This document shows, piece after piece, positions 1 through 45,922 of a stretch of DNA of 45,922 bases (positions are counted from its first letter, which is position 1; every line of letters starts with the position of its first letter). Origin of the DNA: Acidimicrobiia bacterium (lineage in GTDB: Bacteria; Actinomycetota; Acidimicrobiia; Spongiisociales; JAHEDJ01); the NCBI GenBank assembly GCA_029210695.1, contig JARGFH010000029.1:1-45922 (forward strand). Reading direction: 5' to 3'. Under the pieces are notes generated by a model that searched no databases, was not told the origin of the DNA, and saw nothing but the letters and a program-made list of their open reading frames with translations. Made by a program: the position numbers and the translations under genes.

Positions 1-77
1 GGCGTAGTAACCATCAGATTGGCAGAGCCCTCCTAATCAACCGGGAACCCCTACACCCCGCTCAATTCCGAAGCGCC
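1..77 (-). mobile_element. Terminal fragment of an insertion sequence (IS256-like end), interrupting the sulfurtransferase gene
   Basis: Positions 2-77 are the exact reverse complement of 45847-45922. Read outward the sequence begins GGCGCTTCGGAATTGAGCGG. It abuts the middle of a rhodanese CDS. The family call rests on resemblance to IS256-type GG-starting ends; no transposase is in the window. Confidence 0.65.
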
Positions 78-378
78 CGATTACCCCCAGGAGGGCGCGT
101 TGCGCGGCGGGCACATACCGGGCGCGGCCAGTGTCCCTTGGAAGCGGGCCGTCCATGAGGACGGCACCTTCAAATCGGCGATTGAGCTGCGTGCGATCTA
201 CGAAGGGGAACTCGGGATGAGTTCGGCCGATGACGTGGTCGCCTATTGCCGGATCGGCGAACGTTCGAGCCACACCTGGTTCGTGCTCAGGTACCTGCTC
301 GGGTATCCCTCTGTTCGCAACTACGACGGATCGTGGACCGAATGGGGAAACCTGGTCGGAGCGCCGATCGAGAAGTGA
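78..378 (+). pseudogene. 3' part of a thiosulfate/3-mercaptopyruvate sulfurtransferase (CysA/SseA-type rhodanese), 5' part cut off by the IS end or contig edge
   Basis: Reads [16 protein letters not shown]...YCRIGERS...[10 protein letters not shown], giving the active-site Cys loop and C-terminal rhodanese signature. The N-terminal domain is absent. Confidence 0.85.
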
Positions 379-420
379 ATCCCCGACGCGGCCCGTCGCG
401 GGTCGTATCCTGCGCCCTGC

Positions 421-1503
421 ATGACCTATCCCGAACGCACTCCAGTTCCCGGTTGGTTTCGCCGGGCCGTGTGGTACGTGCTGTTTTCTCTGGCCGTGGC
501 TGCCGGGATCTTCTGGCTGTTGTCCCGGATCACGGGTCTGATCCTCGCACTTCTGCTGGCCGTGTTCATTTCGTTCGCGCTCGAGCCGGGGGTCAAGTAC
601 CTCGCCGCCCGCGGTTGGCGAAGAGGAGTGGCAACGGCCTTCGTGTTCGTCGTCTCCGCCCTCGTGCTTGTGGCGTTCATCGCCATCATGGTCCCGGCCA
701 CCGTTGATCAGGGGAGCGCCATCGCCGCGGATCTCCCGAAGTACATCGATGCATTCACCGCTTCGCTCGACGATTGGCTCAACCTGGATATCTCGGACTC
801 GATGTTCGAAGGGGGATCCCCGGACTTCCAGCAATTGCTCTCCGATTACGGTTCAAACGTTGCCTCGGGTGTGCTCGGCTTTGGGTCGGCGCTGCTGGGT
901 GTAGTGATCAGTGGCCTGACCGTCGCCTTTTTCGCCTTCTACATGGTGGCTGAGGGTCCGAAGTTCAGGCGCGTGGTCTTGCGGGTGTTCCGCCCCGACC
1001 GCCAGCGAGAGATGCTCCGCATCTGGGAGATTGCCGTACAGAAGACCGGCGGATACGTGTACTCGCGGCTCCTGCTGGCAGCCGCCTCCGCTCTCTTCAC
1101 CTGGGTGGCCCTGCGGATAATCGACGTTCCCAACGCGCTGGCACTGGCCATCTGGGTCGGCCTGGTCTCACAACTCGTTCCTGCCGTCGGTGCATACATC
1201 GCCGCCTTCCTCCCCGTACTGGCCGGCTTCTTCCAGTCGCCTGCCCAGGCCTTCTGGGTGGTTGTCGTGCTAGTTGCATATCAGCAATTCGAGAACTACC
1301 TCCTCGCTCCGCGGATCACGGCCAGAACGATGTCACTTCACCCCGCCGTGGCCTTCGGTTCCGCGCTAACCGGAATCGGTGTGCTGGGCCCGATCGGTGC
1401 GATCATCGCCCTTCCGGCTGCCGCCATCATTCAGGCGGTGATCTCTGGCTACCTCGAGATCCACCCGGTCGTCGGTGAAGAGCAGGAAGAAGTTCCGGCC
1501 TGA
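421..1503 (+). CDS. AI-2E family (PerM-like) transporter
   Basis: 360 aa multi-TM protein with YQQFENYLLAPRI and LHP...G...GPIGAIIALP motifs. Confidence 0.9.
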   Translation: MTYPERTPVPGWFRRAVWYVLFSLAVAAGIFWLLSRITGLILALLLAVFISFALEPGVKYLAARGWRRGVATAFVFVVSALVLVAFIAIMVPATVDQGSAIAADLPKYIDAFTASLDDWLNLDISDSMFEGGSPDFQQLLSDYGSNVASGVLGFGSALLGVVISGLTVAFFAFYMVAEGPKFRRVVLRVFRPDRQREMLRIWEIAVQKTGGYVYSRLLLAAASALFTWVALRIIDVPNALALAIWVGLVSQLVPAVGAYIAAFLPVLAGFFQSPAQAFWVVVVLVAYQQFENYLLAPRITARTMSLHPAVAFGSALTGIGVLGPIGAIIALPAAAIIQAVISGYLEIHPVVGEEQEEVPA

Positions 1504-1505
1504 CC

Positions 1506-2633
1506 ATGGGACCGCTGGCCGGCGTGAGGGTCGTCGAGCTGGCCGGTATCGGTCCCGGCCCATTCACCGGAATGCTCCTGGCCGACCTGGGTGCCGACGT
1601 CGTCCAGATCGAGCGGACGGCGCAGGCTTCGACCTGGATCCCCGGCTTCATGGCCAGGGGCCGCCGCTCGATGGCGGTGGACCTCAAACACCCCGACGGA
1701 CTCGACGTGGTTTTGCGGCTGGTGGACCGGGCCGACATCCTGATCGAGGGCTTCCGGCCGGGCGTCGCAGAGCGTCTAGGGGTCGGACCCGACGAGTGCT
1801 TCCGTCGAAATCAGGCCCTAGTCTACGGACGAATGACGGGGTGGGGCCAAGATGGCCCCCTCGCCAAGACTGCCGGCCACGACATCGACTACCTGGCCAT
1901 GTCGGGAGCTCTCTGGCCCATTGGTCCCGACGACCGGCCACCACCTCCACCCCTCAACCTCATCGGTGACTTTGGCGGGGGAGCCATGTTCCTGGCCGTC
2001 GGTGTGCTGGCCGCACTTCACGAAGCGCGCACCTCAGGGGTCGGGCAGATCGTCGATGCAGCCATGGTCGATGGCTCCGCCCTCCTCACCACGATGTTTC
2101 ACGAGATGCGGGCGGCTGGTCTCTGGGACGATGTGCGCGGCGGCAACCTCCTCGATGGTGGTGCTCCGTTCTACGACACGTACCAGACCGGCGACGGTCG
2201 CTATGTGGCGGTCGGAGCGCTCGAACCGCAGTTCTATGCGGCCCTCCTCGAAGGCCTAGGGCTGGCGGAGGCAGATCTGCCGGCTCAGATGGATAGGTCC
2301 GGATGGCCGGAACTGCGAGAACGGTTCTCCTCGGCTTTCGCCACGAAGTCGAGGGACGAATGGGAAGAGGTCTTCCGGGGGACCGACGCTTGCGTCAGCC
2401 CGGTCTTGACCTGGTCGGAAGCTTCCAGTCATCCGCACAACGTTGCCAGGGCGACCTTCGTCGAGGTGGCGGGGACGATGATGCCGGCACCGGCTCCGCG
2501 CTTCTCCAGAACACCCGCCGGGGAACCGGCCGCCCAGCCGCCACCGGGCGCCAACACCGATGAAGTGCTCACTGGACTCGGGTACGCGCCGGATCGAATT
2601 GCGGGGCTGCGGGCCGGCGGCGCCGTCGCTTGA
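1506..2633 (+). CDS. CaiB/BaiF CoA-transferase family III, alpha-methylacyl-CoA racemase-like
   Basis: GPLAGVRVVELAGIGPGPF, EGFRPGVAERLG, GHDIDY and NLIGDFGGG motifs. Confidence 0.9.
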   Translation: MGPLAGVRVVELAGIGPGPFTGMLLADLGADVVQIERTAQASTWIPGFMARGRRSMAVDLKHPDGLDVVLRLVDRADILIEGFRPGVAERLGVGPDECFRRNQALVYGRMTGWGQDGPLAKTAGHDIDYLAMSGALWPIGPDDRPPPPPLNLIGDFGGGAMFLAVGVLAALHEARTSGVGQIVDAAMVDGSALLTTMFHEMRAAGLWDDVRGGNLLDGGAPFYDTYQTGDGRYVAVGALEPQFYAALLEGLGLAEADLPAQMDRSGWPELRERFSSAFATKSRDEWEEVFRGTDACVSPVLTWSEASSHPHNVARATFVEVAGTMMPAPAPRFSRTPAGEPAAQPPPGANTDEVLTGLGYAPDRIAGLRAGGAVA

Positions 2634-2712
2634 TTGGGCGCAGTTCCTCGGTCGCTACCATTCGGACATAGCGGGGTTTGCGGATCCCGGTCCCTGTCCC
2701 AGGAGGACGGTC

Positions 2713-4497
2713 ATGCAGAAGTACACGAGCCCAGGTGAGACGAAGATCGCGTCGACTGACAACGCGGTGTCGGCGTTCATCAGTCGGGCGGAGTCGCATC
2801 CGGACTCCCCGGCCCTGGCCTATCGGGACGGCGATCGATTCGTGAACGTCTCGACCAAAGAGATGCTCGAAAAGGTCGAAACGCTGGCGGCGGGATTGAT
2901 TGCCGACGGGCTAGAACGAGGTGATCGGGTAGCCATCTACTCGGCGACCCGGATGGAGTTCACCTTCGCCCAGTACGCCGTGTGGATGGCGGGTGGGGTG
3001 CCCGTCACCGTATACGAGACGTCCTCGGTCGACCAGCTGAAATGGATCGTGAGCGACAGCGGATCGAAGATGATCTTCTGCGAAAACGATGCCCTGAAAG
3101 CGAACTTCGATTCCGTGGCCGGCGACCTCCCCGGCTGCCGGTCGGTGTATGTGATCGACTCCGGTGGCCTGGACACGCTGGCGGCGGCCGGCGGTGAGGC
3201 GCGCGACCAGGTGGCCGGACGAGTCGCCGGAATCAGCCACGACGATCTCGCACTACTCATCTACACCTCGGGAACCACCGGAATGCCGAAGGGGTGCATG
3301 CTCACCCACTACAACTTCATTTGGGATCTCCGCCAGGTGGTCCAGGAACTTCATGACCTCTTTGCCGACGGCAACTCGAACCTCATGTTCTTGCCATTGG
3401 CACACAGCTTTGCCCAGGTCGTGCAGGTCGGGTGCATCACCACAGGTGTGACGATCGGTTATTCGACCGGTACTGCTCAGCTCGTCGAGGAACTTGAGAT
3501 GTTCAAGCCTCGCTGGGTGTTCTCCGTGCCGCGGGTATTCGAAAAGGTGTTCAACTCCGCAAAGGCAAAGGCAGACGCCGACGGTAAAGGAAAGATCTTC
3601 GATTTGGCCGCCAAAGTGGCGATCTCCTATGCAAGGCAGGAGCAAGAGGGGTCCGTCAGATTCACAACGCGCCTGGCGCACGGCCTGTTCGACAAACTGG
3701 TCTACGGCAAGGTGCGCCACGTGTTCGGGGGGCGTCTCGTTTACGCGGTGTCCGGGGGAGCGGCGCTCGGCGAACGTCTCGGCTACTTCTACAAGGGCAT
3801 CGGGGTGACCGTGCTGGAGGGGTATGGGCTCACCGAGACCACGGCCGCCACTTTCTTCAACCGGCCGGACGATGCTCGCATCGGGACCGTCGGGCGCCCC
3901 GCCTCCGGCGGCAGCGTTGCGATCGCCGACGACGGCGAAGTGCTGATCAAGGGTGGGTGCGTGTTCCGCGGCTACTGGAAGAACGAGCGGGCAACGGCAG
4001 AGGTGTTCGACGATGACGGCTGGTTCCATTCCGGCGATGTCGGCGAGATCGATTCCGACGGCTACCTCCGTATCACCGGCCGCAAGAAGGAGTTGATCGT
4101 CACGTCGGGCGGCAAGAACGTTGCGCCGGCGGTGCTGGAGGACCGGATGCGGGCACACCCGTTGATCAGCCAGTGCATGGTGGTCGGCGATGGGCAGCCG
4201 TTCATTTCTGCACTGGTCACGATCGATCCCGATGTCTATCCGGTCTGGGCCACCGAGCACGACAAGTCCGCCAATGTCATGGAGGTACTCGACGATGAGG
4301 ATCTGCGGGGGGAGATTCAGAACGCTATCGACGACGCCAACAAGGCGGTCTCGAAGGCGGAGTCGGTGCGTACCTTCCGTATTCTCCCCGACGACTTCAC
4401 GATTGAAGGTGGCGAACTGACGCCGACACTCAAGGTGAAGCGTGGCGTTGTCAACGAGAAGTACGCCGACGTCATTGAGGGCATGTACGTCAAATAG
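2713..4497 (+). CDS. Long-chain fatty-acid--CoA ligase (AMP-dependent synthetase)
   Basis: IYTSGTTGMPKG, EGYGLTET and ELTPTLKVKR motifs. AGGAGG RBS precedes ATG 2713, so the start is moved from the ORF track's 2560. Confidence 0.92.
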   Translation: MQKYTSPGETKIASTDNAVSAFISRAESHPDSPALAYRDGDRFVNVSTKEMLEKVETLAAGLIADGLERGDRVAIYSATRMEFTFAQYAVWMAGGVPVTVYETSSVDQLKWIVSDSGSKMIFCENDALKANFDSVAGDLPGCRSVYVIDSGGLDTLAAAGGEARDQVAGRVAGISHDDLALLIYTSGTTGMPKGCMLTHYNFIWDLRQVVQELHDLFADGNSNLMFLPLAHSFAQVVQVGCITTGVTIGYSTGTAQLVEELEMFKPRWVFSVPRVFEKVFNSAKAKADADGKGKIFDLAAKVAISYARQEQEGSVRFTTRLAHGLFDKLVYGKVRHVFGGRLVYAVSGGAALGERLGYFYKGIGVTVLEGYGLTETTAATFFNRPDDARIGTVGRPASGGSVAIADDGEVLIKGGCVFRGYWKNERATAEVFDDDGWFHSGDVGEIDSDGYLRITGRKKELIVTSGGKNVAPAVLEDRMRAHPLISQCMVVGDGQPFISALVTIDPDVYPVWATEHDKSANVMEVLDDEDLRGEIQNAIDDANKAVSKAESVRTFRILPDDFTIEGGELTPTLKVKRGVVNEKYADVIEGMYVK

Positions 4498-4502
4498 CAG
4501 GC

Positions 4503-5843
4503 ATGCCCGGTAGCCAGCGCCCTCTGTGGCGGTCGGCGCGGTTGGTCTCGTTTGTCGCGGCGTCGTTGGTGCTGGCCGGATGCACCGCAGCCCAGAGTCC
4601 GGCCTCCAGCGCTGGTCCCACGCCGATTCCCGATGCCCGGACCACTACTACGCGCCCGGTGGCGGCGACCACCACCTCGGTGGCGCCTCTTCCATCTACC
4701 ACGACCAGTCGGGACGCACGGGCATCTTTCGTCGAGGAGGCCATCGCCTCGATGAGCCTGGAGGAAAGGGCCGCCCAGTTGATGCTGGTGGAGTTCTCGG
4801 GAAGCGACGCCACTGCCGCGCTTGGACTCCTCAACGACTTCCCGCTGGGCGGGGTTCTCCTGAAGTCGGCCAACGGGAATTTCGTGTCCTCGGGCCAGGT
4901 GCAGAACCTGACGGCTCGCCTCCAGGAGGCCAGTGCCGTTCCCCTCCTCATTGCAGTCGACCAAGAGGGTGGGCGGATCGATCGGATCCAGTTCGCCGAC
5001 GTTCAGCGGTTTCCGTCTGCCGCGGTGTTCGGCGCGCTCAACGATCGTGAACTCACCGAAGCTGCCGCCTGGGCGACCGGTGTTCAACTGGCTGCGCTCG
5101 GTATCAACGTCGACTTCGCCCCGGTGGCCGACGTGAACGTGCTCGGCGCAGGCAACCCGGCCATCGGGGACCGTTCCTACGGAAGCGATCCAGAGCTCGT
5201 GGCGGCCATGACCGTGGCCGCACTGCGGGGGTTCGAATCGGCAGGAGTGGCGGCCGCGGTGAAGCATTTCCCCGGCCACGGCAATACGGCGGTGGATAGC
5301 CACCTCGGCCTACCGGTGGTGATGACGGAGCGCGACGAGTGGGCGGCGACCGACCTGGTTCCCTTCGCCGCCGCGGTCGAGGCCGGTGCCCCGCTGGTGA
5401 TGGTGGCCCACGTCGCCTATCCGGCTCTCGATCCGTCGGGACTCCCGGCTTCCATGTCGAGGGCAATCACCTACGACCAACTGCGGGTGGGCCTCGGGTT
5501 CGTCGGTGTCATTGTCACCGACGACCTGGCCAACATGCAGGCGGTGGCGGCCTGGGGACCGGGGGAGCGGGCTGTGCAGGCGCTGATGGCCGGATCCGAC
5601 CTCCTCTTGAATCCCGGCGACGTGGAAGCGGCGGTATCGGCCATTCTGGCCTCGGTTGCCGATGGAGCGATTCCCGAGCAGACCATCGATGATGCCCTCT
5701 CCCGCATACTTGGCCTCAAGTTCGATCTCGGACTCGCCGACCGGCCGGATCCACCAGCGGTCGACGCGGCGATGCTCGACGCCATTGGAATGGTCGCCAA
5801 CCGCGTGGCGGACGCCTGCCGGCGCGCCGGTCTCGACTGCTGA
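4503..5843 (+). CDS. Glycoside hydrolase family 3 beta-N-acetylhexosaminidase-like lipoprotein
   Basis: Lipobox LVLAGC, Thr-rich linker, AVDQEGG, KHFPGHG..VDSH and IVTDDL motifs. Confidence 0.88.
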   Translation: MPGSQRPLWRSARLVSFVAASLVLAGCTAAQSPASSAGPTPIPDARTTTTRPVAATTTSVAPLPSTTTSRDARASFVEEAIASMSLEERAAQLMLVEFSGSDATAALGLLNDFPLGGVLLKSANGNFVSSGQVQNLTARLQEASAVPLLIAVDQEGGRIDRIQFADVQRFPSAAVFGALNDRELTEAAAWATGVQLAALGINVDFAPVADVNVLGAGNPAIGDRSYGSDPELVAAMTVAALRGFESAGVAAAVKHFPGHGNTAVDSHLGLPVVMTERDEWAATDLVPFAAAVEAGAPLVMVAHVAYPALDPSGLPASMSRAITYDQLRVGLGFVGVIVTDDLANMQAVAAWGPGERAVQALMAGSDLLLNPGDVEAAVSAILASVADGAIPEQTIDDALSRILGLKFDLGLADRPDPPAVDAAMLDAIGMVANRVADACRRAGLDC

Positions 5844-5958
5844 GGATGCGGTTGCATCCGGTACTGTGGAGTCGATTCTATCGGGGAGTCATCAGGTTTC
5901 GTTTTGGGGGAACTCTCATGAAGGCAACCGTGGGACCTGGTCCCGGAGAGGAACAACC

Positions 5959-6867
5959 GTGAGCGACATCACGTTCGACAACCGGGTGGCGATCGTCACC
6001 GGTGCCGGGGGCGGGCTCGGCAAGACCTATGCACTCGAACTGGCCCGGCGTGGGGCCAGGGTCGTCGTCAACGATCTAGGTGGCGGCGTCGATGGATCCG
6101 GTGGCGCGTCGGCCGCCGCCGACGCAACAGTGGCCGAAATCATCGCGGCCGGCGGTGAGGCGGTTGCGAACTACGACTCGGTGGCAACGCCGGAGGGTGG
6201 TGCGGCCATCGTGCAATCTGCGCTCGAGGCGTTCGACACCGTCGACATTCTCATCAACAACGCCGGAATCTTGCGGGACACGAGCTTCGCCAAACTCACT
6301 CCAGAGCATCTCAACCCGGTCATCGATGTTCATTTGAAGGGTGCGTTCTACGTGACGCAACCTGCTTTCGTGGTCATGAAGGACAAGGGGTACGGGCGGC
6401 TGGTGTTCACCTCATCTCCCTCCGGCATCTTCGGCAATTTTGGACAAACCAACTACGGCGCCGCCAAGGGTGGCCTGGTCGGGTTGTCCAACGTGCTCGC
6501 CATCGAGGGCGCAAAGTACAACATCAAATCCAACGTCATCGCCCCGGTCGCCAGGACCCGGATGACCGAAGATCTCCTCGGCCCGTTCGCCGACCTGGTC
6601 GCTCCAGAGCAGGTCATGCCGATCGTGGTCTACCTCGCCTCGGAGCAGTGTGAGCTGACCCATGAGGTCTTCTCAGTCGGCGGCGGCCGTTTTGCCAGGA
6701 TCTTCACCGGCGTCAACGCCGGTTGGTTTGCCGGGCAGGGTGTAGTTCCGTCCATCGAAGACATCCGTGATCACCTCGACGAGATTCGCGACATCAGCGA
6801 ATACACCATCCCGCTCAACAACCAGGAGGAGATGGGGTATCTGGCCGAGGCCTTTCAGCCGAAGTAG
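5959..6867 (+). CDS. SDR oxidoreductase (MFE-2-like hydroxyacyl-CoA dehydrogenase)
   Basis: TGAGGGLG, NNAGILRD and NYGAAK motifs. GTG start after a GGAGAGGA RBS. Confidence 0.9.
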   Translation: MSDITFDNRVAIVTGAGGGLGKTYALELARRGARVVVNDLGGGVDGSGGASAAADATVAEIIAAGGEAVANYDSVATPEGGAAIVQSALEAFDTVDILINNAGILRDTSFAKLTPEHLNPVIDVHLKGAFYVTQPAFVVMKDKGYGRLVFTSSPSGIFGNFGQTNYGAAKGGLVGLSNVLAIEGAKYNIKSNVIAPVARTRMTEDLLGPFADLVAPEQVMPIVVYLASEQCELTHEVFSVGGGRFARIFTGVNAGWFAGQGVVPSIEDIRDHLDEIRDISEYTIPLNNQEEMGYLAEAFQPK

Positions 6868-6932
6868 GCACGAGGCCATAGGCCATAGGGCAGTAGGCAG
6901 TAGACGGTAGGCAGCGGGACGTCCCTCCCGCT
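6866..6932. repeat. Degenerate heptamer tandem repeat followed by a GC hairpin, between convergent genes
   Basis: Units AGGCACG AGGCCAT AGGCCAT AGGGCAGT AGGCAGT AGACGGT AGGCAGC, then the AGCGGGA/TCCCGCT stem at 6913-6932. Confidence 0.6.
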
Positions 6933-6953
6933 TGTGCGCCTACGGCGTTCGCC

Positions 6954-8993
6954 CTAACGCAGGTGGTGCAGGAAAAACGCGTAGATATCGGCGGCTTCTT
7001 CGATCACCTTGGCGGTCGGTTTCCCGAGTCCGTGTCCTGCGCGGGTCTCGACCCGTAGCAGCAAGGGCGAGGACGGATCCGCCTGCGCCTGCATGGTGGC
7101 AGTGAACTTGTAGGCATGCATTGGCACCACCCGATCGTCGGTGTCGGCGGTCGTAATCAGGGTGGGCGGATAGGTGACGCCTGCTTCGACATTGTGAAGA
7201 GGTGAGTACTCGATCAGGAACTCGAAGTGCTCTCTGCTCTCCTCAGCGTTGCCGTACTCCGGTATCCAGTAGCGACCGGCCGTGAAGCGGTGGTAGCGCA
7301 ACATGTCGGTAACGGGGACGACCGGCACAACGGCCCCGAACAGCTCCGGCCTCTGCAGTTCGACGGCCGAGACGAGCAGACCTCCGTTGGAACCGCCGAG
7401 AATGCCGAGATGATCGGCGGAGGTGATACCTTCCTCGATCAGGTACTCGGCACAGGCAATGAAGTCGTCGAATACGTTCTGCTTGTTGACGAGCATCCCG
7501 GCCTGGTGCCAGGCCTGTCCATATTCGGAGCCTCCCCGCAGATTGGCGACGGCGAAGAGGCCGCCTGCTTCGAGGAAGGCGAGGCGGGCGGGCTGGTACG
7601 TCGGCGTGAGGCTGATGTCGAAGCCCCCGTAGCCGTACAGAATGGTGGGGGTTGCGCCGTCCGGTTCGAGATCGGCCAGGCCGATCAGGAACATCGGCAC
7701 CCTGGTCCCGTCGGGGGAAGTGGCGAAGCCCTGGCGGGTGCGGAAGCGGTCGTCGTCGCGGCCGGATGCGGTCCACATCGTCCCCAGCGTTCCGGTTTCG
7801 AAGTCGTAGCGCAGCACGGTCGGCGGCTGGGTGAACGACTGATAGCCGATGAACAGGTCCCGGTCGCCGGGGCGGCCGGTGAGCTCGACGACGCTGCCGA
7901 GGCCGGGCAGCGGAGGTTCATCCACGAAGGCGCCCGAGGCGTCGTGAATCCGGATCAGGTGATGAGCGTGGTGCATCCACATCGTGATGAGCCGGCCGCC
8001 CGTCAGCGCTCCGTGTACCAGGGCATCTTCACCCTGGGGGACGATCTCGACCCAGTCGTCTCGGTCTGGATGGTTGAGATCGATCGCAACTATTCTGCCG
8101 AGCGGAGCGTCGAGGTCGGTGAGGATCAGGAACCGGCCATCGAGGTGCTCGATGAACTCGTACCGGGCGTCGAACTCGTCGAGGAGGAGCACGAAGTCGC
8201 CGTCACCGTCGAGCGGACGGTAGTAGAGACGATTGCGGCTGTCGGTGCCCTCCCAAACATGGAGTACGAGATAGCGACCGTCGTCCGACACGAACGGCAT
8301 GAACCCGAGGTCGGGGGCGTCGGGGCGTGCATATACCAGCTCGTCCTGATCCTGGGCGGTTCCGATCAGGTGGGAGTACACGCGCTGATGCGTACTCGGT
8401 GGAGCGTCCGGTATCTCGTCCTCGGTCGGGAAGCGAGAGTAGAAGAAGCCGCGGCCATCGGGCAGCCAGGCAATCGAGGTGAACTTCACGTTGCGCAGGC
8501 GGTCGGGGAGTTCGGTGCCGGTCTCGACATCGAGGATGCTGATGGTTTGCCAGTCGCTGCCCGACTCGGCGATGCTGATAGCGAGCAGCGACCCGTCGTC
8601 ACTCGCAGATGAATCAACGAGGGCGGTGGTGCCGTCCTCGGTGAGCGTGTTGGGGTCGAGGAGGACTACGGGTTCTCCTTTCAACCCGTCCTGCCGGTAG
8701 AGGACCGGCTGGTTCTGCAGGCCGTCGTTCTTGGTGAAGAACAAGCGCCGACCGCGCCGCACCGGCGCAGTCCAGCGCGGGAAGTCCCACAGCTCTTCCA
8801 TGCGGCTCCGGAGGGCGGAACGGGCAGGCAGCCCTCGGAGGTGGGCGAAGGTGACTTCGTTCTGAGCGTCGACCCACGCCTGCGTTTCGGGGGAGTCGGG
8901 GTCTTCGAGCCAGCGGTAGGGGTCGGCAACCTGATTGCCCCAGAAGTCGTCCGTATCGTCGCCTCGTCTGGTGGTGGGGTAGGAGTAGGTCAT
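6954..8993 (-). CDS. Prolyl oligopeptidase (S9A)
   Basis: [16 protein letters not shown], nucleophile motif GGSNGG, DDRVVP and GHG. Start set at MTYSYP. Confidence 0.93.
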
Positions 8994-9026
8994 GGGCGGC
9001 GAGTCTACGGGGCTACGATCGCTTGC
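8994..9026. promoter_or_regulatory. Back-to-back leaderless promoters in a 33-bp divergent spacer
   Basis: TACGAT (9014-9019, +) lies 7 nt before ATG 9027. TAGACT (9002-9007, -) lies 8 nt before ATG 8993. Neither start has an SD sequence. Confidence 0.55.
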
Positions 9027-10004
9027 ATGACTGATCAGCCGGGAATCGTGGTGACCCGCCGCCCGCCGGGACGGGCGCGGGAAATGCTCGAGGAATCGTG
9101 CCGCGTAGTCCTCTGGGATGAGGATCGGGTCATGCCCCGGGACGAGCTGCTCACTGCGATCGCCCGGGCCGATGGCCTGTACTCGATGCTCACCGATGTG
9201 GTCGACGCGGAGTTGTTTGCAGCAGCGCCGGCGCTGCGGGCGGTCAGCCAGATGGCCGTCGGCCTCGACAATGTGGACCTGGCCGCCGCGACCATCCGGG
9301 GCATTCCGGTGGGTCACACGCCGGAGGTTCTCAACGAGACGACGGCCGACACGGTGTTCGCACTCCTGCTCGCCCTGGTCCGGCGGGTGGTCGAGGGGGC
9401 CGCCTACGTCAAGGAGGGACGCTGGGGGCCATGGCAGCCGGATCTATTGCTCGGAGGTGATCTGCACCACACGACCCTCGGGATCATCGGTATGGGCCGA
9501 ATCGGATCGGCCGTTGCCCGGCGGGCCGGCGGGTTCGAGATGCGGATCCTCTATCACAATCGACGGCCGGACGAACAGGCCGCGGATCTGAACGCCTACT
9601 ATCGGTCGTTCGAGGATCTGCTGGCCGAGTCCGACCATGTGGTCGTCATGGCGCCGCTGACCGACGAGACGTACCACCTGATCGATCGTCGTGCATTGGG
9701 GTTGATGAAACCGACGGCCACGCTGGTGAACGGCAGCCGGGGAGGCCTGGTCGACCCCGGGGCCCTCGAGGAGGCGCTCCGGGAGGGCTGGATCGCCGGG
9801 GCGGCCCTCGATGTGACCGAACCGGAGCCCATCCCGGCCGATCATCCGCTGCTGGCCCTCCAGAACTGCTTGATCATTCCGCACCTCGGTTCGGCGAGTG
9901 TGGCAACCCGCGCCGCCATGGCCGAGCTGGCCGCCGAGAACCTGATCGCCGCCCTGACGGGCCGCCGGATGCCGGTCTGCGCCAACCCGGAGGTGTACGA
10001 GTAG
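9027..10004 (+). CDS. D-isomer-specific 2-hydroxyacid dehydrogenase (glyoxylate reductase/D-glycerate dehydrogenase)
   Basis: AVGLDNVD, GIIGMGRIG, NGSRG, LDVTEPEP and PHLGSAS motifs. Confidence 0.92.
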   Translation: MTDQPGIVVTRRPPGRAREMLEESCRVVLWDEDRVMPRDELLTAIARADGLYSMLTDVVDAELFAAAPALRAVSQMAVGLDNVDLAAATIRGIPVGHTPEVLNETTADTVFALLLALVRRVVEGAAYVKEGRWGPWQPDLLLGGDLHHTTLGIIGMGRIGSAVARRAGGFEMRILYHNRRPDEQAADLNAYYRSFEDLLAESDHVVVMAPLTDETYHLIDRRALGLMKPTATLVNGSRGGLVDPGALEEALREGWIAGAALDVTEPEPIPADHPLLALQNCLIIPHLGSASVATRAAMAELAAENLIAALTGRRMPVCANPEVYE

Positions 10005-10026
10005 ACGGATGGGGCACGGCATGCCG

Positions 10027-10674
10027 CTACACCGAGGCGTCACCCGTCAGGATTGCAAGCAAGGTTCCCTCCCGCACGCTCACCGTCGCCACCGGTTGTT
10101 CGAAGATGTTGCTCACGCCGCGGGTGGCACCCGGCAGCAGATCTTCGTCCTTGAGCTCCCAGCGGAGCCCCTCGGTCCGGATCCCACGTACCGGGCCGTG
10201 TACGGCCAGGAGCGAGATGTGGCAACCGGGAGCGCTATGAATCCGGGTCGTGCCGTGCACGACGTGGAGGCGGGCATCGCCGGTGAGCCACTCGACGTCG
10301 ACATCTGAGAAATCGGCCGACGACACGAGCAGCGCATTGGCGAGAAAGTGGTCGAGCCTTCCTCCGGAGCCTCCCACGATGATGATGCGGTCGACGCCCA
10401 TACGCATTGCGGCCCGCAGGGCGAGTTCGAGGTCCGTGTGGTCCTTCTCGGTCGGGTGCCGTTCGACGGGAGTCTCGCGGTAGGCGGACAGCGCATCCGC
10501 CGACACCGAGTCCATGTCGCCGACGAGGAGATCGACTTCGAGGCCGAGTCCCAGGGCCCGATCGAGTCCGGAATCGGCGGCCACGATGAACGCGTCGTCG
10601 GGGAGGTCCTCGATGACGTCCGGATTGACGATGTCGCCGCCGGCCAGGACGATTGCCGTTGTTGGTTCATCCAT
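10027..10674 (-). CDS. thiN: Thiamine pyrophosphokinase
   Basis: AADSG, VGDMDS, EKDHTDLELAL, GGRLDHFLAN and GVSN motifs. Confidence 0.9.
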   Translation of the reverse strand: MDEPTTAIVLAGGDIVNPDVIEDLPDDAFIVAADSGLDRALGLGLEVDLLVGDMDSVSADALSAYRETPVERHPTEKDHTDLELALRAAMRMGVDRIIIVGGSGGRLDHFLANALLVSSADFSDVDVEWLTGDARLHVVHGTTRIHSAPGCHISLLAVHGPVRGIRTEGLRWELKDEDLLPGATRGVSNIFEQPVATVSVREGTLLAILTGDASV

Positions 10675-10808
10675 CGTGCGCTCAGCCTACGCCTCGTTCA
10701 GAGGCGGCGCCGTTCCGGGGTGTGCTGCCAATCTCCAATCGAGCAAGGCCCTGCCTGCCCATTTCGGGGTTCTTGACCACTCTCGGCGGTATTTGCGAAT
10801 GACAAAAC

Positions 10809-10838
10809 CGTCTTACGCGCGTAATCGCGAGTAAGACG
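10809..10838 (-). terminator. Intrinsic terminator-like hairpin downstream of the S9 peptidase
   Basis: CGTCTTAC-G-CGCG-TAAT-CGCG-A-GTAAGACG directly after the stop, followed by GTTTTGT on the minus strand. Confidence 0.6.
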
Positions 10839-12803
10839 TCACTCAGCGAGCCAACGAGCCAACCAATCGTGCACTTCCTTGTACCAGACCAGCGAGTTCT
10901 GCGGTTTGAGGATCCAGTGGTTCTCATCCGGGAAGTAGACGAGTCGGGCTGGAACGCCCTTGGCCTTCAATACGCCGTAAAGTTCGAGACTCTGCGTCAC
11001 CGGCACCCGGAAATCCTGCTCGCTGTGGATCACCAGCGTCGGGGTGCCGTAGCCGGCCGCGTGGGCCGATGGGCTCCAGCGGTCGACCTGCTCTCGGTCT
11101 TCCCAGACCTCCGCTCCGCGGGAGCGGCCGAACCCGTAGGTCATGTCGGTGGCGTACATCCCAGCCAGGTTCGTCACGGCGGCGTGGGCGACGGCACAGG
11201 AGAACCGGTCGGTCTGGCTCATCAGCCAGGCGACCAGGTAGCCGCCGTACGATCCGCCGGTGATTGCCATCCGGTCGGCGTCCACGAAACCGCGCTCGAT
11301 GAGGGCGTCGGTGGCTGCCATTACGTCGGTGGCCGGCTGGTCGCCCCAGCGGGCGTGAATCGACCTGGTGAACGCGTCACCGAACGATGTGGAACCGTGG
11401 AAGTTGACCATGGCGACCACGTAGCCGGGAGCAGCGAAGGCCTGTGCATTCCAGCGGAAGTGCCACATGTCGCCGAACGTGCCGTGCGGGCCGCCGTGGA
11501 TCAGGTGAACGAGCGGCATGCGACGGGCAGGATCGAAATCCGGCGGGAAGACGATCAACACCTGCACGTCATCGCCGTCCGCGCCCTGGATCGTCATTTC
11601 TTCGGTGGCACCGAGGGTCAGACCGACCAGGATCTCGTCGGTGAAATGAGTGACGCGATTGAGGGAACCGTCCGCGCCGTCGATTCGTACGATCTCCGGC
11701 GGCTGCGAGAGGCTCTGGTGGCGGGCATAGATCGAACCGTCCGAGAGTGGGACCGGATTCGTCAGCGTCCCGGATCTGGCGATCACGTCGGGAGTACCAC
11801 CTTCGAACCCGATGCGATACAGCGCAACCTGCCCCGCCTCCTCTGCCGTGATGACCAGGTCGTTCGAAGTCAGACTCGGAGCGATCGTGCCGATCGACGA
11901 ATCCCACTCCTCGGTGAGGACGTGGTGCTCTCCCGTTGCCCGCTCGATCACGGCCAGCCGCTGCCGGTCGGCGTAGAAATCCGGTTGGCGCTGGAAGAGG
12001 TAGGCCAGGTGGCCTCCGTCCGGCGTGTAGCGGGGTGAGGTCGCATCACCGGTGAGTTCGGGGGTCAGGCAGCTCACCTCGCCCGTATCGAGTCTGGCGG
12101 CGTAGAGCCGCCAGATGGGCAACTCGTCGAGGTCGTCGACCTCCCAGGCGGAGAACGTGATCTCGGTGCCGTCGGGAGCCACGTCGTAGGCGCCGGCAGG
12201 CTCACCCTGGGTCGGGAGGCGCCACCACCAGTGCCGGCCGGGGGTGAGATCGGTCAATTCGCCTGAGGCGGGATCCATGACGAATGGGTGCCACATTTCT
12301 CCGCCGGTGAACCAGGTGTCCCAGAAGCGGTACACCCGCCGCTCGGTGGACCGGACCGACGACTTCGTCTTCTTGCGCTGCTCGACCAGAACCCGGGTGC
12401 CGGCGATGGTCGGGGCCTCGCGCAGCAGCTTGACGACGATTACCAGCCGGCCGTCGGGAAGCCAGCGTGGTCCCGTGGCGCCGAGTGGCAGTTGCGTCGG
12501 GCGAATGGCCTCGCCTCCGTCCAGGCGCAGGAGGTGGACCTGAGGGTTTCCGTCTGTTTCCTTGCGAACGAACGCGATCGACTTTCCGCCCGTGCTGATG
12601 GCGGGTGAGGTGGCGCTCTGCCCCGGATCCGTCAGCGGGCGGGGATCGCCGCTACCCAACAGATAGAGGACCGTATGGCCCTCGTTGGCGTCGAGGTCGT
12701 AGTGGGTGACCGGAACAACGACGGTGGATCCGTCCGGCGTAACTGCCGGGGGCTCGACCCGGGGGAGTCTCCAGAGATCTTCAGCGGTGATGGGACGGCT
12801 CAT
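10839..12803 (-). CDS. S9C family peptidase (dipeptidyl aminopeptidase/acylaminoacyl peptidase)
   Basis: Beta-propeller-like N-terminus, IHGGPH, TGGSYGG, DFRVP and FPDENHW motifs. Confidence 0.92.
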   Translation of the reverse strand: MSRPITAEDLWRLPRVEPPAVTPDGSTVVVPVTHYDLDANEGHTVLYLLGSGDPRPLTDPGQSATSPAISTGGKSIAFVRKETDGNPQVHLLRLDGGEAIRPTQLPLGATGPRWLPDGRLVIVVKLLREAPTIAGTRVLVEQRKKTKSSVRSTERRVYRFWDTWFTGGEMWHPFVMDPASGELTDLTPGRHWWWRLPTQGEPAGAYDVAPDGTEITFSAWEVDDLDELPIWRLYAARLDTGEVSCLTPELTGDATSPRYTPDGGHLAYLFQRQPDFYADRQRLAVIERATGEHHVLTEEWDSSIGTIAPSLTSNDLVITAEEAGQVALYRIGFEGGTPDVIARSGTLTNPVPLSDGSIYARHQSLSQPPEIVRIDGADGSLNRVTHFTDEILVGLTLGATEEMTIQGADGDDVQVLIVFPPDFDPARRMPLVHLIHGGPHGTFGDMWHFRWNAQAFAAPGYVVAMVNFHGSTSFGDAFTRSIHARWGDQPATDVMAATDALIERGFVDADRMAITGGSYGGYLVAWLMSQTDRFSCAVAHAAVTNLAGMYATDMTYGFGRSRGAEVWEDREQVDRWSPSAHAAGYGTPTLVIHSEQDFRVPVTQSLELYGVLKAKGVPARLVYFPDENHWILKPQNSLVWYKEVHDWLARWLAE

Positions 12804-12845
12804 GGCATCGAAGGTAGCAGCGCCGGCGCCGGAGTTGGTAGCTGA

Positions 12846-14339
12846 TCAGTCGCCAGACGCCGAACGTCCGGCGGTCTCGTTCAGTTGACGGAACCGGGCC
12901 CGAAGCTCCGGGCTGAAGGAACCTTCGGTCATTCGCCATCGCCAGTTGCCGGCCGGGACGCTCGGGAAGTTCATGCGTGCTTCGGTCCCGAGATCGAGAA
13001 CGTCTTGCATGGTGGTCACCGCCCACGCCGCTCTCGATTCCCAGGCAGCCCGAATGAGGTCCCAGGCATAGTTCTGTCCGTCGACGCCGAGATACTCGAG
13101 GGCGAATGCCTTGTCGTCGTCACCGGCCGACTCGAACCAACCACGGGTGGTGTCGTTGTCGTGGGTGCCCGTGTAGACGACGCAGTGCTCGGGATACCGG
13201 TGGGGGAGGAAATCGTTCGTCTCGCCTGAGTCGAACGCGAACTGGAGGATCTTCATACCGGGCAGCTCGAAGCGGTCGCGCAGTTCGATCACGTCGGGGG
13301 TGATCTCGCCGAGGTCCTCGGCGATGATCGGCGGCTGTCCGAACTCGGCGGCCACCGCCTCCAGGAATCCGGCTCCGGGGCCCTCGACCCAGCGGCCGGT
13401 CTCTGCCGTGTCCTCACCGCCGGGCACTTCCCAGTAGGCGGCGAATCCGCGGAAGTGATCGAGGCGGACGACATCGACGAGATCGAGGACGGCTCGCAGT
13501 CGATCGAGCCACCAGGCGTATCCGGTTTCCTTGTGCACCTCCCACCGGTAGAGCGGATTGCCCCACAGCTGGCCTGTCGGGGAGAAATAGTCGGGAGGCA
13601 CCCCGGCAATCACGGTCGGTCGGCCTTCGTCGTCGAGGGCGAACAGGTGGCGGTGCGACCAGACGTCTGCCGAATCCTCTGCAACGAAGATCGGGAGGTC
13701 GCCGATGATCCGGACGTTGCACCGGGCGGCCTTCTCCCGGATTTGCTCCCACTGGCGAAAGAACAAGAACTGGCGAAAGATGTGACGATGGATCAGGTCG
13801 GTGTATCGGGATCTGGTCCGGTCGAGGGCGGCCTGTTTTCGATCGCGCAGGTCGGCCTCCCAGGTCCACCACGGCTCGCCATCGTGAATGTCTTTGAGGG
13901 CCATGAACAGTCCGAAGTCGGTGAGCCAGCCGGCGTGTCGTTCCCGGAAGCGTTGCAGATCGTCTTCGAGATCCAGGTCGGAGCTCCGCGCGAAGGCGCG
14001 ATCCAGGAGGCCGAGCTTGAAGGGGATCACCGTCCCGTAGTCGACGGCTTCGTTGCGCAAGTCGGGCAGTTCGGCGAGATCGGCCGCTATCAGCAGCCCG
14101 TCGGTCAGCAGCAGATCGGGGCTGACCAGATATGGATTGCCGGCGAACGCCGAAAAGCACTGATAGGGCGAATCGCCGTACCCGGTCGGCCCGAGCGGCA
14201 GCAGCTGCCACAAGCCGGTGCCGGTCTCGGCGAGGGCCTCGATCCAGTCGTGGGCGGCGGGCCCGAGGTCACCGATGCCGTACCGGCCGGGAAGGCTGGT
14301 GGGATGCAGGAGAATGCCGGATGACCTGGTGAGTTGCAT
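12846..14339 (-). CDS. malQ: 4-alpha-glucanotransferase (amylomaltase, GH77)
   Basis: RSSGILLHPTSLP, GVPPDYFSPTGQLWGNP, RLDHFRG, IAEDLG and YTGTHDNDT motifs. Confidence 0.95.
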   Translation of the reverse strand: MQLTRSSGILLHPTSLPGRYGIGDLGPAAHDWIEALAETGTGLWQLLPLGPTGYGDSPYQCFSAFAGNPYLVSPDLLLTDGLLIAADLAELPDLRNEAVDYGTVIPFKLGLLDRAFARSSDLDLEDDLQRFRERHAGWLTDFGLFMALKDIHDGEPWWTWEADLRDRKQAALDRTRSRYTDLIHRHIFRQFLFFRQWEQIREKAARCNVRIIGDLPIFVAEDSADVWSHRHLFALDDEGRPTVIAGVPPDYFSPTGQLWGNPLYRWEVHKETGYAWWLDRLRAVLDLVDVVRLDHFRGFAAYWEVPGGEDTAETGRWVEGPGAGFLEAVAAEFGQPPIIAEDLGEITPDVIELRDRFELPGMKILQFAFDSGETNDFLPHRYPEHCVVYTGTHDNDTTRGWFESAGDDDKAFALEYLGVDGQNYAWDLIRAAWESRAAWAVTTMQDVLDLGTEARMNFPSVPAGNWRWRMTEGSFSPELRARFRQLNETAGRSASGD

Positions 14340-14433
14340 GATCCGATTCTGCCCGCTCTCACACCCGGCGGACAAATGGACCCTGGTGTGTTCCGGTTTT
14401 TGGAGCTTCTCGCGGCAGGAGTCGCATCTGGGG

Positions 14434-17400
14434 TCAACCCCCACCAACCTCGAACTCGGCGGCGGGATATACCATTGGTGCCTCTTCGAAAGTCGTCAGG
14501 CACACCACCCGGTAGGTTCCCTCCACCATCGTGCCGTTGGTCGACCAGGTTTGCCCCGGCTCCAGAAAGAACGTTGCCTGGTTATCGGGGTCGGCGTAGG
14601 CCGGCATCGGGGCGGCCGCTGCGGGTGTCGGATCGAAGGGGACCTCCTCGAGCAACCGAAACACCGCAACCAGAATCGGTGCGTCGTGATGGTTGGCCAA
14701 CCTCAGTCCCATCAACTCGTTGGCGAAGAGGGGTTCGGGCTCCTCGAAGCGGCAGCCTTCGGGTCCGAACACGACCGAACCGACCTTGTCGGCGTCGGCG
14801 ATGTCGAACGGTGGGATCACAGTGCTCTCGCCGGAGGGCGCGGTCGGGACCTCGATGGCGCCGTTGATGATGGCCGTTCGTGCTTCCTCCAATCGAGGAA
14901 GGTGCTCAGTCAGAAATCCCCCGCTCTGGGAGTAGCCGACTCCTCCGTCTTTCAGCCCCAGGACCGTCCGCCCGGCTGTGAGCGTTCCGTCGAGGAACCC
15001 GGACACCGTACGAAAGATCGCTTCGTCGGTGCGTTTCATCATCGAGGTGAGCACATGGGGACGCGACTCGGCCGAGCCCGCCCAGTATTCGTCCTCGTCG
15101 GATCCGATCATCCACAAGTGGGTTCCCGTCTCCTTGCTCAATTCCACCGCGGCGCGATGTACCCCTACTCCCGACAGTCCGGCCGCGTGGTACACGACAT
15201 CGGCGCCCTGCTCGTACAGACGGCGAGCGGCCGCTTCGCCGCCGTCGGGGTCGGCGAACCCTTCAAATAATCGATCGGAAACCCAGGTGACGAGAATCTC
15301 GATGTCTGGGTCGACCGACCTGGCCCCTGCCTCGTAGCCGGCCTGGAATTCCCAAAGCAACCTCACCGGGCCTCCTCCCACATACCCGATGGTCCCCGTT
15401 GTGGAGGTGAGGGCCGCGGCAACACCTACCAGATACGAACCTTCGGCCTCGGCGAATTCCAGATCCACGATGTTGGGCTGCTCGAGGAAGCTCGGATCGG
15501 TCCAGTCGCCGCCGTCGATCATCGCAAACCACACGGAGGGGTATTCGGGAGCCAGCGCCAAGGGGTCGCTGTAGGTAGCGCCACTGAGGATGACGAGATC
15601 AAAGCCGGATTCGATCAGCGAACGCGTCTCTTCCAGCGGATCGACCAGCGGAAGTAGGTCGAAGGCTTCGATGTCGAATTCCAAGGCGGCCCGATCGAGG
15701 CCGGCTGCCTCGAGATCCCCCCAGCCCCGGTCGCCCCTTCCCTCGAACACGAGGGCCACCTGTGGTGTCTCACCGCCCAACAGCACGATCGTCGCCAGAG
15801 CGGCCCCGGCCGCGATCGTCACAAACAATGAAATCAGAGAAGTGAGTCGCCTCCGGGCTCGCCGCACGAGCCTTCGCTCGGCTTCTCTTCGTGCCTCCTC
15901 GGCCAGTTGGCGTTCATCACGTCTGGCGATGCTCTCCATGAGGAATGCGCGTTCCAGGGCGGTGAGGCGCATCGAACTGCCGAGTTCCCATTGCTCGTAC
16001 TGCTCGAGGCGGTTACCCGACAGCAAGTAGTCGACCTGGCGGTCCGCCGACACCCACTCGTCGACGGCGGCGGCAAACGCGCCGTGCCGGCGCAGGTCGT
16101 CCCGGCTGGAATCGATCCACTCGCGCAGCCGGTCCCACTCCCGCAGCAACGCTTCGTGGGCGACCTCCAGCGTGGGAGCGCCCGTGAGCGGGTCGCGATC
16201 GAACGTGATGAGCCGGTGGGTGGCAAACAGTTCGATGGCCGTTTCCACCGCCGCCGGGTCGACCTCGACCGACATCACTTCGCCGGCCGGAACCCGGCGC
16301 CGGGTTTCTTCCATGGATTCGCTGAGTGTCACCAGGCGGAGGAACACCTGGCGGGCCGCTTCCTGCTCATCCGGGCGGAGCCGGCCATACAGTTCTTCTG
16401 AGCGTCGGGTGAGGGCACCGTCGAGGCCGCCGATCTGACGGTAGGCGTCGAGGGTGAGCGTGCCGCCTTCCCGGCGTTCGAACAGCTCCGTGAGTGCGTA
16501 CTGAAAAAGCGGCAAGCCGCCCGGCTGATGGGTGACGTCGGCGACCAACTGGGCGAGCAGGGCCGGCTCGAACGAAATACCGACGCTCGCCGCCGGACGA
16601 ATCGCCGCCCGTTCCAGCTCCTCGGCAGTCAACGGCATCACATTGACGACGGTCCGGGTGAAGAGACTTCCAAACTCGGGATAGAGCAGCGGCCGGTCGT
16701 AGAAGTCGGCTCGCAGCGTGAGCACCACTCGCAAGCGGGAGTGGGGATCTGTCAGGGTGGTGACCAGGTCGTCGAGGAAACGCCGGCGGTTGGCCTCGTC
16801 GTCGACCAACGAGAACAGCTCTTCGAACTGGTCAAGCATCAGCACCAGTTGGGTCGACTCATCCGGAAGAACTCGCAGCACTGCTCGCAGCAGACCCAGG
16901 TCGTCGCTCTGGAGCTGATCCATCAAGCTGTCCGGGGGATGAGGGGCGGCCCGGAGCAGGGCTGCTTCCAGCTCTGCGTAGGGGTGGGCGCCCGGCATCA
17001 TGCGGGCGATCAGCCAGCGCTCGGAGCCTGCGATTGCTCCGCGGCGAAGCGCAGGGATGAGGCCGGCCCGCACGACACTCGACTTGCCGCATCCCGATGG
17101 ACCAACCACTGCAACCAGCCGGCTCGATTCGAGCACGGAGACGAGTTGGGTGGTCAGGGCTTCGCGCCCGAAATAGTCCAGCGCGTCGTCTTCTGAGAAG
17201 GCCTGGAGACCCTTGTAGGGGTTGCGCATGTCCGGGTCTCCAACCCCGGCCGCCGGCGGGAGACGTCGCTCCGGCGCCAGGCCCGGGTCCTGGAGCAGTA
17301 TTTGCTCCTCGAGTTGCTCCTCGAAGCGAAGCAGGTCGATCGAGTCGGGATCGACGGTCAGCTGATAGCCGGGCGGACGGGTCACGATGACTTGCCCGGC

Positions 17401-17640
17401 CGGGTCGGTGACTCCCGGGGCGAGAGCGTTACGCAAGCCCGAAACGTAAGTCTGGAGAGAATGGTCGGCAGTGCGCGGGGGCGACTCGCCCCACAGCTCC
17501 CCGATGAGCCGATCGGTGGAAACGACCCGGTTGGCATGGAGTGCCAGCACTGCCAGGAGCGCTCTTTGCTTCGGTGGGCCGAGCGGAACCCGGGCACCAT
17601 CGATGGTGACTTCGAGCGGCCCCAGGATCCGGTACTCCAT
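14434..17640 (-). CDS. Membrane-spanning regulator: SARP-type winged HTH + STAND (nSTAND1-like) NTPase + TM + BMP/PnrA-type substrate-binding domain + small C-terminal beta domain
   Basis: MEYRILGPLEV...KQRALLAVLAL...LWGE is a SARP wHTH. NPYKGL..F, Walker A GPSGCGKSS, Walker B LDQFEELF, LRADFY and EVAHEALLREW indicate a STAND NTPase. A hydrophobic helix lies at ~15775-15850. GDRGWGD, AEAEGSYLVG.AAA and TSMMKR are BMP-like. Confidence 0.85.
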   Translation of the reverse strand: MEYRILGPLEVTIDGARVPLGPPKQRALLAVLALHANRVVSTDRLIGELWGESPPRTADHSLQTYVSGLRNALAPGVTDPAGQVIVTRPPGYQLTVDPDSIDLLRFEEQLEEQILLQDPGLAPERRLPPAAGVGDPDMRNPYKGLQAFSEDDALDYFGREALTTQLVSVLESSRLVAVVGPSGCGKSSVVRAGLIPALRRGAIAGSERWLIARMMPGAHPYAELEAALLRAAPHPPDSLMDQLQSDDLGLLRAVLRVLPDESTQLVLMLDQFEELFSLVDDEANRRRFLDDLVTTLTDPHSRLRVVLTLRADFYDRPLLYPEFGSLFTRTVVNVMPLTAEELERAAIRPAASVGISFEPALLAQLVADVTHQPGGLPLFQYALTELFERREGGTLTLDAYRQIGGLDGALTRRSEELYGRLRPDEQEAARQVFLRLVTLSESMEETRRRVPAGEVMSVEVDPAAVETAIELFATHRLITFDRDPLTGAPTLEVAHEALLREWDRLREWIDSSRDDLRRHGAFAAAVDEWVSADRQVDYLLSGNRLEQYEQWELGSSMRLTALERAFLMESIARRDERQLAEEARREAERRLVRRARRRLTSLISLFVTIAAGAALATIVLLGGETPQVALVFEGRGDRGWGDLEAAGLDRAALEFDIEAFDLLPLVDPLEETRSLIESGFDLVILSGATYSDPLALAPEYPSVWFAMIDGGDWTDPSFLEQPNIVDLEFAEAEGSYLVGVAAALTSTTGTIGYVGGGPVRLLWEFQAGYEAGARSVDPDIEILVTWVSDRLFEGFADPDGGEAAARRLYEQGADVVYHAAGLSGVGVHRAAVELSKETGTHLWMIGSDEDEYWAGSAESRPHVLTSMMKRTDEAIFRTVSGFLDGTLTAGRTVLGLKDGGVGYSQSGGFLTEHLPRLEEARTAIINGAIEVPTAPSGESTVIPPFDIADADKVGSVVFGPEGCRFEEPEPLFANELMGLRLANHHDAPILVAVFRLLEEVPFDPTPAAAAPMPAYADPDNQATFFLEPGQTWSTNGTMVEGTYRVVCLTTFEEAPMVYPAAEFEVGGG

Positions 17641-17718
17641 AGACGACCTCGCCGCGTTGAGCTCCTTCATCAACCTACCTGCTGGGACCTTCGATGTGTT
17701 GATTGCATTCTCCCAATG

Positions 17719-17747
17719 GCAAGCTCCCGGTTGAACCGGGAGCTTGC
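17719..17747. terminator. Strong hairpin between the repeat gene and the regulator
   Basis: GCAAGCTCCCGGTT-G-AACCGGGAGCTTGC perfect inverted repeat, 20 nt after the repeat-gene stop. Confidence 0.65.
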
Positions 17748-17767
17748 TCGGGTGGCGGGGAGGCTGA

Positions 17768-18316
17768 CTAGCCGTTGAACGCCTCACCACGTGCAATCCA
17801 GCGGGCCGAGTCGGCGGCCTGTCCACGGAGTGCCGCCTCCTGTTGTGCTGTTGCTTGTGCGGTGTAGCGGGCGGAGTCGGCGAGTTGTCCCTGGGTGAGC
17901 CCTAGCGTTGCTGCGGCCATTGCCTGATATCTGGCCGTGTCTGCTGCCCAGCTTCGTTGCAGTGATGCTTGCTGTGCTGTTGCTTGTGCGGTGTAGCGGG
18001 CGGAGTCGGCGAGTTGACCTTTCACGATCGCCTGGGTTTGCGCTCGGGCCTGATAGCGGGCCGTGTCTGCCAGCCAGCTCTGCTGGAGGCTGAGCGCTTC
18101 CGCTTGGGCCGTGTAGCGGGCTATGTCGGCCAACTGGCCCTGGGTCAACGCAACCGGCCCGGGCGACGAGGAGGCCACTGCCCCTATCGCCACGCCGACC
18201 ACGACGGCAGCCGCCACGAGGTTGACGAGGGTCCATTTCCGCTTCGACGGTTCGACGACCGTCTGCTTTCCGACCCTGGGACTGGTCTTCTGCTTGTCGA
18301 GTACCTGGGTAGCCAT
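17768..18316 (-). CDS. Hypothetical membrane-anchored/secreted protein with six ADxAR[Y/W] repeats
   Basis: GAGGAGAGG RBS before ATG 18316. Basic N-terminus, hydrophobic helix LVNLVAAAVVVGVAIGAVA, then repeats LADIARY, LADTARY, LADSARY, AADTARY, LADSARY and AADSARW. 182 aa. Confidence 0.85.
   Translation of the reverse strand: MATQVLDKQKTSPRVGKQTVVEPSKRKWTLVNLVAAAVVVGVAIGAVASSSPGPVALTQGQLADIARYTAQAEALSLQQSWLADTARYQARAQTQAIVKGQLADSARYTAQATAQQASLQRSWAADTARYQAMAAATLGLTQGQLADSARYTAQATAQQEAALRGQAADSARWIARGEAFNG
17844..18016. repeat. Identical 44-bp direct repeat inside the repeat-protein gene
   Basis: TGTGCTGTTGCTTGTGCGGTGTAGCGGGCGGAGTCGGCGAGTTG occurs at 17844-17887 and 17973-18016, a period of 129 nt (43 codons). 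Confidence 0.9.
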
Positions 18317-18366
18317 TGTCCTCTCCTCTTCGAGTCGTGCTTCCACCCTCACCATGCCGGAGGTAG

Positions 18367-18406
18367 CTCGCCGGACACTCCACGAGCGCTCTACGGACGC
18401 TCTACG
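18367..18406 (-). promoter_or_regulatory. Four heptamer direct repeats with 11-bp period (SARP/OmpR-type binding array)
   Basis: On the + strand: CTCGCCG 18367, CTCCACG 18378, CTCTACG 18389, CTCTACG 18400. The array lies ~50-90 bp upstream of the repeat-protein start. Confidence 0.65.
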
Positions 18407-18433
18407 AGCGCGAAGAATGGGCGCCCGGCCAGG

Positions 18434-18547
18434 CTGGCGGTGCGCTTCGTCGTGTTCACGGTCGGGTTCTGGGTGGTGCTGCGGACACTCACGTCGGCGA
18501 TCCGCACGGTCGTGTTGCCGAGGAGCGCCGTGAGCTCCCTGACCAGA
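18434..18547 (+). pseudogene. Probable 5' remnant of a membrane-protein gene
   Basis: LAVRFVVFTVGFWVVLRTLTSAIRTVVLPRSAVSSLTR is a TM-like helix with coding-like GC3 that runs head-on into the ATP-grasp stop. From memory it resembles N-termini of actinobacterial ion-channel-like proteins. Confidence 0.45.
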
Positions 18548-19768
18548 TCAGTCGATGACGAACTGGAGGGCGGCGTGCGCCGTTCGCAGCGCCTGTTCCA
18601 CCTCGAGCGGCGTGGCGCCCTTGGCGAATAGGAACCCGAGATAGCGATTGCCTTCCGGTAGCGGCCGGATCGTATCGCCGGTGTGCATCGAGATCTCCAG
18701 GTCCGTGATGCCGGGAACGGCGAGCGCCTCCTCGTGACCCGTCACCGAGCGGAGAATCCCGGCCCTGGGGATAGGCAGCATCATGACGCCCGACGCCAGA
18801 CCTTCACGGTGGAGGCCTGCCACCGGCATAGCGAGTGCCCTGCGCAGGATGAGCGTCTCGAGTGAGGTACCGAGCAGGCCGAATCGCAACGAACGCCCGC
18901 ACAGGCCGCCGATCGAGCGAGCGGCCACCTCGAGGAGTACGACGCGCGCGCCGTCGACGCGTAACTCGGCGTGAATTGGGCCTTCACGCAACTCGAGCGC
19001 TGCAACTGCTCGTTCGGTCACCCGGATCACCTCCTCGATCATTTCCGGGTGCAGCCGGGACGGTGTTACGAGGATCGTCTCTTCGAAGTACGGGCCGTCG
19101 AGTGGGTCCGGCTTGTCGAAGACTGCCAGCACCTGGAGGTTTCCGTCCGCGAGAAGTCCTTCGACGGCGACCTCGACGCCGGGTATGAAGCGTTCCACCA
19201 GGATGGGCTCGCCGGGTGAACGACCTTCGGTGATCAGGATGCGGCGGATTTGCTCGGCGGCGGCCGGAGCTTCTGATGGGTCGTCAACCCGGATCACGCC
19301 TTGTGAGGCGCTGAGACCGAGGGGCTTCAACACTGCCGGCGCCCCCAGATCGGCGACCGTGGCTTTCGCCTCGTCTGCGGTGTTCACTACTCCGAAGGCA
19401 GGCTGGGGGACTTCCGCCTTCGCCAGTGCCCTGCGCAGCATGGCCTTGTTTCTCGTGGCGGCTACACCGAACGGGGAGTTGTGGGGCAGTCCGAGCAACC
19501 CGGCGGCCAGTGCGGCTATCTCAACACCCTGGTCATCCGCGGCGACGATGGCGTCGATCGGGTGTCCGTCGGCGTGTGCGACGATCCGCCGCGCGGACAT
19601 CTCAGGTGAGGTGCAATCAATGAGAACACCGGCGCTCTGAGCGCGGTCGGACAAGGGCGGCACAGCCTCCGAGGCAATGGTGATATCGGCTCCGAGTTGG
19701 GAGGCGGCATCGATGAACCCGGCGGCGCGATAGGTAGCGGTCGGAAGGATTAGGACGACGTGGGCCAT
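18548..19768 (-). CDS. ATP-grasp ligase (L-amino-acid-ligase-like architecture)
   Basis: RNKAMLRR, VLKPLGLSASQGVIR, LVERFIPG.EVAVEG, HAELR, LLEVAARSIGG and a LAL-type C-terminal domain. Confidence 0.88.
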   Translation of the reverse strand: MAHVVLILPTATYRAAGFIDAASQLGADITIASEAVPPLSDRAQSAGVLIDCTSPEMSARRIVAHADGHPIDAIVAADDQGVEIAALAAGLLGLPHNSPFGVAATRNKAMLRRALAKAEVPQPAFGVVNTADEAKATVADLGAPAVLKPLGLSASQGVIRVDDPSEAPAAAEQIRRILITEGRSPGEPILVERFIPGVEVAVEGLLADGNLQVLAVFDKPDPLDGPYFEETILVTPSRLHPEMIEEVIRVTERAVAALELREGPIHAELRVDGARVVLLEVAARSIGGLCGRSLRFGLLGTSLETLILRRALAMPVAGLHREGLASGVMMLPIPRAGILRSVTGHEEALAVPGITDLEISMHTGDTIRPLPEGNRYLGFLFAKGATPLEVEQALRTAHAALQFVID

Positions 19769-19841
19769 GGCCTGTGCACCCTACCGGCGTGCGCAATGCA
19801 TGCGAACCGGTACCATGCCGGTTTCGCCAATGGGGAACGGG

Positions 19842-20468
19842 ATGACTGACACGATTCTTTCGATAACTGAAGATGCTCTGCGCATGATTCAACAAATCCG
19901 TGACGCCGAACCCGGCGATGATGAATTCGCCCTGTTCATCGAAGTCACCGGCATGCAGGCCACCCAGTTCAACTATGAGCTCAGCTTCGTGCCGGTTGTC
20001 GATGCTCAACCAACGGATCTCGTCGAAAGAATCGATGACCTGGCGCTCATCGTCCGGCAGGCCGATGCCGACAAGCTGCGGGGCGCCACGATCAACCTCG
20101 GCGACGATCCCATGAACCCCGGGCTTGCCATCGACAATCCGAACAACCCCGTCAGCCCGACGATGCCGAGCGCCGATAAGGCCCAACTCTCCGGCCCGCT
20201 CGTTGAGCAGGTGCAGCACGTTCTCGAGCACGAGGTCAACCCGGCTATCGCCTCACACGGCGGAGCCGCCCGGTTGATCTCCGTGGAGGACGACACCGTG
20301 TATCTGGAGTTGATGGGCGGTTGCCAGGGCTGCGGTATGGCAACGGTGACGCTCAAGCACGGGATCGAGCGGATCATCACTGAGGCCATTCCGGAGATCG
20401 CCAAAGTCGTCGATGTGACGGATCACGCCGGTGGCAGCAACCCCTACTACCAGCAGGCCAAGAAATAG
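19842..20468 (+). CDS. nfuA: Fe-S cluster carrier NfuA
   Basis: Degenerate A-type-carrier N-terminal domain, then VNPAIASHGG...GGCQGC...VVDVTDHAGGSNPYY. Confidence 0.88.
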   Translation: MTDTILSITEDALRMIQQIRDAEPGDDEFALFIEVTGMQATQFNYELSFVPVVDAQPTDLVERIDDLALIVRQADADKLRGATINLGDDPMNPGLAIDNPNNPVSPTMPSADKAQLSGPLVEQVQHVLEHEVNPAIASHGGAARLISVEDDTVYLELMGGCQGCGMATVTLKHGIERIITEAIPEIAKVVDVTDHAGGSNPYYQQAKK

Positions 20469-20687
20469 CCTCGCAGGCCTATGCGGATGAGTTCTAGATT
20501 GCCGTCTGAGAGGCAATGACAATCGCGCTCCTGCGCAACCAGACGATCCCGTGATGGTTTCGAGCCGCAACCATTCGCCGGCACCGTTCAGTGAAGAACC
20601 GGACGTCGATCCTCGGCAGTACATTTGGCCCTGTTCAGCGACCTCGTCATGTGGTTGGCTGGAGTAACAACCGGAAAAGGATCCGCC

Positions 20688-21176
20688 GTGCAACGTGATG
20701 TATTCCACTACGAGACCGTTGGGATTCCCTACGAGGCCGCCAGGCGGTTCATGCGTGACGATCCTGCCCGCTTGTTCTCACCCGCCCTGGACGGCACTTC
20801 GGTCGAGAATGATGCAGTGGCCGGCATGCTCGAGATCGACCTCGATGGGATCATCATGGGGGCGGATGTGACCCTCGAGATCGGCGACTTCGAAGAGGTC
20901 GTTGCGCCCCTCCCGCTGTCGAAGCGCAAGATCAGCTGGCACGCCTCGGAGCATGCCGGCGTCTACCCGATCCTGGTCGGAGAGCTCGAAGCGTTTCCGG
21001 CGGGCGCTGGTCGAACCCAGATCACCTTCACGTGCCACTACCGACCTCCCCTGTGGGCAGTCGGGGCTGTGGCCGATACGGTGTACCTGCACCGGGTGGC
21101 GGAGGAGTGTCTCGATCGGTTCTTCGCCCGGCTCATCGAAAGCCTGGAAGGCGCCGTCGAGCACCTGAACAACTAG
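20688..21176 (+). CDS. Hypothetical protein (possible SRPBCC/START-like fold)
   Basis: AAAGGA RBS before GTG 20688. Ends in ...YPILVGELE...TQITFTCHYRPPL...LHRVAE. The start is uncertain. Confidence 0.65.
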   Translation: MQRDVFHYETVGIPYEAARRFMRDDPARLFSPALDGTSVENDAVAGMLEIDLDGIIMGADVTLEIGDFEEVVAPLPLSKRKISWHASEHAGVYPILVGELEAFPAGAGRTQITFTCHYRPPLWAVGAVADTVYLHRVAEECLDRFFARLIESLEGAVEHLNN

Positions 21177-21254
21177 ACCCATTCGGGCGTACCACAAACC
21201 CCGGCAGCTACCATCGCCCGGACTAGGGCCGTACCGTCTGACTAGGACGCCTGT

Positions 21255-23450
21255 TTGACCACGCTGCAGCGCCATCTGAGCCTCCCGGCCGTTTTCACCG
21301 TGAGCCTTGGTGCGATGATCGGAAGCGGGATCTTCGTCCTGCCGGGCCTGGCCATTCAACTGGCCGGGCCTGCCGCCGTTCTTGCGTACATCCTGGCCGG
21401 TCTTGTGGTCGTTCCTGCAGCCCTCAGCAAGGCAGAAATGGCAACCGCCATGCCGATGGCCGGTGGCACCTACCTGTTCATCGATCGGGCCATGGGCCCG
21501 CTGATGGGAACGATTGCAGGATTCGGAGTTTGGTTTGCCCTTGTGTTCAAGGCTGCGTTCGCGCTGGTCGGATTCGAGGGTTACCTCGATTTTTTCGTTG
21601 ATGTCCCGGTTCAGTGGGTAGGAATCGGTCTGGGGGTTCTGCTGACCGGAATGAATGCCACGGGGGTGCGGCTGTCCGGCCGGTTCCAGACGGTCATCGT
21701 GGCGGCGGTGTTGGCCGTCCTCGGGTTCATCGTCGTGGTCGGGGCCGGATCGATGGATGTCGACGCATTCACGCCGTTCGCTCCTGAGGGACTCGGCGGT
21801 CTCATCGCAGCAACCGCACTCGTGTTCGTATCGTACGCGGGGGTTACCAAGGTCGCCTCGGTGGCCGAAGAAGTGAAGAACCCATCCCGGTCCCTTCCGA
21901 TCGGCATGCTCGGCTCGATCGGACTGATGCTGGTTCTCTATCCGGCTCTGTTGATGGTGATCGTTGGGACGGTGCCGCTTGCCACGATCGGTTCCGATCC
22001 GGCGCCGATGGTGGCCGCCGCCCGGCAGTTCACAGGATCGCTCGGCCAGGACATCGTGGCGGTAACCGCCATTCTCGCCCTCGTCAGCATGGCGAATGCC
22101 GGCCTGCTCAGCTCGTCGCGATATCCGTTTGCGATGGCCCGAAACGCGCTGGCGCCTCGCTTCTTCGAGCGGGTTGGTAAACGGAGCGGAACACCGACCG
22201 CATCCGTTCTGGTGACCGGGTCGATGCTGATCCTGTTGATCGCCACGGTCCCGCTCATCGAGCTCGCCAAGCTTGCCTCCGCCTTTCAAGTGCTCGTGTT
22301 TTCTCTGGTCAATCTCTCTGTGATTGCTTTCCGCGAGGCGAAGGTCCCGTGGTATCGGCCGGGATTCAAGTCGCCTTTCTACCCGTATATTCAGATCGCC
22401 GGCATCGCCGGTGCCCTCGTGCTGTTCACCCAACTTGGGTTGTTTCCGGTCGTCGGGGCTGTGGGAATCGTCATGGTTGGGGTGATTTGGTACAGGATCT
22501 TCGGACAATCGCGCGTGTCCCACGAGAGTGCTCTCCTCGATGCACTCCGACTGCGGGCGACGAGCCGTCTCGTCGATTTGACCCGGGATGCCCTGAGCCT
22601 CCCAGGCCGTGACCACATCCTGATTCCGGTGTCCGACGCGATCGTCTCGAGTCGTCTGCGGGCCTTGCTCCGGCTGGCGAACGGCCTCGTCGCCGATGAT
22701 GGTCGGATCACCCTGGCTCGCGTCGATCGCGATGTGAGGGGTGCGTTGTGGTGGAAGCGGGCCAGGTTCCCGGAGGCCAGCGACCCGTTCCGGATCGGGG
22801 TCAGGCGTATCGCTGATGAGCTCGGGATTGATGTTGGTGTGGTCCGCCCGCGTGGTGCGGATGTTCGCGCCGCGCTCAACGACTACCTCGCCAGGCATTC
22901 AGTGGACCTTGTGCTGACCTACCAGTCGGAGCCCGGTAGGCGACGACGGGGCTTCTCTGCTGATGTCAGGTGGCTTCAGGAACACGCATCCTGCGACGTG
23001 GCGATCTTGCATGGTGGTGAGGTCGTGGATCCTCGCCGCATCACGGTCATGGGGGCGGGTTCGCCCTATGACGTCATGAAGATCGATGTCGGAAACCGGT
23101 TTGCGACTGCTCCAGGTGCCGCGATTTCCTTTGTACACGTCCTGCCGGAGGACGCCACCGATCCACAGGTTGACGCTATCAAGGGTTATCACATGCAACT
23201 CGAGGGACTCTGCCGCGCTCCAACCTCGAGTGTTGTGGAGCGGGCGCCCGACTTCCTGGAAGCGATCGCGGCGCGAGGCCGCGGCTCCGATCTCGTGATC
23301 CTCGGCGCCTCCCGGAGGACGACCGGGCTTGGAGCGGAGTTGACGGACAGCATCGCCGAGGCGGTCCAGGCCCCGGTATTGGTGGTGTCCTCACGTGAGC
23401 CGGGGACTCCCGGCTTTCTCCGGGCAAATCTGGAGCGGTTGATCTACTGA
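21255..23450 (+). CDS. APC-family amino acid permease fused to C-terminal universal-stress-protein-like domains
   Basis: GAMIGSGIFVLPG, AGGTY and AEEVKNP motifs with ~12 TM segments. The C-terminus has HILIPV, CDVAIL, SDLVILGA and APVLVV. Confidence 0.88.
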   Translation: MTTLQRHLSLPAVFTVSLGAMIGSGIFVLPGLAIQLAGPAAVLAYILAGLVVVPAALSKAEMATAMPMAGGTYLFIDRAMGPLMGTIAGFGVWFALVFKAAFALVGFEGYLDFFVDVPVQWVGIGLGVLLTGMNATGVRLSGRFQTVIVAAVLAVLGFIVVVGAGSMDVDAFTPFAPEGLGGLIAATALVFVSYAGVTKVASVAEEVKNPSRSLPIGMLGSIGLMLVLYPALLMVIVGTVPLATIGSDPAPMVAAARQFTGSLGQDIVAVTAILALVSMANAGLLSSSRYPFAMARNALAPRFFERVGKRSGTPTASVLVTGSMLILLIATVPLIELAKLASAFQVLVFSLVNLSVIAFREAKVPWYRPGFKSPFYPYIQIAGIAGALVLFTQLGLFPVVGAVGIVMVGVIWYRIFGQSRVSHESALLDALRLRATSRLVDLTRDALSLPGRDHILIPVSDAIVSSRLRALLRLANGLVADDGRITLARVDRDVRGALWWKRARFPEASDPFRIGVRRIADELGIDVGVVRPRGADVRAALNDYLARHSVDLVLTYQSEPGRRRRGFSADVRWLQEHASCDVAILHGGEVVDPRRITVMGAGSPYDVMKIDVGNRFATAPGAAISFVHVLPEDATDPQVDAIKGYHMQLEGLCRAPTSSVVERAPDFLEAIAARGRGSDLVILGASRRTTGLGAELTDSIAEAVQAPVLVVSSREPGTPGFLRANLERLIY

Positions 23451-23452
23451 CG

Positions 23453-23567
23453 CCAGGTTTTTTCCGCAATGCAATGGACCGTGACGCGCCACAGTATTGC
23501 TGAGAAACCTTCCAGGATTTTCTGCGCAATGCAATGGACCGTGACGCGCCGCTCTATTGCGGAGAAT
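23453..23567. repeat. Tandem pair of REP-like imperfect palindromes
   Basis: CGCAATGCAATGGACCGTGACGCGCC is identical at 23465-23490 and 23525-23550 (period 60). Each copy is closed by ATTGC(T/G)GAGAA. Related to the palindrome at 34762. Confidence 0.85.
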
Positions 23568-25287
23568 CGATCCATTCGAGGAAACGCTCGATGGGCCACG
23601 TGTTGACCACCCGGTCGGGCGTCAACCAGCCGCGCTGCGCGTTGGCGACTCCCCACTCCATCCGTCGCATCTCGGAGGGATGGTGCGAGTCGGTCGAGAT
23701 CACGAAGTGAACGCCCCGTGGGATTCCGGCCCGGATCACTTCCGGCGCCGCGTCGAGCCGTTCGAGAGCGCCGTTGATCTCGAGCGCGGTCCCGGTCAGG
23801 GCGGCGGCTTCGAGTACTGCTTCGACATCGAACTCGATACCCGGGCGGCGCCCGATCATCCGGCCGCTCAGGTGGCCGATAGCGTTGACCGCCGGGTTCT
23901 GCATGGCAGTAATGAGCCGGATCGTCTGGTCATCGGCGGAGCGGTCGAAGTGGTCGTGGACGCTGGCGACGCACCAGTCGAACCCGGCAAGGAATTCGGC
24001 GTCGTAGTCGACGCCCCCATCGACTGAGATGTTCAGCTCGCATCCATGCAGGATCCGGAGATCCGGATACTGTTTCTGCAACTCTGCAATTTCAGCTCTC
24101 TGCTGCAGAAGCTCTGCGCGGGAGACTCCGTTGATCGTCAGGTCTTCGCCGTGGTCGGTTATGGCGAGGTATTCGAGACCGTGCTCGTGCGCGCCGCTCA
24201 CCATGTCTCCGAGTGAGGCACGGCCATCTCCGGAACGGTCGGTGTGGTCGTGGAGGTCGCCGCGGATATCGTCGAGCTGCACCAGGGTTGGAAGGTTCCC
24301 GGCTGCGGCCAGTTCAATCTCACCAATTCCTTCACGCATCGGTGGTGGAATCCATTGGAGCCCGAGGGACTGATAGATGTCTTCCTCGGTCGCCGACGCC
24401 ACCACGTCACCGGTTTCTATCGCAACCAGCCCATACTCGTTGAGGGTCAGCCCGCGGGAGAGCGCGATTTGCCGAACCGCGATGTTGTGAGCCTTCGAAC
24501 CGGTGAAATACTGTGTGGCGGCTCCGTACTCCTGCGGTTCCACGACCCGCACGTCCACCTGGAGGCCAGCGGCCGTTACAAACGACGTCTTGGTCGCTCC
24601 ATGGCCGAGGACCTCGGCGACGATCGGCAGGTCCGGTACGTATCCGCTGACGGCATCCGGATCAGCTGCCGCCACCACCACGTCGACGTCTGCAACCGTT
24701 TCGCGAAACCTGCGCAGGCTGCCGCAAAACTGGGCAGCAACCACGCTCTCCATTTTGCTGAGCTCCTCCACCAACGCGGCGGCCACCGGCCATGCTTCCG
24801 CGATGGGAAACCGCAACTCCTTGCCCCGCAATCCGAGCTGTTCGATTGCTCGTCCTATCTTCTCTTCTTTGGCCGGACCGAATCCGGGTAGTTCGCGGAG
24901 GAGTTGCTGATCGAGCGCAGCTTCGAGCCCTGCGAGGTTCTCTATCCTCAGCTCGTCTCTCAGTCGTCGCGCCGTCTTTGGCCCGATACCGGGAATCTTG
25001 GTCATTCGCACGAATTCAGGCGGATATGTAGTGCGGAGAAGCTCGAGTTTCTCGGACCGCCCGGTCGACACGAACTCCTGGATCTTGGCGGCCGTGCTCT
25101 TTCCGATGCCTTTGAGTGCCACCAGTTCCGCTTCCGACATGTTCACCACGTCGCCGGACTCGGCCTCGACGGAGCGCCGTGCGTTCTCGTAGGCGCGCAC
25201 CCTGAACGACTGTGGGTCGCCCTCATCGAGAATCGTCAGTTCGGCGAGTTCGTCGAGCAGGGCAAGGATGTCGCGTTTGGTAGCCAC
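23554..25287 (-). CDS. polX: DNA polymerase X family with C-terminal PHP domain
   Basis: FRVRAYE, HhH motifs GIGKST and PGIGPKT, GSLRR..TVADVDVV, QVDVR, YFTGSKAHN. PHP motifs GDLHDHT, ITDH, GHLSGR and STDSH. Confidence 0.93.
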   Translation of the reverse strand: MATKRDILALLDELAELTILDEGDPQSFRVRAYENARRSVEAESGDVVNMSEAELVALKGIGKSTAAKIQEFVSTGRSEKLELLRTTYPPEFVRMTKIPGIGPKTARRLRDELRIENLAGLEAALDQQLLRELPGFGPAKEEKIGRAIEQLGLRGKELRFPIAEAWPVAAALVEELSKMESVVAAQFCGSLRRFRETVADVDVVVAAADPDAVSGYVPDLPIVAEVLGHGATKTSFVTAAGLQVDVRVVEPQEYGAATQYFTGSKAHNIAVRQIALSRGLTLNEYGLVAIETGDVVASATEEDIYQSLGLQWIPPPMREGIGEIELAAAGNLPTLVQLDDIRGDLHDHTDRSGDGRASLGDMVSGAHEHGLEYLAITDHGEDLTINGVSRAELLQQRAEIAELQKQYPDLRILHGCELNISVDGGVDYDAEFLAGFDWCVASVHDHFDRSADDQTIRLITAMQNPAVNAIGHLSGRMIGRRPGIEFDVEAVLEAAALTGTALEINGALERLDAAPEVIRAGIPRGVHFVISTDSHHPSEMRRMEWGVANAQRGWLTPDRVVNTWPIERFLEWIDSPQ

Positions 25288-25300
25288 GCGGCGGAATCTA

Positions 25301-27373
25301 CTACCGGCGTCGCCCCGTGCGATGGGCAGCCAGCAGTTCCGAGACCTCCCTGATGTCCGCCTCCTCGATCTCCCCGCCACCGTAGGCCGCCACCGTTATC
25401 AGTTCGCCCGCGCGACGCGCCCCCGCCATCCCTGCTTGTTCGAGCGATTCGAGGTACTCGAGTGGTGTGTCGGAAGGCGGCCGAATCAGGCCACGGTGTG
25501 CTCCGATGTCCTCAAAGGCGGCCAGGGTCTTGTCGGCCCACGATCGACGCCGCGCTCGTCTCCGTTCGGCACCAGTGCTCCAACCAAGCAGCCCGAGAAC
25601 GACCACCACGGCTCCGAGGCCGGCTACGCGCAGCGACCGCCCGACATATGACGGTAGGGAGTCGATCCGGCCGGCCAGGTAGTCGAGTAATCCGCTACCG
25701 GCCCGGCTGTTGGAGCCGCCGTCATAGAGGGGAACCCGGGCCGTCGGGTCGAATCCCTGCCAGCCGACTCCCGGGAAGTACACCTCGGCCCAGCTGTGGG
25801 CATCGGATGCTTTCACGTCGTACAAACCGGTGAATGGATTGCGTTCTCCAGGCGTGTAGCCGATCACCAGCCGCGCCGGGATGCCGAGGGACCGGAGCAT
25901 CACGACCAGACTCGATCCGATCTGCTCGCAGAATCCCTGCTTGTCGACAAATAGAAACTGATCAACGGCATCGGCGCCGGGTGTGAGTGGCGGGGCGTCG
26001 AGGTTGTAGGTGGTGTTCTCGCTCATCCATGATTCCAGAGCGAGGATCTTGTCGTAGGTGGTCGGCGCGGCGGCCGTCACATTCCTGGCGAGTTCTAGGA
26101 CCCGGTCCGGCACGTTCGGCAGCTGCAAGTAGCGGTCGACACCTGAATATGAGAGGCGAAGCGGATCAGCCGATCGCAACATATCCTCATCGACCCGGGC
26201 CATCTCGCTCACGACGGTGTAGATCGAGCCTCTGCCGAGATTGACGCCGGTACGCAGGGTTCCGTCCTCGAGCTCGAATAGCGAGCGCTCCGTGAAGAAC
26301 ACATCATCGATCCGGTAGGCGCCGAAGATGAGATTGGGGCCCGGCCGCTCGATGTAGAACGTTTGAACGAAGCGATCAGACCCCGGCCATCCCGCCAGAT
26401 CATCGCCAGCCGTGGTCAAAGGCCTGATCGACCCGTCGCCTGAGATCGGCACTGCGTCGCCATTCGAGGAGGTCCACGTTCGCCCATCCCAAACATCGAA
26501 GGTCTGTCCTCGCCAGAACGCCGGGGCAGGGGCTCTGACCCGCATCACCAGCGTGTCGTCCGGACGACCTCGCAATGAAGTATCGAGAGAGTCGGCAAAT
26601 CCGAAATAACCGAACGAAGCACGATCAAAGAGATCGCCGGACCCATCACCGCTGCCGCCGAGCGATGGATTCGAGAACCCTCCCGGCTGCATCAGACTCG
26701 AGATGATCGACAGTTCGGCCGGGAAGGCGATCGGGTTCAGCGTCCTGGCGGCCGGCATCAGAAGGAAGGCGGCCGCCGCACAGGCCAGGACTGCTCCCGC
26801 CGGTCCGGCCACCGAACGGGCGTTGGACGATGTCTCGCCCAGCGGTACTGCAGTCTGGAGGCGAGACATATACGCCATGTACAGGCTCGAAATCCCGCCG
26901 GCTGCCCAGAGAACGATGAAGACTCCGACACCCATTCCCACGGAGAGCACGGAGGCGACGGCCAGCATCACGAGGCTCGAAGCCAGCGAGAACATCAGGT
27001 CGCGCCGGGCGGGTAGATGGAGCGAGTGGAGGAACTGCACCCAGAGAAAGAGTTCGGCTAGCGGGATCTGCACATCGATCGCGGACACGATCTGTGCGGC
27101 TCTGATCTGCCCGACGAACCCGGCGAGCGCCACAACCAATCCAACCGCGATCCCGAGCTTGAGCATCGCTGATTCTCGATGGCGCCGGTGATACGACCAC
27201 CAGAACGCCAGTGGGATACCGATGAGTGAAACTCCGATTGTGGCCGGGCCGACCAGCCCTTCGTTGATGATTCCGATGGCGGCGATGAGCACGGTGGCCA
27301 GAACTGCGGACCGGAGCGGTTTCGATGATTCGGGATCGGCGACGGGTGCCGATCTCCAGAACGGCGTGTTCAT
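25301..27373 (-). CDS. Membrane transglutaminase-like protein (TgpA/DUF3488-type)
   Basis: N-terminal TM bundle, FWRGQTFD, catalytic GFCEQ, GIPARLVIGY, HSWAEVYFPGVGWQGFDPT. Confidence 0.9.
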   Translation of the reverse strand: MNTPFWRSAPVADPESSKPLRSAVLATVLIAAIGIINEGLVGPATIGVSLIGIPLAFWWSYHRRHRESAMLKLGIAVGLVVALAGFVGQIRAAQIVSAIDVQIPLAELFLWVQFLHSLHLPARRDLMFSLASSLVMLAVASVLSVGMGVGVFIVLWAAGGISSLYMAYMSRLQTAVPLGETSSNARSVAGPAGAVLACAAAAFLLMPAARTLNPIAFPAELSIISSLMQPGGFSNPSLGGSGDGSGDLFDRASFGYFGFADSLDTSLRGRPDDTLVMRVRAPAPAFWRGQTFDVWDGRTWTSSNGDAVPISGDGSIRPLTTAGDDLAGWPGSDRFVQTFYIERPGPNLIFGAYRIDDVFFTERSLFELEDGTLRTGVNLGRGSIYTVVSEMARVDEDMLRSADPLRLSYSGVDRYLQLPNVPDRVLELARNVTAAAPTTYDKILALESWMSENTTYNLDAPPLTPGADAVDQFLFVDKQGFCEQIGSSLVVMLRSLGIPARLVIGYTPGERNPFTGLYDVKASDAHSWAEVYFPGVGWQGFDPTARVPLYDGGSNSRAGSGLLDYLAGRIDSLPSYVGRSLRVAGLGAVVVVLGLLGWSTGAERRRARRRSWADKTLAAFEDIGAHRGLIRPPSDTPLEYLESLEQAGMAGARRAGELITVAAYGGGEIEEADIREVSELLAAHRTGRRR

Positions 27374-28314
27374 CCCGCACCGCCCGTTTGGTTTCCCACC
27401 CGGATGACCTCGGCCCCGGCCGGAAGGGGACCGGCAGGAGGTACCCCCGGCATGGCCCCCGCCAGGCGACGGCCCGCCTCCCGCATAGATCCCACATCTC
27501 CGATCACCGGTCCCTGCGCGGTGAACGTTGAAAGGGTGACCGGGAGCCCGTCCCTCCTGGCCGTCTGGATCAGGCCGGCAGCCTCGCCGGCGCTTTGTTC
27601 GGCATCAGAGCCGCTCACATCGACGATCAGCGCCAGATGGGGACGTTCCGGAGGTTCCAGTTCTTTGACGACCAGATCTGGCCTTCCGGCGCTCGCTCGC
27701 CAGTGCACCATGCGCATGGCATCACCGGGCGTGTACTCGCGAAGGCTCCGGACCATGTCTCCAGGCCCGGTGCCCCCTGCTCCTGTTCCATCTCCGCCGG
27801 CTCCACCCGCCAGTCGATCGGGCAAGCGCGTCGGGATCGGCTGCGGTGCCACGTAGATAGGATCAAGCAGGTCCACGGTGATCTTTCTGCGCGCCGCAAA
27901 GAGGTCGAACGGCGCTGCACACCAGAGCTCAATCGTCAGCTGGTGGAGAACCCCACGCGTGGGAGCGCTCACGGGGATGACCCCCTGTGACGGCGGTTGC
28001 GCCCACACCGCAGGGGTCGTCAGCGCAGGGATCTCGAGCCGTACGCCTGCCCGCGGCCGATCGATCCGAAGGGCCAGAGCAAACGGCCGACCGGCGACCG
28101 CGTCGACCGGACCTGAAGCGTCCAGCACGATTGAGCGAACGAGCACAAGCGGCCAGATGGCTCCAACTGCCAGGGCGCCGGCGACGAGCGAGGCGAGCAC
28201 CGCCAACCAGCCCGCACCCGTAGTCTGCGCCGCCCCGAAGATCCCGAGGTTCAGGACGATCAGAGCAATGCCGCCCCGGGTCGGGAGAAAGCGGGCCCGA
28301 TCCCTCCAGGACAT
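27370..28314 (-). CDS. DUF58 domain protein
   Basis: LREYTPGDAMRMVHWRASA...LVVKELE motif, located between MoxR and the transglutaminase. Confidence 0.88.
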   Translation of the reverse strand: MSWRDRARFLPTRGGIALIVLNLGIFGAAQTTGAGWLAVLASLVAGALAVGAIWPLVLVRSIVLDASGPVDAVAGRPFALALRIDRPRAGVRLEIPALTTPAVWAQPPSQGVIPVSAPTRGVLHQLTIELWCAAPFDLFAARRKITVDLLDPIYVAPQPIPTRLPDRLAGGAGGDGTGAGGTGPGDMVRSLREYTPGDAMRMVHWRASAGRPDLVVKELEPPERPHLALIVDVSGSDAEQSAGEAAGLIQTARRDGLPVTLSTFTAQGPVIGDVGSMREAGRRLAGAMPGVPPAGPLPAGAEVIRVGNQTGGAG

Positions 28315-28315
28315 G

Positions 28316-29284
28316 TCAGCCCCTGGGCACGGCGAGCTTGGCGAGGATCTCGTCGATGACCGCCGTGGCGGTCCGGAGGTCGCCGCCGGACAGGATGATC
28401 CGGTGCCCCAGAACCGCGGCGGCCACGCGTTTGACGTCATCGGGTGCGACGAAACTGCGTCCAACGATGGTGGCGTGTGCCTGGGCGACCCGCAACAACG
28501 AGAGGCTGGCACGAGGTGAGGCTCCCAGCGACACCATCGGGTGCGAGCGGGTGGCGGCCGTGATGTCGAGAACATAGTCGGTCACCGCCGTGTGCACCGG
28601 TACCCGGTGGACCTCGGCGATGGCGTTCGCCAGTGCCGTGGGGTCGGTGACGGGTTTGAGTCGGGCGAGGGCAGCCGTACCGCCGTGACCGAGGAGCAAT
28701 TCCCGCTCCGACTCGCGTCCGGGCAGGCCCAGTTCGAGCACGAGTGAAAACCGATCGCGCTGTCCTTCGACCAGTGGAAATGTACCCGCGTGCTCAAATG
28801 GATTCTGTGTGGCGATGAGGAGGAATGGATCCGGCAGGGCATGGGTGTGGCCGTCGACCGTAACCTGCCGCTCCTCCATGGCCTCCAGTGTGGCCGCCTG
28901 TGTTCGCGGGGTAGCCCGGTTGATCTCATCCAGAAGGACGACGTTGGCGAAAAGGGGTCCGGGCTGGAACTCCCAGGTCTCAGACTGCCTGCGGAAGATC
29001 GTCACCCCGGTCAGGTCGGCGGGGAGGAGATCCGGCGTGCCCTGGACTCTGCGGAATGTGCCACCGACCGATCGAGCTATGGCCTTGGCCAGCAGGGTCT
29101 TGCCGACTCCCGGAACGTCTTCGATGAGAAGATGGCCACCCGACAAGAGCCCAGCCAGCGCCAGGCGCGCCTGGTCCGGCTTCCCACGCAAGGCGAGCGT
29201 GACGTTGGCAAAGAGGTCGGCGGCGACCTGCGCCGCCCGCCCGCTGATCGGGGGCGGGGGAGGAAAAGGACTGACTGATTGCAC
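28316..29284 (-). CDS. moxR: MoxR family AAA+ ATPase
   Basis: HLLIEDVPGVGKT, TPDLLPAD, LLDEINRATP, ATQNP and GASPRA motifs. Confidence 0.93.
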   Translation of the reverse strand: MQSVSPFPPPPPISGRAAQVAADLFANVTLALRGKPDQARLALAGLLSGGHLLIEDVPGVGKTLLAKAIARSVGGTFRRVQGTPDLLPADLTGVTIFRRQSETWEFQPGPLFANVVLLDEINRATPRTQAATLEAMEERQVTVDGHTHALPDPFLLIATQNPFEHAGTFPLVEGQRDRFSLVLELGLPGRESERELLLGHGGTAALARLKPVTDPTALANAIAEVHRVPVHTAVTDYVLDITAATRSHPMVSLGASPRASLSLLRVAQAHATIVGRSFVAPDDVKRVAAAVLGHRIILSGGDLRTATAVIDEILAKLAVPRG

Positions 29285-29430
29285 TCCACCTGCATCGGCA
29301 CGGTAGATGGGGTCATTTAGTGATTAGGGTTCGAGATCGGTCAAGGCCGGGTGAAGCGTTGTCCCTCGACTCGATACCGCGCGGTGGCCGGCGGGTGTAA
29401 GTTTTGCGGTATAAGGGTCAGGAGGAGGAA

Positions 29431-29607
29431 GTGCTACGCAAAGGTACCCGGGTGAAGGAACTCACCAAGAAGACCGGGCAGAGGCCGAGGACCGGCCAGG
29501 TGATCGGCTTCCATCACGACTCGGTCGAGGTCGAGTGGGACGATGGCCACCGTTCGTCCCTGGCGGGGGCGCTGCTGGTGCCGCAGGAGAAGTCGAAGGC
29601 CGGCTGA
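29431..29607 (+). CDS. Small basic hypothetical protein (SH3-like/DUF1918-like)
   Basis: Strong AGGAGGAGG RBS before GTG. 58 aa containing RTGQVIG...VEVEWDDGHRS. Confidence 0.7.
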   Translation: MLRKGTRVKELTKKTGQRPRTGQVIGFHHDSVEVEWDDGHRSSLAGALLVPQEKSKAG

Positions 29608-29626
29608 GCGCGATCGGAAGCCGGGC

Positions 29627-30568
29627 ATGATCGAGGTATTGCTGCTCCTCGCCCTACCGGCCTCGGGGAAGTCCGAGATTCGCCGGTACCTCGACACGCT
29701 TTCAGCCGGGGAGCGGATGGAGACGTTTGGTCTCAGGCCGATGGTCCAGCTCGACGATTTCCCATACGTTCACCTGATGCGACGGATCTCAGAGGAAGCC
29801 GAGCACCTCGGTGTGGCCCCACCTTTCTTCGCAGGCCCCGGCCCTTTCATCGATCAGCGCGATTGGGGCACACTCATTCACCTCATCAACCAGGACTACG
29901 CGGCGCTCAGCGGGCCGGGGTCGCAAGAGACATCCGCCGGCCGGTGGCTCGTTCGCAGGATGGTCAACGCCAGAGAGGCGGCCGGCGCCGGCCCCTCGTT
30001 CGACTTCCTGGATACGGCCGTGGTCCGGCATATCGAGGAATCGATCGACGGCGAGGCAAGGCTGTTGCTGGAGGAGGTCTCGGCGCGACGGTTGGAGCCG
30101 GGTGGCACGGTGCTGATCGAGTTCGCCCGCGGTGGACCGGCCGGGTCAAGTTGTCCATTGCCAGCCCCGTTCGGATATCAGTACTCACTGTCGTTGCTGG
30201 CGGCCCCGATACTCGAGCGGTCGGCGGCCCTCTACATATGGGTGACGCCTGAGGAGAGCCGGCAAAAGAACCGCGAACGCTCGATTCCCGGCGAGGAAGG
30301 CTCGATTCTGCACCATGGGGTCCCCGAGCAGGTCATGATGGACGACTACGGGATGGACGACTTCCGCTGGCTCATGTCGCAGTCCCCATTGGATGGCACG
30401 ATCGAGGTGAAGTCGGGAGACCGAATACTCGAGCTACCGGCGGCCGTATTCGACAATCGGGGCGACCTGACCTCGTTCCTGAGGGAAGATCCGGCGTCCT
30501 GGAGTGACGAAGATCTGGCCGGGCTGCGTGCCGGGCTGGCGGATGCGTTCAGACGACTCAGCGAGTGA
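29627..30568 (+). CDS. Hypothetical P-loop kinase-like protein
   Basis: N-terminal strand followed by ALPASGKS (Walker A variant), then VLIEFARG and LYIWVTPEESRQKNRER. The layout resembles NMP kinases. Confidence 0.7.
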   Translation: MIEVLLLLALPASGKSEIRRYLDTLSAGERMETFGLRPMVQLDDFPYVHLMRRISEEAEHLGVAPPFFAGPGPFIDQRDWGTLIHLINQDYAALSGPGSQETSAGRWLVRRMVNAREAAGAGPSFDFLDTAVVRHIEESIDGEARLLLEEVSARRLEPGGTVLIEFARGGPAGSSCPLPAPFGYQYSLSLLAAPILERSAALYIWVTPEESRQKNRERSIPGEEGSILHHGVPEQVMMDDYGMDDFRWLMSQSPLDGTIEVKSGDRILELPAAVFDNRGDLTSFLREDPASWSDEDLAGLRAGLADAFRRLSE

Positions 30569-33245
30569 ACGGATCCGCCAGATCCGGGTCGATGCTGTAG
30601 CGCTTGATCGCGTCGGCGACCCGTTCGATTGGTATCACGCCATCCTGAGCGAGTGCGGAGAGGACAGCGACTGTGACGTGACCCGCATCGGTCTCGAAGA
30701 AGCGGCGGAGCGCTTCCCGGGTATCCGAGCGGCCGAAGCCGTCGGTCCCGAGCACGGAAAAGGTTCCCGGCACCCACCGTGCCACCATGTCGGGCACAGC
30801 CTGCATGTAGTCCGTGACTGCGACGACCGGCCCTCCGACGTTCTCCAGCAAACGGGTGACGTACGGAACCTGCTTTTCTTCCTCCGGATGCAGCCGATTC
30901 CAGCGATCGATCGACATGGCCTCTTCGCGCAACTTCTTGTATGAGGTCGCAGACCACAGCTCTACGCCCACGTCGTAGTGCTCGGCGAGTTCCTCCTGGG
31001 CCTGGCGAGCAGCCGCGTGGGCGCTTCCCGAGAACAGGATGGCGGCACGGTGGGACGTGTCGTGCGGAGCCTCTTGCCACAAATAGAGCCCGGCCATGAT
31101 GCCGTCTTCGACTCCGACCGGTTTGACCGGTTGGATGTGGTTCTCGTTGTAGATCGTGAGGTAGTAGAACACATCGTCGTTATCGCCATACATCCGGTCG
31201 ATGCCTCTGCGGATGATCGTGGCCATCTCATAGGCGAAAGCCGGGTCGTAGGCCTCACAGACCGGCACCGCAGAGGCGAGGAGCAAGCTGTGGCCGTCCT
31301 GATGCTGGAGACCTTCGCCGGCCAGCGTGGTTCTTCCCGCCGTGGCTCCCACCAGGAAGCCGCGGGCGCGGCTGTCGGCGGCCGCCCAGATCAGATCTCC
31401 GACCCGCTGGAACCCGAACATCGAGTAGAACGTGAAGAAGGGAACCATTGGAACGCCGCGAGTTGCATACGAGGTGGCGGCGGCGGTGAAGCTCGCCATC
31501 GACCCTGCTTCTGTGATGCCCTCCTCGAGGATCTGCCCATCCTTGCGTTCCGTGTACGAGAGCAGCAGTTGGGCGTCGACTGGTTCGTACTTCTGACCGT
31601 CTGAGGCGTAGATCGCAAGTTCCTTGAAGAGGGCATCCATCCCGAAGGTCCTTCCCTCATCGGGAATGATCGGCACGACTCGTGGACCGAAGTTCTCGTC
31701 CCTCGTCATGTTGCGGAGCAGCCGTGTGAAGGCCATCGTCGTCGACACCTCGTTCTTGCCGGAGCCGCCGTCGAACTCGGCAAACGCTTCGGGGGCAGGC
31801 AACTGGAGCGGGCGGCGGATTTCGACGCTACGGGAGGGAAGCGAACCATCGAGCGCACGACGTCGCTCCATCAGATAACGATGCTCAGGTGACCCTTCCT
31901 CAAAACGCAGGTACGGAGGCTCGTCATGCTCGCCCAGCGCCGGCACAACGTCCTCGAGAGAGAGCCTGGATCTGAGCTCCATCAGTTGGGCGATGTTCAG
32001 CTTCTTGATCTGGTGGGTGGCGTTACGGCCTTCGACATCCGGACCGAGTGTCCATCCTTTGATCGTCTTGGCAAGAATCACCGTCGGGGCGCCGGTCAGT
32101 TCGGTTGCGCGCTTGTAGGCCGCGTAGAGCTTCTTGTAGTCGTGGCCGCCGCGCCGGAGAGCCCAGATCTCGTCGTCGGTCATGTGTTCGACCATATGGC
32201 GAAGTCGGGGATCCGGACCGAAGAAGTGTTCACGCACGTAGGCGCCGTCGTGCGCTTTGTAGCGCTGGTAGTCGCCGTCGACCCGACGTTGCATGTTGTC
32301 GACCAGGACGCCGTCCGTGTCGGCCGCCAGCAGTGGATCCCAATTTGATCCCCAGATGACCTTGATGACGTTCCATCCTGCCCCCCGGAAGATCGCCTCG
32401 AGTTCCTGGATGATCTTGCCGTTTCCGCGGACCGGTCCGTCGAGGCGCTGGAGGTTGCAGTTGATGACCCAGGTCAGATTGTCGAGCTTCTCTCTGGCGG
32501 CGAGGGTGATCGATCCGAGGGATTCGGGTTCGTCCGTCTCGCCGTCGCCGAGGAAGCACCAGACTCGCGACTGGCTGGCATCGTCGATCCGCCGATTGTG
32601 CAGGTACTTGAGGAACCGGGCGTGGTAGATCGAGTTGATCGGACCGAGGCCCATCGAAACGGTGGGGAACTCCCAGAACTCCGGCATGAGGCGGGGATGG
32701 GGGTAGGACGAGAGCCCGTTGCCGGCAATCTCCCGACGGAAGTGGTCGAGTTGCTCTTCGGTGATGCGGCCTTCGAGGAAAGCACGGGCGTAGATACCCG
32801 GCGCGGCATGACCCTGGAAATAGACCGAATCGCCCGGGAGACCGTCTTCCTTCCCGCGGAAAAAGTGGTTGAACCCGACGTCGTAGAGGGCTGCCGACGA
32901 GGCAAAGGTGGAGAGATGACCGCCGATTCCCTCAGCCTGAAAGTTCGCATTGATGACCATCACTGCCGCGTTCCAACGGATGGCACGACGAATGCGACGC
33001 TCCATCTGTTCATCGCCGGGAAACCATGGCTCGGCCTCGGGTGGGATCGTGTTGATGTACGGCGTCGACACCATGACCGGCACATCGACACCGATCTCGC
33101 GAGCGTGCTTGATCATCCGGCTGAGGAGATACTTGCCCCTCCCGGCGCCGGAGTGACCGACGGCGGCGTCGAGCGAGTCGAGCCACTCGAGCGTTTCGGC
33201 CGGGTCGGAGTCGGGAAACTGCTGGATGAAGTCGTCGATGATCAT
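30558..33245 (-). CDS. aceE: Pyruvate dehydrogenase E1, homodimeric type
   Basis: DSDPAETLEWLDS, GGHLSTFAS, YPHPRLMP, TPP motif GDGETDEPES, NCNLQRLDGPV and GFGRSDTR. Confidence 0.95.
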   Translation of the reverse strand: MIIDDFIQQFPDSDPAETLEWLDSLDAAVGHSGAGRGKYLLSRMIKHAREIGVDVPVMVSTPYINTIPPEAEPWFPGDEQMERRIRRAIRWNAAVMVINANFQAEGIGGHLSTFASSAALYDVGFNHFFRGKEDGLPGDSVYFQGHAAPGIYARAFLEGRITEEQLDHFRREIAGNGLSSYPHPRLMPEFWEFPTVSMGLGPINSIYHARFLKYLHNRRIDDASQSRVWCFLGDGETDEPESLGSITLAAREKLDNLTWVINCNLQRLDGPVRGNGKIIQELEAIFRGAGWNVIKVIWGSNWDPLLAADTDGVLVDNMQRRVDGDYQRYKAHDGAYVREHFFGPDPRLRHMVEHMTDDEIWALRRGGHDYKKLYAAYKRATELTGAPTVILAKTIKGWTLGPDVEGRNATHQIKKLNIAQLMELRSRLSLEDVVPALGEHDEPPYLRFEEGSPEHRYLMERRRALDGSLPSRSVEIRRPLQLPAPEAFAEFDGGSGKNEVSTTMAFTRLLRNMTRDENFGPRVVPIIPDEGRTFGMDALFKELAIYASDGQKYEPVDAQLLLSYTERKDGQILEEGITEAGSMASFTAAATSYATRGVPMVPFFTFYSMFGFQRVGDLIWAAADSRARGFLVGATAGRTTLAGEGLQHQDGHSLLLASAVPVCEAYDPAFAYEMATIIRRGIDRMYGDNDDVFYYLTIYNENHIQPVKPVGVEDGIMAGLYLWQEAPHDTSHRAAILFSGSAHAAARQAQEELAEHYDVGVELWSATSYKKLREEAMSIDRWNRLHPEEEKQVPYVTRLLENVGGPVVAVTDYMQAVPDMVARWVPGTFSVLGTDGFGRSDTREALRRFFETDAGHVTVAVLSALAQDGVIPIERVADAIKRYSIDPDLADPFTR

Positions 33246-33365
33246 GGTGCCCCTCGAAGCGGTGTTCGCAAAGAATACCCGGCCCGGAAGGATGCGCTGA
33301 GGAGTCGTCGATACTCCCGGCCGCCTGGTTCGGATCGCTCGTCGGTGATGAGCCATAATGCCCGG

Positions 33366-33758
33366 GTGAACGACCTCAACGTGCTGGGCGGGACTCTCGA
33401 GTCATGCGGGACCGATCCCATGACCGGTTTTCACCGTGACGGTTCCTGCAGAACGGGGCCACACGATCCCGGGAGCCACACCGTCTGCGCCGTCGTGACG
33501 CAGGAGTTCCTCGAGCACCAGCGTGGTATCGGGAACGATCTCAGCAGTCCGATGCCGCTTTACCGGTTTCCCGGACTCGTGCCGGGCGACCGCTGGTGTG
33601 TGACGGCCGCCAACTGGTTGCGTGCGCACCTCGACGGTGTGGCCGCTCCGGTGGTGCTCGCCTCCACGCATGCTCGCGCTCTCGAAATGATCCCGTTGGC
33701 CGTCCTCCAGGAACACGCCGTCGATGTGCCAACCGACCCGGGGAGTCTCGAGAGCTGA
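33366..33758 (+). CDS. DUF2237 family protein
   Basis: NVLGGTLESCGTDPMTGFHRDGSC...HTVCA...GNDLS.P...PGDRWC. Confidence 0.85.
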   Translation: MNDLNVLGGTLESCGTDPMTGFHRDGSCRTGPHDPGSHTVCAVVTQEFLEHQRGIGNDLSSPMPLYRFPGLVPGDRWCVTAANWLRAHLDGVAAPVVLASTHARALEMIPLAVLQEHAVDVPTDPGSLES

Positions 33759-33827
33759 CCGGCTCCTCGACCGGGCGGTCGGAGGCAACCCTCATTCCTG
33801 GCGAGCCGACCTCGTACACTCACGACT

Positions 33828-34760
33828 ATGGACCTGCCCACCATTGATGACGTGCTGGCGGCAGCCGACCGCATCGAGCCGTATGTTCATCGCACGCCCG
33901 TTTTCACGTCGGCAACCCTGGATCGAGAGCTCGAATCATCGGTGTTCTTCAAGTGTGAGAACCTCCAGAAGGTCGGAGCGTTCAAGGCACGAGGCGCGAC
34001 GAACGCCGTTGTCGCTCTCTCTGATGACGAGGCCGCCCGCGGGGTGGCGACGCATTCGTCCGGCAACCACGGTCAGGCACTGGCTTACGCGGCGTCCGTG
34101 CGCGGTATCCCAGCCTGGGTGGTGATGCCGGACCACGCCCCTGCCGTCAAGGTGGAGGCAGTGCGCGGCTACGGAGCTGAGGTCGTGTTCTGCAAGCAGG
34201 CAGAGCGAGAGGAGAGGACGCAAGCGCTCATTGCGGAAACGGGTGCGAACCTCATTCATCCCTATGACAACGCACTCGTGATCGCCGGCCAGGGAACGGC
34301 GGCGCTGGAGCTCATCAACGATGTTCCCGATCTCGAGTTCGTGGTGGCGCCGGTCGGTGGCGGAGGCCTACTGGGTGGTACCACGGTGGTCGCTCGTGCC
34401 ATCGACCGAAGGTTAAAGGTGGTCGGAGGGGAGCCGGAAGCAGTCGACGATGCCTTTCGATCAATTCGGGACGGCGTTCGGCATTCCGCCGTGGCGAATC
34501 CTCAGACCCTGGCGGACGGGCTGCTGACCGGACTCGGGGAACGCAACTTCGCCCTCCTCAACGGCAACGTCGAGATCGTCATCGTTGACGAAGATGAGAT
34601 CGTCGAGGCGGCGCGGTTCTTCCTGGAGCGGATGAAGATGGTGGTCGAGCCGTCCGGCGCGGTCTCACTGGCGGCGGCCAGGAAGATGAACATCGCAGGA
34701 AGCCGGGTCGGCGTCATCGTCAGCGGGGGCAATACCGACTTTCGCTGGCTGTCCAGATGA
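33828..34760 (+). CDS. PLP-dependent serine/threonine dehydratase / serine racemase family
   Basis: KCENLQKVGAFKARGA, SSGNHGQ, PVGGGGL and VSGGN motifs. No ACT domain. Confidence 0.9.
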   Translation: MDLPTIDDVLAAADRIEPYVHRTPVFTSATLDRELESSVFFKCENLQKVGAFKARGATNAVVALSDDEAARGVATHSSGNHGQALAYAASVRGIPAWVVMPDHAPAVKVEAVRGYGAEVVFCKQAEREERTQALIAETGANLIHPYDNALVIAGQGTAALELINDVPDLEFVVAPVGGGGLLGGTTVVARAIDRRLKVVGGEPEAVDDAFRSIRDGVRHSAVANPQTLADGLLTGLGERNFALLNGNVEIVIVDEDEIVEAARFFLERMKMVVEPSGAVSLAAARKMNIAGSRVGVIVSGGNTDFRWLSR

Positions 34761-34761
34761 C

Positions 34762-34808
34762 TTCTCCGCAATGTAATGGCGCGTGACGCGCCATTACATT
34801 GCGGAGAA
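34762..34808. repeat. Perfect 47-bp palindrome (REP-like)
   Basis: TTCTCCGCAATGTAATGGCGCGT-G-ACGCGCCATTACATTGCGGAGAA, with 23-bp perfect arms. Confidence 0.9.
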
Positions 34809-34851
34809 ACCCAAACAGTCGCGCTAGCGTCGACGCGGAAGGAGGTGCAGC

Positions 34852-36747
34852 GTGACCCGTCGATACGATCGGCTGACGCAACCGTTGGTCAGGGAGGACG
34901 GCCGGCTTCGCCCGGCAACATGGGACGAGGCGCTCAACCGCGCCGCCCTCGGAATCCAGGAGGCGGTCGACCAGCACGGTGCGACCTCGGTCGGGATGTT
35001 CAGCTGCTCGAAAGCCACCAACGAGATGAACTACTTCGCGCAGAAGTTCATGCGGGTGGCCGTCGGCAGCAACAACATCGACTCGTGTAACCGCACCTGA
35101 CACGCTCCCAGCGTCGTCGGTCTGGCGACGGTCTTCGGAGCAGGAGGCGGAACAAGCTCCTACGGCGAGATCGAGAACACCGATCTCATCATCCTCTGGG
35201 GTTCGAACGCCCGCGACACACATCCGATCTTCTTTCACCACCTCCTCAAGGGTGTGAAGCGCGGAGCGCGCCTGTACGTCATCGATCCGCGTCGCTCTTC
35301 GTCGGCCCGGTGGGCCGACTTGTGGCTGGGCATCGACGTCGGCTCCGACATTGCGCTGGCAAATGCGGTCGGTCGCGAGATCATCGCCGCCGGTCTCGCC
35401 AACGAGGCCTTCATCAGCACTGCCACCGTCGGGTTTGAGGACTACCGGGAGTCTGTTGAGCGATGGACGCTCGAGCGCGCCGAGGCGGTCACCGGCGTGC
35501 CGGCAGAGGGCATTCGTGAACTCGCCCATGCCTATGCCACGGCCGGCACCGCCCAGCTGTGCTGGACCCTTGGAATCACCGAGCACCACAACGGCTCCGA
35601 CAACGTTTTCGCACTCATCAACCTGGCCTTGCTGACCGGGCACGTCGGTCGCTATGGATCGGGCCTGGTGCCCATCCGGGGCCAAAACAACGTCCAGGGC
35701 GGCGGTGACATGGGTGCCCTTCCCAACAAGTTGCCGGGTTTTCAGGACGTCGAGGATGGAGAGCTACGTGCCAGATTCGAAGCCAAGTGGGTGAGCAGGA
35801 TTCCCGATCACAATGGGTGGAACATAAGCGAGATGTTTGACGCCATGGAGCGGGGTGACCTTCGCAGCCTGTACGTGATCGGCGAGAACCCTGCCCAGAG
35901 CGAAGCACAGGCTGTGCGGGCGCGCACGCTGCTGGAGGGACTCGACTCGCTGATCGTGCAGGATCTCTACCTGACCAAGACCGCCGAAATGGCAGACGTC
36001 GTGCTTCCGGCGGCCGCTTCGTGGGCCGAGACGGAAGGCACCGTGACGTCGTCCGAGCGGCGAGTGCAGCGAGTACGAAAGGCCGTGGATCCGCCCGAAG
36101 GAGCGCGAGCCGATACCGACATTTTGTCCGAACTGGCCGGACGGTTCGGGAAAGACCTGGGTTCCTCGGCTGCCGAGGACATCTGGAATGAGCTACGCGA
36201 GCTCTCCCCGATGCACGCCGGCATGAGTTACGCACGCCTCGAGGCCGAGGGCGGCTTGCGGTGGCCCTATCGTTCGGAAGATGATCCGGGCGCACTGTTC
36301 CTTCACGGCCGCTTGTGGGCGGATCCGCCCGAAGGCCCCCCGGCCCCGTTCACTCCGGTCGAGCATGCCCCGCCCGTCGACGAGCTAACCGACGAATACC
36401 CGATCCGGTTGACCACCGGCCGGCACCTCGAGTCGTACAACACCGGCGTTCAAAGTAGCCGGATGGACTCGCCCAAACGGCAGGGCGGATGCATCGATCT
36501 CGACCCCCGCGATGCAGAAGGGCTCGGACTCGAGGATGGGGAGGTGGCGCGGATCGTGTCGCGGCGCGGTGCAATCGAAGCGCCTGTCCGGGTGGACCAC
36601 AATCTCCGGCCGGGCCTGGCCTTCATGGCTTTCCATTTCCCGGACGAGGTCGACGTCAACATTCTGACCATCGACGCCTGGGACCCACGCTCAGGAACCG
36701 CCGAGTTCAAGGCTTCGGCCATTCGGATCGAGAAGATAGGAGCCTGA
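34852..36747 (+). CDS. fdhF: Selenocysteine-containing formate dehydrogenase catalytic (Mo/W-bisPGD) subunit, lacking the N-terminal Fe-S domain
   Basis: ORFs 34852-35100 and 35254-36747 are in one frame separated only by TGA 35098-35100, reading NNIDSCNRT-U-HAPSVVGL, the FDH Sec/Cys-His active site. Also RGQNNVQGGGDMG and a C-terminal LTTGR. AGGAGG RBS present. Confidence 0.93.
35112..35130 (+). promoter_or_regulatory. Bacterial SECIS-like hairpin of fdh
   Basis: CGTCGTC-GGTCT-GGCGACG, a 7-bp stem (one G:U) with a 5-nt G-first loop, beginning at the 12th nt after UGA. Confidence 0.8.
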
Positions 36748-36748
36748 A

Positions 36749-38566
36749 TTGGATCTCCACTTCGCGCAGGCCGAGGCAACTGCAGCAGAGCGGTCCGTGA
36801 TCGACCTGTTCATGGAGGGCCAACCGTCGGCGAACGGATTGACCGAGGAGACCAGGCTCGAGCGGCCGCGCAGCAGGGAACTGAGGGAACTGCTCCTGCC
36901 CGGCCTCCACGCTCTCCAGTCTGGGATCGGATGGATCAGCCATGGAGCTCTGAACCACTTGTGCGAGGCCCTCTCCGTGCCTCCTGCTGATGCGTACGGG
37001 GTCGCTTCGTTCTACAGCATGCTGGCGTTGTCTGAGCAGGCGCCCGATGTTCTCCATGTGTGCGACGACATCGTCTGTCGCTCCAATGGGGCGATGGAGC
37101 TCATTGATGAATGTGAACGCGTTTTCGGTCCTGAGGGAACCGGTCAAGCGGTCGGCTGGCACCGCAGCCCCTGCCTGGGCAGATGTGATCGGGCACCGGC
37201 CGTTTTCGTGCAACGAACAGGAACCGACGATTTCGATCATGGTCCTGTGCACGCCGATTTGTCCGGCCGGCCGCTCGACGGTTTAGCCGAGCTCGCCCGC
37301 ATGAACCTCGAACTCGGGATCGACCGATCAACCACGCCGCAGGGACCTGCCGAAGTCCGGCTGCTGCGACGCATCGTCCAAGGGGTCGATCCGGCCTCCC
37401 TCGAGTCGTACCGGTCCAACGGCGGGTACGCGGCCCTCGAACAGGCGCTGGCGATCGGTCCAGCCACCATCCGGGCTCTCATTGCCGCCTCGGGATTGAC
37501 GGGGCGCGGTGGGGCCGGGTTTCCCACCGGCCGCAAGTGGGACATGGCGGCAGCCGAACCGGCCCCCCGCTACGTAGTTGCCAACGCCGACGAGTCGGAG
37601 CCCGGCACGTTCAAAGATCGGCTGCTGATCGAAGGGGATCCATTCGCCCTGATCGAATCACTGACGATTGCTGCGCTGGCGGTGGGCGCCTCCAAAGGCT
37701 TCGTGTACCTGCGCGGTGAATACCCGCTGGCCAGACAACGACTGGCCGCCGCGCTGGTCTCCGCCCGTTCTGCCGGCTTGCTCGGAGACGGCATCCTCGG
37801 CTCGGGCACGTCGTTCGACATCGAGTTGCGGGTAGGCGCCGGCGCCTACATCTGCGGCGAGGAAACGGCCCTGTTCAACTCGATCGAGGGATACCGTGGA
37901 GAACCCCGCAACAAGCCACCCTACCCAACGCAGGCCGGTCTCTTCGGCCGCCCAACCGTGGTGAACAACGTCGAGACCCTGCTCAATGTCCCCATCATCA
38001 TCACGGGGGGACCCGAGGCGTACCGTGAACTCGGAACTGATCTATCGACCGGCACGAAAGTCTTTGCGATCTCCGGGCATGTAGGTGTTCCCGGGGTCTA
38101 CGAGGTCCCGTTCGGAACCACACTGCAGGACCTCCTGGCCCTTGCAGGAGGGATGCGCAACGGATCATCCCTCCGGTCGGTCCTCCTCGGCGGAGCCGCC
38201 GGGACCTTCATCGGACGCGAAGCGCTCGAAATGCCACTGGCGAACGAGAGGGCGGCTGAATATGGGGCATCGCTGGGATCTGGAGCCGTCGTCGTGTTCG
38301 ACTCCGCCACGGATATGGCAGATATCGTCGCCAGGATTGCCGCCTTCTTCCGCGACGAATCGTGTGGTCAGTGTGCACCATGCCGGATCGGAACGGTGCG
38401 ACAGGAAGAACTGCTGGTGAGGGCGCGCGCCGGGTTCGATGCAGCTCCTCTGATCCGGGAGGTTGGTCAAGCGATGACCGATGCGTCGATCTGCGGACTC
38501 GGCCAGACCGCCGCCAACGCGGTGCGATCTGCCATCGACCTGGGCCTGATTCGAGGTGGCGTATGA
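36749..38566 (+). CDS. Fused NuoE-like [2Fe-2S] + NuoF-like FMN/NAD-binding subunit (diaphorase module of an NAD-dependent FDH)
   Basis: VCDDIVC...PCLGRCD, GRGGAGFPTG, NADESEPGTFKDR, GAGAYICGEETAL and ESCGQCAPCR..SICGLG motifs. Confidence 0.9.
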   Translation: MDLHFAQAEATAAERSVIDLFMEGQPSANGLTEETRLERPRSRELRELLLPGLHALQSGIGWISHGALNHLCEALSVPPADAYGVASFYSMLALSEQAPDVLHVCDDIVCRSNGAMELIDECERVFGPEGTGQAVGWHRSPCLGRCDRAPAVFVQRTGTDDFDHGPVHADLSGRPLDGLAELARMNLELGIDRSTTPQGPAEVRLLRRIVQGVDPASLESYRSNGGYAALEQALAIGPATIRALIAASGLTGRGGAGFPTGRKWDMAAAEPAPRYVVANADESEPGTFKDRLLIEGDPFALIESLTIAALAVGASKGFVYLRGEYPLARQRLAAALVSARSAGLLGDGILGSGTSFDIELRVGAGAYICGEETALFNSIEGYRGEPRNKPPYPTQAGLFGRPTVVNNVETLLNVPIIITGGPEAYRELGTDLSTGTKVFAISGHVGVPGVYEVPFGTTLQDLLALAGGMRNGSSLRSVLLGGAAGTFIGREALEMPLANERAAEYGASLGSGAVVVFDSATDMADIVARIAAFFRDESCGQCAPCRIGTVRQEELLVRARAGFDAAPLIREVGQAMTDASICGLGQTAANAVRSAIDLGLIRGGV

Positions 38567-39468
38567 TCGAGTTCACACTGGACGGGAAGCCGGCCATTGC
38601 TCCGGACGGGGCCACTCTGCTCGAGGCGCTGGCCGGCAACGGTGTCGGGACGCCGACGCTGTGCTATCTGCCGCAGGCGAGCGCTCCCAACGTCTGCCGG
38701 GTTTGTGTCGTCGAGGTGGCAGGGAACCGTCCCCTCGTCCCGGCTTGTTCCCGCCCACTCGAGGAGGGGATGGTGGTCGATTCCGATAGCGCCCGGGTGC
38801 GCCACGCCAGGAAACTCGTATTCGAGATGCTCGCCTCGTCGGTTGACCTCTCGCTCGTCTCCGACGAGGCCCGCCAATGGATGGAAGAGTACGAAATCGA
38901 TCCCGACCGCTTCCAGACGGCGCTCCCGGCCAATCAGACTTCCGCTCCGAGCCGGCCCGGCCGGCATCAGGACCCGGACGGTCTTTCCTTCGCCCGTCAC
39001 CAACCGCCTGCCCTCATTCAGGACAACCTCTATGTCCGGGACTACGCCAAGTGCATCCTGTGCTACCAGTGCGTACAGGCGTGCGGCCCCGAGGCCCAGA
39101 ACACCTTTGCGATCAGCGTTGCCGGGCGCGGCTTCGACGCACGAATCGCCACCGAGTTCGACGTGTTCCTGCCCGAATCGGCCTGTGTCTATTGCGGGAA
39201 CTGCATTGCCGTATGTCCAACCGGGGCACTCGTGCCCAAGACCGAGTTCGATCTCAGGGCGGCGGATGAGTGGGATGAGGATCGACAGTCGGTGACCAGG
39301 ACCGTTTGTCCCTACTGCGGGGTCGGATGCAACCTCGACCTGACGGTTCAGGACGGGGCCATCGTACGGGTCGATGCCCCGGTTGATCATGACGTCACGG
39401 TGGGCAATCTCTGTATCAAAGGTCGCTTCGGGTGGACCCATGTGGTGGGCGGGTCGGTCGCCGACTAA
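38563..39468 (+). CDS. Fe-S subunit: [2Fe-2S] + 2x[4Fe-4S] + molybdopterin-oxidoreductase Fe4S4 domain (the separated FDH N-terminus)
   Basis: PTLCY...CRVCVVE...PAC, CILCYQCVQAC, CVYCGNCIAVCPTG, and C-terminal TVCPYCGVGC...LCIKGRFG. Confidence 0.9.
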   Translation: MIEFTLDGKPAIAPDGATLLEALAGNGVGTPTLCYLPQASAPNVCRVCVVEVAGNRPLVPACSRPLEEGMVVDSDSARVRHARKLVFEMLASSVDLSLVSDEARQWMEEYEIDPDRFQTALPANQTSAPSRPGRHQDPDGLSFARHQPPALIQDNLYVRDYAKCILCYQCVQACGPEAQNTFAISVAGRGFDARIATEFDVFLPESACVYCGNCIAVCPTGALVPKTEFDLRAADEWDEDRQSVTRTVCPYCGVGCNLDLTVQDGAIVRVDAPVDHDVTVGNLCIKGRFGWTHVVGGSVAD

Positions 39469-39516
39469 CCACGCCCACGATATGCACTAGCGTGCATACG
39501 AAACCCCGGGAAAGAG

Positions 39517-40902
39517 ATGCAACAGACCGACGTCGAAACACGCCTGAAGAGGCTCGAGGAACTCTGCTCCGCACTGCAATCAGATTTGCCTTCCGATGCC
39601 AAAGCTCTCGTCACCGAGATCAACGCGCTCGCTGCAGAGGTCGAGGTCAACTATCGGGATCTCCTGGCTCTCGATCAACTCGCTGCGCACGTTGGCGGCG
39701 GACTACTGCTCGACGAAGTCCTCGACGATATCTACAACGGGTTCCGCGATGTGATCCCGTACGATCGTATCGGCTTCTCGCTCATCAACGACGGAATCGT
39801 CACGGCGCGCTGGTTGCGCTCGGAATCCGAGTTGGTTCGCCTCGGGGCCGGGTACGCACTACCGATCGAGACGACGAGCCTGGCCGGGATCCTGGCGGAG
39901 GGGAGACCGAGGATCATCAACGATCTTGGTTCGTACCTCGCCACCCGGCCTGAGTCGGAGTCGACCCGGTTGCTCGTCGAGGAGGGCGTGCAATCGTCGC
40001 TGACCTGCCCCCTGCTCATTGACGGGAAGGCAGTCGGGTTCCTCTTCTTCTCGAGTTTCGAGCCGGGGGCCTACTCAGAGATCCACACGAACACGTTCGA
40101 ACGCATCGCAGACCAACTGGCTGGCGTCATCGAAAAGGGGAAGCTGACCAGTCAGCTCGCCGAGCGGGCGGCGGCCATCGAGGAGCAGAACCGGCAACTC
40201 CGAGCACTCGATGACATCAAGAACACCTTCATCGGGATGGTCAGCCACGACTTGCGGAGCCCCCTGGCCACCATTCAGGTCACGGCCGACCTCCTCGACG
40301 AGGCCGATTATCTTGCCCCCGTCGAGCGAAAGATGCTCATCAAAGACATCAAAGAGCAGTCGGGCTACATGCTCGCCCTCGTCAACGAATTACTGGATGT
40401 AGCTCATATCGAGTCGGGCAGGCTCGAACTGAATAGAGAGACTTTCGATCTCGAAGCGCTCGTTGCCGACTCCGTGAATCGACACGGATACCTGGCAGGC
40501 CCGAAAGATATCCGGGTCGTGCTGGTCGAGAGCAGCCCGGCGGTGATCGAAGCCGATCGGACCCGGATCCGCCAGGTCCTCGACAATCTGCTGTCGAATG
40601 CGATCAAGTATTCCCCGATGGGCAGTGTTGTCTCGGTGACGCTCACGATTGAACATGATGTGATCCGGGTCGGTGTCACGGATGAGGGCCCCGGCATATC
40701 GGAGGCAGACCAGGTACGGCTGTTCGAGTACTTCGAGACCGCCGAGGCCAAACCAACCGGCGGCGAAACCTCAACCGGGCTCGGCCTCGCCATCGCCAGG
40801 AAGATCGTAGAGGCTCATCAGGGGACGCTGGACGTCGAGAGCACACCCGGTCGGGGTAGCACGTTCTGGTTCGAGTTACCGCCGACCACGGTGGACCCGT
40901 AG
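39517..40902 (+). CDS. Cytoplasmic GAF-domain sensor histidine kinase
   Basis: GAF-like SSLTCPLLIDGKAVG, H-box VSHDLRSPL, N-box NLLSNAIKY, DEGPG and GLGL. No TM segment. Confidence 0.9.
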   Translation: MQQTDVETRLKRLEELCSALQSDLPSDAKALVTEINALAAEVEVNYRDLLALDQLAAHVGGGLLLDEVLDDIYNGFRDVIPYDRIGFSLINDGIVTARWLRSESELVRLGAGYALPIETTSLAGILAEGRPRIINDLGSYLATRPESESTRLLVEEGVQSSLTCPLLIDGKAVGFLFFSSFEPGAYSEIHTNTFERIADQLAGVIEKGKLTSQLAERAAAIEEQNRQLRALDDIKNTFIGMVSHDLRSPLATIQVTADLLDEADYLAPVERKMLIKDIKEQSGYMLALVNELLDVAHIESGRLELNRETFDLEALVADSVNRHGYLAGPKDIRVVLVESSPAVIEADRTRIRQVLDNLLSNAIKYSPMGSVVSVTLTIEHDVIRVGVTDEGPGISEADQVRLFEYFETAEAKPTGGETSTGLGLAIARKIVEAHQGTLDVESTPGRGSTFWFELPPTTVDP

Positions 40903-40931
40903 GTGAGGATCGAACGTAGGATGGGGGTCCA

Positions 40932-42278
40932 GTGAGAATCCTGCTCATCTCCTCCTACGAACTCGGTCACCAACCATTCCACGTCGCATCGGCTGCAGCC
41001 GCCCTGCGTTCGACCGGGCACGAGGTGCGGGTCTGCGATCTCAGTCTCGAGCCGCTCAGGGAACCCGATGTTGCGTGGTCCGAAGGGGTTGCCCTGGCAG
41101 TCCCGATGCACACGGCGATGAGGATTGCATTGGGCGCCGCGCAATCGGTGAGAAAGATGCGGCCGGACATTCCGTTGTGCTTCTTCGGCCTTTACGCCGG
41201 AGCATCCGATCTCCCCATCGGAGCGGTCGCTCTGGCAGGGGAGTATGAGCCCGACCTCATCCGGTGGGCGGCTGGATTAGGAGCAGGGGCGGTTGTGAAT
41301 CTCCAGAAATCGGCAATACGGTTCGCCCCCGATCGTTCCGACCTCGCTCCGTTGACGGCCTATGTGGGGCTCGAGCTGGCCGGACGGCGTCGTACCGCGG
41401 GATCAACCGCGGCAACGCGCGGGTGCCGCTACCGGTGCCGGCATTGCCCGGTGCCGGTTGTCTACGACGGCAAGTTTCGGCCCATCGACCGTCGGATCGT
41501 TCTCGAAGACATCGACCGGCAGGTGGCAGCAGGAGCCGGGCACATCAGTTTCTCCGACCCGGACTTCCTCAACGGGCCCGCCCACGCGCTCCGGGTTCTC
41601 GAGGAGGCACGCCTCCGGAATCCTGAGCTCACCTTCGATGTCACAATCAAAGTGGAACACCTGCTGCGGCACCGCCACCTCCTTGGGCGGATGGCGGAGC
41701 TCGGTGTTGTGTTCGTGGTCTCGGCCTTCGAGACCACCAACGACGAGATACTGCACATCCTCGACAAGGGACATACGGCGTCGGATTTGGCAGAGGCCGT
41801 CCACTTGTTGCGTGCCTGTGGCATCGACGTTCGCCCTACCTGGCTTCCTTTCACCCCATGGTCGACCTTGGAAGACCTGGTCGAGATGCTCCGGTTCATG
41901 GATCGCCACGATCTCGATGTTGATCCCATCCAGCTGACGATCAGGCTATTGATACCGTCCGGATCTCTGCTGCTGGACCTCCCCGAGTCCCAGTGGAAAC
42001 CTGGTCCTTACGATGCCGAGGCGTTGAGCTACTCATGGATTGCGGCCGACCCGGTCCTCGACGCTCTCCAGTCCCGCCTGGTACGTCTCGTTGATGGGGC
42101 AACCGGTCTCTCTCGGGACGAGGTCCTCGCAACCATGACCAGGGAGATCCTGGCTGCGGCCGGGATCGACGAAGAATCCGTACGGCTCTCGAGCGGCGAA
42201 GGGAGGCCACGGCTCACCGAACCGTGGTTTTGCTGAGCGGAGCCCTCCGACCGCCAGTTGGGCGGTCTGCGGACCTAG
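40932..42278 (+). CDS. CUAEP-tail radical SAM selenoprotein
   Basis: CxxxCxxC motif (GCRYRCRHCP) and a B12-binding-like N-terminus. The ORF 'ends' PRLTEPWFC-TGA, but in-frame readthrough gives C-U-AEPSDRQLGGLRT-TAG, the CUAEP/CCAEP tail. Confidence 0.88.
42249..42267 (+). promoter_or_regulatory. SECIS-like hairpin of the radical SAM gene
   Basis: GACCGCC-AGTTG-GGCGGTC, a perfect 7-bp stem with a 5-nt loop, beginning at the 13th nt after UGA 42234-42236. Same geometry as the fdh hairpin. Confidence 0.72.
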
Positions 42279-42385
42279 TGGTCTGTCTGCTATTTGATGA
42301 CCGGGGTAGGCAGTGCCACGAACCCTGCCACAGCGGGGATCGTCCGGCAGGAGACCAAGTCACCAAATCCGCGACGGACCACTAG
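42275..42385. mobile_element. Putative 111-bp MITE with CTAG-bounded terminal inverted repeats
   Basis: Left end CTAGTGGTCTGTCTGCTATTTGATGAC versus reverse complement of right end CTAGTGGTCCGTCGCGGATTTGGTGAC: 21/27 identical. The interior is non-coding. Confidence 0.6.
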
Positions 42386-42406
42386 CGGTGTGTTACTCCT
42401 CGCGAC

Positions 42407-43033
42407 TCAGCCGTCCTCGAGCAACCGGAGCACTTCTTCATCAGTCGTCTGGGTGAAGTCTCGATACCAGAAGCCGACGGCGCGCAGGTCTCTCGGTGCG
42501 GAAACCGTTTCGACGCCATCTGCCAGGGCTGCGAGCGCCTCTATCGTGTCTCTGGCCCCAACCGGCACGGCCAGTATCACCCGATCGGCATGTCGGCGGC
42601 GAGCAGCCAGGACGGCTGCTCTGGCCGTGAACCCGGTGGCCAGACCATCGTCGACGACGATTGCCACCCGCCCTTCCAGAGCCACCTCTGGTCGTTGGCG
42701 ACGGTACCGGTCGACGCGCCGCTGGAGTTCTGCCCGCTCGCGCGCTTCGACGGCCGACAGCTGTGCCTCGCTCACTCGCAGGTACCGCATTAGATCGTCG
42801 TTCACCACGCGCACTCCGTGCTCGGCGATCGCCCCGATTCCGAGTTCCGGCTGGCCGGGCGCTCCGAGCTTGCGAACGACGATGATGTCGAGCGGACATT
42901 GGAGGTGGGTGGCGATTGGTTTTCCAACCGCGACGCCTCCGCGCGGGAGGCCGAGCACGACCGGGTGCTCGGCGCGATATTCACCGAGTTCCTGGGCGAG
43001 TTGCCTGCCGGCGTCAAAACGATCGTGAAACAC
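42407..43033 (-). CDS. Phosphoribosyltransferase family protein
   Basis: FHDRFDAGRQLA, LGLPRGGV, VRKLGAP..PELG.GA and PRPP loop IVVDDGLATG. Confidence 0.88.
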   Translation of the reverse strand: MFHDRFDAGRQLAQELGEYRAEHPVVLGLPRGGVAVGKPIATHLQCPLDIIVVRKLGAPGQPELGIGAIAEHGVRVVNDDLMRYLRVSEAQLSAVEARERAELQRRVDRYRRQRPEVALEGRVAIVVDDGLATGFTARAAVLAARRRHADRVILAVPVGARDTIEALAALADGVETVSAPRDLRAVGFWYRDFTQTTDEEVLRLLEDG

Positions 43034-43169
43034 CGTTTCACCAGTATCGCCCGCTGGGCGCAGCGTCACAAGACCGCGGGGAGGTGAATGGAACGGTAGT
43101 TTGTGTGGCGGGAGCGACGGCATCACAACCTCATGGCATCGTCGGCCTGCTCAGCAAAGGGAGACAGAG

Positions 43170-44117
43170 ATGGTTGATACGACCCGGGTTCTCGACTGCC
43201 GGGACCTCCACAAGAGCTATGGCGAGCGGAAGGCCGTCGATGGCGTCGGCTTCCACATCGATCTGGGTGAGACTTACGGGTTGCTGGGGCCCAACGGTGC
43301 AGGGAAGACCACAACGATTTCGATGGTCTGCGGCCTCCTCAGGCGAGATGTCGGCGAAGTGAAGGTGGTCGGCGAGGCAATCGATGTCGGACAGACGCAC
43401 GCCAAGCGGTGGATCGGGTATGTCCCGCAGGATCTGGCGATATACCCCGATCTCACCGCGGAGGAAAACCTCGCCTTCTTTGGCAGGCTGTACGGGCTCA
43501 CCGGGAAGGCCCTGAAGAACCGAACGGACGCGGTGCTGGAGGTGACCGGGCTGTCCGATCGCCGGGCGGACAAGACGGACGAGTACTCCGGAGGCATGAA
43601 GCGGCGCCTCAACATCGGCATCGGCCTCCTTCATGAGCCGAGCCTCTTGATTCTGGACGAGCCGACCGTCGGCGTCGATCCACAGAGTCGCAATGCCATT
43701 CTGGATAGCGTGGAGCAGCTTTCGGGCGAAGGCATGGCTGTGCTCTACACGACGCACTACATGGAGGAAGCCGAGCGCCTCTGCGACCGGGTTGGAATCA
43801 TCGATCAGGGTCAGTTGAAGGCTGAAGGAACGCGACGCCAACTCGTCGAACTGGTCGGTCAGCACGACCGGATTCGCGTAATCGCAGAAGGCGATGTCGA
43901 TGGTGCCGCCGCTGCTGCCCGATCCGTCGACGGCGTGGAGGATGTGAGCAAGGTAGACAATCGCCTTGACATCCTCACTGCCGATGCCCGGGTCATCCTT
44001 CCTGCCCTTCTCCTGGTCATGTCGACCGCCGGTGCCGCGGTCAAGAGCGTCGACGTGGTTGAACCCGACCTCGAAGCCGTGTTCCTGCACCTAACCGGCA
44101 AGGCATTGCGAGACTGA
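43170..44117 (+). CDS. ABC-2 exporter ATP-binding protein
   Basis: GPNGAGKTT, YSGGMKRR, LDEPTVGVDPQSR and TTHYMEE motifs. AAAGGGAG RBS. Confidence 0.93.
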   Translation: MVDTTRVLDCRDLHKSYGERKAVDGVGFHIDLGETYGLLGPNGAGKTTTISMVCGLLRRDVGEVKVVGEAIDVGQTHAKRWIGYVPQDLAIYPDLTAEENLAFFGRLYGLTGKALKNRTDAVLEVTGLSDRRADKTDEYSGGMKRRLNIGIGLLHEPSLLILDEPTVGVDPQSRNAILDSVEQLSGEGMAVLYTTHYMEEAERLCDRVGIIDQGQLKAEGTRRQLVELVGQHDRIRVIAEGDVDGAAAAARSVDGVEDVSKVDNRLDILTADARVILPALLLVMSTAGAAVKSVDVVEPDLEAVFLHLTGKALRD

Positions 44118-44118
44118 C

Positions 44119-45300
44119 ATGCGCGCCGCACTCATCATCGCCGCCAAGGATCTCCGGCAGAGACTGCGGGACCGCTCGGCCATCATCATGGCAGTCATCG
44201 CTCCGTTTGCACTCGCAGCCGTCTTTGCCCTGTTGATACCTTCCGACCAGGGGTTCCATACCGACTACGCCGTCGTCGACCTCGATCAGGGTCCCGTGTC
44301 CGCGCTATTGACCGGACAGGTACTGCCGGGCGTCGCCGACGCCGGATTTGCCGACCTCACGGCCGTGCCTGATCGGGAGGCGGCCGCCGGCATGGTCGAG
44401 AGCGGCGAGATGGGTGCGGCGTTCATCATCCCGGCCGGGTTCTCGGAGGCAATCCAGCGCGGCAACGACGCAACGCTCACCATCATCGGCAACATCGATT
44501 CTGCGCTGGCCACGCAGATCGCCGAGGCCATTGCGACGCGGTACGCGGAAGAGGTCAATGCCGTCTCGCTGTCGGTAGCGGCCGCGCTCGGCGGGTTCAC
44601 GACGGTGCAGTCGGACGCGTTGGCCGGCCTCTCCGCGCGCGCCGCGGTGTTCGAACCATCAATTCTGGTCGACGAAGTCGAAGCCGACTCCAAACAGATG
44701 TCGGACAAGACGTTCTACTCAGCGTCGATGGCGATCATGTTCCTCTTCTTCACGGCTCAGTTCGGCATTCTGAGCCTCCTCTCAGAGCGCCGCCAGGGGA
44801 CGCTCCCGCGCCTCGTGGCGGCCCCGGTCGGCCCGTGGGCCATCGTCATCGGAAAGGCTCTCACCGGATTCGTACTCGGTGCGATCGCTATGACCGTGCT
44901 GGCCGTTGCCTCGACGCGGCTGTTGGGGGCCGATTGGGGCGACCCTCTCGGAGTCGCTCTCCTGGTGTTGGCGGCCGTCGTCTCCGCGACCGGAGTATCT
45001 GCCATGGCGGCGACCATGGCGAAGACTGAGGAGCAGGCATCTGGATGGAATGCCATTCTGGCCATGTCGCTGGCCATTCTCGGTGGCACGTTCTTCAGCC
45101 TCGACCGGGCTCCGGAGTTTGTGTCGCGACTGAGCTTCATCACCCCTCATGCCTGGTTCCTGCGTGGACTCGATGAGCTGGCTTCGGCGTCGGGGACGGT
45201 CGTTGATGTTCTTCCTGCAGTTGGGGTCATGCTCGCCATCGGCATAGTGACGGGCTGGATCGGACTGCTCCGCGCCAGGCAACTGGTGGTGGGCCGATGA
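44119..45300 (+). CDS. ABC-2 exporter permease
   Basis: KDLRQRLRDR, a large extracytoplasmic loop, ERRQGTLPRL..AP and C-terminal TM helices. Confidence 0.9.
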   Translation: MRAALIIAAKDLRQRLRDRSAIIMAVIAPFALAAVFALLIPSDQGFHTDYAVVDLDQGPVSALLTGQVLPGVADAGFADLTAVPDREAAAGMVESGEMGAAFIIPAGFSEAIQRGNDATLTIIGNIDSALATQIAEAIATRYAEEVNAVSLSVAAALGGFTTVQSDALAGLSARAAVFEPSILVDEVEADSKQMSDKTFYSASMAIMFLFFTAQFGILSLLSERRQGTLPRLVAAPVGPWAIVIGKALTGFVLGAIAMTVLAVASTRLLGADWGDPLGVALLVLAAVVSATGVSAMAATMAKTEEQASGWNAILAMSLAILGGTFFSLDRAPEFVSRLSFITPHAWFLRGLDELASASGTVVDVLPAVGVMLAIGIVTGWIGLLRARQLVVGR

Positions 45301-45846
45301 AGGCGCTCACCATTGCGCGGGTCAACATGACGCGACTTTCACGAGACCGCCTCGGACTGTTCTTCATCGTGCTGCTGCCGTTCATCATCATCGTCGTCAT
45401 GGGAGCGGCTTTTGGTGGTTCATTCAATCCGCAGTTGGGCGTCCTCGGTCGTGCGGGAGGCTCATTGGGAACCGACCTCCTCGAGACACTCGAGACGGGT
45501 GAGGTCGACCTCGTTGAGTTCGACGACGAAGCTGCGCTCATAGACGGGGTGGCGCGCAACCGGGTCGATGCAGGGCTCGTTGTGCCGTCTGACTACAGCG
45601 AGCTCGTGCACGGCGGCGGTTCCATCGAGCTTCGGTACTACTCCCCGCCGAACACATTTGGAGGGACGCTCAAGCAGTCAGTTGAGGCGGCGATCGCCGA
45701 GCAGAGCGCATCGGTCCGCGCCGCCCGGTTCGCGGCGGCGGAGGGTATCGGAGATCTCGAGAGCAATCTGGTCATGGTGGCGTCGTTGCGGGACCTGGTC
45801 CCCGGAGTTCGGGTCGATGTTCGCACAGCCGGCGAGTCGGTTTTCC
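45297..45846 (+). pseudogene. Second ABC-2 permease, truncated by the IS end or contig edge
   Basis: RDRLGLFFIVLLP plus a loop domain. The C-terminal TM bundle is missing, and the ORF's last residues [12 protein letters not shown] come from the repeat. Confidence 0.85.
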
Positions 45847-45922
45847 GGCGCTTCGGAATTGAGCGGGGTGTAGGGGTTCCCGGTTGATTAGGAGGGCTCT
45901 GCCAATCTGATGGTTACTACGC
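45847..45922 (+). mobile_element. Terminal fragment of the same IS (IS256-like end)
   Basis: Exact reverse complement of 2-77, inserted mid-CDS. Confidence 0.65.

Follow-up and report, generated by a model that had tools for sequence, protein, structure and literature searches.

A putative selenocysteine-containing C-terminal tail in a divergent radical SAM protein of the CUAEP/CCAEP family from an Acidimicrobiia bacterium

In contig JARGFH010000029.1 of an Acidimicrobiia bacterium, the whole of which was analyzed (45,922 nucleotides; hereafter, the window), a gene encoding a radical SAM protein appears to stop at a TGA codon placed immediately after Trp-Phe-Cys, which raises the questions of whether this codon is a stop or a selenocysteine (Sec) codon and what a vicinal Cys-Sec pair would do at the end of such an enzyme. 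Up to and including the TGA, the open reading frame occupied positions 40932–42236, and its translation ended in PRLTEPWFC followed by TGA. With UGA read as Sec, the coding sequence occupies positions 40932–42278 of the forward strand, starts at GTG, encodes 448 residues with Sec at position 435, and ends at a TAG codon (42276–42278). According to the translation and the homolog alignment, the vicinal pair consists of Cys434 (TGC, 42231–42233) and Sec435 (TGA, 42234–42236) on the forward strand, and it is followed by the 13-codon tail AEPSDRQLGGLRT (42237–42275), which is made only upon UGA recoding. The original prediction of AEP plus ten more codons after WFC-TGA was exact, as the translation demonstrates, and so was its count of 14 residues lost on standard annotation, the database entry for this protein (P0001) being 434 aa in length. 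The truncation by gene callers was confirmed for the relatives as well: among the 120 best homolog clusters, 56 stop at WFC, as P0001 does. The nearest relatives of the window protein (P0002–P0016) were 62–90% identical to it, and all of them were 434–437 aa long and ended in WFC; from this protein truncation alone, we infer that their genes carry TGA and a SECIS element. The C-terminal ends of homolog clusters P0059 and P0090 were longer.

The radical SAM [4Fe-4S] motif CX3CX2C (Cys165, Cys169, and Cys172; 41424–41447, forward strand) was located within the match to the Pfam family Radical_SAM (PF04055, residues 162–320, 58 bits; cut-off, 29.5). It was invariant in 48 of 48 aligned sequences and in 79 of 79 sequences of a larger alignment. 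Apart from these three residues, the only invariant cysteine in the two alignments was Cys434, and a third conserved tail cysteine was found in neither of them. The N-terminus of the window protein, MRILLISSYELGHQP, agreed with the homolog consensus, MRVLLVSTYELGHQP.

Comparison of the tails was performed for 80 loci and the window, and 80 tails were readable, namely, those of 79 loci and of the window (L067 was lost to the contig end). The codon following W[F/Y]C was TGA in 33 tails (32 loci and the window) and TGC or TGT in the other 47. The motif C-[U/C]-[A/S]EP followed PRLTEPWF in 79 of the 80 loci, the window itself reading GRPRLTEPWFC-U-AEPS; Cys or TGA in one column with conserved [A/S]EP next to it is what the original prediction had expected of the homologs. 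All 33 Sec forms had an in-frame [A/S/T]EPxxxQ 3′ of the UGA, and the minor bases past the UGA numbered 6, 2, and 44 at codon positions 1, 2, and 3, respectively, nearly all of them thus falling at the third position. On a quick tree, at least ten switches between Sec and Cys were needed, at least four of which were forced by well-supported branches; this comparative evidence shows that predicted Sec and Cys were swapped repeatedly at position 435 within the family. It should be noted that 13 open codons beyond a stop are unremarkable in G+C-rich DNA. It is the comparative signals, namely, the Sec/Cys column, the third-position bias, the hairpin register, and the covariation, that exceed chance.

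The hairpin in question, GACCGCC-AGUUG-GGCGGUC (42249–42267, forward strand), is formed by the pairing of 42249–42255 with 42261–42267 around the loop AGUUG (42256–42260); it has 7 bp, begins 12 nt past the UGA, and spans positions +16 to +34. Pairs were counted in a fixed register for 33 Sec forms and 46 Cys forms (L010 was omitted, its flank being too short). Among the Sec forms, all seven pairs were present in 21, six in 10, and five in 2; the Cys forms had 3.5 of the 7 pairs on average, and at least six pairs were found in 2 of them. Compensatory changes were revealed in six of the seven pairs, 98.6% of cells were paired, and none of 500 shuffles matched the score, while in slid registers just 30–59% of cells were paired. 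A loop beginning with AGUU was found in 28 of the 33 Sec forms versus 5 of the 46 Cys forms. The hairpin can be considered a SECIS element because it is limited to the TGA forms and nearly every pair shows compensatory change; the SECIS-like hairpin that had been predicted at the right distance from the codon is borne out by this fold and its covariation. When the 63 nt following the codon were folded, the TGA and Cys forms did not differ in total energy (p = 0.52), and this test was superseded by the register-specific pair counts; the 76-nt fold of the window had a z-score of −2.9. A search of the whole window against Rfam at gathering thresholds gave 0 matches, and a search around the tail at E ≤ 10 gave only chance-level miRNA/sRNA matches. 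An AGUU-loop SECIS forces Gln-Phe/Leu-Gly into the tail. The consensus, in which the UGA is separated by 12 nt from a stem of 7 bp closing an AGUU(N) loop, could serve to rescue truncated genes.

Under the competing explanation, translation terminates at the TGA, Cys434 is the last residue, and the frame and hairpin found beyond it are fortuitous (e.g., a terminator). It agrees with the gene calls, which end the protein at 434 aa, with the terminator-like hairpin at 42269–42286, which overlaps the TAG, and with the similar total folding energy after the codon in the TGA and Cys forms. It also agrees with the Sec machinery not being visible within the window: ARAGORN found 0 tRNA or tmRNA genes, including tRNA-Sec, in the 45.9-kb window, that is, in the whole contig, and SelA, SelB, and SelD domains were absent from the 37 ORFs scanned, all of them in the window. 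However, an ordinary stop accounts poorly for the 47 of 80 relatives that have Cys in this column with the same [A/S]EP motif after it, for the coding-type third-position bias past the UGA, and for a hairpin that covaries and is confined to the TGA forms. Moreover, terminator-like sites in the scanned region 39300–43300 were at chance level (2 found versus 1.8 expected), and promoter-like sites were not detected there. Further, indirect support for Sec decoding in this organism comes from a formate dehydrogenase gene (TIGR01591, 644 bits) that lies upstream of the radical SAM gene at a distance of 7 kb. Its catalytic subunit has a TGA codon in frame at the canonical Sec position (35098–35100, forward strand; SCNRT-U-HAPSVVGL), and in the alignment with E. 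coli FDH-H (1AA6), this codon falls on the X that stands for Sec. A hairpin with the loop GGUCU (35112–35130) follows this TGA at a distance nearly equal to that in the radical SAM gene. We conclude that the UGA at 42234–42236 is almost certainly decoded as Sec and that this is a real selenoprotein gene, an ordinary stop being scarcely credible.

Among the HMMs, the top match of the protein was NCBIfam NF040546 (496.1 bits, residues 3–443), followed by the ArsL model NF040542 (229 bits), and all other matches had at most 39 bits. The score was 4 bits short of the NF040546 cut-off of 500, and it decreased to 477.2 bits if the protein was truncated at the TGA. Seven other scanned members scored 516–623 bits, P0005 (468.0) and L027 (496.6) were also under the cut-off, and the members passing it were found on both sides of the tree midpoint. 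P0005 belongs to the window's own subclade, is 69% identical to the window protein, and has merely the name "radical SAM protein" at NCBI. In a quick IQ-TREE phylogeny of 79 rows with SH-aLRT support only (L028 and L067 were omitted), the window was nested in a 61-row clade (99% SH-aLRT) on a long branch (0.94), with its exact sister not fixed. We treat the missed 500-bit cut-off as reflecting an operational threshold and a fast-evolving branch, and not as exclusion. The protein very probably belongs to the CUAEP/CCAEP-tail radical SAM (seleno)protein family NF040546, the family named in the original prediction and by far its best match; judging by the alignments and the tree, it is a divergent, fast-evolving Acidimicrobiia-type branch of this family. 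The window gene is a new member of an already known, named family. The earlier statement that the function of the family is unknown is in accord with the available text of the Haft 2022 preprint, which was the only source in the literature searched to give the family name or accession; the family is not named in the available text of two preprints on ArsL (10.1101/2024.02.01.577332, 10.64898/2026.04.29.721666). Relatives are encoded in at least 583 species-level genomes, and the family is large and present across several soil phyla without an assigned job. Since ordinary gene calling truncates the gene and the subclade falls just below the cut-off, even a selenoprotein-aware pipeline would probably report it only as a "radical SAM protein".

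The AlphaFold2 model of the protein had a pLDDT of 93.4 and a pTM of 0.92, with tail pLDDT values of 78 at residues 431–440 and 70 at residues 441–448 and a helix at residues 440–444. The folds nearest to the model were those of the Rossmann-plus-radical-SAM enzymes OxsB, AprD4, TsrM, MgmA, and MiaB, and cobalamin-dependent TokK was also among the matches. The search of solved structures by sequence gave remote matches to ELP3 and TsrM only, and no ArsL structure. In the proposed architecture, an N-terminal Rossmann-like domain would be followed first by a [4Fe-4S]/SAM barrel (with Cys165/169/172) and then by a C-terminal domain, and the conserved end PRLTEPWFC-U/C-[A/S]EP would dock back onto the protein.

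A putative partner of the enzyme is encoded by an ATP-grasp gene of the L-amino-acid ligase (LAL) type at 18551–19768 on the reverse strand, with ATPgrasp_N, ATP-grasp_4, and LAL_C2 domains, 21 kb from the radical SAM gene and on the opposite strand. Over its full length, the ligase was 55% identical to the neighbor at L037 and 45% identical to that at L069, which marks it as their ortholog. A LAL-type ATP-grasp gene was adjacent and co-oriented in 43 of the 81 loci, on the upstream side in 33 and on the downstream side in 10; in addition, it was found within 4.5 kb in 4 loci and as a fragment in 4 others, and 30 loci, some of them short-flanked, had no trace of it within 8 kb. The ligase-linked loci spanned Actinomycetota, Chloroflexota, Acidobacteriota, and Verrucomicrobiota, with the ligase of the Myxococcota locus L078 lying within 4.5 kb. 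It is rather likely from this conservation that the radical SAM enzyme and the ligase are functionally linked. The best solved relative of the ligase was 3VOT, the L-amino acid ligase BL00235, the products of which include Met-Gly and Met-Met according to the available part of PMC6920838 (Table 2). The methionine skeleton is a 2-amino-4-X-butanoate, the same as that of the product proposed below.

Other recurrent neighbors were DUF169 (15 loci), YggX (12), an ABC ATPase with ABC-2 permeases (21), and an alpha/beta hydrolase (13), as well as PDH E1, aconitase, SDR, MoaA, and a Cys-rich protein without a Pfam match; a DsrE-like neighbor was weak (E = 4 × 10−4, below its cut-off). Each of these non-ligase neighbors was found in fewer than half of the 81 loci and seems to be lineage-bound, and they were set aside as partners. 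A tblastn search of the window for DUF169, YggX, the hydrolase, and the Cys-rich protein found none of them, the ligase used as a control being found, and the window ORFs 17771–18383 (reverse strand) and 29543–30565 (forward strand) had no Pfam match at E ≤ 1. The location of many loci amid housekeeping genes (PDH E1, aconitase, YggX) fits a core function better than a specialized metabolite and counts against the mechanism proposed below.

The sole characterized relative of the CUAEP/CCAEP family is ArsL. According to the available text of the ArsL preprints, SAM is reductively cleaved to a 3-amino-3-carboxypropyl radical, which is joined to tail-bound As(III), and removal or mutation of the RCCLKC tail leads to the loss of As binding and C–As bond formation, SAM cleavage being kept (10.1101/2024.02.01.577332, 10.64898/2026.04.29.721666); the As is held by three Cys (10.64898/2026.04.29.721666). 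In the mechanism proposed here, Cys434 and Sec435 would keep a soft atom in place in the active site, as the ArsL tail does As(III), the candidates being a metalloid (As, Sb) or a chalcogen in the form of a persulfide or perselenide. Joining of this atom to the SAM-derived radical through a C–X bond would give a 2-amino-4-X-butanoate-type amino acid, which the ATP-grasp ligase would next couple to another amino acid. This constitutes a testable bench hypothesis because ArsL kinship, Sec/Cys on an equivalent tail, and a conserved ligase neighbor coincide, and the idea of a metal- or metalloid-carrying arm put forward in the original prediction gains indirect support from the ArsL homology. As a whole, a Sec enzyme with a substrate-holding tail and a ligase acting next is the best explanation, and we consider it somewhat more probable than improbable. 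That the tail holds a substrate atom has, taken separately, a little less than an even chance, and aminocarboxypropyl-radical chemistry is suggested only tentatively, a 5′-deoxyadenosyl radical being equally compatible with the sequence. Counting against a substrate-holding tail are its two chalcogen ligands versus the three Cys of ArsL; counting against a metalloid, the recurrent neighbor clusters scanned contained no arsenic-related Pfam domains; and the non-adjacency of the ligase in the window, together with the 30 of 81 loci without it within 8 kb, counts against the ligase link.

Two other roles of the pair were considered. Instead of holding a substrate, Cys-Sec could be a redox selenenylsulfide arm that shuttles electrons or resolves a disulfide or persulfide, for which mammalian thioredoxin reductase with its C-terminal Gly-Cys-Sec-Gly is the model. 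The redox idea of the original prediction builds on just such a vicinal Cys-Sec in a C-terminal extension, the Sec/Cys interchange at position 435 is of a kind usual among redox selenoproteins, and the tail pLDDT of 70–78 versus 93 overall is compatible with mobility. However, neither a second conserved Cys pair nor a flavin domain is present as an electron partner, and the nearest characterized homolog, ArsL, as described in the available text on it, binds its substrate with the Cys tail rather than using this tail for redox cycling; a redox arm is therefore considered improbable. Alternatively, Sec/Cys435 could be an active-site auxiliary, either an H-atom donor that quenches a product radical or an axial ligand of a cofactor, for example, of cobalamin in the B12-like domain at the N-terminus. 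The Cys-on cobalamin ligation of HgcA is an analogy for such a ligand. Many homologs have a precomputed match to the Pfam B12-binding family PF02310, the nearest folds include cobalamin-dependent OxsB, TsrM, MgmA, and TokK, and the CU motif is common to HgcA according to the available text of the Haft 2022 preprint. However, the window protein itself has no PF02310 match at E ≤ 0.01, the equally close fold of AprD4 is listed with substrate only, and cobalamin in the ArsL enzyme is unreported in the available text of the ArsL literature examined (10.1101/2024.02.01.577332, 10.64898/2026.04.29.721666, PMC8552651), so that an auxiliary role appears very unlikely. The broader proposal, in which the family and the ligase would form a widespread, unrecognized two-gene pathway of soil bacteria producing an organo-As, -Sb, -Se, or -S amino acid via an aminocarboxypropyl radical and then a dipeptide, is speculative and rather unlikely; if true, it would give the first selenoprotein with Sec as a substrate-holding ligand in radical C–X bond formation.

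Bacterial SECIS elements, such as that of E. coli fdhF, are hairpins within the coding region that directly follow the UGA and carry a G-U in the apical loop about 20 nt on. The hairpin of the window is similar to them in its position 3′ of the UGA within the coding sequence and in the G-U of its apical loop (G24 and U25, the U of UGA being 1). Unlike fdhF-type elements, it has a short stem (7 bp), a family-specific AGUU(N) loop, and no matching Rfam model, and SelB binding is only predicted. C-terminal Cys-Sec or Cys-Cys arms are present in thioredoxin reductase (GCUG) and in MerA (a C-terminal Cys pair). In the available text of the Haft 2022 preprint, the CU motifs of HgcA, MerT, and SAO proteins are brought into comparison for the vicinal pair near the C-terminus. 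Thioredoxin reductase, MerA, HgcA, MerT, and SAO resemble the window protein in having a vicinal Cys-Sec/Cys pair near the C-terminus, but none of them is homologous to it, the group being made up of flavoenzymes, transporters, and corrinoid proteins. To our knowledge, none of the five links the pair to radical SAM chemistry.

With other NF040546 members, the window protein shares the PRLTEPWFC-[U/C]-[A/S]EP tail and CX3CX2C; it differs from them in having AEPS in place of AEPT, a long branch, and a non-adjacent ligase partner. The match to the ArsL profile (NF040542, RCCLKC-tail) covered residues 3–382 of the window protein and 406 of the 423 profile positions (229 bits, E = 1 × 10−67). This score against a cut-off of 450, together with CUAEP in place of RCCLKC, identifies the protein as a homolog and not a member of the ArsL family. 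The likeness extends to the size, the layout, and the vicinal cysteines on a C-terminal tail, BgArsL being 428 aa long with CX3CX2C at 194–201 according to the available part of PMC8552651. The tails differ in that RCCLKC offers three Cys, whereas C-U/C-AEP offers two chalcogens. The neighborhoods differ as well: in the available part of PMC8552651, the ArsL gene clusters with arsM and arsQ, whereas the CUAEP/CCAEP family has an ATP-grasp ligase gene, but no ars genes, among its neighbors.

The radical SAM open reading frame (ORF) on the forward strand starts with GTG at 40932 and, on translation, ends in ...GRPRLTEPWFC, where Cys434 is encoded by TGC (42231–42233) and is directly followed in frame by TGA (42234–42236), the candidate selenocysteine (Sec) codon. 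Past this codon, 13 sense codons (AEPSDRQLGGLRT) precede the TAG stop (42276–42278) that closes the read-through frame, and folding revealed the hairpin GACCGCC-AGUUG-GGCGGUC at 42249–42267 (+), which begins 12 nt past the UGA. This arrangement matches the original prediction, which described a TGA after WFC continued in frame by AEP, with a SECIS-like hairpin at the right distance, and held that standard annotation truncates the protein; ordinary ORF calling indeed halted at the TGA, yielding a 434-aa product, and the protein-database entry for this protein (P0001) is the same truncated form. A second hairpin of seven pairs (42269–42286, +), with the TAG stop contained in its loop UAGU and a weak T-run after it, was scored as terminator-like by the scan, yet the terminator-like count was at chance level.

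Among the 120 best homolog clusters, the protein ended exactly at ...WFC in 56, carried CCAEP in 38 and CCSEP in 24, and had a longer end in 2. A one-genome-per-species scan yielded at least 583 relatives, and in the best 80 loci retained from these, the codon after WFC (62 loci) was TGA in 19, TGC in 30 and TGT in 13, and the codon after WYC (18 loci) was TGA in 13, a Cys codon in 4 and cut by a contig end in 1. With the window included, TGA forms numbered 33 vs. 47 Cys forms, and the frame past the TGA read [A/S/T]EPxxxQ in all 33 Sec forms, as anticipated by the expectation that homologs would carry Cys or UGA at this column with a conserved AEP. Over the four codons past the UGA, the first, second and third codon positions had minor-base counts of 6, 2 and 44, respectively, the mark of a translated sequence under purifying selection. 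At least 10 Sec/Cys switches were required by a quick tree, at least 4 being forced by well-supported branches.

The hairpin register was defined as positions +16 to +22 paired with +28 to +34, the U of UGA being 1. At this fixed register, 7/7 pairs were formed in 18 and 6/7 in 2 of the 20 WFC-type TGA forms, and the mean for the 42 Cys forms was 2.9. When a 4- or 5-nt loop was permitted and WYC forms were included, the 33 Sec forms had 7/7 pairs in 21 cases, 6/7 in 10 and 5/7 in 2; the mean for the 46 Cys forms was 3.5, with at least 6 pairs in 2. The loop started with AGUU in 28/33 Sec forms vs. 5/46 Cys forms. In a 20-sequence alignment, 98.6% of cells were paired, with compensatory changes in six of the seven pairs, the observed covariation scores were reached by 0/500 shuffles, and sliding the 3' arm by 1–3 columns lowered pairing to 30–59%. 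Judged by sequence comparison, the hairpin at 42249–42267 is a SECIS element, and the Gln-Phe/Leu-Gly (CAG UUN GGN) of Sec-form tails is explained by the element imposing those codons. Thus, four comparative lines, namely the truncated homologs, the Sec/Cys column, the downstream coding constraint and the hairpin, show at the sequence level that the UGA of the radical SAM gene is recoded as Sec; that the TGA is a plain stop codon is highly improbable.

Neither tRNA genes in the 45.9-kb window, which is the entire contig, nor SelA, SelB or SelD domains among the 37 ORFs scanned in it were found. Indirect evidence suggesting Sec decoding by the organism comes from the catalytic part of a formate dehydrogenase (FDH; 34852–36747, +; TIGR01591, 644 bits when read through, positions 50–672), located 7 kb upstream of the radical SAM gene, whose in-frame TGA (35098–35100, +; context ...SCNRT-U-HAPSVVGL) falls, in an alignment with E. 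coli FDH-H (1AA6), on the selenocysteine of that enzyme, which is printed as X. A 7-bp hairpin with the loop GGUCU (35112–35130, +) lies 1 nt nearer to its UGA than the radical SAM hairpin does; the overall fold z-score was −0.48, which is not significant. It should be noted that the FDH alpha subunit (34852–39468, +) is split, with the pieces in permuted order: the catalytic part is followed by a NuoE/NuoF-like fusion (36749–38566, +) and, last, by the N-terminal Fe-S part (38563–39468, +), the end of which covers TIGR01591 positions 1–48. Each piece has a start and a stop of its own; put side by side, the end of one (...GRFGWTHV...) and the beginning of the other (...YDRLTQPLVRE) look like successive stretches of a single protein. 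Together with a GAF histidine kinase gene (39517–40902), located 29 nt upstream of the radical SAM gene, these genes form a five-gene co-directional string (34852–42278, +; fdhA-C, nuoEF, fdhA-N, GAF histidine kinase, radical SAM) with gaps of at most 48 nt, which holds both candidate selenoprotein genes; no promoter-like site was found in its scanned part (39300–43300).

The best NCBIfam match of the read-through protein was by far NF040546, "CUAEP/CCAEP-tail radical SAM (seleno)protein" (496.1 bits, E = 9 × 10−149, below the curated cut-off of 500 bits), followed by ArsL (NF040542, "rSAM_RCCLKC"; 229 bits) and other families with at most 39 bits, which upholds the predicted membership in this family though the cut-off is missed. 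The truncated form scored 477.2 bits, and Pfam detected the Radical_SAM domain alone (residues 162–320). Of 13 further family sequences scanned, 11 scored 516–623 bits, and those under the cut-off were P0005 (468.0 bits), a homolog 69% identical to the window protein and named merely "radical SAM protein" by NCBI, and the sequence of locus L027 (496.6 bits). A quick maximum-likelihood tree (79 rows; loci L028 and L067 excluded) placed the window protein on a long branch (0.94) within a 61-row clade (SH-aLRT 99%), and the cut-off was passed by members from either side of the midpoint. Since it is nested in this clade and the scores are near the cut-off, the protein is read as a fast-evolving family member slipping just below the automatic threshold, and these sequence comparisons establish its family placement. 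NCBIfam and one preprint (Haft 2022) have recorded the family before, including that it comprises selenoproteins; in the accessible part of the preprint it is given as uncharacterised, and CU motifs are taken to hint at an interaction with heavy metals; a full-text literature search on the family tail names and NF040546 returned no relevant paper beyond it.

When every ORF lying up to about 8 kb from the gene was clustered across 81 loci, one partner stood out, a protein of ~420–440 aa with the domains ATPgrasp_N, ATP-grasp_4 and LAL_C2. This ligase-type gene was co-oriented and directly adjacent at 43/81 loci: at 33, from Actinomycetota and Chloroflexota, it lay upstream of the radical SAM gene, and at 10, from Acidobacteriota and Verrucomicrobiota, it lay downstream; it was at most 4.5 kb away at 4 further loci, a fragment at another 4 (2 of them cut by contig ends) and not within 8 kb at 30, including the window, the flanks being very short in some. 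The window ortholog (18551–19768, −) shares 55% and 45% identity over its full length with the neighbours at L037 and L069, respectively, and its nearest solved relatives are the L-amino acid ligases BL00235 (3VOT, E = 6 × 10−28) and BacD; a review table in the available part of PMC6920838 lists Met-Gly and Met-Met as BL00235 products. Divergent from it, with overlapping start codons, is an NfuA-like Fe-S biogenesis gene (19767–20465, +), after which comes an amino-acid permease gene (21255–23447). An unusual fusion of Trans_reg_C, an nSTAND1 NTPase and a Bmp/PnrA-like substrate-binding domain (1130 residues) is encoded at 14437–17826 (−). The genes directly flanking the radical SAM gene in the window are others: besides the GAF histidine kinase gene upstream, the ORF domain scan showed a convergent phosphoribosyltransferase-like gene (42407–43126) and then a set made up of a DrrA-like ABC ATPase and ABC-2 permeases (43101 to past 45887). 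In a subset of the Acidimicrobiia, this ABC set likewise comes after the radical SAM gene, and the cluster of its ATPase occurs at 21 loci. A Cys-rich protein of ~245–300 aa, which has a vicinal Cys pair of its own (...QGCCSYGAHF...) and shows conservation of the segment ...DACIFLNRP..., recurs directly downstream at L030, L046, L070 and L075 and ~3.6 kb upstream at L018, L020 and L067; it had no Pfam match and no homolog in the window. A small gene with a weak DsrE/DsrF-like match, on the opposite strand, lies just downstream at L004, L008, L013, L028 and L064 and upstream at L042; it could hint at a sulfur or selenium relay, and the match (E = 4 × 10−4, under the Pfam cut-off) is too weak for use.

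The AlphaFold2 model of the radical SAM protein (48-sequence alignment) had a pLDDT of 93.4 and a pTM of 0.92. The last 18 residues had a pLDDT of 70–78 and included a short helix at 440–444, so that the prediction is of an ordered tail, not a floppy one. The Foldseek neighbours were Rossmann-plus-radical-SAM enzymes (OxsB, AprD4, TsrM, MgmA, MiaB, RimO and CysS; TM ~0.6), and sequence and fold searches of the PDB found no ArsL structure. The invariant cysteines were limited to C165, C169, C172 and C434. According to the available parts of the ArsL reports (10.1101/2024.02.01.577332; 10.64898/2026.04.29.721666; PMC8552651), ArsL has a canonical CX3CX2C motif, splits SAM into methylthioadenosine and a 3-amino-3-carboxypropyl radical and binds As(III) by its C-terminal RCCLKC cysteines, without which SAM cleavage persists and the C-As bond is lost.

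From ArsL homology and the Sec/Cys position, we infer as the best-supported reading that the active site would contain a soft atom held by the tail, that a SAM-derived radical would attack this atom and that the amino-acid-like product would be handled by the ligase partner. Against it stand the tail ligands, which are two and not three, the lack of an arsenic-related Pfam domain in all recurrent neighbour clusters scanned, an often housekeeping-like context (PDH E1, aconitase, YggX) and a ligase adjacency that is inconstant among loci. A redox arm like that of thioredoxin reductase is an unlikely role for the tail, and Sec/Cys serving as a hydrogen-atom donor or cofactor ligand is more doubtful still. 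Relative to the literature searched, the SECIS consensus with covariation, the Acidimicrobiia subclade below the NF040546 threshold, the conserved ligase partner and the ArsL link as a mechanistic lead are new. The CUAEP/CCAEP family has two tail ligands to the three of ArsL; its overall layout is that of ArsL, and its counterpart of the ArsL tail bears a vicinal pair, Cys-Cys or Cys-Sec.
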